From: Candidatus Poribacteria bacterium
GTDB taxonomy: Bacteria > Poribacteria > WGA-4E > WGA-3G
DNA: 64,000 nucleotides
NCBI GenBank assembly: GCA_965215265.1
Contig: OZ244048.1
Span: 2,432,001-2,496,000, forward strand
Reading direction: 5' to 3'
Shown: piece after piece, positions 1 through 64,000 of the stretch
How positions within the stretch are numbered: the first letter of the stretch is position 1
Layout of the letters: each line of letters starts with the position of its first letter
Notes under the pieces: model-generated
Databases searched by the model: none
Told to the model about the DNA's origin: nothing
What the model saw: the letters and a program-made list of their open reading frames with translations, nothing else
Made by a program: the position numbers and the translations under genes

Positions 1-1
1 T

Positions 2-1033
2 GTGACGAGTATGCTTTACCGCGACCGGGGTCTCGGGCGCGAATGGACAGGCTACGCCGATTATTTCGGTGAAGAGAATATTGATATGGATGCGTTGGTG
101 TACCTTATGTTAGCCAACGATGTGATTCACGCTGTTAACCCGGATGCTATTTCGATTGCGGAGGAGGTGAGCGGCATGCCTGGGCTGGCATGTCCAACAG
201 AAGAAGGCGGGCTCGGATTTGATTATCGGTTGGCGATGGGGATTCCGGATTATTGGATAAAACTCTTGAAGGAGAAAGCAGATGAGGCGTGGCACCTGGG
301 TGAGATTTACGGTATGTTGCTAAACCGGCGGGTTGGTGAGAAGCACATTGCTTACGTTGAAAGCCACGACCAGGGGCTTGTAGGGGATAAGACGCTTGCG
401 ACGGAATTGATGGATGCGGAGCTCTACACGAAGATGAGCATCTTTTGTGAGAGTCCCATCATTGCACGGGGGGTTGCGTTGCATAAACTGATTCGCCTTC
501 TCACGTTTAGCCTTGGCGGTGAGGGCTATCTTAACTTTATGGGTAATGAATTCGGGCATCCAGAATGGATTGACTTCCCGCGTGTGGGCAACGACTACTC
601 TTACCGGTATGCACGGCGGCAGTGGCACCTTGTGGATAATGAGACGCTCCGCTACCGAGCACTCAACGCTTTTGATGCAGCGATGCAGCAGCTTGATTCA
701 CAATATCACGTTCTGATAAACACAGCGGTTGAATTTTTGTTCATTCACGAAGAGGCAAAACAACTGGTTTATCAACGTGGTGCACTCCTGTTTGTGTACA
801 ACTTCCATCCAACAGCGTCGTACAGGAATTGGCGTGTCCCGGTGCCGAATAAGACAGATTACCGGCTGATACTCAACACAGATGAACCCATATACGGCGG
901 CCGGGGAAACGTTTCGGGCGAGATGTCCTATCCGTGTCAGGCGATTGCGATGCATCCGCATACGCAGTCAATTCAGTTGTATGTCCCTGCGCGAAGCGCG
1001 CAGGTGTTAGCGCCTTCAAGCCTTGAAATCTGA
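2..1033 (+). CDS. glgB: 1,4-alpha-glucan branching enzyme, C-terminal part (5' truncated by the window; GH13_8-like)
   Basis: Motifs IAEEVSGMP, GFDYRLAMGIPDYWIK, YVESHDQ and LNFMGNEFGHPEWIDFPR. Confidence 0.92.
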   Translation: MTSMLYRDRGLGREWTGYADYFGEENIDMDALVYLMLANDVIHAVNPDAISIAEEVSGMPGLACPTEEGGLGFDYRLAMGIPDYWIKLLKEKADEAWHLGEIYGMLLNRRVGEKHIAYVESHDQGLVGDKTLATELMDAELYTKMSIFCESPIIARGVALHKLIRLLTFSLGGEGYLNFMGNEFGHPEWIDFPRVGNDYSYRYARRQWHLVDNETLRYRALNAFDAAMQQLDSQYHVLINTAVEFLFIHEEAKQLVYQRGALLFVYNFHPTASYRNWRVPVPNKTDYRLILNTDEPIYGGRGNVSGEMSYPCQAIAMHPHTQSIQLYVPARSAQVLAPSSLEI

Positions 1034-1867
1034 TTAGAAGGTTCTGTTTTCTATAGAGTATGCGCGGTTTCCACTGGGCCCGCCGCCGATTGCCCAGGTT
1101 CCACGGAACAACGACTGTCGTTTGGGTGGCATCTTCTGAATAGTTTCATGGCTTAAGTTGAGACGGTGCCACTGTGCCCATATTGAGTTGTAGCAGTTAA
1201 AGACGGCACACCGTGGATTTTCAGAATATGTCCAATTATTCGCTGCATGGACTAAGCTTTCGGTGAAAATGACGACGGAGCCTGGCGGGCAGCTATAGTC
1301 ATCCATTGCCTCACGCATCTCTGCTTCCCAGGGCGAGCCGCCGATATTGGGTCGGTACGGATCGGGTCCGCCGTAATTGAAATGTGCTTTATGTGAGCCA
1401 CTGAGAAAAGAGGTGCCGCCTTGTCCGGCCTTGACTTCCTCAAGTTCCCAGACAACACGTGTAAGTCCGGAGAAGATTTTTCCGCCTGCGACCTGATAGC
1501 GCATAGCGTTTGCCTGCTGTGGTGGTCTCACCACATGCGGCATCCCGTTATCCCCGCGTTCGGAGGTGCTCCATCCTGGGTGTCTGACCGTGGTGAATGA
1601 ACCTTCACACCGGAAACTGTAGCAGTCGTCGCTCACAAAAGGTTCTTCAGCTAGAATCTCATTCAGGATTCCGACAATTGCCGGATGATCTAGCAAATTC
1701 TGGAGTGCGCCGTGGTAGCTTTGTCTAGCACCTGCATAGACTTCGGTTTTCATCTCCTCAGTTTCAGTTTCGGAGAGGACCGCTGGTAGCAAGATCCAGC
1801 CGCGGAGGTCGAAGAAAAACTTCTGTTCTGGGTTCATTGGTACTGGTGCTTCATATAATGTTGTCAT
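1034..1867 (-). CDS. Phytanoyl-CoA dioxygenase (PhyH)-family Fe(II)/2OG enzyme
   Basis: EQKFFFDLRGW N-terminus, GGTSFLSGSHK, GSVVIFTESLVH; RBS GGAG upstream. Confidence 0.8.
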   Translation of the reverse strand: MTTLYEAPVPMNPEQKFFFDLRGWILLPAVLSETETEEMKTEVYAGARQSYHGALQNLLDHPAIVGILNEILAEEPFVSDDCYSFRCEGSFTTVRHPGWSTSERGDNGMPHVVRPPQQANAMRYQVAGGKIFSGLTRVVWELEEVKAGQGGTSFLSGSHKAHFNYGGPDPYRPNIGGSPWEAEMREAMDDYSCPPGSVVIFTESLVHAANNWTYSENPRCAVFNCYNSIWAQWHRLNLSHETIQKMPPKRQSLFRGTWAIGGGPSGNRAYSIENRTF

Positions 1868-1896
1868 TATTTTCTCCTTTGAGGGGGAAGGTGATA

Positions 1897-2049
1897 TTTA
1901 GAGTCAATACATCGAACAGCTCAGACGAGATTTATCTATAGATTGGCAGGATAAGGAATTCTTTGTCTGTCCATGAGACAAGAAAACCGAACCTGCCAAC
2001 ACACGAGTTATCATTATATAAACCTTGATGGTACGGAGATATACGAAAA
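1897..2049. repeat. Composite palindromic repeat: right half of family A with a nested family-B cassette
   Basis: CTCAGACGAGATTT at 1920; TTGGCAGG..CCTGCCAA at 1943-1999; terminus ATAAACCTTGATGGTACGGAGATATA is the reverse complement of the left ends at 8093, 8129 and 34896. Confidence 0.8.
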
Positions 2050-2112
2050 TCCTTATCAGAAACCGTTTCTAACTTTAGACAGTTTATAAGACTGCAGCAC
2101 TTTTCAAGGGAA

Positions 2113-3894
2113 CTAATCTGTGGTCAATGCGCGTTGCAAGCCGGGTAAGAAATAGTCCTTAACCACAACCTCCCAGCTCATTCGAGAGGCGATAGCATAG
2201 CCATCTTGGATCATCTCTTCAACATCACGCGGTTTACGTGGTAAACGGCCGAGTAGTTTTGCGGCGATGTCCCTGCTATTCTCTGCTTCGATCTTATTGC
2301 GTTCGACTAACCCGATTTGGAGGATGCGTTCTAACGATTCAGGTTCGGCATCGCCAAGGTTTGTATAGTCAGCGATGACAATATTGGGGATGTCGCGATT
2401 CCCTGTTGCGCGTTGTATGAACCCACAACAGCCACAGATATTACTGACCACACAGATAGCGCCGAAGCTTAGGGGTTCTACTTGTGCGATTCCGAAGGGT
2501 TCATAAATAGATTGCCCAAATTCGGCATCGCTGCCTTTCCTGATGTCCATAAATTCCATCTCTATCGGCATACGCGTTCCACATGTGGCTTGACTCCATC
2601 CAAACTGATTGACAAAGACGACTTTAATAGCGTTGGAATTGAGGTTAAAAGCGGATACGCCGTTGTTTAGTTCAATTTCGGCCCCGACGAGGTCAGGGTA
2701 TCCGATTTTGTGATAGACGGGCCAGCCGTATTCTTTTTCCATGTGATGGATGCTATCGTTCGGGCGTCCGGTTGCGATTTCTGTGGAGAGAATGAATAGG
2801 ACTGCGGTTTTGTCATTGGATGCGAGGAGTGCATCCAGGTGGGTGAGTACCTGTAAATCGCGCCACAACCCCTTACTTTTAACGAGCCGCGTTACGTGTG
2901 TGAAGACATAATCCGGTCGGTAGCCGAGTAGCGTTTGCGCGTACTGTTGGAGGCGCGCTTTGGAGGTGAGCTTCTGCTGTAAATTGAGTTCAAAGGCTGG
3001 GATGCCATTGTAAACGAGATGAATGGGGTACTCCTCAAACGGTTTTGCGAGAAATTGGAGTTCGTCTACGACGAAGTCACCGACTGCAAAGATAGCATCA
3101 CAAAGATGTGCTTTATCAATGAGCGCGTGCTTAAAGGACCAGGACGGTTCATCAAAGACATCGGTAATTGATTTTCCATGCGCCATTGTCTGCTGTAGTA
3201 CATTGTAGAACCGGACATCGTGCCCGGGGTGTCCTTCCACAATTGGGCGGACTGTGGCGACTTCGTGTGCATAAAAAATGGTGCGAAATTTCGCTGCGCC
3301 GTTTTTCCTTTCAATAAGCGTTTTGAGTACGAGCGGCATACCCATAAATTCATGCGAAATGACAAATACGTCCGTATCCTCGCCAGCGTTGTCCGGACCT
3401 GCATCCCCGCCTGCTGCAAGGAGTATCCGCAGCGCTGCGTATGCAGGCTCGGCGAGCCGAATATATTCCTCAAATTCCCATTCACTCTCGTAACGGCTCG
3501 ATTCAATACCAAAATGCTCATAGAGTTGCCATTTGAAATCGGCGGTGAGCTGTTCATTGCTATTTGAGACATTGACGAGAAGGACCTCGGTGACTGTCGT
3601 GATATTTTGGTTTTTATCTTTGAAACGCCGCTGTCCGTAGACGATTTCAACGTGATAGGTTTGCTCAATCTGGCTGAGAGCCGCCGCATGAGGTGTGTTT
3701 TGTATACCCTTGGAGGCTTGATACAGCACGGGTTCTAATTCGCCTAAATCGGCACCGTCGAATAGCGGGCCGACCAGGAAGGTGCGCTTAATCGCTTGAT
3801 TATAGCTGCGGGTAGTGAGCAACCCATCTAAAACGGCACCGATTCCGCCCACTTTTTGGATAGCTTCGTGCGTAACATGTACAACAATACTCAA
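2113..3894 (-). CDS. GT-B glycosyltransferase, GT3-like glycogen synthase
   Basis: HEAIQKVGGIG (KVGG motif) and SIYEPFGIAQVE (E-X7-E); located in a glycogen cluster; TTG start with RBS GAGGTGG. Confidence 0.7.
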   Translation of the reverse strand: MSIVVHVTHEAIQKVGGIGAVLDGLLTTRSYNQAIKRTFLVGPLFDGADLGELEPVLYQASKGIQNTPHAAALSQIEQTYHVEIVYGQRRFKDKNQNITTVTEVLLVNVSNSNEQLTADFKWQLYEHFGIESSRYESEWEFEEYIRLAEPAYAALRILLAAGGDAGPDNAGEDTDVFVISHEFMGMPLVLKTLIERKNGAAKFRTIFYAHEVATVRPIVEGHPGHDVRFYNVLQQTMAHGKSITDVFDEPSWSFKHALIDKAHLCDAIFAVGDFVVDELQFLAKPFEEYPIHLVYNGIPAFELNLQQKLTSKARLQQYAQTLLGYRPDYVFTHVTRLVKSKGLWRDLQVLTHLDALLASNDKTAVLFILSTEIATGRPNDSIHHMEKEYGWPVYHKIGYPDLVGAEIELNNGVSAFNLNSNAIKVVFVNQFGWSQATCGTRMPIEMEFMDIRKGSDAEFGQSIYEPFGIAQVEPLSFGAICVVSNICGCCGFIQRATGNRDIPNIVIADYTNLGDAEPESLERILQIGLVERNKIEAENSRDIAAKLLGRLPRKPRDVEEMIQDGYAIASRMSWEVVVKDYFLPGLQRALTTD

Positions 3895-3971
3895 TTTCCA
3901 CCTCGCTTGAATTTAATGTGATGGCCATGAACCCTAAGACATGGATGTCTGGCTCTTCCTATTTTATTAAA

Positions 3972-4000
3972 AAATTAGCATGTGAAAAGGAAAATGTCAA
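3972..4000 (-). promoter_or_regulatory. Putative sigma70 promoter for the GT3-like gene
   Basis: TTGACA-N17-TAATTT with an extended TG on the minus strand. Confidence 0.5.
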
Positions 4001-4167
4001 GGTATTTTTGGCAAAACCGTTTGTGCTTCCGACATACCGTAGGGTTCATTTCCTCTTTACGCTCAATTTTGAGTGAGTTGAAAATTCTTCGCCTCAGATG
4101 CTAGGTGTTAGGAGGTATTAAGTGTGGTATAGATGCGAACGAAAAATTTGGTGAGATTCAGTTTGGC

Positions 4168-4196
4168 TTGACAACAGCCCAAAAAGCAACTATAAT
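4168..4196 (+). promoter_or_regulatory. Consensus sigma70 promoter for the wHTH-glgP unit
   Basis: Perfect TTGACA-N17-TATAAT. Confidence 0.8.
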
Positions 4197-4439
4197 ATAT
4201 ACGGACTGATGTGGAGGTTTTTGAATTCGCCACAATTTGCATGAAACATCCACGTTCGAGCAATCTGGAGTCTATTAAGAGATTAGATTTAACGATGAAC
4301 ACGCTCTGGGCCTCGAGTTATAGTAAAGTTCGCAAGTTGATAAAAAGTATCGACTGTGAATTTAGCGTAACTGGAATTGGGGTTAGATGGGAGCTATTCC
4401 TGATACAAACAGACAAAATTACAAAGTGCGGAGTTAGCT

Positions 4440-4658
4440 ATGCAAGATAATATTGGAAAAGTCGCTGGGGCAATCTGGCATTATTTATCGATAAACGGCG
4501 AGGCGACGCTGACCAAATTAAGACGCGATATTGATGGTACGGAGTCGCAAGTTATGATGGGTATAGGTTGGTTGGCGCGTGAAGGGAAGTTGAATTTCAA
4601 GAAACGGAGACGTGCTACCTACATTATGCTGAGAAAATCGGAACAAGAGGGTCGATAA
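4440..4658 (+). CDS. Small winged-helix protein (DUF2582-like)
   Basis: IGKVAGAIWHYL...MGIGWLAREGKL; RBS GGAG. Confidence 0.8.
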   Translation: MQDNIGKVAGAIWHYLSINGEATLTKLRRDIDGTESQVMMGIGWLAREGKLNFKKRRRATYIMLRKSEQEGR

Positions 4659-4681
4659 GGCCAGAAAGGAAAATGGAGTAA

Positions 4682-7366
4682 ATGAAGCCACTTCGCCACT
4701 TGACTGTGGAACCGACACTGCCGCAGAACCTTGAGCTCCTGCGTGAGCTTGCCCTGAATCTGTGGTGGACTTGGGACCGTGAGGCGTTAACGCTCTTCCG
4801 TCACCTGGACGCGGAGCTGTGGGAAAAAACGTACCACAATCCGGTCGCCATGCTGGGTCAGATTTCGCAAAAACAGTTAGAAGCTGCCTCTGAAAACGAT
4901 GCGTTCCTTGCCCGTCTTGAAGTTATCCACAAAAAGTTTAAAGCATATCTCACAGCCCCTTCGTGGTTCGAAACCCATTTCAGCAAAGCGGGCATCTCAA
5001 TTGACGAAAGGCAGGGGGGTGAGGTTCCTGATATAAAAATCGCCTACTTTTCGATGGAATATGGTTTGACAGAGTGCATGCGTCTCTATTCTGGGGGTTT
5101 GGGTGTGCTTGCCGGAGATCATCTGAAATCAACAAGTTATCTGGGGCTTCCTTTCGTTTCGGTTGGCTTGCTGTATCAGCACGGCTACTTTCAGCAACGT
5201 CTTTCAGCGGATGGTTGGCAGCTGGCGGCCTACCCAAAGAATGACTTCTATAACATGCCAATTCAACCTGCATTTTCGGAAGACGGTTCTCCGCTTTTGG
5301 TCGAGATTGATTATCCGGAAGGGAAAGCGTTTGCCAAGGTTTGGCATGCGCAGGTTGGGCGCGTTCCGTTATACTTGCTGGATACTAATATCTCCGAGAA
5401 CAGAAATGATGATTTGCGGAACATAACGGATTATCTGTATGGTGGTGATGAACAGATGCGCATCAAACAGGAAATTCTATTAGGCATTGGTGGCTATCGT
5501 GCGTTAGCCGGATTAGGAATTCGCCCGACTGTTTGTCACATGAATGAGGGCCATGCGGCGTTTCTCGCGATAGAACGGATGCGGCAATTGATGGCAGAGA
5601 CGGGTATCCGCTTTGAAGAGGCGTTGGAAGTAACGAAAGCCGGGAATATCTTCACAACCCATACCCCGGTTGCTGCGGGTATTGATTGGTTTCCGCCGGA
5701 TATGGTAAATTACTATTTGGGTGGCTATTATGGGGCGCTAGGTGTTTCGGAGACGACGTTTCTCGGCTTAGGCAGGGCGAATCCGGCTGATACCACGAGT
5801 GAATTTAGTCCTGCGCTGCTTGCGCTGCGGTTGTCCTCAATGTGCAACGGTGTCAGTCAACGCCATGCGTGCGTTGCACGCGATATGTGGAAGGGGCTGT
5901 GGCCGGGACTTCCTGCTCACGAGGTCCCGATTGCCGCGATTACGAATGGAATTCACACCCGTTCTTGGGTGTCAGAAGATATGCAGGGGCTTTTTGACCG
6001 GTACCTCGGTCCTCAGTGGATTGTGGATTTGACAAACCAAGAGGTATGGACGCAGATAGAGCAGATACCGGATACGGAGCTCTGGCGGACGCACGAACGG
6101 CGCCGGGAACGTCTGATTGCGTTTGCACGGCAGCGCCAGGCTCAGAAACGGCGGGCAGGGGCGAGTGGTGCCTCAAATTCCAGTCAAAATCATTACAGTG
6201 CCAAAGCCCAAACACTTGACTCGGCAGCGTTGACGATTGGGTTCGCGCGCCGGTTTGCGACTTATAAGCGTGCGACTTTATTGTTCCAAGATGTGGAACG
6301 GCTAGACAAGATTCTCAACAACCCGGAGAGGCCGGTGCAACTGATTTTCGCGGGGAAGGCGCATCCACATGACTATGAAGGGAAATTGCTGATACAACGT
6401 ATCTGCCGCATCGCGGCTGAACCGAGGTTCCATCATAAAATTGTGTTCATTGAAAACTACGATATCTGTGTCGGCCGTTATCTCGTTGAAGGCGTTGATG
6501 TCTGGCTCAACAATCCGTTACCGCCGAATGAAGCGAGTGGTACAAGCGGCATGAAAGCCGCCGCGAATGGGGTTCTTAACCTGAGCATCGCCGATGGCTG
6601 GTGGGCAGAAGCCGCTGAATTAGGCGGCGGTTGGACAATTGAGACAAGCCCTGTACCTGACGATGCGACATCGGTGGATAAAGCGCATGCCACGGCTATA
6701 TATGAGCTGCTTGAGAATGAGATTGTTCCGCTATTTTATCAACGGCATCGTGTTGACGATATTCCGTACGAGTGGGTGGTGCGTATGAAGCATGCCATGC
6801 AGAATCTGGCGCCGGTTTTCAATACAAAACGGATGGTTTCGGAATATGCAGAACAGCTCTATTTTCCGGCGCATCGGCACTGGCAGCACCTCAATCAAGA
6901 GGGTGCAAAGCGCGGCATTGCATTGGCACATTGGAAATCTCACATCCGGAACCATTGGGATAGTGTCCGGATTGAGGAAATTGAGACTGCATCAGAGGCA
7001 CGGTGCAGCGAGAAAGGCATGGATGCATCCAGCGAAGCACGCGAAGATAGCCCTGCGCATTCAGCTAGGACGGCACTCGGCGTTCTAGAATCGATAAAGG
7101 TGCAGGCAGTTGTCTACGCGGAGGCACTGTTTCCGCATGAACTGGCTGCCCAAATTTATTACGGTGTATTAGACGCGGCGGGTGAGATTCACAACGGCAA
7201 ATCTACGCCGATGCGTTACCAGGGTGAGCTCGGCGGCGGTGCCTATCTTTTTGAAGGGACGCTCGGTTTTCAAGAGACCGGACTGCATGGCTATACGCTG
7301 CGTGTCTTCCCGTACCATGAAGACTTGCAATCTCTCTCTGAACTTGGGCTTGTCACATGGGCATAG
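4682..7366 (+). CDS. glgP: Alpha-glucan (glycogen) phosphorylase
   Basis: AYFSMEYG, YSGGLGVLAGD, GFARRFATYKR and the PLP-lysine motif EASGTSGMK. Confidence 0.95.
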   Translation: MKPLRHLTVEPTLPQNLELLRELALNLWWTWDREALTLFRHLDAELWEKTYHNPVAMLGQISQKQLEAASENDAFLARLEVIHKKFKAYLTAPSWFETHFSKAGISIDERQGGEVPDIKIAYFSMEYGLTECMRLYSGGLGVLAGDHLKSTSYLGLPFVSVGLLYQHGYFQQRLSADGWQLAAYPKNDFYNMPIQPAFSEDGSPLLVEIDYPEGKAFAKVWHAQVGRVPLYLLDTNISENRNDDLRNITDYLYGGDEQMRIKQEILLGIGGYRALAGLGIRPTVCHMNEGHAAFLAIERMRQLMAETGIRFEEALEVTKAGNIFTTHTPVAAGIDWFPPDMVNYYLGGYYGALGVSETTFLGLGRANPADTTSEFSPALLALRLSSMCNGVSQRHACVARDMWKGLWPGLPAHEVPIAAITNGIHTRSWVSEDMQGLFDRYLGPQWIVDLTNQEVWTQIEQIPDTELWRTHERRRERLIAFARQRQAQKRRAGASGASNSSQNHYSAKAQTLDSAALTIGFARRFATYKRATLLFQDVERLDKILNNPERPVQLIFAGKAHPHDYEGKLLIQRICRIAAEPRFHHKIVFIENYDICVGRYLVEGVDVWLNNPLPPNEASGTSGMKAAANGVLNLSIADGWWAEAAELGGGWTIETSPVPDDATSVDKAHATAIYELLENEIVPLFYQRHRVDDIPYEWVVRMKHAMQNLAPVFNTKRMVSEYAEQLYFPAHRHWQHLNQEGAKRGIALAHWKSHIRNHWDSVRIEEIETASEARCSEKGMDASSEAREDSPAHSARTALGVLESIKVQAVVYAEALFPHELAAQIYYGVLDAAGEIHNGKSTPMRYQGELGGGAYLFEGTLGFQETGLHGYTLRVFPYHEDLQSLSELGLVTWA

Positions 7367-7441
7367 GTTGGCGGGCTGTATGCGGACGAGGCGCGCTTAG
7401 CGTCTATCCAGCGGATAGAAAATTTACGCCAACCTTTTTTT
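7365..7441 (+). terminator. Hairpin plus T-tract after glgP, resembling a family-B cassette
   Basis: AGGTTGGCG...CGCCAACCT-TTTTTT with an internal TCTATCC/GGATAGA stem. Confidence 0.5.
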
Positions 7442-7476
7442 AAGGTTTCTTAACGCTTCAGCATTTGGAAAAATAG

Positions 7477-8085
7477 ATGAGAGTTAACTATACAGAAAAC
7501 CCCCGGCAAGCGGATATTCTGCGAGAGACGGCGGAGACGAAGATTCGCCTTCGCCTCAATCTTGATGGAATAGGAAATTCTGATATAAAAACAGGCGTAG
7601 GATTCCTCGATCACATGTTGGACCTCTTTGCGAAACACGGTTTTTTCGACCTGGAAGTCGAAGCGAGTGGGGATTTGCACGTGGATGCCCACCACACGAC
7701 GGAGGATGTTGGTATTTGTCTGGGCATGGCACTCAATAAAGCCGTCGGCGATAAAGCGGGCATGCGGCGGTTCGGCAGCTTCACGGTTCCGATGTACGAA
7801 TCTCTCGCCCGCGTCGACTTGGATGTTTGTGGGCGCCCTTACCTTCACTATAAGACACCTCTAAGCCAGGGAAAAGTAGGGGATTTTGATATTGAGTTAG
7901 CAGAAGAATTTTTTCATGGATTTGTCAACCATAGCGGGACGACGTTACATGTGAACGTTGCCTACGGGACAAATCAGCATCACGTCATAGAAGCGATTTT
8001 TAAAGCGGTTGCGAAGGCCTTAGATGCTGCTACCGCCCGCGATGAACGTATTAGCGGTATTCTGTCGACCAAAGGGCACCTTTAA
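7477..8085 (+). CDS. hisB: Imidazoleglycerol-phosphate dehydratase
   Basis: RETAETKI, TGVGFLDHML, DAHHTTED, NQHHVIEAIFKA, STKGHL. Confidence 0.95.
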   Translation: MRVNYTENPRQADILRETAETKIRLRLNLDGIGNSDIKTGVGFLDHMLDLFAKHGFFDLEVEASGDLHVDAHHTTEDVGICLGMALNKAVGDKAGMRRFGSFTVPMYESLARVDLDVCGRPYLHYKTPLSQGKVGDFDIELAEEFFHGFVNHSGTTLHVNVAYGTNQHHVIEAIFKAVAKALDAATARDERISGILSTKGHL

Positions 8086-8087
8086 CC

Positions 8088-8325
8088 TTTTGTATATCTC
8101 CGTAGCATCAACGTTTATGCTTTTTTCGTATATCTCCGTCCCGTCAATGTTTATGGCGTGAATACTCGTGTGTAAATCTCGTCGGAGATTCCTTAGGTAT
8201 AATCTTTAAAAATCAAAGCACCAGACGGCTCAGACGAGATTTTCACAGATTTTAACAAAACATAGAGCGTCATGGGGCTCCTGTAGACGAAAAACCTTTC
8301 ATCTATGTGCGTGTTCACGAGTTTT
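8088..8325. repeat. Family A MITE-like element with a duplicated left terminus
   Basis: TATATCTCCGT...TCAA.GTTTATG at 8093 and 8129; internal inverted repeat AAATCTCGTCGGAG (8174) / CTCAGACGAGATTT (8229); GGGCTCCTGTAGACGAAA. Confidence 0.8.
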
Positions 8326-8373
8326 TAATCACAATATCTTTCATTGGATGATAGAGAAAAATAGGGGGATTTC

Positions 8374-9666
8374 ATGAGTACCCAGAACGTTATTGCAGTT
8401 ATCTTGGGTGGTGGGCGCGGGACTCGTCTGTTTCCACTAACCCGCGACCGGGCGAAACCGAGTGTCCCGATTGCAGGCAAATTTAGGCTCGTTGACATCC
8501 CGATCAGCAACTGTTTCCACTCCGGATTGGAGCGAATCTATGTGTTAACGCAGTTCAATTCTGTCTCGTTAAATCGACATATTGCGCAGACGTACCGTTT
8601 TGATACCTATCGGCGCGGTTTCGTCCAGATTTTGGCTGCGCAACAAACGTTGATGGGTGAGGAATGGTATCAGGGGACGGCAGACGCTGTGAAGCACAAT
8701 CAACCGTATATTCTCAATCCGCGTTTCTCAGACGATTACGTCCTGATTCTTGCCGGGGATCATCTCTATCGGATGGATTACCGTAAAATGCTACAAGTGC
8801 ATACCGAAACGAAGGCAGACATCACTGTTTCGGTGATTCCAGTCCGTGAAGAGGCAACGATGGGCCTGGGCATTCTTCAGGCAGATGCGGATGGCCGTAT
8901 TGTAGATTTCGTCGAAAAACCGGAAACAGCAGAGGCACTCCATCCGTTACGTGTGGAACCGGATGTATTTACGTCGCACGGCATCCAACCACGTGGCAGG
9001 GAGTACATCGCCTCTATGGGTATCTATATTTTTAACCGGGCGGTCTTGCGGGAAGTTCTCCAAGATGAATCGAATGTGGACTTCGGCAGGGACATTATTC
9101 CAAAATCCATCGGCACACGTCCGGTTTCGGCGTACTTTTTTGATGGATACTGGGCGGATATTGGCACGATTCGTTCGTTCTATTCCGCAAATATCTCGCT
9201 CACAGATGCGACACCTGCCTTTAATTTTTACGATGAACAGGCCCCCATCTATACGAACCGTCGCCATCTGCCTAGTACCAAAGTTAACAGCAGTACCGTC
9301 CGCTCCTCAATTCTCGCAGAGGGCTCAATAATTGACGATTCTGAATTGGATCGAACGATTGTAGGGATTCGGAGCATTATCTCCAAAGGCAGTAGAATTT
9401 ATCAATCGGTATTGATGGGCTCTGACTACTATGAGTTAGATGAGCTGAAGGCAGAGAACGCGAAATTAGGGATTCCGAACGTAGGGATTGGTCGAAATTG
9501 CCTCATTCAGAATGCAATTATTGACAAAAATGCGCGTATCGGTGATAATTCCTTGATAGTCAATAGCGCTGGTATTGATAATTACGATGGCGATAATTAC
9601 TACATTCGGGATGGCATTATCATTGTCCCAAAAGACGCGACAATTCCGCCGGGAATGAAGTGCTAA
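8374..9666 (+). CDS. glgC: Glucose-1-phosphate adenylyltransferase
   Basis: ILGGGRGTRLFPLTRDRAKPSVP, WYQGTADAV, ASMGIY, DFGRDII. Confidence 0.95.
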   Translation: MSTQNVIAVILGGGRGTRLFPLTRDRAKPSVPIAGKFRLVDIPISNCFHSGLERIYVLTQFNSVSLNRHIAQTYRFDTYRRGFVQILAAQQTLMGEEWYQGTADAVKHNQPYILNPRFSDDYVLILAGDHLYRMDYRKMLQVHTETKADITVSVIPVREEATMGLGILQADADGRIVDFVEKPETAEALHPLRVEPDVFTSHGIQPRGREYIASMGIYIFNRAVLREVLQDESNVDFGRDIIPKSIGTRPVSAYFFDGYWADIGTIRSFYSANISLTDATPAFNFYDEQAPIYTNRRHLPSTKVNSSTVRSSILAEGSIIDDSELDRTIVGIRSIISKGSRIYQSVLMGSDYYELDELKAENAKLGIPNVGIGRNCLIQNAIIDKNARIGDNSLIVNSAGIDNYDGDNYYIRDGIIIVPKDATIPPGMKC

Positions 9667-9730
9667 TTGTAGGCATCAGCAACCGTATACTAAAAAGGAA
9701 GTAAAGAAGATTAAAAAAGGAGAAATTCTC

Positions 9731-10504
9731 ATGGATAAGGTACTAATACTTTTGATTCTGGCTCTGTTTGCCATCTCGCCTGCTGTGATGGCATTAGATA
9801 CAGAGGGGCTCGTTGGTTCGTGGCTGCTGGATGAGGGTAAAGGCGACACGGTCACGGATTCCTCGGATAACGGCTTGGATGGAAAAATCGCGCAAGGAAA
9901 GCCAAAATGGGTTGCAGGGAAGTTTGGGGGCGCGATGGAGTTTGGCGGTTCGGATATGGTGACAGTTCCAGATGACGATGCGCTAGATCTTGAAGATTTT
10001 ACACTTGCTGCCTGGGTGAACATTCCGAAAATTTCTGGTGCCTGGCAAATCATAGCATCTAAGGAGACACGGAATCCGACTGGACGCAACTACGGGCTCT
10101 TCGGCAATATCAATACCGGGGTCATCCACTATTCCTTTACGACAAACGCCGGGTGGAAATCCTTTGATGCCAAAACCGCTGTCACGGATGGGGATTGGCA
10201 TCACGTAGCAGGCACTTATGATGGTTCAGACTTCAAACTCTACCTTGATGGAGAAGTGGATGCACAAGTCGCACCCGGGACAAAGCCGGATACCAGCGAT
10301 AATCTCTTTTTTATCGGGGGATGCGATATCGGTAATTATTGGATGACCGGAACCATTGATGAGGTTGTTCTCTACGACAGGGCACTCAGCGATGATGAAA
10401 TCAATGAATTAATGGAAGACGGTATATCTGTAGCGTTGGATGTACAACCGGGTGGTAAACTCGGAACGACCTGGGGCGAGATAAAGTCAGCATTCATCCG
10501 GTAG
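9731..10504 (+). CDS. Secreted LamG/concanavalin-like domain protein with a GKLGTTWGEIK tail
   Basis: Signal peptide; GKFGGAMEF, WHHVAGTYDG, GTIDEVVLYDRALS. Confidence 0.85.
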   Translation: MDKVLILLILALFAISPAVMALDTEGLVGSWLLDEGKGDTVTDSSDNGLDGKIAQGKPKWVAGKFGGAMEFGGSDMVTVPDDDALDLEDFTLAAWVNIPKISGAWQIIASKETRNPTGRNYGLFGNINTGVIHYSFTTNAGWKSFDAKTAVTDGDWHHVAGTYDGSDFKLYLDGEVDAQVAPGTKPDTSDNLFFIGGCDIGNYWMTGTIDEVVLYDRALSDDEINELMEDGISVALDVQPGGKLGTTWGEIKSAFIR

Positions 10505-10556
10505 TCGTAAAGTCTGCGGCGACCGGCATATTAAATTCGGAGGGTTACCCGTTAAG

Positions 10557-10841
10557 ATGTCTGAATTAAGACAGCAACTTTTGGTGCTATATCTACACAC
10601 ACCGGACCTGAACAGCAGTGTTGTCGCCTGGGCGATGTACGATGGGACCGGTGCTGTGAAGCATACGACTGGGGACAGCGAGACACCGCCCTATAACTCG
10701 GTCTTGGAAGCGATGAAAGATGGATGGCGTGTGATTCAGTTCCCACAACAATTTCCGGCCTACCCCGGCATGGAATATCATACCTCCTATCTCAGGTTTG
10801 AGTACATCCTTGAGAAAAACGTGAGCGTAGGGCAGCCTTAA
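10557..10841 (+). CDS. Small hypothetical protein
   Basis: RBS GGAGG; 94-aa ORF containing PYNSVLEAMKDGWRVIQFP. Confidence 0.7.
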   Translation: MSELRQQLLVLYLHTPDLNSSVVAWAMYDGTGAVKHTTGDSETPPYNSVLEAMKDGWRVIQFPQQFPAYPGMEYHTSYLRFEYILEKNVSVGQP

Positions 10842-10983
10842 TCAAACTGAGATTTTTGGGCGGGCGAGTTTTATCAACGCGTCCATCCAATGCTCGATTG
10901 TAAACGCATCTACTGAAGTACTAGCAGGTCTAAAATCAACAGTCAAGGGTTGTAATAACTGAGAAAATCAGAGGGGTCTTCTC

Positions 10984-11733
10984 GTGAAAAGTGCAATCAT
11001 CGTGGGCGTGTTTTTTGTGTTAACATCTTCTGCCTGGGCCGGCACGTTTATTGAAGCCTTCAATGACGGAGACTTGGAGAATTGGCGTGAACTAAAAACG
11101 GAGGATGCTGTTCACTGTTCTTGGGAGGTCATTAATGGTGAACTTCACGCGATAAATCGTAGTGGTGCTGCTTGTTTCTTCGTGACAGGTGACGAGACAT
11201 GGCAAAATTACACTATCGCATTTGATGTCAAGCCGCTTGAAAAACTCGGCCCCGGAACTATTGGGATTGTCGCACGGGTTGAAGAAGCTGCTGTGTTTTG
11301 GTGTCGGATTACGGACCTAATATTAAACGATCCTGAATCAAAAGTAATGTGTTCTAGCTTTGAGATTGGCGAAAAGGTAGGGCATGTCTTTCACATGGAC
11401 GCTCACCCGTTTCTTAGGGCGAATAAATGGTCTAGACTGAAGTTGAGCGTTGACGAGGATCATTTTAGTTTCTGGATAAATGGGAAGAAAATTGTGGAGC
11501 CGGGAATGGGCTTTATTGTAAAACAAGATGATCAAGCAATCAGGTTGAAGACACAAAATCTCTTACTCCATCCTACGGGCACAGGTAGTACGGGTTTGGC
11601 TTTTTCGAATTATATCGCGCGATTTAATAATATTACCGTCGCCGGTGAGGGTATATTGGACAAAGACGGCTTATCGGTATCGCCTCGGGGGAAACTTGCG
11701 GCGACGTGGGGTAGTTTGAAAAAATCTTATTGA
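10984..11733 (+). CDS. Secreted DUF1080-like beta-sandwich protein with a GKLAATWGSLK tail
   Basis: Signal peptide; AGTFIEAFNDG, TGDETWQNYTI. Confidence 0.7.
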   Translation: MKSAIIVGVFFVLTSSAWAGTFIEAFNDGDLENWRELKTEDAVHCSWEVINGELHAINRSGAACFFVTGDETWQNYTIAFDVKPLEKLGPGTIGIVARVEEAAVFWCRITDLILNDPESKVMCSSFEIGEKVGHVFHMDAHPFLRANKWSRLKLSVDEDHFSFWINGKKIVEPGMGFIVKQDDQAIRLKTQNLLLHPTGTGSTGLAFSNYIARFNNITVAGEGILDKDGLSVSPRGKLAATWGSLKKSY

Positions 11734-11757
11734 GGAACACTCATGCTGCAATGTCCG

Positions 11758-11860
11758 GCTTTGAATCATAACATCAAAGGATTTGGGTGGGTGGGCGACG
11801 AGATTTGTACAAGGGTTATCAAAACATAAATCTTTATTGTGCTCCTATGTACAAAAATTT
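11758..11860. repeat. Degenerate family A fragment
   Basis: GACGAGATTTGTA...AAAACATA...GCTCCT resembles 8205-8295. Confidence 0.5.
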
Positions 11861-11947
11861 GAAATTCCCATAATTTTTGAAAAAAAGTGCAACTTTTTTG
11901 CAACTCGTTTGTAGTATCAGTAACGAAAAAACGCGCGGAGTTGCAAC

Positions 11948-12218
11948 ATGACAGAAGACGAATTCCTTGAACTGGTCCAAAAGCATCAAGTTTGGGTTTA
12001 TCGGCATGCTCTCTATCTGCTTAGAAATTCTGAAGATGCCAAGGATATCACTCAGGAAACGTTCATAGTTGAGGTTAACCTACCAGGGCGATATGCTCCC
12101 GGTTGTGCGCTGCCAGCACCATCTTCTCAATCTCAGTGTCAGTGGAAAACTTTACCGAAACGGACCGCAAAGAGATATCTACACGCTTAACAAGGGGTTA
12201 TCAACGCCTGTGGTATAG
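11948..12218 (+). pseudogene. ECF sigma factor region-2 stub fused by deletion to a fragment of a paralog of 12375..13628
   Basis: FLELVQKHQVWVYRHALYLLRNSEDAKDITQETFI, then in another frame from 12081 YQGDMLPVVRCQHHLLNLSVSGKLYRNGPQRDIYT. Confidence 0.75.
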
Positions 12219-12374
12219 TTTCAGTTGCACTGCATAACGTTCTAAAGTAGACTGTAACTCCATCCTTATGCCTCCTTTGGAGTGTTGCTTTTCTCATAAG
12301 GATAGCAGAAGGATGGACTTATTCAAACATCAAAACTAATTAGCACAAGTCGTTTGTCTCAGGAGATCTTTGAA

Positions 12375-13628
12375 ATGTTACAAACACATTTACCGTTTAA
12401 ATCAATCGGCATCCCATCGCTTATACTCGCGGTTTTATTGATGAGCATCCGTTTGACACAAGCTATCCACGCTGACATCGATGCATACGTATTTTCTGCC
12501 AAAACACTCAAAGACCCGGGCAGTTTCGCAGTGAAACTCCAAGACACGCGTGCCGCGGTGTCGGTATCCATAGCCATGCAATTGTCTACTGATACACAAC
12601 ATTTGTTAGGTGAATACGATGGATTGAGGCCTCCTTCTTCTGATTTACAGAACGCACTACTTGTAGACTTAAATCGGCTGCTTCAGACAGAGTCCTTCTA
12701 CAATGCCCCAAATTTTTCAGGTATCCAACTGAGTGAACAGACTCAGGCACTTATCTCGGAAAATCCGAAAAGCGGGGAAGCCTTGCGGCGTCTTAACCGT
12801 TCCCTCTTAGCAGATGCCTATCCATACGAGTTAGCCTCGCCTTCAGAGAAACAGATGCCTCGGCATTCTGAAGGCATTGAGATCTGTAGAGAAAATTTGA
12901 GGACTATCAAACTTGCTTTCAACAGTTATCAGGATTCCAATGGAGATACAGTCCCGCAATGGCTTTCCGAACTTTCACCACAATATATAGACGAGAAAGT
13001 GCTTCTCTGCCCCGCAGATGCGACAAACGGGATGCCCGGTGTCTTAACTGAAGGGGGAAGCGACCCAACACGCCCGTGCAGTTATCTCTATGAGATGCGT
13101 CCTGTTCAGAAAACGGATCATGAACTTTTACAAGCACTCGAAGGGGAGATGACCCCGATCGTTCGGTGTGAACACCATCGTCTCAACCTAAGCATCGGCG
13201 GAAAGCTCTATCGCAATGGACCCCAAAGAGGCATTTATACGAGTCATAAGACGGGAATGGCTTTGCTAACCGATTTTTTGCAGGAGTTACGCACAAAACA
13301 CGGTGAAGCGTTTCTCAAGACAAAAGAAGGCAGAAAAAAAATAAAGCACGCCACCGAGGAATTCGTCCTAAAAAAAATGGTGCCCCAACTCATCGCTGTT
13401 TTTGAGAAAGAAATTTACTCGCAACTTCAAGCAGAACTCGGGAAAGATATTCTCAACACCCCAACCGGTAAGGAGATATTAAAACAAGCCTTGGGGCAGG
13501 CGAAAAGTCAAATTAAGGAGCAACTGCTGGAGCAACTTCAGGCAGAGCTCGGAGAGGATTTTTTCCAAAAGCAAGAAGGGAAAGACATACGCAAGCAGAT
13601 ATCTTCCTTAATGAATTCTAATCTCTGA
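12375..13628 (+). CDS. Secreted hypothetical protein with a pseudopilin/DUF1559-like segment
   Basis: RBS AGGAG; hydrophobic N-terminus; CRENLRTI..Y..P..L..L...Y....LLCPAD. Confidence 0.6.
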   Translation: MLQTHLPFKSIGIPSLILAVLLMSIRLTQAIHADIDAYVFSAKTLKDPGSFAVKLQDTRAAVSVSIAMQLSTDTQHLLGEYDGLRPPSSDLQNALLVDLNRLLQTESFYNAPNFSGIQLSEQTQALISENPKSGEALRRLNRSLLADAYPYELASPSEKQMPRHSEGIEICRENLRTIKLAFNSYQDSNGDTVPQWLSELSPQYIDEKVLLCPADATNGMPGVLTEGGSDPTRPCSYLYEMRPVQKTDHELLQALEGEMTPIVRCEHHRLNLSIGGKLYRNGPQRGIYTSHKTGMALLTDFLQELRTKHGEAFLKTKEGRKKIKHATEEFVLKKMVPQLIAVFEKEIYSQLQAELGKDILNTPTGKEILKQALGQAKSQIKEQLLEQLQAELGEDFFQKQEGKDIRKQISSLMNSNL

Positions 13629-13915
13629 TCTGCGCTCTGCCCTCAAGGTCGCAGATTTTTTCTTGTAGGAATATTCCTTGGGTCTAAAAATGGCGAGTTT
13701 TTAGTCTTGTAGACTTTGATAACCGTTATTCGGAAACATGTTGCTGTTTTGCTTTTCGTCTGCAAAACATCACCAGTTTTTCAATCTAAATAACCGTTGG
13801 CACTTCAGGTTCATTTGCCAGACTTTCGGTCCCCCGCAAATTGTAACGTATTGTAACGTTCTGTTTGGAAACCTTAACAAATAGGCTCTCCCCTGTCCAT
13901 TGATGGAAAATTATT

Positions 13916-15358
13916 ATGTTGATGATATTAATTCAGAAAGAGATTCTGCATCATGTCCTGAGCGTCCGATTTGTCTCGCTTCTGCTGATGTCTGTTTTGC
14001 TTCTCCCGCTCACGCTTTCTATCAATTACCACAAGTATAACCAGAAGCGGGTTGATTATCAAGAGGCGATGAAACGCTCACAAACAGAACTAGCGGAAAA
14101 TCCACCAAACGCGCAGGATCCAAATACGGAAGTTTCCCAGTTGTTTCTTAAACCTACACCGTTGAGCACCTTCGCAAACGGTTTAGAGATGGCACTGCCT
14201 ACCTATCTTGGACTGACGCGCAATGGAGTACGGCAGGGGTCAACGGGGCTTGCACAGGCATCCGTCGCATACGTATTAGGAAATCTTGATTTCCTGTTTA
14301 TTGTCGGGACTGTTTTCAGTCTACTGGCACTTCTATTTACCTTTGATGCTGTCGCAGGGGAAAGAGAGGCGGGAACACTTCGGATAAACCTATCAAACCC
14401 CCTTCCACGAGATGTGTTTTTGTGGAGCAAACTCATCGGTGGATACATTGTGTTCGTGGTTCCATTCTTGGTATCTTTCCTCTTGGGGCTACTCCTTATC
14501 ACTTTGCAGGGGTTCCCTTTGGGCGAGTTTGAAGTCGTCTCCTCCGTGTTCTGTCTCACGATGGCCGCGTTGCTCTATATTGCTGTCTTTTTTGCAATAG
14601 GGGTGTTTATCTCAACCTATTTTGACGATGCCAAGACCGCTTTGATTGTTGCTTTTACGTTTTGGGTGTTTGTTGTACTCGTCGCACCACGGGGAGGGTT
14701 TGTCATCGCTAAACTTGTTGCCCCTACCCGAACACAACAGACTTTTTATATGGAAAAAAGAGCACTTCGTAATAACCTGACCAGAGATAAGGAAGACAAG
14801 ATTGGAAAAAGAATAACTGAAACCATGGCTGTGGGGGGCAGTGTTAATCTTATGCTAAACGATCAAGCAACGCAAAGAAGACTTGATGAACTCAGAACCC
14901 CCATTGAAGAGGAGTTTCGACTGAAGTTCCAGAATCAATTGGCTAAGATTAACAGGGAATATCAGCGCGAAAAGGAGAGGCAAGAACAACTGGGCGAGAT
15001 GCTTTCCCGGCTCTCACCTACCTCTTCCTTCTCTTATATTGCTACAAACCTAACGCAAACCGGTAGGTTAAAAAGGGACCTCTACTTTCAAACGGGTGAA
15101 AGGTATTACAAGCAACTTGAGAATACGTATTTCAGCGATTTTTCAGACGGTGATTTTACGCAGCTGCTCCAGTTGGCTGCTCGGATGGATTCGGCTAATA
15201 AATCAGAAAAAACAGAAATCCTGCCTCCACCAACGTTGACGGAACCCGATATATTCACAACTGTGCTTCGTTCTTCTGCAGATGTGTGCCTACTCGCTTT
15301 CTTCACCTTGGCGTTTATAACAGGAGCTTTTCTGAAATTCTTCCGTTCCGATATTTGA
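13916..15358 (+). CDS. ABC-2 type transporter permease subunit
   Basis: KEILHHV, FDAVAGEREAGTLR..LSNP.PR...LWSKLIGG; multiple TM segments. Confidence 0.85.
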   Translation: MLMILIQKEILHHVLSVRFVSLLLMSVLLLPLTLSINYHKYNQKRVDYQEAMKRSQTELAENPPNAQDPNTEVSQLFLKPTPLSTFANGLEMALPTYLGLTRNGVRQGSTGLAQASVAYVLGNLDFLFIVGTVFSLLALLFTFDAVAGEREAGTLRINLSNPLPRDVFLWSKLIGGYIVFVVPFLVSFLLGLLLITLQGFPLGEFEVVSSVFCLTMAALLYIAVFFAIGVFISTYFDDAKTALIVAFTFWVFVVLVAPRGGFVIAKLVAPTRTQQTFYMEKRALRNNLTRDKEDKIGKRITETMAVGGSVNLMLNDQATQRRLDELRTPIEEEFRLKFQNQLAKINREYQREKERQEQLGEMLSRLSPTSSFSYIATNLTQTGRLKRDLYFQTGERYYKQLENTYFSDFSDGDFTQLLQLAARMDSANKSEKTEILPPPTLTEPDIFTTVLRSSADVCLLAFFTLAFITGAFLKFFRSDI

Positions 15359-15428
15359 AGCACTCTTCGGGCACCTAAAGGAAATTTGATAAGGATTTTA
15401 ATATATTAAAGTGTTCAGGTTTGCCGTG

Positions 15429-15510
15429 GTGTGAAAGCGAGTGTGCCCATCTCGTCGGAGCAACCTTGGCCAAGATGTCTCCGACGAGATGGGCACATAC
15501 AGTTTCACAC
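15429..15510. repeat. Long hairpin carrying the family A core
   Basis: 19-bp perfect stem TGTGCCCATCTCGTCGGAG (15442) / CTCCGACGAGATGGGCACA (15479), flanked by GTGTGAAA/TTTCACAC. Confidence 0.8.
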
Positions 15511-15546
15511 CCTGTGATGCCTTATCGCTACCGTATACAAAAAAGG

Positions 15547-15600
15547 ATGCAATCGATTATTTTGTGCGGCGGGCTCGCCACACGGCGGGGAAACTATCCG
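15547..15600 (+). pseudogene. Nucleotidyltransferase N-terminal remnant
   Basis: MQSIILCGGLATRRG resembles the NTP-transferase GGxxTR loop; similarity ends there. Confidence 0.45.
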
Positions 15601-15873
15601 TATCTTGAAACACCTATCGACGGCTTATCTGTCCGATTTGCCACGAACCCCCGTTCACTTGCTCCTGATAGTTCAGAACATGGGAGTTGGCGCTTCAATC
15701 TCCGGGAATAGAACACAAACAGACCGCAGTAAAATCTTGTGCAAAAAAGAGCGGCAATCTGGTAAAATAGGGAGGGTGCTATCTCTCTGTTATTTTCAAA
15801 GAGATGCTACCGTTAGAAATGTTAATTTGTGTGCTCTTACGGTTCTATAGGTAAAATTGGAGGTAGGAAACTG

Positions 15874-16692
15874 ATGAGTGAGAAAAAGTATTTGCTCAAT
15901 ACAGAACAGATGGCGAATTTCGTAGCGGATGGCTACCTGCGCTTTGATGAATTAATCCCGCGCGAATTAAACGAAGCTGCACATGCGGAAATGGAATCCG
16001 GTGTGATTGTGCGTGGCCGGGGCGGCACGGTGTTAGACGAAGTCTGGGACGATGGCTCCGCTGTCGGACAGGTTTTCCGTATGCCGGAGGTGCAGGGCAT
16101 TATCCAGAGTCTTGTCGGCGAAAATCCGCTCTATGACCATCATGCGGTTCACATTGTGCGTCCTCAGAACGAGATGGGTCAAATTTGGCATGCGGATGCC
16201 ATCATCGACTTGCGGATGCACTTTGATATCCAATTCTTCTATTTCTCGCATGACACGCCGCGCGAAATGGGTGGTACGATGATTTTGCCGGGCAGTCACT
16301 ATCGCCGTGTCTGCGAAACGGACATCGCCCGCTACCAAAACTTTCTCGGTCAGCTTCCTGTTGTCTGCAAGGCAGGTACGCTGCTGGTAGTGCATCACGG
16401 GATGTGGCACTGTGCGCAGCCGAATCTCACGGACTGGACGCGCTACATGTTCAAGCTGCGGCTCAATCCGACCGTGCGCCAACTCCGTCTCTGGAATACA
16501 GATGAGTTGGAGACAGCCGGTATCCACGGTATTCTTGGACGGAACCATAGATGGTATGGGAACGATGTTCGGCTTGAGATTGTCAACCGGATTAAGCAGT
16601 GGCGTTTCTTGATTGGCGATGACTCGTTTGATGTGAGTTACTGGTTATCTCGCCTAGAAAATATGCCGGAGAACACGCGTGACGCTGCCTAG
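15874..16692 (+). CDS. PhyH-family dioxygenase
   Basis: FVADGY, canonical WHAD, MGGTMILPGSH, MWHC; RBS GGAGG. Confidence 0.85.
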   Translation: MSEKKYLLNTEQMANFVADGYLRFDELIPRELNEAAHAEMESGVIVRGRGGTVLDEVWDDGSAVGQVFRMPEVQGIIQSLVGENPLYDHHAVHIVRPQNEMGQIWHADAIIDLRMHFDIQFFYFSHDTPREMGGTMILPGSHYRRVCETDIARYQNFLGQLPVVCKAGTLLVVHHGMWHCAQPNLTDWTRYMFKLRLNPTVRQLRLWNTDELETAGIHGILGRNHRWYGNDVRLEIVNRIKQWRFLIGDDSFDVSYWLSRLENMPENTRDAA

Positions 16693-16734
16693 TTGAAAGG
16701 TGAATGGGGCGGGATGTGCTTTCGGGCGTATAAG

Positions 16735-16758
16735 TAGGCGCGAAAAAAAACGCGCCTA
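16735..16758. terminator. Hairpin between convergent genes
   Basis: TAGGCGCG-A8-CGCGCCTA. Confidence 0.5.
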
Positions 16759-16794
16759 CGCCTACAAGTTGAAGTTTTTGATGACTCACTAGAA

Positions 16795-17637
16795 CTAGCG
16801 GTCTCGCCTTCTCCTATTCGCTCTTCTTTCACGTGCTTCCTTTCTTCTAATTTCGACCTGTTCTCTCATTTCTGCTTCTTTCTCCTTGAATTCCTCCATC
16901 ATCCGTTCGCGTTCTTCTTTAGAAGCGTTCTGGAACTTCTCTGCCATTTCCGCCTTCATTTTTTGCAGGTTTGCTCGTCCGCGATCCGCTGCGTTGGCAT
17001 TGGCGTTACCTCTTTCGTTGGTTTTATTTTCGCCTGCTTGTTGAGTGCGTGGGTTACCGCCCTTTCCCGTACCACGTGATGCGGAGAGAAACTGCAGGGA
17101 GCTCGTTTTCAACGTTAACGGCTTCCCGGCCTGGTCCAACGTAATCTGTTTGGCTTGGATATCCGTGACGGTGACCTCACCGATTTTTTCACCGATGGTG
17201 ACAACGTGATACTGATTAGATCTTTTCTCTAGTACAATTGCCTGTGCAATTGTGCTGTTTGTATCAACGACGGTACCAATCAGTGAGTATTGCGGTTCTG
17301 ATTTTTTGGGTGCCCAGCCGAGCGGTCTAAAGAGATTGTAGTCAATAATAACACGATAAAATTCAGCGTGTTTACCGTAGTCAATTTTCCTACTGCTTGT
17401 CCGGTTGCGTGCTCGAGCCTGTTGTGGAATGCCTTTTCTCGCTGCCAAGGCTTTCTGCCTGGATGCCATGGCTTTCTGTTTTGCGGTGCTGAATTCCGGC
17501 TTTGTGGCTATTACATCTTCTTTCGCCTGATTTTGTGCATGGATGTGCAGTGCCAAAACCAGAAACAGGCATATTACACAGCCGAGCGCGACTTTCAATA
17601 AATATCTGGAATTAGCAAGTTTCAATCGCGGATTCAT
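16795..17637 (-). CDS. GspC/T2SS-C-like membrane-anchored protein with a charged tail
   Basis: Single TM; IIDYNLF, YSLIGTV..AIV, VTIGEKIGEVTVTDIQAKQITL; RBS AGGAGG. Confidence 0.6.
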   Translation of the reverse strand: MNPRLKLANSRYLLKVALGCVICLFLVLALHIHAQNQAKEDVIATKPEFSTAKQKAMASRQKALAARKGIPQQARARNRTSSRKIDYGKHAEFYRVIIDYNLFRPLGWAPKKSEPQYSLIGTVVDTNSTIAQAIVLEKRSNQYHVVTIGEKIGEVTVTDIQAKQITLDQAGKPLTLKTSSLQFLSASRGTGKGGNPRTQQAGENKTNERGNANANAADRGRANLQKMKAEMAEKFQNASKEERERMMEEFKEKEAEMREQVEIRRKEARERRANRRRRDR

Positions 17638-18050
17638 TTTTCCCTCCTATGTGGGTGGCATTGCAGGTATAACGAACGACACAATATACGTTTGACGACC
17701 ACAACAAGCAGGACTTTTTGCCAATAGACGCTTATTAGCATCTCATACAAGAGATGTGACGTGTTGACTGAGCAAAAAGTTCGTCACAAAATGCTACTCA
17801 ATTATATCACATCTTTTGTTAGAAGTCAAATTTGGGTGCCATAATAGAATTAGCACAGTTTCTGTGCTTTCTCATATTGTGAGAAAGAAAGCGCCGAGAT
17901 TTCCATTGTGATTGATAATGATGCGCTCAAGCAACGAGTTACCGAGTTTGCCGAGCCTGTCGAAAAAAAACGCGCTGTGCACTTTGTGTCGGGAACTTGC
18001 AAAACGGTCAGAGGCATGCTTCAAAGTCATTAGCACTTTAGGATGTTGCC

Positions 18051-19331
18051 CTACGACCGGTCTATCTGATTTCCCCTTCGTTCTAACATGCTGCTGGCGG
18101 GTTCATCATCAGGATTTTGCGAGACGAGTTTACCAGAGAAGGCGTGCTTGAGAATCGACTGCCGCAGCCGTTCGGCGCGTCTGCTTTCTGCCGCAAGCGT
18201 CGCCTCAACCTCATCTACGATGGAGAAGTGGTGCTCAACTTCGGAGACGATGCGGCGTTGTTCCGGGAGGGGCGGAAGGGGGATTGGGGCCTTCTCTAAA
18301 AATTGGAAATGTCTTGCATATCCTTTGTCTGGAAGTGGAATCGCTTGCGTAAAATAATAGAATAGCTTAGGCTCATACATTTCTTGAGGTTTAATGACTT
18401 TTATTCCGTCGGCTCCGGCGACAAAATCAAAATTTACATATTTGATAGCTTTGGTATGGTCTCCGAAAACTATAGCAGGCAGTTGACATTCAACTCTGAG
18501 ATTTTCGTTATCGGTATATCCACCGATAAAAGATAATCCCTGATCTATAACAGGAAGTTTTCCGCTGGCTTGATAGTCTCTTTTTTTTACTTTTTTCCCG
18601 CTTACGGATACCTTATTTATGACGTGCCCAACCTGTGTCCAGACCCACCCGTTTGGCAAATCAGACGAATGACTTGTTGCTTGAAGAGGATCCAAACGCG
18701 CTTCGCGCCATTCCTTTGTGAGTTCGCCTTCAAAGGCGGCTTTGAGGAGGGAGCGGCGATACCTTTTCAGTTGTGCTTGTGCTTGTTTGAGGGCATCAAC
18801 GCCTGCGTCTAATTGTGTAAACAGCGCGTCCAACTTAGCAACGATACGACGTTGTTCCGGGAGTGGGGGCAGGGGGATTGGAATTCGTTTAAGTTTGCTT
18901 GCATTTACATTTGGGAGGGTGATGCCTGCTTTTTCTTCTGAGAGGGTTTGCCAATAAAATGGACTCTGTAAGAAAAACGCGAGATAATTTTCATCAATTA
19001 TTGATAACGGGCGGAACCGAATGAGGTATGAGGCAAACACAGCATTTTGCGGGTTTTTAAGCAGATAACTGTAGCCAATAGAGCCGGCTCGTGAAATGAC
19101 AATATCCCCTGTTTTTAGCAGGTATTTTTCGCTTTTTGGTGGTTCAACTTCGCAGAATGGGACGGTTTCCCAATTGACATTTCCGGAGGTAATATCGGTT
19201 GTTCTAAGTAGATGCAGGGTTCCCTGTGGACTTGCCTTAGTTGTCCAACCGTATTGTGGAGTTGAGCAAACATTTTGAAGTGTTGTCCACACCCATCCGT
19301 TTGGCAAATCATTAGAAAATGGAGTTAGCAT
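18051..19331 (-). CDS. hsdS: Type I restriction-modification specificity subunit
   Basis: Two TRD units, each starting DLPNGWVWT and ending PIPLPPLPEQRRIV; C-terminal DEPAS. Confidence 0.9.
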   Translation of the reverse strand: MLTPFSNDLPNGWVWTTLQNVCSTPQYGWTTKASPQGTLHLLRTTDITSGNVNWETVPFCEVEPPKSEKYLLKTGDIVISRAGSIGYSYLLKNPQNAVFASYLIRFRPLSIIDENYLAFFLQSPFYWQTLSEEKAGITLPNVNASKLKRIPIPLPPLPEQRRIVAKLDALFTQLDAGVDALKQAQAQLKRYRRSLLKAAFEGELTKEWREARLDPLQATSHSSDLPNGWVWTQVGHVINKVSVSGKKVKKRDYQASGKLPVIDQGLSFIGGYTDNENLRVECQLPAIVFGDHTKAIKYVNFDFVAGADGIKVIKPQEMYEPKLFYYFTQAIPLPDKGYARHFQFLEKAPIPLPPLPEQRRIVSEVEHHFSIVDEVEATLAAESRRAERLRQSILKHAFSGKLVSQNPDDEPASSMLERRGNQIDRS

Positions 19332-19520
19332 TTGTGATTTCCTTAGCGATACCGAGCATGAAGCGGCCGCCTTCTTGCGGAGGCAGAGATGCACAGCTTC
19401 CTGCTTTGTGTAAGCGTTTTAATCCGATTAAAGCGAGGGCTTGTAAGATGCTGTCGCAGCTTATACTGTCTAGGGCTTATTGACGAACTGATTTCCACGG
19501 GTTTCGGGTAATAAGAGACG

Positions 19521-19597
19521 GTGTTATTAACGTTAAGCCCACTTAACGTTAATAAGAATTGTGTTATTAACGTTAAACCCACTTAACGTTAATAAGA
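19521..19597. repeat. Tandem pair of 37-bp hairpins containing four TTAACGTTAA palindromes
   Basis: GTGTTATTAACGTTAA(g/a)CCCACTTAACGTTAATAAGA at 19521 and 19561. Confidence 0.9.
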
Positions 19598-19664
19598 GAC
19601 GGAACTCCGTTGCAACAGCTTTATGTTAAGTTTAGCATAAAGTTGATTTGGATGCAATTCGGGT

Positions 19665-19860
19665 TTAGGAGACTAACTGTTGCGTGAGGTCCTTTAATAT
19701 TGTCTCTAACTCATGCTCGAAGAGTTGGTAGACTTTGGCTCCGTTTCCGCGTGCTGCAAAAGGTGCGTATTCAAAATCGGCTATGCGGATGTCAAGCGAA
19801 ATGGCGATGTGCTCGCGTATCATCTCAAGCCATGTGTGTTGTTCTTCGGTGAAGGTCTGC
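19665..19860 (-). pseudogene. hsdR: hsdR C-terminal remnant (EcoEI_R_C-like)
   Basis: QTFTEEQHTWLEMIREHIAISLDIRIADFEYAPFAARGNGAKVYQLF...QQLVS*; no N-terminus. Confidence 0.75.
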
Positions 19861-20172
19861 GCGGTGACTAATTGTGAAATTGTCGGTTGACGGTTGCGGT
19901 GATCGGAGATTCGCAGGAGAAGGTAGTGACCTAAAGGTCAATACCTTACCTACGAAAAGGCTCTCGAGAAAGGTGTTGTCCGGTGGCGAACCGCATCAAG
20001 GCGCAGATCAACTCTTTTAGACTGAACGAAAGATGTTTTGACGGAGGTGAAATTTATGTTTTTAATATGCTACGATCCAGCTCTTGAATGTTGAGAAGTT
20101 TTTCTGATAATTTCAAGTTTTTTTTGTGGGATCCGATAAAAATTGAAAAAAATGTAAGATGAGGTATAAACT

Positions 20173-20201
20173 TTTACAAGTTCATCTTTATACGTTATAA
20201 T
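20173..20201 (+). promoter_or_regulatory. Putative sigma70 promoter
   Basis: TTTACA-N17-TATAAT. Confidence 0.55.
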
Positions 20202-20300
20202 ATAGGTGAAGAGGCAGCTAACGCGAACGAACTGATGCAATGGACGTATCAGCGTGACGCATGTAATCTTAACTCTTCACATGAAATAGGAGAAAGAGAA

Positions 20301-21170
20301 ATGTATAGGTGGCTTTGGTTAATTTGCGTTTTCACGGTGCTTTTTTCTATTGGAATTGTAATATATCTCGAGTTTGACAAAAGGAACTTTGAAAACAGTC
20401 TTCCGAACGTGCAGCACCTTGTTGAACAGAAGCAGCATGAGCAGCGCTTGGATGACACGACTCACAAGGTGACAGTCCCTTCTGAGGACACCGTAAAAAA
20501 AGAGGTATCTGATGATTACGATTGGCAAAGCGATGATGAGGCAGCCGACATCAAAGCAGACAAAGATCCGTGGGCCCAGTTAAGTTCACTAGATGCTGAT
20601 ACGGTGGAAGACGGATCCGAGGAGCAATACCCACCTCAAGGTTGGTGGCGTACACTTGACCCTGAGTTATATGCCGAATATTGTCGTGCACAACTCATCA
20701 AACAGTTTAGTGATGTGCCACAAATTGAGAGTCTCGCAGATGCGATTGCGGCTGGAAGGGCTAAGTTAAGGGCATACATACCGAGGACACTTGATGAATC
20801 AATAGCACAGGCGGAGGCAACGTATGTCCTATGGCCTCATGAGGATACTCTGAGGACCATTGAACATCTACACGAAATTAGGGCATCAGGACAACCTTAT
20901 AATCCAACCTATGGTCCTCGGATCAGACCTCCAGAAAATCCGGTTCAGCATCTGGAGCCGGTTCTTCTCCCGCTAATAAAAGAATATGGCGAGCTAGAAG
21001 GGATTAGAGTCTTCAAAACTCTTGATCCGCACGGGGCAATGGAGTTAAAACACGCTATGATGCAGGATGCCATAACGGTTGGTGAGACAAATCCGGGGTA
21101 TTATGAGGCAAAGATGAAGGCGATAGAAGAAGCCTTCGGTGACATAGATGTCTATGCTCCGGAAGACTAG
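20301..21170 (+). CDS. Membrane-anchored acidic hypothetical protein
   Basis: RBS AGGAG; N-terminal TM; long open frame. Confidence 0.7.
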   Translation: MYRWLWLICVFTVLFSIGIVIYLEFDKRNFENSLPNVQHLVEQKQHEQRLDDTTHKVTVPSEDTVKKEVSDDYDWQSDDEAADIKADKDPWAQLSSLDADTVEDGSEEQYPPQGWWRTLDPELYAEYCRAQLIKQFSDVPQIESLADAIAAGRAKLRAYIPRTLDESIAQAEATYVLWPHEDTLRTIEHLHEIRASGQPYNPTYGPRIRPPENPVQHLEPVLLPLIKEYGELEGIRVFKTLDPHGAMELKHAMMQDAITVGETNPGYYEAKMKAIEEAFGDIDVYAPED

Positions 21171-21285
21171 GCGGCATGCTGTTTAGATGATCTGTGCCGG
21201 AGGGTAGATGCCATTGGCATTTCCTACAGTTAAAGAAGTGCCAATGGCACACCCCGTGCGATGCTTGACTGGAGGAATTTCAGAA

Positions 21286-21780
21286 GTGAAAACCATCCGA
21301 ACAATATCACATGTCGTGAAATGGGTACTCTTGTGCTCAATTCTGTTTATAGCCTTCTGGATCCGAATTCAAGGGGTTTCCAACATCCCAACTGGGCAGT
21401 TTACTGAAACCGATGCCTATCTGTATTATTGGCAGGCAGAGCTAGTTAATGATACTCTGTATAGAGATTTGGCGGTTTCTCACCGTAGAAAAAGAGGAGC
21501 ATCTAGCGGAGTACCTCTTATGGACATCAATATTTGTGCCAACGCTCTTCCTCGCGTCCCCTGCTTATCGTAATGGGCAGGGCTTTTCTACACATTTAAC
21601 GGCCTTGTTACTTATCCCACCTTTAGTCGTTTTGGTGCTGCGGTTTTTTCGGCTTATGCTGCAACTAAACGAGGGGCTCTTAAAATGGCACCGGTCCCAC
21701 GCGTGAAGCATCACGTTTCTGCTGACGCTACTCAGTCTCGCTGCCGGGGTATCTACTTTTTGAGTCAGCAAGACACTTTC
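21286..21780 (+). pseudogene. Fragmented membrane protein, STT3/AglB-like glycosyltransferase remnant
   Basis: RBS GGAGG+GTG; LFIAFWIRIQG...FTETDAYLYYWQA followed by out-of-frame TM fragments. Confidence 0.45.
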
Positions 21781-21799
21781 GACTTAAGTACCGTCCCGT

Positions 21800-21898
21800 T
21801 GTGATGATCTTTAGATTCATAACAGAGAAAAACTCCGGCGAGGTTTGTAAAGGTTTTAATAGAGCAGCAGCCTTTATAGGGCTGAAATATACAAACAC
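21800..21898. repeat. Degenerate family A fragment abutting the rpn promoter
   Basis: CTCCGGCGAGGTTTGTAAAGGTTTTAA..GCAGCAGCCTT..GGGCT aligns with 34970-35060. Confidence 0.65.
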
Positions 21899-21928
21899 TT
21901 GACTTTTTTCAACGCATTGGAGTATAAT
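21899..21928 (+). promoter_or_regulatory. Sigma70 promoter of a probably leaderless rpn transcript
   Basis: TTGACT-N18-TATAAT; ATG 6 nt downstream at 21935 with no SD. Confidence 0.6.
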
Positions 21929-22578
21929 AACTTTATGGCACAGGACTATGATAATATGGCAAAAGAGCTGTTGACGGAGCATGCCCACGACATCTCACGG
22001 TTTATACTCGGGGTGGACAATGTTCAGGTGCTTGAAAACCTTGACACCGAACAACAAGTGGTTATCGGGCAGCGTGTCGATAGCACCAAGCGTATCCGCG
22101 TTGATAACGAGGAGGCTATCTTACACATAGAGTTGCAGGTGCGAGATAGCACACCCAAACCGATGTGGGCGCGAACCGCAGCGTATCACGGGTATCTGCT
22201 TGGGGAATACCAGCTGCCGTGCCGGTGTATTCGAATGTGCTGTACTTTCATCCGTCAGCGGGTAGAAGGGATGGGGGTGTGTATGAATATAGTCTGTGTG
22301 GCTACGCCTATCGGTTGCGGTATAAGGTTATCCGTCTGATAGAAGTAGAAGGTGAATCTATTTTAGCGTTGGCTGCGCCTGGGCTGTTGCCGTTCACGCC
22401 GTTGATGAAACCGCCCGGGGGTTTGGAGTCAGCGGCTTGGCTTCAAAGATGTATAACCGCGACGACAGGTACGGATTTGGATGAGGGGGCGCAAGGGGAT
22501 TTACTGTGTGCGCTGTCGGTTTTCGGGGGTATTGTGCATGACGCGTCGCTTTTCAAACGTCTGATACCGGAGGGACTG

Positions 22579-22911
22579 ATGCGAGAATCTAAATATTTCC
22601 AACTGTTACGCGATGAATTTATCGCACAAGGCATAGAACAAGGTATAGAACAAGGTATGGAACGAGGTATAGAACAAGGTATGGAACGAGGCATAGAACA
22701 AGGTATGGAACGAGGCATAGAACAAGGACGCGCTAAAGGACACATCGAGGCTATCTTAGATATCCTTGAGACGCGTTTCCATCCTGGGGCGGTGCACCTC
22801 TTAAAACCGTCTCTGGAAGCCGTCCAAGACATCGAGCGCCTCAAGCACTTATGCCAAGCCGCCGCCACCGCTGAGAACCTTGAGACGTTCATGCAGCACT
22901 TCACCGAATAA
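22579..22911 (+). CDS. Putative internally initiated small Rpn (RpnS-like), 110 aa
   Basis: GGAGGG 4 nt before an in-frame ATG (MRESKYFQLL...). Confidence 0.55.
   Translation: MRESKYFQLLRDEFIAQGIEQGIEQGMERGIEQGMERGIEQGMERGIEQGRAKGHIEAILDILETRFHPGAVHLLKPSLEAVQDIERLKHLCQAAATAENLETFMQHFTE
22627..22728 (+). repeat. 12-bp tandem coding repeat (QGIE/QGME/RGIE, 8 units)
   Basis: C(A/G)AGG(C/T)AT(A/G)GAA units. Confidence 0.95.
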
Positions 22912-22980
22912 AGTGGTGCCGCTGAGACAACCCAACGCCTACTCGCACACGGCGGAATCGCCCCTCTGTTTACACACGGC

Positions 22981-23135
22981 ATGCTCGTTCGGACACTGTC
23001 GCTCGGGCATCAGCAGGCGGGGTTTTACCGGGCTCCGGCCCGTGCCGCGTATTGGGATGGCCGGAACGCCGTCGGGGAGCCGGTGGCGAGCGGTGTCTAT
23101 TTCTACACGCTCACCGCGAGGGATTTCACCGCAGA
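22981..23135 (+). pseudogene. Orphan FlgD/T9SS-CTD-like C-terminal domain fragment
   Basis: LVRTLSLGHQQAG...YWDGRNAVGEPVASGVYFYTLTA matches 54695-54850. Confidence 0.8.
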
Positions 23136-23430
23136 CACCGCCCGCTGCTACCCCAACAACAGACAAAAAGTCACTGATGTGGGATTTACCGGTTTCGGGT
23201 TTCTCTAACCCACTGCTTTTCTCACACTTTTCCAAACAAAAACCTTTCACCACAAACCTTCAAAAAAAAAGGGGGTAAGTGAGTTAGCACTTTTACGTTG
23301 TTTTTTTTTGCCAATACTTGTATAATATAATAGAGGATAGTTCGTAATGTTGGTATGCTCTAGAATTTTTGATTGAGGCATGCCAAGCATTCGTAGGAAA
23401 AATTAGATTTTTTTCGACGCGGAATCTGCT

Positions 23431-24108
23431 GTGAAGGAGGCGAAAGCTATGTCCTTGAGATGTTATAACCGAAAAATGAAATGTCCTCCATACAAGCATC
23501 AAGGGACTTTTATTGCTACTGACACAAGCGTTAGACGATTATTCCCTGATTTACATCGATGTGCGAAATGTATCGCTTATGCTAATCCTCAACGTCTAGA
23601 TTTACAAGCTCAGTTTTTCTCAGCCGGTTGCGAGGTGCTTGTCCGAAACGGGCCCTTGTATGATCCGGGGCACCGAAGCAGCGCGAACTTTGGCTCCTTC
23701 ATCCGTCCAAAAATCTGTGGGACTTTGATGAATGAAAAACGCCGCGAGCTTGAGTACAGCAGGCGTGCGTCAACCGAGCTCTATCCTCAGTGGAATACGT
23801 GCGAATCAGTAGATGCTGAAATCAACCACGACATCGGGCTGCTGTGGGAAATACCGGATCCTGTCGCTGAATTTGAGGATGAGGTCATCTGGAATATCTT
23901 TGTTCAAGATTTTGAGAAGGCGCTGCCGATACTTGTAAAAAAACTGACGCCCATGGAACAGAGGGTTTTTGCGCTGATTCGCGAGAATCGAGTAAATAGT
24001 GAAATCGCGGCTATCTTGGAACGGACACCGGGACGCATCAGTCAGCTAACGCGACAAGTGGCAGTGAAATTAAGGAAAGCGTGTAAAGAGCTCGGTTTAG
24101 TGGAATAA
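23431..24108 (+). CDS. Divergent sigma70-family factor (region 2 plus region 4 HTH); start uncertain
   Basis: YDP...ANFGSFIRPKICGTL and LTPMEQRVF...EIAAILERTPGRISQL. Confidence 0.65.
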   Translation: MKEAKAMSLRCYNRKMKCPPYKHQGTFIATDTSVRRLFPDLHRCAKCIAYANPQRLDLQAQFFSAGCEVLVRNGPLYDPGHRSSANFGSFIRPKICGTLMNEKRRELEYSRRASTELYPQWNTCESVDAEINHDIGLLWEIPDPVAEFEDEVIWNIFVQDFEKALPILVKKLTPMEQRVFALIRENRVNSEIAAILERTPGRISQLTRQVAVKLRKACKELGLVE

Positions 24109-24231
24109 TCTTCGCGTTCTACTTGTAAACCGATATAGGGCGATGTTTGTAATCACTGATATTACACTGCGCTCGTATTGCGAAGTTTGGAGTTTTATAG
24201 ATTCTTGAAAATGCGAACAGTCCAACCGTAA

Positions 24232-24279
24232 CGGCGATTGCACATACCGGCAGCAATACCGGAATGCAATCGCCTTTTT
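24232..24279 (+). terminator. Terminator-like hairpin
   Basis: GGCGATTGCA...TGCAATCGCC-TTTTTT. Confidence 0.6.
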
Positions 24280-24517
24280 TATTGTACTGCAGTGCGTTTT
24301 ATACAAAAGCATCGGAAATCTCTGAGGGAATTTACACCGCATCGAGGCTATTGTAACTTCTTCTTCAGTTCTGCTTGCAGGTGGATATAGGCGGTAGGAG
24401 CGTCTCTTAGATTTTAGTATTTGCCCGGTTGCTACTCAAAGGAAAAATGCATTGACTTTGAAAGAAAAGTGTGTTAAACTTTATGCAACCTAATTCATTG
24501 ACTTAAAGGAAAGCATC

Positions 24518-25060
24518 ATGAAACATCAGAGATGTATCGCATTCGTGTGTTGCTGTGCCTTTACTCTGCTGATAACGGGTGGAGATGCAGGGGCGGCACG
24601 CAGTTCGCGTACGTTAACGCTTGCACTCTTTGTCTCCGGTATGGGGCTCCAATTCAGTGGGAGTGTGCTCAAGGCTTCTGCTCAAAGTCGTTATGACGAT
24701 TACCTCAATGCTGCAATTCAAGCTGACATCCAAGCGCGTAAGCGTGCGTACCTCAGCAGACAAAATACTAGTGTCATTATGTCACGCGTGGGTTACGGCT
24801 GTATCGGGCTGGCTGTACTTTTCTCAATCTATAACCAATTGAATACGCCTAAGGCACCGAGTCCGCCGGACGAGGCACTTCAGAATCGAGTACAGGGGTT
24901 ACACCAAGGTTTTCAAACTCACGGTGGCCGGTACAATGGGCTTGGTGCGAATCGTCTTTATGGAAACACGTCTGGCTTGCTACAATTCTTCAACAGAATA
25001 AGTCCGTATTATGATTGGCAAACCCGAGGGGCGAGTTTAAGGTTTCTACACCGTTTCTAA
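24518..25060 (+). CDS. Exported/membrane hypothetical protein
   Basis: Signal-like N-terminus, two hydrophobic segments, C-terminal F; TTGACT-N17-TAAACT upstream at 24452. Confidence 0.65.
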   Translation: MKHQRCIAFVCCCAFTLLITGGDAGAARSSRTLTLALFVSGMGLQFSGSVLKASAQSRYDDYLNAAIQADIQARKRAYLSRQNTSVIMSRVGYGCIGLAVLFSIYNQLNTPKAPSPPDEALQNRVQGLHQGFQTHGGRYNGLGANRLYGNTSGLLQFFNRISPYYDWQTRGASLRFLHRF

Positions 25061-25073
25061 AGGAGAACATGCA

Positions 25074-26246
25074 GTGCGTCTATTCCAACTTACATTTTTG
25101 AAATTCTACCGGGTTCCACAGGCTATTCGCCTGCGGCCGTTGCGAAGTTCAGAGGCTTATGTCCAAAAAGTCTTTCGGAAAATAACCGTACCTGCATTCC
25201 TCATCTGCGTAACACTCATTGCTTGTACAAATAGCGATGATTTCGCGAATCCACTGGATGCTGAGAATCTACGGACCGCGGGTGCGCCGGACGGGCTGGT
25301 TCTTTATGCTGGGGACGAGCAGGTCCGTGTTACCTGGAACGCTACAGGACAGGAAGGTATCGCAGCTTACCGTATCTACCGTCGTTCAACCACCGATGCT
25401 GAATTTAGCGAGGTAGGGTCTGTTGAAGCGCCGGCGAACGAGTTTATTGACACGAAAGAACTAGAAAACGACCGGCGTGATGAATTGGGCAGAATTCTTT
25501 CGTATGAATATCGCATCTCATATATAGATATAGACGGTGTTGAAACGCCAGATCCGAACGACCCGCCCGGTGAGACCGAAGAACCGCGTAGGTTTTGGCA
25601 AACGGCTTTCGCCACGCCGAGTATCCCCCCGCCAGCCCCGGTTGTCACTGTTGGGGAACCAACAGACCTCACGGTTAAACTCTTTTGGGAAGATTACGTG
25701 CTTCCGCAGGATTTTTCGATTTTCCGCGTCTATGCCGCACTTGATACTGAGAGTGAAGCGCTCTTAAAATTTAGACTGATTGCTGAGCCCAAGCGAGATA
25801 AACTGTACTATTTTGACTTTGATTTTGAGGAAGATGGCACGCGAAAAGTGTATAGGATTGCCGCTGCTGATGAATTTGGTGCGGAAGGCGTTACGACACT
25901 GAGCGTCACGGTGCCGAATTTGCCACCGGCACCGCCTAAAGACGTTCGGGTGCGTTATCTACCCAGGTCTCTGTTCAACACAAAGTACGATGCGGTCATC
26001 TCTTGGACACCAAATCGCGAGGCAGATCTTGCTGGGTATCAGCTCTATACCGAAGATGCAGCAGGCGAGCTTCTGCCACGTCCGGCTGTTGGACGGAAAG
26101 AACGCAGCTTCACCATCCCCGGCGAGGACCCAATTCTCGTAGGTCAGGCTCTGAAATTTAGGCGTTACTATATAACAGCTTACGACGACACCCCTGGGCC
26201 GGATGGTCGGCGAGATGAGAGTGCGTTAGTTGAGGCGCGTCCGTAA
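25074..26246 (+). CDS. Lipoprotein with fibronectin type III-like repeats
   Basis: Lipobox LIAC; VRVTW...IAAYRIYR; ISWTPNREADLAGYQLY. Confidence 0.7.
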   Translation: MRLFQLTFLKFYRVPQAIRLRPLRSSEAYVQKVFRKITVPAFLICVTLIACTNSDDFANPLDAENLRTAGAPDGLVLYAGDEQVRVTWNATGQEGIAAYRIYRRSTTDAEFSEVGSVEAPANEFIDTKELENDRRDELGRILSYEYRISYIDIDGVETPDPNDPPGETEEPRRFWQTAFATPSIPPPAPVVTVGEPTDLTVKLFWEDYVLPQDFSIFRVYAALDTESEALLKFRLIAEPKRDKLYYFDFDFEEDGTRKVYRIAAADEFGAEGVTTLSVTVPNLPPAPPKDVRVRYLPRSLFNTKYDAVISWTPNREADLAGYQLYTEDAAGELLPRPAVGRKERSFTIPGEDPILVGQALKFRRYYITAYDDTPGPDGRRDESALVEARP

Positions 26247-26403
26247 TCTTTCGTCCGCGTTCTCAACCTGATGCATCTTGGCAGGTTCGCGGTTCCGGAA
26301 TTTTTATTAACAGAGTGGTGCCGATGCAATCAATAGGCGGCCATTCACGCTAGGAAAACCAGGGTAGAGAATCAACCCCCAATTTAGAAATAAGGATAAA
26401 CCT

Positions 26404-27402
26404 ATGTGCTATAAACCCATCGTTCCGAAGAAGAGAAGAGAAGTTTCCTCAAAAAGCGCCTCCGGTTCCATGATGTGCATTCTGCTTGTAATTGGCTTGG
26501 CGATGCCGTCGTGGGCACAATTGCCCCCCGTGCCGTACCTCAGCACTATCCAGACAGCAGAGCCGATGGGCAAAGGCGGTTCTACCACGACCTTTGGCCT
26601 TTTTCAGTATTCCAAAGTAGACCTGCTTCCTGACCACAGCCAGAAGGTTGACATCGGGGGATTTGAAGAGTCGCATCGCGTGACACTTGAAATTGAGACG
26701 TTTTTTATTCCTGTCCGGTTCACTTACGGTATGAGCGATGCGCTGGACCTCGTGTTAGGCGGCACCTTTTCAACAGGGGGTGTGCGAAAAGTCATTCACG
26801 ATTTCTATAATGTTCCTCGCGAAGTTGAAAGCGAGAATGGGTTCTCTGCTCAGCGGGTTTATGACCAGCCTTTATTTGAGGGGCTCATAGGGCTGAAGTA
26901 TAATATCAAGCCGGATTGGAACGATGATTTTCCGAGTATCTCGGTTGGTGGTGATGCACAGTTCGGGTTTACCTCCGATGACAGACTTAACAGCGATAAT
27001 GAATTCCTCGACCACAGTCCGGCGGATGGTTTCCCGTTTGTAGGGGTTAATACATATCTGGTCGGTACGCAAAGATTTGGTAATCTGTTCAAAGTTCATG
27101 CGGGGGTGGGTGTTTTTTTAACGTCAAAGGCCCTGAAAACGACAGACTTTTTTACCCTGAATTGGCAGGTAGGTGGTGAAATTGCGGTAGCGGATAACAT
27201 GCGTCTGATAGCCGATTTTTCGCGCGAGCTGCCTTACGCGGGGGTGAACGTATCGAATCTGCTGGGTCTTGGCTTCCGCTATGAGATTAGCAACACCTTA
27301 GCATTTCAGGTTGGGTACGTGAATCGACCGGGCTTCCAATTTAACCTCACCTTCGGTGGAGAGGCGGTGCAGGCACTTGAAGGCGAGAATTTGCTGTTTT
27401 AG
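26404..27402 (+). CDS. Putative outer-membrane beta-barrel protein
   Basis: Signal peptide (PSWAQ), alternating amphipathic strands, terminal F. Confidence 0.6.
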   Translation: MCYKPIVPKKRREVSSKSASGSMMCILLVIGLAMPSWAQLPPVPYLSTIQTAEPMGKGGSTTTFGLFQYSKVDLLPDHSQKVDIGGFEESHRVTLEIETFFIPVRFTYGMSDALDLVLGGTFSTGGVRKVIHDFYNVPREVESENGFSAQRVYDQPLFEGLIGLKYNIKPDWNDDFPSISVGGDAQFGFTSDDRLNSDNEFLDHSPADGFPFVGVNTYLVGTQRFGNLFKVHAGVGVFLTSKALKTTDFFTLNWQVGGEIAVADNMRLIADFSRELPYAGVNVSNLLGLGFRYEISNTLAFQVGYVNRPGFQFNLTFGGEAVQALEGENLLF

Positions 27403-27507
27403 GATTTTGTTGTTTGTTACTGGTTCTGGTTCTGGTGAGGATTATCGTGCAAAAACGCGTCTCTATTTTAGTGATGGCGTGTGAGAATCCCCGTGGAGGC
27501 TATACAG

Positions 27508-27957
27508 ATGAGGGCAGTCGTTCAGCGCGTCAAATCTGCGAGCGTTAGGGTAGGCAGCGAGCTTGTCTCTGAAATCGGAACTGGGCTGCTTATCTTCCTT
27601 GGTGTCGCTCATGATGATACCCAAGCAGAAATAGAGTATACTGCGAACAAAATTGCGAACTTGCGTATCTTTGAGGATGTCGAAGGACGAATGAACCGTT
27701 CGCTTTTGGAAATAGGTGGCGAGGCGCTTGTGGTTTCACAATTTACACTCTACGGTGACTGCCGGAAGGGGCGTCGTCCCAGTTTTATCAACGCTGCACG
27801 CCCGGAGCAAGCGAAGGAAATTTATGAACAGTTCATCGGTGTGCTTCAAGAACAGCAGATTCGGACGCAGGGCGGCACCTTTCAGGCGATGATGGATGTG
27901 CAACTGATTAATGACGGGCCCGTTACGATACTGTTGGATAGCAGTAAGGGATTTTAG
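27508..27957 (+). CDS. dtd: D-aminoacyl-tRNA deacylase
   Basis: MRAVVQRV, SQFTL, NDGPVT. Confidence 0.95.
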   Translation: MRAVVQRVKSASVRVGSELVSEIGTGLLIFLGVAHDDTQAEIEYTANKIANLRIFEDVEGRMNRSLLEIGGEALVVSQFTLYGDCRKGRRPSFINAARPEQAKEIYEQFIGVLQEQQIRTQGGTFQAMMDVQLINDGPVTILLDSSKGF

Positions 27958-27984
27958 CTCTCGGACAAATCGGAAGGAAAAACC

Positions 27985-28794
27985 ATGAAACCGTCTGAGT
28001 GGATTGATACTATCAAATTGGGAGACTGCATCGAACTGATGGCGAAAATACCAGATGGATGTGTAGACCTGGTGATCACGGACCCGCCGTTTGCTATTGA
28101 CTTTAAAGCGACTCGCCACAATTACAATAGAAAAGGGAGCCGGGTGCTTCAAGGCTACAACGAGATTAAAGGTAGCGATTATCTCACCTTCACGCTGGAG
28201 TGGCTTTCAGAGGCGGCGCGTGTCCTCAAAGATTCGGGGAGTCTATATATTTTCTCCGGGTGGAATTACCTCAAAGAGCTTTTGATAGCGATTGATGAGT
28301 GCGATCTGATTACCGTTAACCATCTGATTTGGAAGTACCAATTTGGTGTTGTCACGAGGCGCAAATATGTCACTTCTCATTACCATTGCCTTTTTCTCTG
28401 CAAAAATGACCGGAAGCGGAAGTTTTATCCGTATAGCCGCTTTGCTCAGGGTATCAAAACGGAAACAGGCGGGTCTGCACACTATAGAGATAAAGAAGAT
28501 GTGTGGGAAATCAAACGCGAGTATTGGAACGGTGCCGTGAAAACGCCCACAAAATTGCCTGCTGAGTTAATTGAGAAAATCCTTGACTATTCAAGTGAAA
28601 AGGGCGATGTTGTTTTAGATCCGTTCTTAGGTTCAGGGCAGGTTGCTGTTGTCAGTAAAATGAAGGGCCGGCATTATATCGGTTTTGAGATAGTCCCAGC
28701 TTACTATGAGTTCGCACTGAATAGGCTTAAGTCAGGAAAATATCTAATTCAGGACTCAAAAGAAGATGAAGCTGTGAGAGATTTGTTCAGTTAA
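27985..28794 (+). CDS. N4/N6 DNA methyltransferase (beta class)
   Basis: TDPPF precedes DPFLGSG. Confidence 0.9.
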   Translation: MKPSEWIDTIKLGDCIELMAKIPDGCVDLVITDPPFAIDFKATRHNYNRKGSRVLQGYNEIKGSDYLTFTLEWLSEAARVLKDSGSLYIFSGWNYLKELLIAIDECDLITVNHLIWKYQFGVVTRRKYVTSHYHCLFLCKNDRKRKFYPYSRFAQGIKTETGGSAHYRDKEDVWEIKREYWNGAVKTPTKLPAELIEKILDYSSEKGDVVLDPFLGSGQVAVVSKMKGRHYIGFEIVPAYYEFALNRLKSGKYLIQDSKEDEAVRDLFS

Positions 28795-28827
28795 GCGCAT
28801 AATTAACAGGGGATATCAATTCTCATC

Positions 28828-29493
28828 ATGTTAGCGAAAAAGATAATTGACACAGTTGAAAGATTGCAGCTCGCTTTGCAAAACATGCCAGAGGTTTGGG
28901 ATGGCAAAAACGCTATTCTAGAGATGAGAAATGCTGCATCCAGACAGTGGCGGCAGATGGAATGGATGGGGTTCTACTTTGAGTTTTTATGTGAAAAATA
29001 TTTCGACAGCATTCTTGAGATGCCCGGGAAGAGATATGGCAACACAGAGTTTGACGCTTTTCGGGAAATTTCATGGGACTTTAAGGCACACGCAGCCAAT
29101 TCAACAAGTCATCATGTTATTGCAAACGACTCAGAAGCGATAAGCAACACACTGAAAGATTATGGGCACTACGGACTTATTCTCGCGGTAGGGGAAGTGG
29201 AGTATAACGATGAAGAAGGAACTTTCAAAAAATGGCATGATGAATTGAAAGAAGGCATAAGCAAATATGAAATAAACCGGATAAGCAGAGGGGCAATGTC
29301 GAGGAGACGTAAGACAGCATTTGTTTTATCAGAAATTCATTTTATCTGTTTTAATAATTCCACTTTGAGTGAGTGTAGCGGTTCATTCCAGAAAGGCTTT
29401 AGAAATGCAGATGGCAGTCCGAGGCGTGCGAAAGTCATGATTAACATCCGGAAAATTCCTGATGCAGCGCTGGTTGCCACTGAAAATTTCTAG
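28828..29493 (+). CDS. Putative type II restriction endonuclease
   Basis: Directly follows the MTase; AT-rich; EW.GFYFE and FD...WDFK (PD-D/ExK-like). Confidence 0.6.
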   Translation: MLAKKIIDTVERLQLALQNMPEVWDGKNAILEMRNAASRQWRQMEWMGFYFEFLCEKYFDSILEMPGKRYGNTEFDAFREISWDFKAHAANSTSHHVIANDSEAISNTLKDYGHYGLILAVGEVEYNDEEGTFKKWHDELKEGISKYEINRISRGAMSRRRKTAFVLSEIHFICFNNSTLSECSGSFQKGFRNADGSPRRAKVMINIRKIPDAALVATENF

Positions 29494-29576
29494 CATTGAA
29501 TCCCTTTTTCTTTTTTTGAAGGCTTCAATTTTAAATACAGAGAATTTCTACGTACAGATACATGATGAGGTTATCT

Positions 29577-31211
29577 ATGCAAGACAGACCGCCTACTATT
29601 GGCGAGTACCTATTGCGAAAATTGCACAGTTATGATATTGAACATATCTTCGGCATCCCCGGGGATTATGTGTTACGGTTGTATCACTTAATTAAGCAGA
29701 GCCCGATTGAACTTATCGGTATGAGCCGAGAAGACTCCGTAGGCTACGCAGCAGACGCTTACGCGCGCACAAAAGGCATCGGAGCGGCTTGTGTTAACTA
29801 TTGCACTGGCGGGTTGTCTATGGTGAGTGCGGTTGCAGGTGCCTACGCGGAGAAATCACCCCTTGTTGTGATTAGTGGGGCACCCGGTATCAAAGAACAC
29901 GGAAAGGATGCTCTTCTACACCATACGGTGCGAGATTTCCATACGCAGCAGCGCATCTATAAGGAGATAACGGTGGCAACCACTTTACTTGACGAGCCGT
30001 TTACTGCCTTTAACGAGATTGATAGGGTGCTCGATGCGGTTCATCGGTATAAACGTCCCGGCTACATTGAACTGCCGCGTGATATGGTAGACATCCATGG
30101 GGCGTTAGACCAAAGGCCGTCAACCGGTGGACATCTCAGTGATTCGGAAACATTGGATGCAGCGGTTGAGGATGCCGTTGATTTCATTAACCATAGCAAA
30201 AAGCCTGTTATACTCGCTGGCGTAGAAATCCATAGATTCCGCTATCAGAACAAACTGCTTAAGTTGGTTGAAGGCAAGGGGATACCGGTAGCTGCAACGC
30301 TGCTCGGTAAATCCGTTGTACCGGAGACGCATCCGCTGTACTTAGGGATTTATGAGGGTGCAATGGGGCAGGAAAAGATCAGACAGTTCGTTGAGGACTC
30401 GGATTGTCTCATTATCCTCGGTGCATTCATGCCAGATGTGAACTTTGGCATCGTAAACTTGGACCGGGGCCGCACCATCTATGCGACATCGGAGAGAATT
30501 TCGGTGCGCTATAGCACTTATGAAGGAGTGAAGTTTGATGATTTTCTTGATGGTATGGATTCGCCGCACCTACGTAAACGTCGGAAAATCAATTTAGAAT
30601 GGGCGGCACCATCTTCAGTAGCGTTTGAGGTAGTGACTGAAAAGCGTTTAACAGTGAAACGTCTGTTCCAACATCTCAACGGTTTTTTGAGTGATGAACT
30701 GACTGTCATCACGGATGCGAGTGACGGTCTCTTCGGTGCGGTGGATTTGCAGATGGGGCGACGCAACGATTTTATGAGTCCTGCGTCCTACAACGCGATG
30801 GGATTTGCTGTGCCTGCTTCAGTTGGGGTGCAGCTAGGCAGAGCTAACACGCGTCCTGTCGTAATTGTTGGTGACGGAGCGTTTCAAATGACAGGCACTG
30901 AGCTCTCAACAGCGGCACGCCATGGGCTCAATCCGATTGTAGTGGTTTTAAACAACCAGGGTTATGGTAGCGTAAGACACGATCAAGATGCCGCGTTTAA
31001 CGAGATAAGGCGCTGGAATTATGAGCGACTCCCAGAATTGCTCGGTGTGGGCCGTGGGTTCCGCGTCCGGACCGAGGGTGAATTTGACGTTGCCTTCAAA
31101 GCGGCCCTTGGCGAGCCAGAACAATTTGTGATTATCGAAGTGGAACTCGGAAAGTTAGATAGGTCTCCGGGACTCTCCCGATTTAGGGAGCAGTTGGTTC
31201 AGAAAATGTGA
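29577..31211 (+). CDS. TPP-dependent alpha-keto acid decarboxylase (indolepyruvate/pyruvate decarboxylase family)
   Basis: FGIPGDY, AADAYAR, LLHHT, GDGAFQMT...NNQGYG. Confidence 0.9.
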   Translation: MQDRPPTIGEYLLRKLHSYDIEHIFGIPGDYVLRLYHLIKQSPIELIGMSREDSVGYAADAYARTKGIGAACVNYCTGGLSMVSAVAGAYAEKSPLVVISGAPGIKEHGKDALLHHTVRDFHTQQRIYKEITVATTLLDEPFTAFNEIDRVLDAVHRYKRPGYIELPRDMVDIHGALDQRPSTGGHLSDSETLDAAVEDAVDFINHSKKPVILAGVEIHRFRYQNKLLKLVEGKGIPVAATLLGKSVVPETHPLYLGIYEGAMGQEKIRQFVEDSDCLIILGAFMPDVNFGIVNLDRGRTIYATSERISVRYSTYEGVKFDDFLDGMDSPHLRKRRKINLEWAAPSSVAFEVVTEKRLTVKRLFQHLNGFLSDELTVITDASDGLFGAVDLQMGRRNDFMSPASYNAMGFAVPASVGVQLGRANTRPVVIVGDGAFQMTGTELSTAARHGLNPIVVVLNNQGYGSVRHDQDAAFNEIRRWNYERLPELLGVGRGFRVRTEGEFDVAFKAALGEPEQFVIIEVELGKLDRSPGLSRFREQLVQKM

Positions 31212-31251
31212 GTGTTTTTATAGGTTTCATGAACTTTTTTGGTAGTCGGAC

Positions 31252-32478
31252 TTAGTACCCAAGCCATTCCAATATCCGTTGCATGAACGAACCAAAAGCC
31301 CCGGATTTCTGTCGGGAAACCTGTTCTTGCTCCTGATGCCGCAGTATATTGCCGTAAAGGACGAGCCCTGTGCTGTTAGCGTACATGGGTTGATTTACCC
31401 GGTCGATGAGCCCCGTCAGGCCTTTGGGGTAACCGATTTGTGCGCGGAGCGGGAGGATGTCTTCTGCAAGTTCGGTGAGGCCGTCCATCAATGCGGTGCC
31501 GCCGGTGAGAATCAAGCCGCCGGGCAGTTCGATGTTTTCGAGTTGATACGAGAGTTCTACTAAGATTTCTTCCATACGGTACTCTATGATTTCAGCGAGT
31601 TCGATTCTGCTGATAAAACGGGTGCGGTTTTCGCCTTGTCCTATCGGAATAGCCTCAGTGTTGTCTCCGTCTGCCCATGCTGTCCAAGCACATCCGCGGT
31701 GAAGTTTGAGTTCTTCAGCTTCTGGGAGTGTGACTCTTAGGTATTGTGCTATATCATTAGTGACGTGTTGTCCTCCGACAGGAAAAACAGTCATGTGTTG
31801 GATAGCATCTTCTTTATAGACGACAATTTCGGTTGTTCCGTCGCCAATGTCAACTAACGCGATTCCGACTTCGCGTTGTGCTTGGGACAGTACGGATTGG
31901 GTTGATGCTAAGGGTGCGGCAATAAGGGCTTCCACGTCTTGTATGCCTGCCTTCTCGATACTATTCAAGAGGTTTTGCATTGCCATCACGCTGCTTGTGA
32001 TGATGTAGACGTAGGCCTCAAGGCGCGTCCCGGAGATACCGACCGGCTCTTTAATGCGGTTCTGCTGATCGACGATGAAGTTCTGCTCCAGAACATGCAG
32101 AATATCCTCGCCGCCGGGTACAGAAATGGCGCGTGCGGCTGTTATGGCTCGATCGACATCCCTTTCCGAGATTGCGGGTACACTTGCTGAAACGACACCG
32201 TGGGAAGTTTGCCCTAAAAGATGGTCTCCGGAGATGCCAACACAGACGTTTTCTATGTTGACTCCGGCCATGAGTTCAGCGGCATCAATCGCTTTGCGAA
32301 TTGCTTCTGCTGTCTGATTGATGTCGACGACGACGCCTCTTCGTACGCCTTCAGAAGGCACGTTGCCGACGCCAATAATTTCAACGCTGTCTCTGTGCCC
32401 TGCAGCGGTGTCCGCCACGACAACAGAAATTTTACTTGAGCCAATATCTAATCCGGTGATAATACGTTCCTTAGCCAT
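31252..32478 (-). CDS. ftsA: Cell division protein FtsA
   Basis: GLDIGSSKI, VDIGDGTT, LTGGTA; C-terminal amphipathic helix. Confidence 0.95.
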   Translation of the reverse strand: MAKERIITGLDIGSSKISVVVADTAAGHRDSVEIIGVGNVPSEGVRRGVVVDINQTAEAIRKAIDAAELMAGVNIENVCVGISGDHLLGQTSHGVVSASVPAISERDVDRAITAARAISVPGGEDILHVLEQNFIVDQQNRIKEPVGISGTRLEAYVYIITSSVMAMQNLLNSIEKAGIQDVEALIAAPLASTQSVLSQAQREVGIALVDIGDGTTEIVVYKEDAIQHMTVFPVGGQHVTNDIAQYLRVTLPEAEELKLHRGCAWTAWADGDNTEAIPIGQGENRTRFISRIELAEIIEYRMEEILVELSYQLENIELPGGLILTGGTALMDGLTELAEDILPLRAQIGYPKGLTGLIDRVNQPMYANSTGLVLYGNILRHQEQEQVSRQKSGAFGSFMQRILEWLGY

Positions 32479-33512
32479 TACCTGTTTTCTCTCCCCCAAT
32501 AGAGCGCGTCTTGAAATCTTGCGTCTAAGTACGTTTGTTTTTCGTTTGCTGTCGTGTCTATTTCTGCAGCGTGATTGTGTCCTTGTTGCAAGAATAGGGT
32601 GATATGATGGAGTCCTGTCTCAACTGCGTCTTCTGAAATCCACACCTGTGCTGCGAGCCCAAGTATCTCCAATTTAACTTTGTGTGCCTGACGTGCATCG
32701 ACCGTCCTAATCTGGTTTGCGAGTTCTGGTTCGCGAAGGACAGCGGTTTTTAAAATATGCAACCCTAACACGAGTTCGGATTCTTGCGGTGCGGTCCCTG
32801 GTGAAGGGAGTACATCGCCTACCGCGAGCACCGTAGGCATTCGGTGAGGTTTTTCAACGGTTGCCTGCACTTGTCGATGCCTGCTTGGTGCGGCACCGGA
32901 TGGTTTCTGAGTTAATTGCATCTGTTTATTAACCGATGGCTGCCTTCGCAGCGCGAATTCGTCTATTACAGATTCTAACACATAGCCCTCCCTATCTACT
33001 ACAAAAAAAGCGGTTTTTGCAGGACGGCGCGAAGTCTTGGGAATCAGCCGGTATTCAAGCAAGGCGAACGGTTCACGTTCAGTCACCGTGATAGTGAGCA
33101 TCCGTTTCATCAACTGCTTTGATATGTACGCGTCCTTAATATAACTGAGATTCTTCTTGAGATACGCCGCGGTCTGCTCTTCTGATTCCGTAATGATATT
33201 ATCAAGATTGGCACCTAAGATGTCATAGATGTGTGCGTCTGTATAGTGCCTATTGCCGGATACCTCCAACGAGACATATTCAACGCTGAAAAAGGTCAGT
33301 AGCACTTTCCCGATGAATGCCAAGGTCACGAGCGCAGCAATCCCAAAGATGAACCGTCGCCACAGATACACCTTTGAGTTTTTCTTTAGCTGCCGTCGTG
33401 TATATAACCGGTCTGTTCGCCTTATAGCGTTTCCTGCATGGGCAGCTGTGCTTCTGTACGAATCCGACTGCTTCCGGCTATGCGATTTGTGTGCCTGGTG
33501 AAGTGCTCTCAT
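32478..33512 (-). CDS. ftsQ: Cell division protein FtsQ/DivIB
   Basis: TM, POTRA (VSGNRHYT...ITVTEREP), YLDARF; position in dcw. Confidence 0.8.
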   Translation of the reverse strand: MRALHQAHKSHSRKQSDSYRSTAAHAGNAIRRTDRLYTRRQLKKNSKVYLWRRFIFGIAALVTLAFIGKVLLTFFSVEYVSLEVSGNRHYTDAHIYDILGANLDNIITESEEQTAAYLKKNLSYIKDAYISKQLMKRMLTITVTEREPFALLEYRLIPKTSRRPAKTAFFVVDREGYVLESVIDEFALRRQPSVNKQMQLTQKPSGAAPSRHRQVQATVEKPHRMPTVLAVGDVLPSPGTAPQESELVLGLHILKTAVLREPELANQIRTVDARQAHKVKLEILGLAAQVWISEDAVETGLHHITLFLQQGHNHAAEIDTTANEKQTYLDARFQDALYWGRENR

Positions 33513-34890
33513 TTTTTTCCTTCAATGCTGCCAAGAATTGGTGTCCGACCTGACTGATATCGCCAGCACCAAGCGTGATAACGATATCCCCGGGGCGGGT
33601 TATTTGCGTGAGATATTCGGTAATTTCCTCGGTATCCGGCATGTAAATGACGTGTCGATGCCCGTGTGCCTGGATGGCTTGTGCTAAGTTTTCTGCTGTC
33701 ACGTTTTCAATAGGCGTTTCTCCAGCACCATAGATGGATGTGACAATCAGCACATCGGCTTGATAAAAAGAGCGGCAGAACTCATCTGCTAAGTCTCTGA
33801 CCCGCTGGTAGCGATGCGGTTGAAAGACTGCGACGACACGTCGTTTATAGCCTTCACGTGCGCCGCTGAGTGCTGCTTTTAGCTTCACTGGATTGTGGGC
33901 GTAATCGTCAACAACGATGATGTTATCTACTTCGCCAAGTACTTCAAAACGTCTGTGTACCCCTTGAAAGGATTCAAGGCTATCGCGAATCTGCTCGAAC
34001 GGAATGTCAAATTCAAGTCCCACGGCTATTGCGGCCAAAGAGTTAGCGATGTTATGTCGCCCTGGCATTTTGAGGTGTATGTCCCCGAGTCGCCCGTTAA
34101 CGCGTAGTTCTGGGGATGCGCTGACGGTGTAACGTGAGGTTGGCCCTTCAGCGTTAATTTCTTCTGCGATGAGGTCTGCGCCGAATTCAAGTCCGTAAGT
34201 GAGGTAGCGTTTTTCAATGCGTGGGATGAATTTTTGAATGTTTTCGCTATCTAAGCAAAGTACAGCCGTCCCGTAGAACGGAACTTTGTTAGCAAATTTG
34301 AGGAAGGTTTCGCCGATTTCGTCGACGCTATTGTAATAGTCAAGATGGTCAGCATCGACAGAAGTGATTACAGCGATTGTGGGATAGAACATCTCAATAG
34401 AACCGTATGCCTCGTCTGCTTCTACCACCATGACATCGCCCTGCCCGGTGTGTGCGTGAGTGCCATCGACGAGTTTACCGCCGACAACGACTGTTGGGTC
34501 CAAGCTCTTTAGGACGGCTGCTGTCATCGCTGTCGTGGTTGTTTTTCCGTGTGTTCCACTGACTGCGACACTGTAGCGCATCCGGGTAATCTCATTGAGC
34601 ATTTCGGCACCCCTGACGACAGGGATTTTCTGTGCGGCGGCGGCGAGAAGTTCTGGGTTATCCGGTGGAATTGCGGGGGACTTTACCACGACATCTGCCC
34701 CGTTAAGATTTGTTGTTGCATGGCTGTAGTATATCTTAGCTCCTTGTGCGCGTAGGTGCTCGGTTGTCTCTGAACACCGCAAATCGGAACCTGTTACCTG
34801 AAAACCGAGGTCGAGTAAGATTTCAGAGATACCGCTGAGCCCGGCACCGCCGATGCCGATAACATGGATATGTTTCGTTTTTCCAAACAT
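33478..34890 (-). CDS. murC: UDP-N-acetylmuramate--L-alanine ligase
   Basis: HVIGIGGAGLSG, GTHGKTTT, DDYAHNP, FQPHRY. Confidence 0.95.
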   Translation of the reverse strand: MFGKTKHIHVIGIGGAGLSGISEILLDLGFQVTGSDLRCSETTEHLRAQGAKIYYSHATTNLNGADVVVKSPAIPPDNPELLAAAAQKIPVVRGAEMLNEITRMRYSVAVSGTHGKTTTTAMTAAVLKSLDPTVVVGGKLVDGTHAHTGQGDVMVVEADEAYGSIEMFYPTIAVITSVDADHLDYYNSVDEIGETFLKFANKVPFYGTAVLCLDSENIQKFIPRIEKRYLTYGLEFGADLIAEEINAEGPTSRYTVSASPELRVNGRLGDIHLKMPGRHNIANSLAAIAVGLEFDIPFEQIRDSLESFQGVHRRFEVLGEVDNIIVVDDYAHNPVKLKAALSGAREGYKRRVVAVFQPHRYQRVRDLADEFCRSFYQADVLIVTSIYGAGETPIENVTAENLAQAIQAHGHRHVIYMPDTEEITEYLTQITRPGDIVITLGAGDISQVGHQFLAALKEKNESTSPGTQIA

Positions 34891-35095
34891 TTTTATATAT
34901 CTCCGTACCGTCAACGCTTATGATTTTGTTAAATCGTGTGTAAATCTCGTCGGAGGTTAACTAGGTATAGTCTTTAAAATCGTAGGCATAAACGGCTCAG
35001 ACGAGATTTGTAAGGGTTTTAACATTGCAGCAGCCTTGTTACGGGCTCCTGTAGACGAAAGACCTTGTTACGGGCTCCTGTAGACAAAAGAATCC
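34891..35095. repeat. Family A MITE-like element with a 29-bp internal tandem duplication
   Basis: TATATCTCCGTACCGTCAACG at 34896; inverted repeat 34942/34996; CCTTGTTACGGGCTCCTGTAGAC(g/a)AAAGA twice. Confidence 0.85.
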
Positions 35096-35096
35096 T

Positions 35097-36218
35097 TCAT
35101 AATTGTGCGAGAATAGCGTGGGCGATTTCCTCGCTTGCTTTCGGTTTTCCGATGGCCTGGCTTGCATTTGCCATCGTTTGATGGGTTTTAGCATCCGTGG
35201 TAATGCGGAGCAGGTGGCTGACGAGCTGGTCGGTTGTAAAGGTGCCTTGCTCTAGGACGATTGCAGCACCTGCGGCGGCGATTGTGCGCGCATTCAATAC
35301 CTGGTTGTTGCCGGTTTGTGCCGGTAAAGGAATGAAAATTGCAGGGATACCACATGCCGTTACCTCTGACACTGTCATTCCGCCGGCCCTACACACCATC
35401 AGATCGGTTATGCTGTAGACTTCTTCAACTGAATCAAAGAAGGGTTCGACTCGATGTGGTAAGCACGGGTTGAGTTTTTTATACGTCTCCTGAACGGTTT
35501 CTAAGTCTGCTGTGCCGGTTTGGTGTACGATTTGCAGGCAATCTAGCCCACGGCCCCCTGCTTGGCGTACTAAGTGCGGTAGACTCTCTATGAGACTCTG
35601 ATTGATTGCGTGCGCGCCTTGACTTCCTCCCATTACAAATACCGTTTTTCGATCTGGGCACAATCCGAGTTTTTGATAGGTAGCAGCGTTTCGTTGATAC
35701 GCCGTGATTGCGGGGCGAATGGGGTTGCCTGTCACGGAAACAATTTCTTTACGGAACTTCGCTGGAGCCGGTTCTAATGCTAGGTAGGCGGCTGCCGCCC
35801 AGCGTGCCAGTATTGCATTTGTCAAGCCAACAGAAGCGTTCTGTTCCTGGACAGCGATCGGAATCTTACAGAGGACCCCGGCAAAAAGGACGGGTCCGGA
35901 GACGTAACCGCCCGTGCCAACGACAAAATCTGGTGCGAGTTCTCTCATGTACCGCAACGATTGCTGCAGTCCGCACGCGGCTTTCCAGAGTACAGGAAAC
36001 CATTGGAAAGTTATCCGGCGGGGGAATCCTGCAACAGAGATGGGCAAAAAACGGAAGCCGTGCTGTGGCACAAGCGTTGCCTCCAAACGTCTGTCGCCCC
36101 CGATGAAAACGATATTGATGTTAGTTTCTAGGCGTTTCAAGGCTTGCGCAATGCCGATGGCAGGATAGATATGCCCACCGGTGCCGCCACCTGAAATCAC
36201 TATCGTGTGCTTTTTCAT
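35097..36218 (-). CDS. murG: MurG N-acetylglucosaminyltransferase
   Basis: GGGTGGHIYP, GTGGYVS, EQNA, GGSQGA. Confidence 0.95.
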   Translation of the reverse strand: MKKHTIVISGGGTGGHIYPAIGIAQALKRLETNINIVFIGGDRRLEATLVPQHGFRFLPISVAGFPRRITFQWFPVLWKAACGLQQSLRYMRELAPDFVVGTGGYVSGPVLFAGVLCKIPIAVQEQNASVGLTNAILARWAAAAYLALEPAPAKFRKEIVSVTGNPIRPAITAYQRNAATYQKLGLCPDRKTVFVMGGSQGAHAINQSLIESLPHLVRQAGGRGLDCLQIVHQTGTADLETVQETYKKLNPCLPHRVEPFFDSVEEVYSITDLMVCRAGGMTVSEVTACGIPAIFIPLPAQTGNNQVLNARTIAAAGAAIVLEQGTFTTDQLVSHLLRITTDAKTHQTMANASQAIGKPKASEEIAHAILAQL

Positions 36219-36251
36219 TTATAACACCTAAAACATTTCCAAACCCAGTGG

Positions 36252-36350
36252 GTGGCGAGTAAAAGGGAAGGGAAGTTCTCCCGGCAAGCGGGGAGGAATC
36301 CCCTTTCTTGTCTGTCCTGAAAGACAGACAAAGAATACCTAGCTCGCCAC
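36252..36350. repeat. Family B palindromic element (intergenic copy)
   Basis: GTGGCGAG...AAAGGGAAGGGAAGTTCTCCC...GGAGGAATCCCCTTTC..TCTGTCC...CTCGCCAC; reverse-complement match to 46039-46138. Confidence 0.85.
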
Positions 36351-36423
36351 TCTTTGACACAAGGAATTCACCCTGCAAAGCAGGGAGAACTTCTTAAAAG
36401 AGAAATTTCGACACTGGATTGTG

Positions 36424-37650
36424 TTACCTCTTCTTAGAACAGAAACGTGAAACATTGAGTAGAATACCGACGCTGACTAAGCTGAGAACAATTGATGAAC
36501 CGCCATAACTGATGAACGGTAACGTAATCCCCTTTGTGGGTAAAATGCCGGTGACAACGCCGATATTGATGAACGCTTGTAAACCGATCAGGATTGTCAT
36601 GCCGATAGCGAGCAACGAACCGAACAAATCTTCAACGTAGCGGGCGATGTGTAACCCACGCCACACAAACAACATGAAAAGGAGCGTTACGCTGGCGGTC
36701 CCGATGAATCCGAATTCTTCACCGAGGACGGCGAAAATGAAATCGGTGTGAGGATACGGCAGATGCACCACCTTGGCAACACTGTTATCAATCCCAACGC
36801 CGAAAAGCCCACCCCAGCCGAGTGCTTTGAGCGAATGTGATAATTGATAATTTGCCCCATCTGGAGATTTCCAGAGAGCGATGTAATCGATGAACCGTTG
36901 CAGCCGGTACGGGTTGCGAAGGACTAGGATACTGAGCGCGCCAATCCCGGCACCTGTGAGCATCACGGCATGCCAGATGCGAATGCCACCGACAAATAGT
37001 ACGATACACACCGTTACTGCTAAGAGGAGCGCAGACCCAAAGTCAGGCTGCTGTGCGACGAGCCCGAAAGCGGCACCTAAAATCAACAGATTCGGCAGAA
37101 TTCCGTTAAGGAAGCTTTTTGCTTTCTGTGGGTTCCGGCTGATAAATGTAGCTACATGGATGATGAGCGCGATTTTGGCGAATTCTACCGGTTGGAAATT
37201 GAACGGCACGCCGGGCATTCGAATCCAGCGGTTAAACCTACCGCCTTCCATCCCGCGTACGCTGACGCTGAAAAACGGCACGAATACTAACAGTAAAGCG
37301 ATGAACGCTACAATCAAAATCTTGGTGGAATGTTTCGCATAAAACTGATAAGGTACGGCAGACGCTATGAACATACCGATGAAGCCGATAACACAGGCAA
37401 TGACATGGACTCGCAAATATCGGTAACTGTCCCCGTTATATTCTCTTGAAGAGAGCAGATGGCCTGAGCTATACACCATCAAGATACCTACAGCGATGAG
37501 GCAAAATGTTAGTGCAATGAGAATCTTATCCCTTTTTCCACTCTGTTGAGTTTCGATGTTAGATGGCGTTGCCTCGGTAAAACGCCGCTGCCCAAGCGCG
37601 GCTCTACCTAAACGTGCAGGTGCTGTGGCGGACAGTCCTCGGGTTCTCAT
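36424..37650 (-). CDS. ftsW: Peptidoglycan glycosyltransferase FtsW
   Basis: GILMVYSS, FQPVEFAK, QPDFGS, LPYPHTDFIF, LPFISYGGSS. Confidence 0.93.
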   Translation of the reverse strand: MRTRGLSATAPARLGRAALGQRRFTEATPSNIETQQSGKRDKILIALTFCLIAVGILMVYSSGHLLSSREYNGDSYRYLRVHVIACVIGFIGMFIASAVPYQFYAKHSTKILIVAFIALLLVFVPFFSVSVRGMEGGRFNRWIRMPGVPFNFQPVEFAKIALIIHVATFISRNPQKAKSFLNGILPNLLILGAAFGLVAQQPDFGSALLLAVTVCIVLFVGGIRIWHAVMLTGAGIGALSILVLRNPYRLQRFIDYIALWKSPDGANYQLSHSLKALGWGGLFGVGIDNSVAKVVHLPYPHTDFIFAVLGEEFGFIGTASVTLLFMLFVWRGLHIARYVEDLFGSLLAIGMTILIGLQAFINIGVVTGILPTKGITLPFISYGGSSIVLSLVSVGILLNVSRFCSKKR

Positions 37651-37660
37651 GGCTACGTTT

Positions 37661-39187
37661 TTATGATTGAAGTGCATGAACAGCCTCTTTAAACGCGTTT
37701 CCGCGTGCTTTATAGTCGGTATACATATCAAAACTGGCATTTGCCGGTGACAGTAGCACTACATCGCCGGGTACGGCATGTTGGTAAGCAACCTGCACAG
37801 CTTCCGTCATAGTTTTGGCAGGCAAGATATCGGTGAACGCTGCTAGGGCGTTTTGGATACGTTGTGTATGTCCGCCGAGCATGACACCCTTTTTGACTTT
37901 CTCACGTACTAACCGAATAAGCGGCGTGTAGTCGTTTCCTTTATCGTAGCCGCCCATAATCAGTAGAACGTTTTTTCTGGCCTCGGATGAAGGTGATGAA
38001 GTTACTGATTCAAGTGCTGCTTTTACGGAATCTACATTCGTCGCTTTTGAGTCGTCAATGAATTGAACACCGTGCACCGTCCGAACCCGTTCGAAGGCAT
38101 GCTTGAAGGCAGGGTGTGCAAGGTCAAGCTGCTGGAGTGCTATCCGGATATGCTCAGCGGTTACGCCGTAAATTAATCCCACGGCGGCTGCCGCGAGTGT
38201 ATTCCGTATGTTGTGTGCCCCTGCGAGCGGAATATCCTTGACGTGACAGAGGAATTGTGGTTTTTGGCATGCGTTCTCAGTGTGCTCTGTCGATGTGCCA
38301 ATATTCCCAAAAATCTGCAGATTTCCGGTTTCATCGCGTTGGAGATAAGTTCCTTGTGTAGCGTATCGTGGCTGCTTCGGAACATTCTCACTACTACCCG
38401 TGTGCGTATGGCATTCTGTGGGCTGAAAATAGACGGTTCTTGCGGTAGTTAATGCTGCGAAGTCGGCCACCTGTTCATCGGAACTGTTTAGTACTATCCA
38501 ATCGGCTGCAGTTTGGTTGGCGCATATCTGCTGTTTCGCGCGGGTATAGGCACGCATGGTCCGATGCCTATCCAGATGGTCCGGTGATATGTTCAGTACA
38601 ACGCTCACTATCGGATGGAAGGTGACTGTGCTTTCTAATTGGAAGCTGCTGGCTTCAAGGACGACGATGTCTCTACTCGTCAGATTCTGAACTTCTGCCG
38701 ACAAAGGGAGCCCGATATTCCCTGCGACACAGACGTTTGTAAATCGCCGGCTCGTTTCGAGAATAGCCGCTGTCAAAAGTGTGGTTGTTGATTTTCCTTT
38801 TGTTCCAGTAATTGCGACAATGGGTGCTGGACAGAGGCTCGCGGCAACTTCCAATTCTCCGAGGATTGGGATGCGTTTTGCCCGTGCCTTGCAGAGAATC
38901 GGAATATCGAGGGGTACACCGGGGGACACAATAATCAGTGCTGCTGCTGCTATACATGTGTCTGGATGCCCCCCCAGGTAAAATTTCAGCGGGGGGTTTT
39001 GACTTGACGGGCTCGGCATCTGCTGTGTGAGCTGCTCAATTTCTGCGGATAGAGCCTCACGCTCGCGGGAATCTGTAACTGTCACGTTCGCGCCCAGTGC
39101 AAGCAGCAATTTTGCGATAGCCAACCCGCTGCGGTTCAATCCAAAAACGATGACCGGTTTCCCGGAGAAAATGTCCGCGTTTCGCAT
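37661..39187 (-). CDS. murD: UDP-N-acetylmuramoyl-L-alanine--D-glutamate ligase
   Basis: VSPG, TGTKGKSTT, EASSFQL, DDSKATN, LLSPANASFD. Confidence 0.95.
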   Translation of the reverse strand: MRNADIFSGKPVIVFGLNRSGLAIAKLLLALGANVTVTDSREREALSAEIEQLTQQMPSPSSQNPPLKFYLGGHPDTCIAAAALIIVSPGVPLDIPILCKARAKRIPILGELEVAASLCPAPIVAITGTKGKSTTTLLTAAILETSRRFTNVCVAGNIGLPLSAEVQNLTSRDIVVLEASSFQLESTVTFHPIVSVVLNISPDHLDRHRTMRAYTRAKQQICANQTAADWIVLNSSDEQVADFAALTTARTVYFQPTECHTHTGSSENVPKQPRYATQGTYLQRDETGNLQIFGNIGTSTEHTENACQKPQFLCHVKDIPLAGAHNIRNTLAAAAVGLIYGVTAEHIRIALQQLDLAHPAFKHAFERVRTVHGVQFIDDSKATNVDSVKAALESVTSSPSSEARKNVLLIMGGYDKGNDYTPLIRLVREKVKKGVMLGGHTQRIQNALAAFTDILPAKTMTEAVQVAYQHAVPGDVVLLSPANASFDMYTDYKARGNAFKEAVHALQS

Positions 39188-39191
39188 CGCT

Positions 39192-40307
39192 CTACCTCAA
39201 CTTCACCGTGCTGAGTGCAATCAGCACTAAAATTAACCCTATGATCCAGAACCTGATAACCACTTTGGATTCCTTCCATCCCGATAACAGAAAATGGTAG
39301 TGGAGGGGCGACATTTTGAAAACGCGTTTGCCAAAGGTGCGAAACGACCAGACCTGGATAATCACAGACAGTGCCTCTGCTACAAAGATTGCGCCAACAA
39401 TCACGAGCAGAAATTCCTGTTTTATGAGGAGTGCCACTGTCCCAAGTGTAGCACCGAGGACAAGCGAACCTGTATCGCCCATAAAGACTTGGGCGGGATG
39501 CGAGTTATACCATAAGAAGCCGAGCCCTGCCCCCACTAGCGCGGCACAAAAGATTGTCGCCACCTCACCGGCAATTGGGAAATGAAAAATGTTTAGATAA
39601 TTCGCAATCTGATGATGGCTCGTCATATAGCCGAGTACACCCAAGGTCCCTGCCACAAATATTGTGCACCCAATTGCTAAGCCGTCCATTCCATCTGTAA
39701 GATTTACGGCATTTGAGGTGCCGACGATGACCAGCGTCGCGAACGGAATAAACAGAATACCGAGTTCGGGTTGCACTGTTTTGAAAAAAGGGAGACTCAA
39801 CGAGGTGCGCGTTGCAACATCGCCGGTCACTATTGGGCCCGCCTGGTAAAGGTAGCTAGCGATAGCTAATGCACCGACTGTCTGGAGCCCTATCTTGTGC
39901 CAACCGCGGAGGCCTAAGGACTGTTGTTTGACTAATTTACTATAATCATCAAGGAAGCCGAGCCCCCCGAACCAGAGGATGGTTAAAATCATTAGATAGA
40001 AGAACGGCTGATCTAGCCGGCTCCAAAACACTATAGATACCAAAATGGAGACAATGATGAGGATGCCCCCCATTGTGGGCGTGCCTGCTTTGCTATCCCA
40101 CTCTTCCGATTTGGATTTCGGCCCCTCTTCGATGAGATGTTCGCCGATCCGCAGCTGCTTCAGCCGTGCTATCATGAACGGCCCTAAAACTAATGAGATG
40201 ACGAGTGCGGTTGCTGTTGCATAAATTGCCCGAAAACTGATATAGCGAAAGATATTGAATGGTGAAAACGTGTCAACCAAACTTTCAAAAAAGAGATGAT
40301 AAAACAT
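39192..40307 (-). CDS. mraY: Phospho-N-acetylmuramoyl-pentapeptide transferase
   Basis: KAGTPTMGG, GFLDD, NAVNLTDGMDGL, FMGDTGS. Confidence 0.95.
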   Translation of the reverse strand: MFYHLFFESLVDTFSPFNIFRYISFRAIYATATALVISLVLGPFMIARLKQLRIGEHLIEEGPKSKSEEWDSKAGTPTMGGILIIVSILVSIVFWSRLDQPFFYLMILTILWFGGLGFLDDYSKLVKQQSLGLRGWHKIGLQTVGALAIASYLYQAGPIVTGDVATRTSLSLPFFKTVQPELGILFIPFATLVIVGTSNAVNLTDGMDGLAIGCTIFVAGTLGVLGYMTSHHQIANYLNIFHFPIAGEVATIFCAALVGAGLGFLWYNSHPAQVFMGDTGSLVLGATLGTVALLIKQEFLLVIVGAIFVAEALSVIIQVWSFRTFGKRVFKMSPLHYHFLLSGWKESKVVIRFWIIGLILVLIALSTVKLR

Positions 40308-40378
40308 TTTATATGTCGCTTTCAAGTCCCGATTTAGCATCTAAAATTTCTTTAGACGCGTTCGGTCGGTTACTGGTT

Positions 40379-41662
40379 TTACAACTTTCCTTCGCCTTTC
40401 TTCAATTTAGTGAGCCTTGCCCCGGCATGGCTGAGCAAGTTTGTTGGATAAGAATATGTTAAGCTGTTTTTCTCCTGATGCACTGCGAACGCTAAATCAA
40501 TGAGTTTGGAGACGAGTTGCGGGAATTCGACACCGTCGTGTTCCCAAAGATAAAAACTGAATGAACCGGGAAGCGTGTTAATTTCATTGACGTAAACCTG
40601 CCCCGATTCATCCATTAAGAAATCGATTCGTGCAACCCCGGTGCAGTCCAACGCTTGAAAACTTTGCAACGCGAGCTCCTGAATATGTAACGTCAATTCT
40701 TCAGAAATGGGTGCAGGAATTTTCCGTGTCGCACCTGCCATACCGGACGGAGCGGGCGATGCACTACTACTATCCTTGCTTTGGGCTCCTGTTTCGACTG
40801 GATGGCTCGCTTCCACTGTATTATCTGAGGGCATCCCTTCATTTTCATGGAGGTATTTATCCTCAAAGGTTAGAAATGCCGCTTCTGTCATCGGTTGTTC
40901 ACAAACCGAAGGGGTCAATTGGTGTGTTCCCATCACGGCGCAGTTAATTTCAGCTGGCTTTTTGACGGCTTGTTCTACCAGGATTCTGCGGCAATACTGC
41001 CCGGCGAGCTGGACAGCGGAGAGGAGTTCTGTGTTATTTGTTGCTCGACTGACGCCGATACTAGAGCCACTGAGAGCAGGTTTGACAAAAACCGGGTACC
41101 CCAGGGTGGTTTTGAGCTGCTTAAGAATGTTCGGTCTAAACTTGTCCCATTGGTACATTGTCCACGACAGATAGGGGACAATAGGAATCTGATTCTCCGT
41201 GAGAACAGCCTTCATCATGATTTTATCCATGCCGACAGCGGAGCCGACAACCCCGGCACCGACATAAGGCAGATTCATTAGTTCTAGGAGTCCTTGAAGC
41301 GTCCCATCTTCACCGTGTGAGCCGTGTATCGCCGGAAATACGACATCAACAGATAGTGTTATCGGTTTTGCGCGTCGGAACCACTTTGTCTTTTGTTTTG
41401 GAAGGACGGTGAACTTTGGTACTGTGCCGAATTCAACAGTGACAGTTTCAAAATCGGAAGCGTGTGGCAGCTGACCGTCTGTGAAGGTGCTCAGTTCGCG
41501 CAGTTTCTCTCCGGTTAGCCACTCGCCACTCTTTGTGACGTAAATCGGAATCACGTTATGCGTCTCTTCCAAAGCAGCACAGACCTGCTGCGCTGTTATG
41601 ATAGATACTTCGTGTTCTGGCGAACGTCCGCCAAAAACAACGGCTACATTATGTCGTTGCAT
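40379..41662 (-). CDS. ddl: D-alanine--D-alanine ligase
   Basis: FGGRSPEHEVS, HGSHGEDG, GSSIG, EINTLPG; RBS AGGAAGG. Confidence 0.92.
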   Translation of the reverse strand: MQRHNVAVVFGGRSPEHEVSIITAQQVCAALEETHNVIPIYVTKSGEWLTGEKLRELSTFTDGQLPHASDFETVTVEFGTVPKFTVLPKQKTKWFRRAKPITLSVDVVFPAIHGSHGEDGTLQGLLELMNLPYVGAGVVGSAVGMDKIMMKAVLTENQIPIVPYLSWTMYQWDKFRPNILKQLKTTLGYPVFVKPALSGSSIGVSRATNNTELLSAVQLAGQYCRRILVEQAVKKPAEINCAVMGTHQLTPSVCEQPMTEAAFLTFEDKYLHENEGMPSDNTVEASHPVETGAQSKDSSSASPAPSGMAGATRKIPAPISEELTLHIQELALQSFQALDCTGVARIDFLMDESGQVYVNEINTLPGSFSFYLWEHDGVEFPQLVSKLIDLAFAVHQEKNSLTYSYPTNLLSHAGARLTKLKKGEGKL

Positions 41663-41791
41663 TGTCCTGCTAACCTTCCTTTCGGTAGCGTTATTGGTTT
41701 GCACACGCAATCTAGACAGATGTCCCATCTGCAGGCTCCAAGAGATGATTGATGCGCGCTCAGGCAAAGGCGTTGAGAGCAAGTCCGAAAC

Positions 41792-43420
41792 CTACTCGTT
41801 GTATGTATCGGGCAAATCATTCTCAAAAAGGACTATATCCCCGGGCTTCAGCAGCTTTTTCAAATATTGTGTGACTTCAGTTAAGTTAAGCGCAATAATG
41901 AGTTGTTCCCGGGGGTAATTAGCACTGTTCAATCCGTCTACAATCGGGGCAGTTCTTGCGGGTCCGACTAAAATAACCAGGTCACACACTTCGGCTGCTT
42001 GTATCCCGAAACGTCTGTTGGAAGCGTATTCCTTCTCGCCGAGTTCTACCATGCCGGGTGTCACCAAAACCTTTTTGCTATGTGCGTTTTCCCTGCTCTG
42101 GGCTATATCGTTAAGGACTTCCAGTGCGGCTTTTGCGCCAACCGGATTGGCATTGAAACTATCGTCAATAATGGTTACGCCGCCTGCGCCGGCTGTCAAT
42201 TGCAAGCGGTGGGGAACGGGTTCCAAATTTGCCACAGCGGCAGACATCTCATCTAACGTCATCCCGCATTCGGCTGCGACAGTCATCGCCGCGAGGATGT
42301 TGGAGACGTTATGTCTGCCTAAAAGTGGGGTTCGGATTTCAACGTTCTGACTGCGATTGTGGACAGTAAATGCCAGCCCCTTATCGGTTTGTTGAATGTT
42401 CGTTGCAGTCAGCGTATTTGTAGTTTGAGTAGCTATTGGATTGATGCCGTACCGGAGTACCTTTCTGTTTTCAGTGGTGTCTGCGAGTTTTGCGCAGATG
42501 TCGTTGTCGCAGTTGAAGACAGCAATTCCATCCGGTGGGAGCGATTCAATGAGCTCATATTTAGCTTTAGTGATATTTTCAACGTTTTTAAATCGCTCCA
42601 GATGCTGTAGTCCGACAGCGGTGAGTATACCGACTTCAGGCCTTACCAGCTTGCATAATTCTTTGATGTCGCCGCGCCGGTAAGCCCCCATTTCAACGAT
42701 AAATATCTCGTGTTCTTCATTCAATGTGCCACGGATGACTTTGCAGATGCCCATCGGTGTGTTGTAGCTATCCGGTGTCATCAAAGTGTTAAATTTTTGC
42801 GACAGAATCTGTTGTAAAATCGCTTTGGTACTCGTTTTGCCGTAGCTCCCGGTAATCCCGATGACTTTCGGGCGCAATGTTTTTATCCGTCTTTTGGCGG
42901 AAAGGAGGTATCCCGAATTGATGGTGCGTTCCAGTGGATAGATAAGCAGGTTGGCGATTGTTAAATTAATCGCCGCTACTTCACTGAAAAGAAAGAGCCC
43001 GACCCGCCACGGATGCGTCTTAGCAACAAGGACAAGGACTACAGAGAGTCCTACAAGTAAACAGAGCGAAAAGCCTAGCAACCGTTTTGCTCGCGCTGTG
43101 TAAACGAGCGGTTTCTTTGTCTCTACCTTTTTCTTTTCGAAAAGAAGATAAACCTGCAAGGTCCCCCATGCGATGCACAGGGGTGCAAAGAACCATGTCT
43201 GCTGATATTGTGGGTATATAAATGTGATACCGAGTAGGCAGCTGATGGCGAGAATCTCTTTGATGTCGAAGCAGTTTTTCAAATGTGCGCCCATCCACTT
43301 CAAGTAACGCCTTGTTTTATAACCATCCAATTGAAGGATATGGAGTCCACCGTTTGTTCGGACGATTGCGCGAAGCAGACAGGTAGCGATTACGAGATAA
43401 AACAGTGTATTATATATCAT
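41792..43420 (-). CDS. murF: MurF ligase with an N-terminal multi-TM extension
   Basis: ~170-aa hydrophobic N-terminus (LQLDGYK, PLVYTARAKR); GITGSYGKTS, EMGA, DDSFNANP, ENDLPD. Confidence 0.88.
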   Translation of the reverse strand: MIYNTLFYLVIATCLLRAIVRTNGGLHILQLDGYKTRRYLKWMGAHLKNCFDIKEILAISCLLGITFIYPQYQQTWFFAPLCIAWGTLQVYLLFEKKKVETKKPLVYTARAKRLLGFSLCLLVGLSVVLVLVAKTHPWRVGLFLFSEVAAINLTIANLLIYPLERTINSGYLLSAKRRIKTLRPKVIGITGSYGKTSTKAILQQILSQKFNTLMTPDSYNTPMGICKVIRGTLNEEHEIFIVEMGAYRRGDIKELCKLVRPEVGILTAVGLQHLERFKNVENITKAKYELIESLPPDGIAVFNCDNDICAKLADTTENRKVLRYGINPIATQTTNTLTATNIQQTDKGLAFTVHNRSQNVEIRTPLLGRHNVSNILAAMTVAAECGMTLDEMSAAVANLEPVPHRLQLTAGAGGVTIIDDSFNANPVGAKAALEVLNDIAQSRENAHSKKVLVTPGMVELGEKEYASNRRFGIQAAEVCDLVILVGPARTAPIVDGLNSANYPREQLIIALNLTEVTQYLKKLLKPGDIVLFENDLPDTYNE

Positions 43421-43433
43421 CTTTTTGTATAGA

Positions 43434-43491
43434 GTTGCGAGATAGGTATTCTTTTTCTGTCCATGAGAAAAGATAACCTTTTACTCGTAAC
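43434..43491. repeat. Short family B cassette upstream of murF
   Basis: GTTGCGAGATAGGTATTCTTTTTCTGTCCATGAGA...CTCGTAAC matches 1943-1999 and the reverse complement of 36320-36350. Confidence 0.7.
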
Positions 43492-43571
43492 CCACTGGGA
43501 ATTGGAAAGGCTCGCGAATCAAGATAGCATGCCTAGATGGCATTCGCCGGGCTGAAACACAAGCACCGATT

Positions 43572-44456
43572 TCACCGTTGGTTCAAGTTGCTCTGATGGG
43601 AACCGACCTCTTCACGCATAGAAGAGGCTGAGTTGATTTGAGATGATAGGCGTTGCGGCTTCTCCTCCTGAATTCCTAGGAAACTCGCCAAAATCCTGCA
43701 AAATTGCGGGAATCTATCGAGGTATGAGAAGTGCCCTGCGCCCTTTAGGACAACGAGTCCGGCATCCGGTATTTCCTTTTCCATGATTTTTCCGTAAGAG
43801 ACAGGCGTATCTGTATCAGCCTCACCCCAGATTAGCAGTGTGGGTGCGCCTATCTGTGCGAGTAGCGGCCGCAAGTCTTCGTTGACGACCTTTACAAGCG
43901 TTCCGCGCATCGGACCTGCGTTCTTATAATCTGTGGAGCCCATGCGCTGTGACACTCTGTTTGCGATGTGTGCGCCGTATTTCCCGCATCGTCCGACCAG
44001 CCGTCCAATCTTTGCGATGCTAACCCGTAGATAATATCGTGCTGTCCGCGGTGGTTTTATGCCTGCACTATCTACAAGGATGAGTTTATCGACCTTTTCA
44101 GGGCGTTTCGCCCCGATGATAATTGAAATTCGTCCGCCAAAAGAGTGTCCGATGACGTGTGCTTTTGAGATGTTAAGTTTCTCAAAAAAATCGGTGACAC
44201 AGCGTGCGTAATCGCTGGTGCCCCAGGCTGTAGGCGGTGTCTCACTGTTCCCGAATCCCGGCAGATCGAGTACGTAGACTTTATGGGATGCTGCCAGCCA
44301 TTCGAAAAGGGGTTTAAAGCTAGCGGCTTCGGCACCCCATCCGTGCAGCAGTACGACCGCCTTACCTTCGCCGGCGACTTGATAGGCGATTTTGAGATTA
44401 TTAATTTCTATTTTTTCGTATCTGTTCTGAAACCTGTCGGCGTGTTGCGCGGGCAA
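43572..44456 (-). CDS. Alpha/beta-fold hydrolase
   Basis: LLHGWG, DLPGFG, GHSFGG nucleophile elbow, WGEAD, GAGH. Confidence 0.9.
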   Translation of the reverse strand: MPAQHADRFQNRYEKIEINNLKIAYQVAGEGKAVVLLHGWGAEAASFKPLFEWLAASHKVYVLDLPGFGNSETPPTAWGTSDYARCVTDFFEKLNISKAHVIGHSFGGRISIIIGAKRPEKVDKLILVDSAGIKPPRTARYYLRVSIAKIGRLVGRCGKYGAHIANRVSQRMGSTDYKNAGPMRGTLVKVVNEDLRPLLAQIGAPTLLIWGEADTDTPVSYGKIMEKEIPDAGLVVLKGAGHFSYLDRFPQFCRILASFLGIQEEKPQRLSSQINSASSMREEVGSHQSNLNQR

Positions 44457-44469
44457 GACAAGCCTCCAT

Positions 44470-45951
44470 TTATCCGGCTGTTTTTTGGTTTTGTGTTAAG
44501 GCTTCGGCTGCCACCTGCCTATCGTCAAAGGGGTATCTTTTGCCGTGGATTTCTTGATAATCCTCGTGCCCCTTTCCGGCAATGACGACAACATCTCCGG
44601 GCTGCGCGATAGAAATTGCGTGCTGGATTGCCTCCCGTCTCTGCGAAATAGACACATAGTCGGTATCATGTGGTAAATTTAACACAATCTGTGCGATAAT
44701 ACCGTCCGGATCTTCGGTGCGCGGATTGTCCGATGTCACCACAGTATAGTCTGAGAGTCGTGCCGAAATTTCGCCCATCTGTGGCCGTTTTCCGGCATCT
44801 CTATCTCCTCCACAGCCGAAAACAGAGATAAGTCTGTTTTCAGTCATGCCTCGTGCTGCCGTTAGGACATTTTCCAAGCCATTTGGGGTATGTGCATAAT
44901 CGACGATAACGGCGAACTGCTGCCCGCTATCAACTAACTCAAACCGTCCTGGTACGACGGTTGTAGAGAGCCCTTCTTGAATTGCGTGGATAGGGCACTC
45001 GTACCGAAGTGCGACGCCGATCGCTGCCATAGCGTTATACAGGTTATATTCACCCAACAATCGGATCTGGGCAGGAAATTCGCCATCTGGGGTAACGGCC
45101 GTAAAAGTTAATCGGTTGCGAGAAAGTTTCACTGCTTTCACGCCAATTTCGGTGTCCTCGTGTCGCTGCCGGCCGTATTTCAATATCTGGCGTGTGCCGA
45201 CAACGGAGGCGATATGTGCTGATACCGGTGCGTCGTTGTTGAGAATCGCAGCGCCTTCGTCAGTGAGCTGCGCAAATAGCATTAATTTCGCTTTTAGGTA
45301 TTCCTCCATCGTTCCGTGGTAATCGAGATGGTCTTGCGTTAGATTCGTGAACACAGCGGTATCAAACGTAAGGCCGGCTAACCGCTGCTGGGCAAGTCCT
45401 TGCGAGGATGTCTCCATCACTACATATACTATGCCGGCATCAACAAATTGTTTGAAGAGTGCGTGTAGTGCAAACGCATCAGGTGTTGTGAGAGCTGCCG
45501 GCAGAAATGCGGTTTCGTACTGGTGTCCAACTGTTCCGAGGAGTGCTGCTTTTCGGTGATTCGCGGTTAGAATTGCGTGGATGAGATGTGCGGTTGAGGT
45601 TTTCCCATTCGTGCCGGTAATCCCGATGAGTTTCAGTCGTTCTGCCGGATTTCCGTGCCAATTTGCGGCGAGCAACGCATTCGCGTACCGTCCATTCGGC
45701 GTTTGCAAGTAGGTAACAGCGGCTTTGTCTAATTCAGAGGGCGGTTTTTTCTCGCCGATAACTGCTGTTGCTCCGTTTTCAACGGCTGCATGGATATACT
45801 GATGTCCATCAACCGTAATACCCGGGTAGCAGATAAAAAGGTTACCGGGCGTAACCTTTCGGCTATCGGTGGTGATGCCGGTAATCTGTCGGTTGAGAGT
45901 GCCCGTAATTGCGATAATGTCAACCCTGTGCAGAAGATTTTGTAGTTGCAT
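44470..45951 (-). CDS. murE: MurE, meso-DAP-type
   Basis: GITGTNGKTS, VDYAHTP, GCGGDRD, DNPR, GKGHE. Confidence 0.95.
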   Translation of the reverse strand: MQLQNLLHRVDIIAITGTLNRQITGITTDSRKVTPGNLFICYPGITVDGHQYIHAAVENGATAVIGEKKPPSELDKAAVTYLQTPNGRYANALLAANWHGNPAERLKLIGITGTNGKTSTAHLIHAILTANHRKAALLGTVGHQYETAFLPAALTTPDAFALHALFKQFVDAGIVYVVMETSSQGLAQQRLAGLTFDTAVFTNLTQDHLDYHGTMEEYLKAKLMLFAQLTDEGAAILNNDAPVSAHIASVVGTRQILKYGRQRHEDTEIGVKAVKLSRNRLTFTAVTPDGEFPAQIRLLGEYNLYNAMAAIGVALRYECPIHAIQEGLSTTVVPGRFELVDSGQQFAVIVDYAHTPNGLENVLTAARGMTENRLISVFGCGGDRDAGKRPQMGEISARLSDYTVVTSDNPRTEDPDGIIAQIVLNLPHDTDYVSISQRREAIQHAISIAQPGDVVVIAGKGHEDYQEIHGKRYPFDDRQVAAEALTQNQKTAG

Positions 45952-45988
45952 CAGTTTTCTCTGGGATAGGCAACGAATTGCCGTTCCG

Positions 45989-47881
45989 TTACAGGCCTCC
46001 TTCTTTCACAGTGTAGTCAGTCGCCGGGATGTGTTCAGGTGGCGGGGTTCGGTTTTCTTTCTCTGTCCTCGAGGACAGAGAGGAAAGGGGATTCCTCCGC
46101 GCTTGCGGGGAGAACTTCCCTTCCCTTTTCCTCGCCATCTCCGAGACGAAGAATTCGGTTTGCTTGAAGTATTGCATTGCCTGTTCAGCAATGTTTTTGA
46201 AAAGGGGTGCGGCAATTTGGCCACTAAACCGTGCCCCCTTCGGTTCATCAAGCATCACGAGAATGGAAATCTGCGGGTTCTCAGCGGGCAAGAATCCCAT
46301 AAACGACATGGTCTCCTTGCCGTTTACATAGCCGATGCCTTTTTCAGCCTTTTGCGCGGTGCCTGTTTTTCCTGCGACGCGATAGCCTTCGACCTGTCCG
46401 CGCCTGCCGCTGCCGTTTTCAACAACGCCAACCAGTATTTCTCTCATCTGTCTTGCGACTTCCGGTCGCAGCACTCGCCGTACCTCAATCGGGTATATCC
46501 TTTTGAGTACATGCCCTTGGTTGTCAAGAATTTCTTTTGTGATATAGGGCCGGAGCAGCTTGCCCCCGGTTGCAATAACATTCAAGGCATTTACCATCTG
46601 GAGGGGTGTGACAAGGATACCTTGCCCAAATGGTACTGCGCCAAGTGAATTGACATTCCATCGTTTCACCATGCTGAGCTCTCCGCTGTGCTCATAAGGC
46701 AGATCAATCCCGGTGCTTCTGCCAAACCCATACTTTTCGATATATTCCATGAAAATTTCAGGTCCAATTTTTTGAACGATTTTAATCATGCCGATATTGC
46801 TTGATTTGTGGAGCACTTCCGCCAAAGTTAACCAGCCTTTTGGGGAAACATCTTTGATAACGCGCTGCCTACTAATGCGAAACCGTCCGTTCTCACAGAA
46901 GACAGATGTCGCAGGAGTCATCTCTGCTTCATTGAGCGCAGCAGAGGCACCGACAATTTTAAAAATAGACCCGGGTTCATACGCGTACCAGACAGCGAGG
47001 TTCCGTTTTGCTGCCTCATTCGTGTCTGCATAAGCGTTGGGGGTGAATGTGGGATAGCTCGCCATCGCTAAGACCTCTGCTGTTTGAGAAGCCAAGACGA
47101 CGGCTGTCCCTCTGGGCGCATTCCACTTTTGACAGGCTGCGGCCAATTCCTTCTCTGCAATATACTGAATGTACTCGTCAAGTGTGAGGACGACGTTATA
47201 GCCAACATCCTTCCAAGCATCATCCGCGTTTAAGAGTGTATTGACATATCCAGCTTGCGTTGGATGCACGCTGGTATCTGTGGGATATGGTGAGTGTAAT
47301 TGGAGTTTCCCACCTGTTATCCCCAGCAGCACGTCGTTGTATTCGTATTCAATGCCCTCTCCTATATTTTCGGTGTTGACATGTCCAATCACGTGGGATG
47401 CTAACTGCCCTTTGGGATATGACCTTTTTTGCTCTATTGAGTAAGTTATGCCGTGAAATTTTTTCTTCAATGCGCGAATTTCAGAGAGCAATTGGTAGTC
47501 AACGCCGCGTTTCAAAGACACAAAACGCTTGTTCTTGCGCTTGAGCTGTGCGAGCAGTTGCGTCGCTGGCATGTCTAAAATGGGAGCGAGCTGGTTCGCC
47601 ACTACCGCCGGGTCAGTTTTCAGGTATGCCGGGTCTGCTGAGACGTTGAGCGTGCGCCGACTCAAGCCTAAGATGGTCTGCTGCCGGTCAAGAATTTTCC
47701 CACGTTTTACCTCGGATACCTTTCGAGAAAGTGCCTTGGCACGGGGCCTGCTTCTGTCTGAGGCATCGCCGGTTACCTGCAACGTCAAGAGTTTGCCAAT
47801 GAGTATCAGAAAGCATACCTGAAGTCCAATCAGTACGACAACAAGGCGTGGTATAGATAGAAGTCTTTTTTTATTTTTCAT
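45989..47881 (-). CDS. ftsI: Class B penicillin-binding protein FtsI
   Basis: KRGKILDR, EPGSIFK (SxxK), SSN, KTGTAQ. Confidence 0.92.
   Translation of the reverse strand: MKNKKRLLSIPRLVVVLIGLQVCFLILIGKLLTLQVTGDASDRSRPRAKALSRKVSEVKRGKILDRQQTILGLSRRTLNVSADPAYLKTDPAVVANQLAPILDMPATQLLAQLKRKNKRFVSLKRGVDYQLLSEIRALKKKFHGITYSIEQKRSYPKGQLASHVIGHVNTENIGEGIEYEYNDVLLGITGGKLQLHSPYPTDTSVHPTQAGYVNTLLNADDAWKDVGYNVVLTLDEYIQYIAEKELAAACQKWNAPRGTAVVLASQTAEVLAMASYPTFTPNAYADTNEAAKRNLAVWYAYEPGSIFKIVGASAALNEAEMTPATSVFCENGRFRISRQRVIKDVSPKGWLTLAEVLHKSSNIGMIKIVQKIGPEIFMEYIEKYGFGRSTGIDLPYEHSGELSMVKRWNVNSLGAVPFGQGILVTPLQMVNALNVIATGGKLLRPYITKEILDNQGHVLKRIYPIEVRRVLRPEVARQMREILVGVVENGSGRRGQVEGYRVAGKTGTAQKAEKGIGYVNGKETMSFMGFLPAENPQISILVMLDEPKGARFSGQIAAPLFKNIAEQAMQYFKQTEFFVSEMARKREGKFSPQARRNPLSSLSSRTEKENRTPPPEHIPATDYTVKEGGL
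46039..46138. repeat. Family B element inside the ftsI coding 3' end
   Basis: Reverse complement of 36252-36350; encodes MARKREGKFSPQARRNPLSSLSSRTEKENRTPP. Confidence 0.85.
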
Positions 47882-48194
47882 AAATTCTGTATGCCCCTTC
47901 CGTGGGTTCAACCAGTCCCAATTCTGCTGCGATGTGCCGGATCCGTTCAACGGAGGTTAATGCAGCCTCCTCCAATTCAAGTTGATGAATTTCATCTTGA
48001 ATGTAGTGTTGCTGTCTCTGATAGGCAGGTTTCCTTTGCAATGCGACATTCTTTGCGTACGATGAGAACCAGACACTGGCGAGAAAGATGCAGAAGGATA
48101 ACCCGAAAACGATATAGACGTACGGAAAGTGTTTTTTCGGTGCGGTTTCCGCTGTTTTGGCTTTGCGGGTTGTATATTGGTGTGAGTTCCGCAT
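47871..48194 (-). CDS. ftsL: Cell division protein FtsL-like
   Basis: TM plus coiled coil, ERIRHIAAELGL; lies between rsmH and ftsI. Confidence 0.75.
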   Translation of the reverse strand: MRNSHQYTTRKAKTAETAPKKHFPYVYIVFGLSFCIFLASVWFSSYAKNVALQRKPAYQRQQHYIQDEIHQLELEEAALTSVERIRHIAAELGLVEPTEGAYRIYEK

Positions 48195-48363
48195 AGTTTG
48201 TCCTGGCTAACGCAGTACATCTTCTACCTAATAATAAATTGCCTGCTGACACGTCTGCGCTTTTTGTTATTCTAAATTCTAAACGTTAAATGTGGTAATT
48301 AAGATACACTTTTTTATCAAAGAACGTGCGAGGCTCCGCTTGTTAAAACAGATAAGTATCTGT

Positions 48364-49329
48364 TCAGGCTGGTTCGATTCCGTCAAGGATTTTTCTTGCT
48401 GCTCTTAGCTTAGCACTCCGTGCGCGTGGATTTTGTTGAATTTCAATTTGCGCTGGACGCACGGGGCGTTTGGTTAGAATCTGTAATGATGGGCGATGTT
48501 CACAAATACAGACAGGCGTTTTTGGGGGACAAAGACATGCACGTGCACAGCGCTGGAACCGTCTCTTCACGATCCGGTCCTCAAGCGAGTGGAAGGTAAT
48601 AACACAAAGGATGCCGCCCGGTTTTAACAACGGGACTGCTGCATCTAAGACAGTGGCGAGGTTATCTAATTCACTGTTGACGTAAATCCGCAGTGCTTGG
48701 AAGACCCGCGTGGCCGGATGGATTCTGGCTGTCCGCTGTCGGTTAGCACGTGCTGAGAGTGCAGAGATGACAATATCAGCGAGATGTGCAGTCGTTTTTA
48801 TCGGTGTGTGCTGTCTCGCTTGGACGATGTACTGGGCAACTCGTTTGGCAAACCGTTCTTCTCCATACCGTCTGAAAATATCTGTAAGGGTATCCAGCGG
48901 CTTCTCATTGACGACCTGTTCTGCTGAGGGCGATTGCCGTGTATCCATACGCATGTCCAAAGGCCCGGTGTGATTGAAACTAAAACCGCGGCTGGGTGTC
49001 TCTAATTGTAAAGATGACACCCCTAAATCGAGCAAGATGCCATCGACACCGGTGATTGAATTGTTTTCTAGTAATGACTGAAGTTGGGCAAAGTTGCCAT
49101 GGATGAAGCGTGCCCGGTCTTTAAAGTGCTGCAGGCGTTCGCGGGCGATGGCTAATGCTGATTCATCAACATCAATTCCGATGAGTCGCCCGTTGGGCGC
49201 GGATTTTTCCAAAATTGCGGTACTATGCCCCCCCAATCCTACGGTTGCATCTATGTAAGTGCCGCCCGGTTTGGGTTTAAGCACCTCAAGTACTTTCTCG
49301 CGTAAGACCGGGATATGTTGTGTCGACAT
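48364..49329 (-). CDS. rsmH: 16S rRNA m4C1402 methyltransferase
   Basis: HIPVL, DATVGLGGH, DLGVSS, FHSLED, NPRARSAKLR. Confidence 0.96.
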   Translation of the reverse strand: MSTQHIPVLREKVLEVLKPKPGGTYIDATVGLGGHSTAILEKSAPNGRLIGIDVDESALAIARERLQHFKDRARFIHGNFAQLQSLLENNSITGVDGILLDLGVSSLQLETPSRGFSFNHTGPLDMRMDTRQSPSAEQVVNEKPLDTLTDIFRRYGEERFAKRVAQYIVQARQHTPIKTTAHLADIVISALSARANRQRTARIHPATRVFQALRIYVNSELDNLATVLDAAVPLLKPGGILCVITFHSLEDRIVKRRFQRCARACLCPPKTPVCICEHRPSLQILTKRPVRPAQIEIQQNPRARSAKLRAARKILDGIEPA

Positions 49330-49372
49330 CCTATTATCCCCTACTGGTTATATAGCAAGAAGCGTGCCAATC

Positions 49373-50338
49373 TTATGGATGAATCTGATTCTGATAGATA
49401 GCGGTTACGAGTTCCATAGTTTTGATTGCGTCTTGGAAACAGGTTAGCGGCTGCCGGTCTTGCTGGAGGCAATCTACAAAGTGCCGGTTCTCGCCGTAGA
49501 ATCCATAGGCTTTGTGATGTTGCTCGGAGCCTGCTGCTTCCTCTGTTGTGATGTGAGTTTCGCCTTCAGATGTGTGAAGAGTTGCGCCTCGGCCGGCATC
49601 GGGATTAATGTAGGCGGAAATGCCTTGTGCGTGCATCTCAAAAATATGGATACGTCCGCCGGCTGCCCAATTCGTGCAAAGATATCCTGAGGCACCGCTG
49701 GTAAATTTAACAATAGCGTTGAAACTGTTTTGCCGTTGCGCCCCGAAGCTGTTAATGTCGCTGGCAACGGCTTTAACGTCGCCCCCGCCGAGCCATCGAA
49801 GTGCGTCCACTGCATGAATCGCGTCGCAGGTTAAAACGTCAATGACACCGTCATAGTAAAGTGCGCTGGGGGTATTTTTGTGAAAGGTTGACATGCACTG
49901 GAGAATCGGTCCCTTCTCTTCAACTTTCGCCTTGACTTTTTGCAACAGCGGTATGAAACGCCGGTTGAACCCTACCATCGTTTTGCAGCCGTGCTTTTCT
50001 GCGGCAAGCGCCATCTCCTTTGTTTGATGCAGCGTCACACCGGGCGGTTTCTCTATAAAGACATGGTGTCCTTGAGAAAGGCAATGGATAACAAGCGGGA
50101 ACAGGTGTTGCGGCGGCATTAATATGTAAACTGCATCCGGGCCGGTTTTTTCCAACATCTGCCGATAGTCAGTAAATGTCTGCTCAATCTCAAACCGTTC
50201 CGCAGTTGCTTGAAGTTTGGAAGGCACTAGTTCACAAAGTCCAACGAGATTCACATCATCAAATTCAAAAAGCGACGGATAGTGGACACTGTTTGCCATC
50301 CCACCCGCGCCGATTAAAGCGATATTAATCGGTTTCAT
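49373..50338 (-). CDS. Gfo/Idh/MocA oxidoreductase
   Basis: IGAGGMA, EKP, GFNRRF, DAIHAVD. Confidence 0.9.
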   Translation of the reverse strand: MKPINIALIGAGGMANSVHYPSLFEFDDVNLVGLCELVPSKLQATAERFEIEQTFTDYRQMLEKTGPDAVYILMPPQHLFPLVIHCLSQGHHVFIEKPPGVTLHQTKEMALAAEKHGCKTMVGFNRRFIPLLQKVKAKVEEKGPILQCMSTFHKNTPSALYYDGVIDVLTCDAIHAVDALRWLGGGDVKAVASDINSFGAQRQNSFNAIVKFTSGASGYLCTNWAAGGRIHIFEMHAQGISAYINPDAGRGATLHTSEGETHITTEEAAGSEQHHKAYGFYGENRHFVDCLQQDRQPLTCFQDAIKTMELVTAIYQNQIHP

Positions 50339-50365
50339 GTTATTTTTTTCTCCTTAAAATTATTA

Positions 50366-50443
50366 TTGACATGTTACAAGATGATATGTTACAATACAAG
50401 CAGCGTCTTTATATGATATGTTATAATACAAGCAACGTCTTTA
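50366..50443 (+). promoter_or_regulatory. Promoter with a 32-bp tandem duplication
   Basis: TTGACA...TACAAT; ATGATATGTTA(c/t)AATACAAGCA(g/a)CGTCTTTA at 50381 and 50413. Confidence 0.6.
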
Positions 50444-50805
50444 CTAAAAAGATTAGGACAATTTCGTAATACGTTATGAACATGTGCGAAATCACAAAAT
50501 ACCCCAATAGGTGAGCTCTTCAGACCCGGCCGCAACGGGTGAATAGAGGAAAGAAAGTCTGAGGCAAACGGAGCAAGATCAGCTGATGTGGCATCCAGAC
50601 CAAACCTGCTTTGCTTCTCTCTAGAGCCGTCTCTAAGTGTGGAACCAAAACCAGAGAGAAAATCGCCGGCGGTAAAAAAACGTCTGATTCCCACAGACCA
50701 TATAACATCCGCACGTCCCAGGGACGAAAAATGAAAATATGAGATGTCATTCCAATTCTCAAAACAAGCTGCACGGATTCGCGTGTCCAAAGGAGAAATC
50801 ATAAA

Positions 50806-53800
50806 ATGAGAAAATCTAAAAGCATCATCTGGCGCGGTTTTATCTGCATATTCATGCTCCTCGTGGCTTATCAAAACGGTGAGGCACAACAGCCGCTCGC
50901 ACAAAAAGTTTACGCTATCTTTGAACAACACTGCCTGAATTGCCATGGTGAATTCGGGGCTTTCGCCGATGAACTGACAATGCAGCATGCCGAGCTCATC
51001 GCGTCTCAAAACGTCATCCCACGAGACACCGATGCCTCCTTGCTCTATCAACGCTTAATAACAGAGAATCCTGCGGAACGGATGCCGTTAAACCTACCCC
51101 GGCTGTCCGATGACGATATTTTTCTCATCCAATTGTGGATTGCCGAAGGTGCCCCAGATTGGCAAACCACCGCCACACACGGCGACTTCATCACAACCGA
51201 GGAGATGCTCAATACCATTACCATTGAGAAGGATGTGAACTCGCTCGCCCCTTTTGACCGGGGATTTGCACGCTATTTCACGCTCACACACCTCTATAAC
51301 GCAGGCGAGAGTGCGGAGGCACTACACGCCTATCAACGCGCCCTCTCCAAACTCGTCAATAGCCTCTCCTGGGGGCGCGAGGTTATCAACCCACAATCGA
51401 TTGACGCGGAAGCCACGATTTTCTACATAGACCTTCGCGACTACGAATGGGAGATAGGCAGTAACCGATGGACACAGATTGAAAGCGCCTATCCGTATAA
51501 AAATAACTATGCAGCACCCACACAGACACATCTGCAGGAAACCTTGGCGCGCCTGCGTGAAGCGATGCAATGCGAAGTGCCGTTTATCCATGTGGATTGG
51601 TTTCTGGCAAACGCCTCCTTGCCCCCGCTTTATCATGATATTTTGGATTTGCCGCAGACAGACCGCGAGTTGGAAACCCGTCTTGAGGTGAACGTTGTTG
51701 AAAACCTGCGGAATGCGGCGGGGCGGCGCGTGTGGCGTGCGGGTTTCAACGACTCCGGTGTCTCCAATCACAACCGTGTTGTTGAAAGACATCTCTCGCG
51801 ATATGGGGCGTATTGGAAAAGCTACGACTTCGCAGGGAGTGCGGGCACGCAGAATATCTTCACGCATCCCCTCTCTTTCAGACACGACGGCGGGGAGATT
51901 ATCTTTAACCTGCCGAACGGCTTGCAGGGGTACTATCTGGTGGATGCGGGTGGGAATCGCCTGGATGAAGCGCCGATAAGCATCGTCTCAAATCCTGCGG
52001 CGAGCGATCCGACGGTGCGGAACGGGCTGTCCTGCATAGGTTGCCATACAAAAGGGATGAAGTCGCTTGAAGATGAGGTGCGTGCGGTTGTAGTGGAGAA
52101 TGCGAACCCGCCCTTCAATAGAGCGCAGGCGTTACGTCTCTATACAGAGAAAGGTGTGATGGATGAGTTGGTTGCTGAGGATACCGCGCGTTATAGGGCG
52201 GCACTTAAAGACACCGGTGGTGTATTCGGTGGTATTGAGCCGATTCAGCGATTCCACGAGGCGTTCCAAACGCCGCTGGATGCGGCGCAAGCTGCCGCCG
52301 CGGTTGGGTTAGCCTCCGCGGACTTCCTTGCAAAGATTCGTGCGAACGCGAGTTTGCAAAACTTATTGGGTTCGCTGTTGGGCGAAAATGGCACTGTGAA
52401 ACGGGACACTTGGACGGTGCACTTTAGTGAAGTGATGTTTGCGCTGGATTTCCCTGCGGAGAGCGTAGCGGTGCCTGTTGCGACTCAGACAGAACGTCTC
52501 CCTGGGGCGACTGTTCACATCCCTGACGCAAACCTGCGTGCCGTGATTGAAGAAGCAATTGGCAAAGCCCCTGGCACCCTGATTACCGCCTCGGAAATGG
52601 GAACGCTTACACGTCTTTCTGCAAGTGGAATGGAGATTCAAGATTTGGAAGGGCTTCAGTTCGCAGCAAATCTGGAAGAACTAAGACTTCGCGGCAATCC
52701 GCTGTCCGATTTATCCCCTTTAGCAGAGTTACTGACACTAAAAGAGGTAGAAATTTCTGGTGAATCCTTATCAGATCTGTCGCCTCTTGCCGGGCTAATT
52801 AACCTTGAGGGAGTAGGATTTTGGAAAACTTCCATCTCAGATCTCTCGCCCCTTGCAGGATTAACAAAACTAATATGGTTGGAATTTAAGAACAGTCCGA
52901 TATCTGACTTATCGCCACTGGCAGGACTCACGAATTTAAAAAGACTGACAACTTACGCCTCTAGGGAACCTGATCTTTCGCCTTTAAAAGGGTTAACCCG
53001 TTTGGTAGATTTAACAGTTGCTAGCAGTGGAGTAGTCGACATCTCATCACTGATAGGATTGATTAATTTAGAACAGCTTACAATAACGGGCAACAATATA
53101 TCTGACATCTCGTCTCTAGCATCTTTGAAACATCTTAAATCGCTAAATCTGTCCGGTAACAAGCTATCGGACATATCGCCCCTCGCAACTTTGCACAACT
53201 TGGAAGAACTACAACTTCAGCGTAATAGTATATTAGACATATCGCCTTTGCATCGGTTACATGAGAACACAAAAACCTCTTGGTTCAGCAATCCAGGTTT
53301 CCCTCAGGGTGGGGCCAAAATAGAAGGCCCATGGTTATGGGTATTGGTGCCGGGAGCCGGTTTTTGGGATGGAGTGGATTTGCTTTCACAAGCAAGTGAT
53401 GATGCTGTAACAGAATTGAGGATTGCAACAAGCGGTGCAATAGAGGGAAACTCTGTCGGAGAAAATGTGTGGACATCACACAAAATTGCACCTGCAAGGG
53501 GGGATAATATCCGCACAATGCTGAATGCTATTGGTATGGAAGGGGAAAATTATAGAGATAATGTCGTTTATGGTTCCATCACCTTATATTCACCACGTGA
53601 ACAACAAACACAAGTATTTGCCGGAAGCGATCTCGACCATAAGGTTTGGCTCAATCGGGAGTTAGTTAACGAAAACCTTAGTCGGATCTGGGCTCGCGAT
53701 TATCAAGATTTTTCTCCTGTTACATTAAAAGAAGGTACAAATGTCTTATTGGTTGCGATTTATCACATCGGCGGAGAGTTTAGTGGATTTTTTGGGTTCG

Positions 53801-54875
53801 CCCCTGGTACAGAGTATACAACGATATCCCCTGGCAGCGGCTTTGCGTTTTCAACAGATGCGACAAGCGTTCGCGTTGGTGATACCTTCACTGTTCACAT
53901 CAGTGCAGAAAAGGTTACCGATTTAGCCGGGTGGCAATTTGAGGTAGCATTTTCCCCTGAGATACTTGAAGCGGTTGAAGTCAGCGAGGGGGATTTGCTG
54001 AAGAAAGGTGGTGGGACGACCTTCTTCCAGCGAGGCACGATTGACAATACAACAGGTAAAATTGCGGGGCTCAGCACTGCGTTGCTTTCCGAAAAAGGTG
54101 TCAGCGGCACCGGGAGACTGCTGTCAGTGGTATTCTCCGCGAAGGGGGCGGCGACAGTGAACTCACACTGTCTAACTTCCAACTTGGTGATAGCACCGGT
54201 GAGGTGATTGCAGCCGGTGTGCCAAATCTTACCATTACTGTAGAGTCTAAACCGACCTGGGATGTGAATGCCGATGGGCAGGTGAGCGTTCTGGACATGA
54301 TTCAGGTGGCGCGCTACTTAGGCGAGGATGCGGCTGCCAACCCGCAAGCGGATGTGAATCGCGATGGGAAGATTAACGTCCAAGATCTCATCCTTGTGGC
54401 ACAACACATGGGCGAATCCACCACTGCCGCCGCGCCTTTTGCTGGGGTGAGAGACAGGGTGGAACTAACTCCAGAGATAGTTCGGGCATGGATAACACAA
54501 GCACAGGCAGAAAATGATGGCTCACTCGCTTTCCAACAAGGGATTGCGAATCTCCAAAGTCTTTTCGCCTCGCTGCTGCCTGAAGAAACGGTGCTGCTGG
54601 CGAATTATCCGAACCCGTTCAACCCAGAGACGTGGATACCGTATCAGTTGTCGGACGCTGCGGATGTAAGTTTGACTGTCTATTCTGCGCGGGGGCTGGT
54701 GGTTCGGCAGTTGTCGTTGGGGCATAAGGCGGCGGGTCTGTATGAGAGCCGGAGTCGTGCGGTGTATTGGGACGGTAAAAATGAACAGGGTGAGCCTGTG
54801 GCGAGTGGTGTCTATTTCTACACGCTCACGGCAGGTGATTTCACTGCGACGCGTAAAATGCTGCTAAGGAAGTAG
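50806..54875 (+). CDS. Secreted multidomain protein (c-type cytochrome, internalin-like LRRs, cohesin, dockerin, FlgD/CTD), split by a frameshift near 54144
   Basis: CLNCH and CIGCH; ISDLSPLAGLT repeats; DLAGWQF cohesin; DVNADG/DVNRDG dockerin; NYPNPFNPETWIPY; ORFs 50806..54207 and 54204..54875. Confidence 0.85.
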
Positions 54876-54907
54876 ATTTGTGAATTGGAGAGAAAAGGAC
54901 GGTAAAA

Positions 54908-56503
54908 ATGAACGTGGATCCGATACGCTTAGAGCTTTATAAAAACATGCTCATCTCAGTTGCGGAGGAGATGGGTGTGACGCTGCAGCGCACTGCTTTC
55001 TCACCGAACATTAAAGAGCGCCTTGACTTTTCCTGTGCGGTCTTTGATGGGAATGGGCAGATGGTTGCGCAAGCCGCGCATATCCCTGCGCATCTCGGCT
55101 CCATGCCCCTCTCAGTGCTTGCTGCGATTGAGCATACAGATATGGCACCGGGTGACATGATTGCGCTGAATGATCCGTACCATGGTGGCACCCATCTGCC
55201 GGATATTACACTCGTTTCGCCGGTTTTTACAAATAGTGGCGATTCTCCGGCGTTTTTTGTTGCGAATAGGGCCCACCACGCGGATGTGGGTGGCATGACC
55301 CCGGGCTCGATGCCCCTCGCTACGAGTGTGATTCAGGAAGGCATCCGCATTCCACCAGTTAAGCTCGTCCGTGGCGGGACGCTGGACGGAGATTTATGGG
55401 CACTGATTCTGGCTAACGTTCGCACACCGTCAGAACGCAGCGGCGATATGGAGGCACAACTCGCTGCGAACCGCATCGGTGAGCGGCGTTTGCAGGAAAT
55501 CGTCACGAAATATGGAGCGTCAGAAATTGCTGTGTATCTGCAGGAGCTGTGTGCCTACTCTAGCCGGCTGGTGCGTGCGTTTCTGCAAGATATTCCGGAC
55601 GGACGCTACACCTTCACCGATTTTTTAGATAACGACGGTATAAGTGCAAAGCCGATTGAGATCTGTGTCGCGCTTGAGATTACGGGGGATGAGGCGGTGG
55701 TAGATTTTACAGGGACTGCTGGGCAAGTGCGCGGTTCTGTGAATGCGATTTACGCGATTACGCTCTCGGCTGTCTTTTATACGTTCCGGTGCCTTGCAGG
55801 CGTGGATGTGCCGTCTAATGCGGGCTGTCTGGAGCCGCTCTCGGTCATTGCGCCGGAGGGCACTGTTGTCAATGCGACATTCCCCTCTGCAGTTGCCGGG
55901 GGTAACGTTGAAACTTCACAGCGCATCGTTGATGTGCTACTGGGTGCTTTGGCGAAGGCCTGCCCTGGGTGCATTCCGGCGGCGAGCTGCGGCTCTATGA
56001 ATAATCTGACAGTTGGAGGTTACGACGTTTCGCGCGGGCGAGATTTTACGTATTACGAAACGATTGCGGGCGGCATGGGCGCACGGCCGGGCAGCGATGG
56101 CATTGATGCTATCCACACGCACATGACCAATACGATGAATACCCCTATAGAAGCGATTGAAACGACTTATCCTATGCAGGTTGAACGGTACGGCATCCGG
56201 CGCGGTACAGGCGGGAGCGGTGCGTTTCGAGGCGGGGACGGTGCGGTCCGTTCCTTGCGACTCCTCACAGATGCCGAAGTTACCATTCTTTCAGAACGTC
56301 GAGAGCGAGGACCCTACGGCTTGCAAGGCGGTGAAACTGGAGAGACGGGGCGGAACGTGTTAATCCGGAACGGCAAAGAGATGCCGTTAGGAGGTAAAGC
56401 GAGCGTGAACGCCCTTGCTGGCGATGTCGTTCAGATTGAAACGCCCGGTGGCGGTGGGTATGGGAAATCCCCGCAAGATGTCTCCGAGGAGACAATAGGA
56501 TAG
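54908..56503 (+). CDS. Hydantoinase B / 5-oxoprolinase family protein
   Basis: SPNIKERLDFS, HIPAHLG, NDPYHGGTHLPD, ETPGGGGYG. Confidence 0.92.
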   Translation: MNVDPIRLELYKNMLISVAEEMGVTLQRTAFSPNIKERLDFSCAVFDGNGQMVAQAAHIPAHLGSMPLSVLAAIEHTDMAPGDMIALNDPYHGGTHLPDITLVSPVFTNSGDSPAFFVANRAHHADVGGMTPGSMPLATSVIQEGIRIPPVKLVRGGTLDGDLWALILANVRTPSERSGDMEAQLAANRIGERRLQEIVTKYGASEIAVYLQELCAYSSRLVRAFLQDIPDGRYTFTDFLDNDGISAKPIEICVALEITGDEAVVDFTGTAGQVRGSVNAIYAITLSAVFYTFRCLAGVDVPSNAGCLEPLSVIAPEGTVVNATFPSAVAGGNVETSQRIVDVLLGALAKACPGCIPAASCGSMNNLTVGGYDVSRGRDFTYYETIAGGMGARPGSDGIDAIHTHMTNTMNTPIEAIETTYPMQVERYGIRRGTGGSGAFRGGDGAVRSLRLLTDAEVTILSERRERGPYGLQGGETGETGRNVLIRNGKEMPLGGKASVNALAGDVVQIETPGGGGYGKSPQDVSEETIG

Positions 56504-56520
56504 TGGATGTGTGAGAAGTT

Positions 56521-57432
56521 TTACGTCCCTATCGCATCAATTCGTGCTTGCGCACACATCGCCATACGGTTCTCGAGTTCATATCCGATAAAAGCCCTGC
56601 CCTCAAGTTTGGCGGCGACACCGGTTGAACCGGAGCCTGCGAAAGCATCAAAAACGAGGGCACGCGGTGCAGAGAAGATACGAATTAGGTGCTGAAGTAA
56701 ATCAACGGGTTTAGTAGTTATGTGTCCGTGGCGTTTCCTCGGTTTTTTTGCTGGAATGACAGTGCCTGGGAATTGATTTGCATCAATCAACGGGTTGTGG
56801 ACATCAATTAACCCGGTTTCCCACTTATCCCAATTATCGACAAAAGTGCCGTCCCGCGGTGCTTGTGCAAGGATTATCATTTCGCCTTGCGGCTTCAATT
56901 GCGGTGTTTTTCGTCCTCCGAGTTTCTGGATAAGCCGTTCCTTTTCAGCGGTGGGCAGTTTCCGTTTTCGGATAAAATGATTTTGGGTGAAAGCTTTGGC
57001 TTGCCCTTCATATCGCCAGAGCAAAACGTCCCGTATTTCAAACCCTGCATCCTCTAATGCGACAGCGGTTCTATGTGCTAGGCGGTTCTGGCTAAAAACG
57101 AGGCAAAAGCCGCCGGGTCGAATGACACGCATCCATTCTTGAGCGATGGGTGTCAGGAACCGTTGCAAATCTCGGCCCTGTTTAGCGGAGAACTTCATTC
57201 CGGCTGGCAAGGAGCTTACAACGCCCTTTTTGACGCGTGCGGTTAGTTTTTGCGTGTCCCAATCTGCATCCATGCCGTTAATGAAATAGGGTGGGTCGGT
57301 TAGTATGAGTGAAACGGTATTGTCCGCAAGTTGTTTCATCCCTGTCCGGCAGTCCACATTTTCTACATGTGCGGTTAAATCCTCAGCGAGTGTGCGGGGG
57401 TGCGGGGTGGATAGTTTCGTGTTATTTTTCAA
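56521..57432 (-). CDS. Orphan N4/N6 DNA methyltransferase (beta class)
   Basis: TDPPY, HITTKP, DAFAGSGSTG; start uncertain. Confidence 0.85.
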   Translation of the reverse strand: MKNNTKLSTPHPRTLAEDLTAHVENVDCRTGMKQLADNTVSLILTDPPYFINGMDADWDTQKLTARVKKGVVSSLPAGMKFSAKQGRDLQRFLTPIAQEWMRVIRPGGFCLVFSQNRLAHRTAVALEDAGFEIRDVLLWRYEGQAKAFTQNHFIRKRKLPTAEKERLIQKLGGRKTPQLKPQGEMIILAQAPRDGTFVDNWDKWETGLIDVHNPLIDANQFPGTVIPAKKPRKRHGHITTKPVDLLQHLIRIFSAPRALVFDAFAGSGSTGVAAKLEGRAFIGYELENRMAMCAQARIDAIGT

Positions 57433-57482
57433 GGTTGGGTATCTCCGTAGTTATCCGTCCGCACGAAGTTTAAACATGAAAA

Positions 57483-57827
57483 CTTGAGTTGAGAATAAGC
57501 CGGATTCTGTATACGATGATCATTCATCTGGGATTAATGTTACCATTAACCTCAAGCGGTTACCGGGGGACGAGGCGGGCACACCCTTAACTATCCCCAC
57601 TTTACCTTGCTCCGGATGGGGTTTACCGAGCTCCATAAGTCACCTTATGGACTGGTGCGCTTTTACCGCACCGTTTCACCTGTACACCGCGTGCGATGTA
57701 GTCTACTTTCTGTTGCACTTTCCATAGCGTTGCCGCTCCTGGGTGTTACCCAGCATCCTGCCCGTTGGAGTCCGGACTTTCCTCATCCCAAGAAAGGGTT
57801 GGGACGCGACCATCTACTCAACTCAAG
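57483..57827 (-). ncRNA. rnpB: RNase P RNA (type A)
   Basis: Minus strand shows GAGGAAAGTCCGG, AGTGCAACAGAAA, GGTAAACCCC, ACAGAATCCGGCTTA; terminal P1 pairing CTTGAGTTGAG/CTCAACTCAAG. Confidence 0.95.
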
Positions 57828-57908
57828 CTGCCTTATAGGATACCACAAGGGCGGTATTAATTGCAAGGGGCGAGTGTGATAAAGAGATAACGCGAATAGG
57901 ACGGTGGA

Positions 57909-60900
57909 TTATGAACATCCGCTGGTCGCCCCGCAATTGGTGCAACGGTAGCAGACACCGCTCCGCATCATTAAGGCACCGCACTCGAGGCACGGTGGCG
58001 CATCGGCGTGCTGCAGTGCCACCTGCTTTTCACGGGCTAACCACGAATCTGTATCCCCATTACTGCCGTGGCCGAGTGGGTGCAATTGTTCTGGGGGTAC
58101 CATCTGGTTATCAAATTGCGAAATGTCCTCGGGTTCTTGCACTGCTTCAGGTAGAAATTTTTTCCCTAACCATCGGTAGACGTAATCCATAATTGATTTC
58201 GCCATGGGGATTTCGGGGTTGTTAGTGAAGCCGGAGGGTTCAAACCGTACGTGGCTAAATTTATTGACGAGCGACTCCAAAGGGACACCGTACTGTAAAG
58301 CGACTGAGGTGAGGATGGCTACCGAGTCCATCAGTCCGGAGATAACGGACCCTTCCTTGTTCATACGGAGGAAGACTTCGCCGGGCGTTCCATCTTCGTA
58401 TAGTCCGACGTGAATGTATCCCTCGTGGCCGCCGATGCTGAACTTGTGAGCGATGGCGGTGCGTTCGTCGGGCAACCGTTTCCTGACCGGTCGTTCTATG
58501 GGTACCTCGACGACATCACTCTCAACGAGTTCGGCGGTGTCGTTGGTGGAGATATCCTGCTGACTGCGTGTTGAGAGAGGTTGGCTGCCTTTGCTGCCGT
58601 CCCGGTAAACGGCGAGGCACTTGATGCCGCGCTTCCACGCTTCAACGTATAGCATCTTAATATCGTCTACGGTTGCATCATTGGGGATGTTGACGGTTTT
58701 AGAGATTGCGCCGGATATAAACGGCTGCACGGCTGCCATCAATTCAACAGGTGCCATGTGGTTGATGTAGCGTGTGCCGTGCTTCCCGCATTGCACTGCA
58801 CAATCAAAGACCGGATAGTGCGAAGTTGCTAGATGCGGTGCGCCCTCGACGGTTCCAGTACCACAGATAATCTCCTCAGCGGATTCAATCTCGCTTGTGC
58901 TGTATCCAATTTCTAAGAGTAGGTTAAAATTAGGCGCTGATGCCTCTTCCATGGTGATTCCTAACCGTTCGAGGCATTCTTCGCCGAGGAATCCGGGGGC
59001 AAAGGCGTGGTTAAGTTCAAACACGCTCGCCAACATCGGTTCTACGCGTGCTAGGTCTTCGTTCGTGAAACCTTTACGTTTAAGGGATTCTGAGTTGATG
59101 TACGGTGTGCCTTTCAAGGTGCCGGTGCCGACGATATGCGTGATAATAGCTTCTATCTGTTGCAGTGAGTACCCCAATTTTTCGAGTGCCTTGCGCACGC
59201 TCTGGTTGACAATTTTCATGTACCCGCCGCCTGCAAGTTTTTTAAATTTGACGAGAGCGAATTCTGGTTCGATGCCGGTTGTATCGCAATCCATCAGCAG
59301 TGCAATTGTCCCTGTTGGTGCGAGAACGCTAATCTGTGCATTCCGGTATCCGTACTGTTTCCCTTTCTCAAGGCAGCGAGCCCAATCAGTATGTGCGGCT
59401 TCAAGCAGCGCCGGAGGGCAGACATCCGCATCAATTTGGTATGCAGCATCGCGGTGCATGCGGATAACGTCTAACATGGAATCGCGGTTTTGCCCATACC
59501 CCGAAAAAGCGCCGATGCTTTTTGCGATTTCTGCGCTCGTTAGGTAGCCGTGCCCACTCATGATGGCAGTGATTGCACCGGCGTAAGCACACGCTTCAGC
59601 ACTAGAGTATGGTATGCCTAAACGCATCAAGAACGCGCCGAGGTTCGCATACCCAAGCCCAAGCGGACGGTAATCGTGAGAGCGTTTTGTGATTTTGGCT
59701 GTCGGATAGGAGGAGATATCTACGATGATTTCCATGGCTGTGATAAAGACGCGCACTGCAGCACGGAATCCTGCGATGTCAAATTCGTCATCGTCATTGA
59801 GGAACTTGACGAGATTGATGCTGGCGAGGTTGCAGGCGGAATCATCGAGGAATAGGTATTCGCTACACGGATTACTGGCGTTGATGCGGTCGGTGTTCTT
59901 ACAAGTATGCCATTTCTGAATTGTATCGTCGAACTGTACGCCTGGGTCGGCGCAATCCCAGGCGGCTTGCGCGATTTTATCCATCAATGTTCTGGCATCG
60001 TATTCTGCGGCAACTTCGCCGCTGGTTCGGTATGTTGTTTTCCAAGCATCGCCTTGGAGGTAGGCGTTCATAAAGATGTCGGGGATTCGGACGGAGTTAT
60101 TGCTGTTTTGCCCGCTGATGGTACTGTATGCCTCACCGTTGAAATCGGCTGGGTATCCGGCGGCGATGAGTGCTTTTGCTTTCTGTTCTTCCCGCTTTTT
60201 CCAATTGATGTATTCCACGATTTCGGGGTGATCCATGTCGAGGATGACCATTTTTGCAGCGCGTCGCGTGGTCCCACCGGATTTGATGCTGCCGGCCCAC
60301 CGGTCAAATCCTTCAAGGAAGGATAGCACCCCAGAGCTTTCGCCGCCACTGGAGAGGTGTTCGCCTTTTGCACGGACCTTGCTAAAATTAGAACCGGTCC
60401 CGCTCCCGTATTTAAAAAGCCGCACCTCTGATTTTTGGAGCTCAAGCATAGAATCCAAAGAATCGTCGACGCTCTGAATGAAACAGGCTGAGTTCTGCGG
60501 ATATTGATATGAGTTTGTAGAGAGTGAAACGTTTTGTGTGGTTCGGTTCCAGTGATAATTGCCACCGCCGCCTTCAATACCGTATTCGTGCCATAGTCCA
60601 CAGTTAAACCAGACCGGCGAGTTGAAGGCACCGCGCTGTGTGGCGAGGAGATGCGTCAGTTCCATCTCGAACGTCTCGGCATCTTCCGGTGACGCGAAAT
60701 AGCCGCCGAATTCTTCACCGGTGCGTCGAAGCGTGCGTGCGACACGCGTAACTAATTGCTGAACGCTGTTCTCTGACCCAACATCTGGGACACCGGCTTT
60801 GCGAAAATATTTAGAGGCAGCAATATCCGTCGCGAGTTGCGACCACGGAAGTGGTACCTCTACCTCGGACTGTTCGAAGATTACATCCCCTTTTTCGTTA

Positions 60901-61061
60901 TAGATGGCAGAATCCCGCGTATCCCATTCAATCTGTTCATAAGGGTGATTCTCCGGGGTAGTAAAGTAGCGGGTAAACTTCAAACCCGCCGCATCGCCTT
61001 CCTTGGTATTCTTCGGCGGCGGCGTTTCCTCATCAATACTTGAGTTATCACCATGTTTCAT
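57909..61061 (-). CDS. nrdJ: B12-dependent class II ribonucleotide reductase with a TSCPD/Zn-ribbon C-terminus
   Basis: FNSPVWFN, SACFI, SNPCSE, APTGTI, C-terminal CxxC...CxxC-TSGCS. Confidence 0.93.
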   Translation of the reverse strand: MKHGDNSSIDEETPPPKNTKEGDAAGLKFTRYFTTPENHPYEQIEWDTRDSAIYNEKGDVIFEQSEVEVPLPWSQLATDIAASKYFRKAGVPDVGSENSVQQLVTRVARTLRRTGEEFGGYFASPEDAETFEMELTHLLATQRGAFNSPVWFNCGLWHEYGIEGGGGNYHWNRTTQNVSLSTNSYQYPQNSACFIQSVDDSLDSMLELQKSEVRLFKYGSGTGSNFSKVRAKGEHLSSGGESSGVLSFLEGFDRWAGSIKSGGTTRRAAKMVILDMDHPEIVEYINWKKREEQKAKALIAAGYPADFNGEAYSTISGQNSNNSVRIPDIFMNAYLQGDAWKTTYRTSGEVAAEYDARTLMDKIAQAAWDCADPGVQFDDTIQKWHTCKNTDRINASNPCSEYLFLDDSACNLASINLVKFLNDDDEFDIAGFRAAVRVFITAMEIIVDISSYPTAKITKRSHDYRPLGLGYANLGAFLMRLGIPYSSAEACAYAGAITAIMSGHGYLTSAEIAKSIGAFSGYGQNRDSMLDVIRMHRDAAYQIDADVCPPALLEAAHTDWARCLEKGKQYGYRNAQISVLAPTGTIALLMDCDTTGIEPEFALVKFKKLAGGGYMKIVNQSVRKALEKLGYSLQQIEAIITHIVGTGTLKGTPYINSESLKRKGFTNEDLARVEPMLASVFELNHAFAPGFLGEECLERLGITMEEASAPNFNLLLEIGYSTSEIESAEEIICGTGTVEGAPHLATSHYPVFDCAVQCGKHGTRYINHMAPVELMAAVQPFISGAISKTVNIPNDATVDDIKMLYVEAWKRGIKCLAVYRDGSKGSQPLSTRSQQDISTNDTAELVESDVVEVPIERPVRKRLPDERTAIAHKFSIGGHEGYIHVGLYEDGTPGEVFLRMNKEGSVISGLMDSVAILTSVALQYGVPLESLVNKFSHVRFEPSGFTNNPEIPMAKSIMDYVYRWLGKKFLPEAVQEPEDISQFDNQMVPPEQLHPLGHGSNGDTDSWLAREKQVALQHADAPPCLECGALMMRSGVCYRCTNCGATSGCS

Positions 61062-61167
61062 AATCCCCTCCTTACAAAAACAGTTAGTAAACGTGCTTTA
61101 TATGATGTTAAATTACATAACCACTGCCTTTTCGATTTCCGCGCCTATAGAGAGGCCAATTTGCATT

Positions 61168-61418
61168 ACGTATGAAAAGGGAGAAATAAAAAGTCATATT
61201 ATTATAACAGAAAACACGTAATTTTTCAAACAAATTTTCAACAATTTAACTTTTCAACGTTGCACGTATGAAAAGGGAGAAATAAAAAGTCATATTATTA
61301 TAACAGAAAACACGTAATTTTTCAAACAAATTTTCAACAATTTAACTTTTCAACGTTGTACGAAAGGGAGAAATAAATAATCCTATACGTATTGTAAAAG
61401 AAAATACGTAATTTTTTG
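61168..61418 (-). repeat. 96-bp tandem duplication (plus a degenerate third copy) carrying the nrdJ promoter
   Basis: Copies start at 61168 and 61264; each carries minus-strand TTGAAA-N17-TATAAT. Confidence 0.9.
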
Positions 61419-61548
61419 GGGTAAGCGAGTTTTTGTCTTTTGTTGGGATGGCAGCGGGTGGCATCTGTGAAAGACGCACCCGGCTAACGCCAGAAGCAGG
61501 GGTAAAACTATAACGCAAAAAGAGGCCTTCGGTGCTGGGAGCATCGGG

Positions 61549-62580
61549 CTAGGGACGGAGGTCCCAGAGCAGCACGGTGTTATCATCACTCGCACTAGCG
61601 AGATACCTGCCATCAGGGCTGAACGCTATGCTACTGACAGCCCGCGTATGCCCGGCGAGAGTTTGGACGGGTTCGCCTGTGTTGACATCCCACAGACGAA
61701 CGGTGAAGGTGTCCCAACCTCCGCCACTAGCGAGATACTTGCCATCCGGACTGAACGCTACGCTTATGACATTCCGCGTATGCCCATTGAGAGTTTTGAG
61801 GGTATCGCCCGTGTTGACATCCCACAGACGAACGGGGTCGTCCCAACCTTCGCCGCTACTAGCGAGATACCTGCCATCAGGGCTGAACGCTACGCTCTTA
61901 ACCGGAAAAATATGCCCGTTGAGAGTTTTGAGGGTATCGCCCGTGTTGACATCCCACAGACGAACGGTGGTGTCATAACTCCCACTAGCGAGCGTGCGGC
62001 CATCTGAACTGAATGCTACGCTACTGACCCGACGCGTATGCGCGTTGAGAGTTTGGACGGTTTTGCCTGTCGCCACATCCCACAACCGAACGGTGCCGTC
62101 AAAATTTCCACTAGCGAGCGTGCGGCCATCTACGCTGAACGCTACGCTACTGACAGCGACATTGGGAATGCCGAACAACTTTAGGAGTGCGTGATACCAA
62201 TGCGCGTTGAGAGTTTGGATGGTTTTGCCTGTCGCCACATCCCACAGCCGAACGGTGCCGTCCGCACTCCCACTAGCGAGCGTGCGGCCATCTGGGCTGA
62301 ACGCTACGCTACTGACCCAATCCGTATGCCCTGTGAGTAAGTCGAGCGGCTCACCCGTCTCCGCCTCATTCAGCCAAATACCGATATCACTTGCCACTGC
62401 AAGCTGAGACCCATCCGGCGAATACCGCACTTCATTTACGCCACCTCTGCCGAGCCGGGCAATCGCACCCGCCGGTAAACCCAACAGCGTCTCCGCCGGA
62501 AACTGATCCGACGCAACTGGTAGGGAGGAACTTGACACGATAAGACTAAAAAAACAGAATAACGTTAAGTTCTTTTTCAT
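61549..62580 (-). CDS. Secreted WD40-repeat protein
   Basis: Signal peptide; about 7 GH...SVAFSPDG..LASG..D.TVRLWD repeats; RBS GGAGG. Confidence 0.92.
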   Translation of the reverse strand: MKKNLTLFCFFSLIVSSSSLPVASDQFPAETLLGLPAGAIARLGRGGVNEVRYSPDGSQLAVASDIGIWLNEAETGEPLDLLTGHTDWVSSVAFSPDGRTLASGSADGTVRLWDVATGKTIQTLNAHWYHALLKLFGIPNVAVSSVAFSVDGRTLASGNFDGTVRLWDVATGKTVQTLNAHTRRVSSVAFSSDGRTLASGSYDTTVRLWDVNTGDTLKTLNGHIFPVKSVAFSPDGRYLASSGEGWDDPVRLWDVNTGDTLKTLNGHTRNVISVAFSPDGKYLASGGGWDTFTVRLWDVNTGEPVQTLAGHTRAVSSIAFSPDGRYLASASDDNTVLLWDLRP

Positions 62581-62594
62581 CTTAATACCTCCAT

Positions 62595-62912
62595 TCATTG
62601 TGCGATAAATTCATCACGTAACAGTTGGAAATATTTCGATTCCCGCATCAGTCCCTCCGGTATCAGGCGTTTGAAAAGTGACGCGTCATGCACAACACTC
62701 CCAAACACCGACAGCGCACACAGTAAATCCCCTTGTGTCCCCTCATCTAAACCCGTACCTGTTGTCGCGGTTATACATCTTTGAATCCAACCCGCCGAGG
62801 TCACCTCTACTGGCGGTTTCATCAACTGCGTGAACGGCAACAGTCCCGGCGTATCCGCAGCCAAAATAGATTCACCGTCTACTTCTATCAGGCGGATAAC
62901 CTTATACCGCAC
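62595..62912 (-). pseudogene. Internal fragment of an rpn paralog
   Basis: Near-identical to 22315-22629 (RYKVIRLIEV...RDEFIAQ), then a stop. Confidence 0.85.
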
Positions 62913-62924
62913 TTTACTTCTTCT

Positions 62925-62954
62925 AGTATAGCAGCCTCGCTATTATTTTGTCAA
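62925..62954 (-). promoter_or_regulatory. Putative sigma70 promoter
   Basis: TTGACA-N18-TATACT on the minus strand. Confidence 0.6.
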
Positions 62955-63010
62955 GGCCGTCTCCAGATTTCGCTTCTCAAGGCGGCCTCGGTGCTTCTCT
63001 GCAGCCATCT

Positions 63011-63051
63011 CCTAAAAAACCAGGGGCAGCGACCGAAGATCGCTGCCCCTG
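63011..63051 (-). terminator. Rho-independent terminator
   Basis: 12-bp stem CAGGGGCAGCGA/TCGCTGCCCCTG followed by a T-tract on the minus strand. Confidence 0.75.
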
Positions 63052-63164
63052 ATTAGGTTAGGTGAGTTTAAATCTCGCTGAGGTGACTCTTGTGCCTTAA
63101 GCGTCGCCCGCCGTTGGGTGAGTTTACCGTCCGTGCTCAGATGCCCTTTCAAGCGGGTTGTCTG

Positions 63165-63998
63165 CTACGTGCCGGTGTGGTTGTCAGCTGCCTCCAGCTG
63201 CCGCACGAGTTCCGCGCGCACCTCTGGAGATAAATTCTGAATCTCCGCCGGGCTGAGTCCTTCGACGCGCTCCTCGGGGCTGAGTCCTTCGACGCGCTCC
63301 TCGGGGCTGAGTCCTTCGACGCGCTCCTCGGGGCTGAGTCCTTCGACGCGCTCCTCGGGACTCAGGCGTGCCAACATATCGGCCCGTTCTGCGGCGGGTA
63401 AACTCGCCAACATATCGGCCCGTTCTGCCGCAGATAACCTTGCTAACATGTCCGCACGAGCTTCAGCGGGCAGCCGTGCGAGCAGATCCGCCCGGTCTTG
63501 AGGACTCAAGCGGGCCAGCATGTCCGCACGCTCCTCCGATGTCAGTGCAGACAGCAGCTTCGGACCTAAAGTCGTCGCGACTTCGCGAAGACGACTCTGA
63601 AAGAAATCTTGACGGCCTTCCATTTCACAAACCTCCTCCGTGACTTCCGGCTGCAAATACAACGCGGAGTCAAAATATAACTTATTCTCTTCTGTTATCA
63701 CCCGCCGCAGGAACGCACGAAACTGTTTCTGCGACGACGCAAACAGCAGCAACCAATAATTCGGCTCAACCAGTGCCACTTCATTGCAAACCAACAGATG
63801 CACCGGCACGCCATCCATCAACCGATAATGCCCCGCCGCCAACGGCTCCCACGGCTCCCCAAAAGGTGGGCGGGAGAGCAGCGCCCGCGGCTTCCGAGAC
63901 GATACTATCGTCAGGGTTAACTCGGTTGCAGGCACCTGCTTATCTGCCAGATAACCACGCGCACGCATACAAATCCGGTGATACGCCGATTCATTCAA
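63165..63998 (-). CDS. Rpn-like/hypothetical protein with LSPEERVEG C-terminal repeats (5' truncated by the window)
   Basis: Open frame; 13-aa and 9-aa tandem repeats; internal GGAGGAGG+ATG at 63623. Confidence 0.65.
   Translation of the reverse strand: MNESAYHRICMRARGYLADKQVPATELTLTIVSSRKPRALLSRPPFGEPWEPLAAGHYRLMDGVPVHLLVCNEVALVEPNYWLLLFASSQKQFRAFLRRVITEENKLYFDSALYLQPEVTEEVCEMEGRQDFFQSRLREVATTLGPKLLSALTSEERADMLARLSPQDRADLLARLPAEARADMLARLSAAERADMLASLPAAERADMLARLSPEERVEGLSPEERVEGLSPEERVEGLSPEERVEGLSPAEIQNLSPEVRAELVRQLEAADNHTGT
63251..63358. repeat. 27-bp perfect tandem coding repeat, 4 copies
   Basis: GGCTGAGTCCTTCGACGCGCTCCTCGG at 63251, 63278, 63305 and 63332. Confidence 0.95.
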
Positions 63999-64000
63999 CG

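Follow-up and report, generated by a model that had tools for sequence, protein, structure and literature searches.

A small palindromic repeat lies in frame near the 3′ end of ftsI in a Candidatus Poribacteria genome

The 64-kb window analyzed here, by which we mean the whole stretch of DNA under study, carries a dcw cluster on its minus strand. The genes are arranged in the order rsmH, an ftsL-sized open reading frame (ORF), ftsI, murE, an alpha/beta hydrolase gene, a murF-like gene, and ddl, and after ddl come mraY, murD, ftsW, murG, murC, ftsQ, and ftsA. The ftsI gene, which encodes a class B penicillin-binding protein (PBP; PBP3), spans positions 45989 to 47881 (minus strand; 630 amino acids plus the stop codon) when begun at the ATG at 47881, the start used in the database protein P0002. 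The mechanically called ORF is longer (45989 to 47950; minus strand; 653 amino acids) and begins with a TTG at 47950. The next gene in the operon is murE (44470 to 45951; minus strand), whose ATG lies 37 nt past the ftsI stop and approximately 90 nt past the palindromic element described below.

The host gene shows the features of a class B PBP gene, as its product has both a PBP dimerization domain (Pfam PF03717, 1.5e-18) and a transpeptidase domain (PF00905, 1.3e-73), and the gene lies between the ftsL-sized ORF and murE in the dcw cluster. Solved FtsI/SpoVD structures also match the protein, with a best E value of 1e-71, and the FtsI homologues for which a source is named are from Candidatus Poribacteria. 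In model organisms ftsI is essential, and the topology of other FtsI proteins places the C-terminal tail in the periplasm.

In the 653-residue ORF, the last residue of the transpeptidase domain is 588, at approximately position 46187. Sixteen codons farther on begins a long-form copy of the element (copy B; 46039 to 46138; minus strand), which occupies 33 codons (46138 to 46040) without a stop in the ftsI frame and corresponds to ORF residues 605 to 637, or residues 582 to 614 of the 630-amino-acid protein. Weak similarity to a second long copy may extend its outer limits to 46027 to 46156. The initial annotation had described this element as the C-terminal tail of FtsI, translated in frame before the stop. 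The 33 in-frame residues are indeed present in the ORF and lie inside the tail, but the TAA stop (45989 to 45991) does not follow at once. Copy B is instead an internal insertion, separated from the stop by 16 native codons (48 nt; 45992 to 46039) that carry the C-terminal motif, with its last six residues, VKEGGL, encoded at 45992 to 46009.

The peptide encoded by copy B is hydrophilic and basic, with a GRAVY score of -1.7 and a net charge of +6. Homology to matched PDB sequences stops at or before residue 573 (630-amino-acid numbering) in 57 of 58 cases, which places the insert just outside the folded catalytic domain; in the remaining match, to PBP2X, the alignment reaches residue 587, and the insert starts at residue 582. 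An AlphaFold2 model of the 630-amino-acid protein, built from 43 aligned sequences, had a mean pLDDT of 42.8, too low to judge disorder of the tail. Copy B is open in all six reading frames, as are 581 of 5,000 dinucleotide shuffles of the same sequence, and 73% of the shuffles leave the ftsI frame open. The openness of copy B thus follows from its composition and is no evidence of coding design.

Copy B belongs to a family with four copies in the window. The other long form, copy A (36252 to 36350; plus strand), lies in the ftsW-murG spacer in the orientation opposite to transcription, and flanks that it has in common with one of the short copies extend it to approximately 36234 to 36365. The initial annotation had read positions 46039 to 46138 as the reverse complement of 36252 to 36350, and our comparisons agree, at 89% over 87 nt and with all of the shared blocks that it listed aligned. 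A repeat search paired 36253 to 36339 with 46051 to 46137 as an 87-nt inverted repeat with 89% complementarity; across pairwise alignment and repeat search, the two copies are 89% identical over 87 to 99 nt. Within the window, blastn-short aligned them over 83 nt (89.2%; E = 3.6e-22).

The two short forms lie elsewhere in the window. Copy S2 (43421 to 43507; minus strand) occupies the hydrolase-murF spacer and at one end directly adjoins the murF ATG at 43420. In alignment, S2 corresponds to copy A lacking a 41-nt inner hairpin, with both outer flanks in common. Copy S1 (1934 to 1998; minus strand; 65 nt) is nested in a second palindromic repeat family. Both short copies were recovered as repeat-search pairs and by blastn-short (92% over 25 nt; E = 2.9e-4). 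Of the four copies, three thus sit at dcw gene junctions, namely, ftsI/murE, hydrolase/murF, and ftsW/murG. Shorter relatives had been proposed near 1943, 43434, and 7365, of which the first two were recovered in repeat pairs, blastn, and alignment, but the third gave no nhmmer match even at E ≤ 50 and was rejected as a family member. An nhmmer profile built from the four copies, whose own scores are high by construction, detected no fifth copy in the 64 kb at E < 1, palindrome echoes on the reverse strand aside. The sequence at 7365 resembles the family only in its hairpin shape and similar end words.

Both long copies have stable predicted folds. Copy A reaches -56.3 kcal/mol on the plus strand (z = -6.2; none of 200 shuffles was as stable), and copy B reaches -50.9 kcal/mol on the ftsI sense strand (z = -4.4). 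The long form, at approximately 100 to 120 nt, is predicted to adopt a Y-shaped three-way junction closed by terminal inverted repeats, and the short form, at approximately 65 to 90 nt, is predicted to be a single long hairpin; in each of the four copies, the predicted structure is closed by inverted end words of 8 to 9 nt. Of the 55 paired columns, 3 differ between A and B, all with pairing maintained and one by a G-C to C-G swap, versus 11 of 44 unpaired columns (Fisher p = 0.008), a statistic drawn from two sequences that also supplied the structure. RNAalifold returned a weak consensus (-1.7 kcal/mol) for a MAFFT alignment of the four copies because long and short forms were not aligned by structure. 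Copy A is closed in four of its six frames, and in the frame equivalent to that of ftsI a TGA falls within the loop of the second hairpin. A promoter and terminator scan of positions 35000 to 48500 found promoter-like sites at chance level and some terminator-like matches inside the elements, where they are merely parts of the element hairpins.

The position of S1 is evidence that such elements insert. It interrupts a repeat of the second family, the other two copies of which (8166 to 8187 and 34934 to 34955) are intact at that point; the 14-nt core of this second family occurs five times in the window, compared with 0.08 expected. We favor arrival of S1 by insertion because one insertion is simpler than two precise deletions. 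In size (65 to 130 nt, with no coding capacity of their own, against an upper limit of approximately 300 to 500 bp) and in the 8- to 9-nt terminal inverted words of all four copies, the elements resemble MITEs. The four known copies all come from this one 64-kb window. Their insertion behavior differs, as the S1 junctions, compared with the uninterrupted second-family copies in the one filled/empty comparison made, leave room for at most 1 nt of duplication, and thus the classical MITE signature is missing. No flanking direct repeats indicative of target-site duplication were seen at A, B, or S2, no transposase domain was found among the 45 window ORFs scanned, and the window has no RAYT gene.

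Homologues of the window FtsI at E ≤ 0.001 numbered 859, and the comparison covers the best 120 of 859; one relative with an FtsI of 77% identity encodes it on a 4.0-Mb contig. Words of the insert peptide occur in just 1 of these best 120 of 859, the 630-amino-acid P0002, and the other 119 are without the insert. At the protein level, this is the empty site that alignment of ftsI 3′ ends had been suggested to reveal, and the proposal that the repeat created new protein sequence in ftsI stands at the level of sequence. The C-terminal motif ends 107 of the 120 proteins (best 120 of 859) and is missing from 13, of which 11 have tails of 8 to 15 amino acids and 2 have long tails with a diverged ending. 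We took tail length as the number of residues past a QTEFF landmark, which could be measured in 118 homologues with the window protein and P0002 left out. Within this group, again from the best 120 of 859, the tail is 26 to 31 amino acids long in 105 of 118 and ranges from 8 to 39, compared with 52 in both the window protein and P0002. Without the insert, 19 native residues are left in the window tail, approximately 10 fewer than in most relatives.

In the window protein, QTEFF is kept before the insert and the C-terminal motif is in frame after it, from which it follows that the ancestral ORF already ended at the present stop and therefore that the net change was a multiple of three. Because the native motif resumes in frame, sequence alone suffices to place the boundaries and frame of the insert. 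Of 630 residues, 3 differ between P0002 and the window FtsI, one of them within the insert; P0002 comes from a second, near-identical assembly whose longest contig, at 31,444 nt, does not reach the length of the window. Judged by these alignments, the ftsI insertion site is a linker of variable length between the last transpeptidase helix and the conserved C-terminal motif.

Searches beyond the window returned little. An 18-nt core common to A and B, sought in 185,579 representative genomes, occurred at 19 loci of 18 to 20 nt each, none in Poribacteria, and we discarded these loci as chance matches, given that simple arithmetic predicts approximately 17 in 596 Gb read on both strands. Plasmid and phage collections searched in distant mode gave no match to the element. 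Rfam models run on the whole window at gathering thresholds identified RNase P only, and permissive scans of the two long copies scored at best 21 bits, compared with a gathering score of 50, so neither copy belongs to an Rfam family. With four related copies in the window and nothing similar in the Rfam, plasmid, phage, and genome searches, the earlier view of the element as an independent repeat family held up.

Protein searches gave a similar picture. Against 1.84 billion representative proteins, a library with one protein per 50%-identity cluster in which insert-bearing members of ordinary clusters would be hidden, the insert peptide had one match, P0123, which is an unrelated repeat protein and not a carrier of the insert. 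In a word-indexed set of 5.8 billion clusters, searched with two of the six frames and covering proteins of 73 amino acids or more, a 41-amino-acid peptide in the ftsI frame returned P0002 alone, and a two-copy alignment of the opposite-strand frame that is open in both A and B retained none of 270 candidates. Conservation of the peptide in taxa without the repeat would have spoken against the initial annotation, and the peptide was found in P0002 alone. Weak as these blanks are, they show that the insert peptide is no conserved feature of FtsI and that the element is restricted to a narrow lineage. In our literature search, we found nothing linking Poribacteria with miniature inverted-repeat elements or with FtsI; the listed papers pairing Poribacteria with the word “palindromic” appear, from their titles and the starts of their abstracts, to mean CRISPR.

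Taken as a whole, the observations are probably best explained by a lineage-specific, small, noncoding hairpin repeat, one long copy of which inserted in frame in ftsI and is read through. A repeat family similar to MITEs or REPs would occupy transcribed spacers of this Poribacteria genome, and one long copy would have landed in the 3′ part of ftsI, in the variable linker before the C-terminal motif. Ribosomes would read through the element, as the length changed overall by a multiple of three and the frame used has no stop, adding approximately 30 residues to the periplasmic tail before the native C terminus resumes. Transposition of the element, translation of the insert, its persistence in the mature protein, and its neutrality are our inferences. 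In all likelihood, the insert is a passenger that FtsI tolerates in a dispensable, labile region and not a new functional domain. Dispensability of the linker is suggested by the tails of relatives, which are as short as 8 amino acids and lack the motif in 13 of 120 (best 120 of 859).

Published work describes several comparable systems. In-frame fusions of intragenic MITEs are described as not unusual, and Rickettsia palindromic elements (RPEs) form them at high frequency (PMC10969869). Like the Poribacteria element, RPEs are small palindromic repeats (approximately 100 to 150 bp) found both between genes and in frame within them, and the peptide that they add sits where the fold of the host protein can accommodate it (PMC10969869). 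However, RPEs occur in dozens of genes per genome, compared with one known intragenic copy here, and RPE families encode a conserved peptide, whereas copy A, the sister of the ftsI copy, is interrupted by a stop in the corresponding frame. The host phylum also differs, and RPEs are taken as an analogue of the Poribacteria element and not as a relative.

A closer parallel in length comes from Coxiella burnetii Dugway, in which QMITE2, a hairpin-forming MITE lying in frame at the 3′ end of enhC, supplies the last 33 amino acids of EnhC, and most other QMITE2 copies lie in 3′ untranslated regions (PMC5896051). The enhC stop directly follows the element, so that the MITE forms a new C terminus, whereas the ftsI element is followed by 16 native codons; QMITEs also have direct repeats (target duplications), and none were seen for the Poribacteria element. 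The ERIC and RU-1 to RU-3 units are likewise imperfect palindromes, of approximately 103 to 168 bp, in transcribed spacers, and some genes carry ERIC units fused to their 3′ ends, in frame and outside the conserved domain (PMC2759123). One example, the E. carotovora amidase ECA3499, is 35 amino acids longer than its homologues through an ERIC fusion (PMC2759123). ERIC fusions usually replace the native stop, whereas the ftsI element is embedded in coding sequence, and the host taxon is unrelated.

REPs and REPINs are similar in being short extragenic palindromes of transcribed spacers, with compensatory conservation of hairpins and no target duplication. They are palindromes of 20 to 40 nt mobilized by RAYTs, transposases of the IS200/IS605-like Y1 type whose genes the repeats often flank. 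They differ in that the long form here is a three-way junction and not a simple hairpin or hairpin pair, and in that neither GTAG nor CGTC, the end tags described as marking most REPs (PMC3733652), is found at the ends of the four copies. No new mechanism is involved, as in-frame MITE fusions, including 33-residue C-terminal additions, have already been described. The ftsI locus extends the known cases of palindromic repeats turned coding to the uncultivated phylum Poribacteria and to a core enzyme of the divisome.

One variant of the favored reading, and compatible with it, is that the insert is encoded but trimmed after export, leaving no lasting new protein sequence. We give this a fairly small chance of being right. 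The E. coli FtsI loses its last residues to the Prc protease, a precedent for such processing, and the Poribacteria insert lies beyond the folded domain in a tail that is labile among relatives, at 8 to 39 amino acids and with 13 of 120 (best 120 of 859) lacking the motif. Against trimming, the C-terminal motif is retained in 107 of 120 homologues (best 120 of 859) and is in frame here, and its retention suggests that the extreme C terminus matters in this phylum.

Alternatively, the copies could be functional RNA structures of the dcw mRNA, such as processing sites or exonuclease barriers resembling REP/BIME or ERIC, that tune expression, with translation in ftsI a side effect. This would fit the presence of three of the copies at cistron boundaries within a single operon, the very stable folds predicted on the transcribed strand, the A/B substitutions that avoid stems or keep pairing, and the end of the ftsI copy 48 nt before the stop. 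Yet copy A is oriented opposite to B and S2 relative to transcription, and the fourth copy, S1, lies outside the operon and is nested in another repeat; these mixed orientations and the outlying copy weaken an RNA-level role, as does the subthreshold Rfam score given above. The stem statistics come from the same two sequences as the structure, and conservation of stems would be equally expected of a DNA hairpin needed for transposition. We regard regulation at the RNA level as an unlikely account of the family.

A more elaborate possibility, which we consider distinctly improbable, is that the element is a structured module used in the division operon and that its ftsI copy is doubly constrained, as hairpin and as codons. 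Immediately ahead of murE, the RNA or DNA hairpins might control processing, stability, or the pace of ribosomes, and the codons might provide a basic, flexible spacer that moves the C-terminal motif away from the catalytic domain. Stems are preserved, and the ftsI copy lacks the loop stop of copy A, a pattern that fits such constraint. If true, an essential gene would contain a repeat under selection at both levels, a rare situation.

The reverse direction of change, in which the 33 codons were ancestral to ftsI and the intergenic copies are duplicates of the ftsI 3′ end, appears far-fetched. Two long copies in the window give no direction by themselves, but the segment is missing from 119 of 120 homologues (best 120 of 859), short forms without the inner hairpin occur at two more sites, one of them nested in an unrelated repeat, and copy A, closed in four of six frames, has a stop in the frame equivalent to that of ftsI.

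Metagenome-assembled genomes are often misassembled at repeats, but an assembly or sequencing artefact that joined the repeat to ftsI or removed a true stop is scarcely credible, because P0002 has the same 630-amino-acid structure with its own substitution inside the insert, and beyond the element the reading frame runs on into native sequence that bears the conserved motif. The same two observations argue against a true ftsI stop upstream of the element, the outcome that would have undone the initial annotation. The in-frame insert in ftsI is a real and well-delimited feature. For annotation, this means that an FtsI of unusual length in a metagenome-assembled genome is not necessarily an error.

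The ftsI codons at 45992-46009 encode a C-terminal motif that is common to poribacterial FtsI, being found in 107 of the best 120 among 859 FtsI homologues (E ≤ 0.001). These codons contain a Shine-Dalgarno-like AAGGAGG, which cannot serve murE because it is too far from the murE ATG, located 45 nt further on. An alpha/beta-hydrolase gene lies between murE and a murF-like gene (region 41792-44456). The murF-like open reading frame encodes 542 amino acids, with a Mur ligase middle domain that begins only at residue 189 and a hydrophobic N-terminal part preceding it. S2, a short copy of the hairpin-forming element, ends exactly at the murF-like ATG, so that no obvious ribosome-binding site remains in front of this start codon.

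Palindromic repeats of a second family also occupy intergenic sites, with copies at 8088-8257, 34889-35024, and, in two parts, 1897-1933 and 1999-2050. Its 14-nt core occurs five times in the window, compared with 0.08 copies expected, and in full copies the core is present in both orientations, producing a hairpin of ∼90 nt. One copy is located at the murG-murC junction. The copy in two parts is split by S1, the other short copy of the hairpin-forming element. At 7368-7428, directly 3′ of the stop codon of a glycogen-phosphorylase-like gene, is an isolated hairpin whose ends are 8-nt inverted repeats. The end words of this hairpin are similar to those of the hairpin-forming element family, but there is no relationship in the interior; the hairpin may represent a terminator or a different type of repeat. 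Additional palindromic sequences include a 148-nt spacer palindrome with 74-nt arms that are 70% complementary (15396-15543) and two side-by-side 37-nt direct repeats, each palindromic (19521-19597), that adjoin a type I restriction-modification specificity gene. Among Rfam families, bacterial RNase P RNA class A (57481-57825, minus strand; 296 bits) alone exceeded the threshold in the window.

Longer repeats include an inverted 322-nt pair with 88% identity (22316-22637 and 62590-62911), whose arms are separated by 40 kb. An open reading frame without a Pfam match is overlapped by one arm, and the other arm lies just upstream of a WD40-repeat gene and overlaps its start. Repeats at 61168-61359, 22608-22739, and 63243-63377 comprise one intergenic tandem duplication (96-nt unit, 99% identity) and two tandem repeats within coding sequence, one with a 12-nt unit in 8 overlapping copies and one with a 27-nt unit in 4 copies. 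Finally, two genes have in common a 59-nt coding repeat with 86% identity (23074-23132 and 54789-54847). The latter copy belongs to a gene for a dockerin-domain protein, where it falls inside the FlgD Ig-like C-terminal domain, and the repeat may represent a common C-terminal sorting domain.
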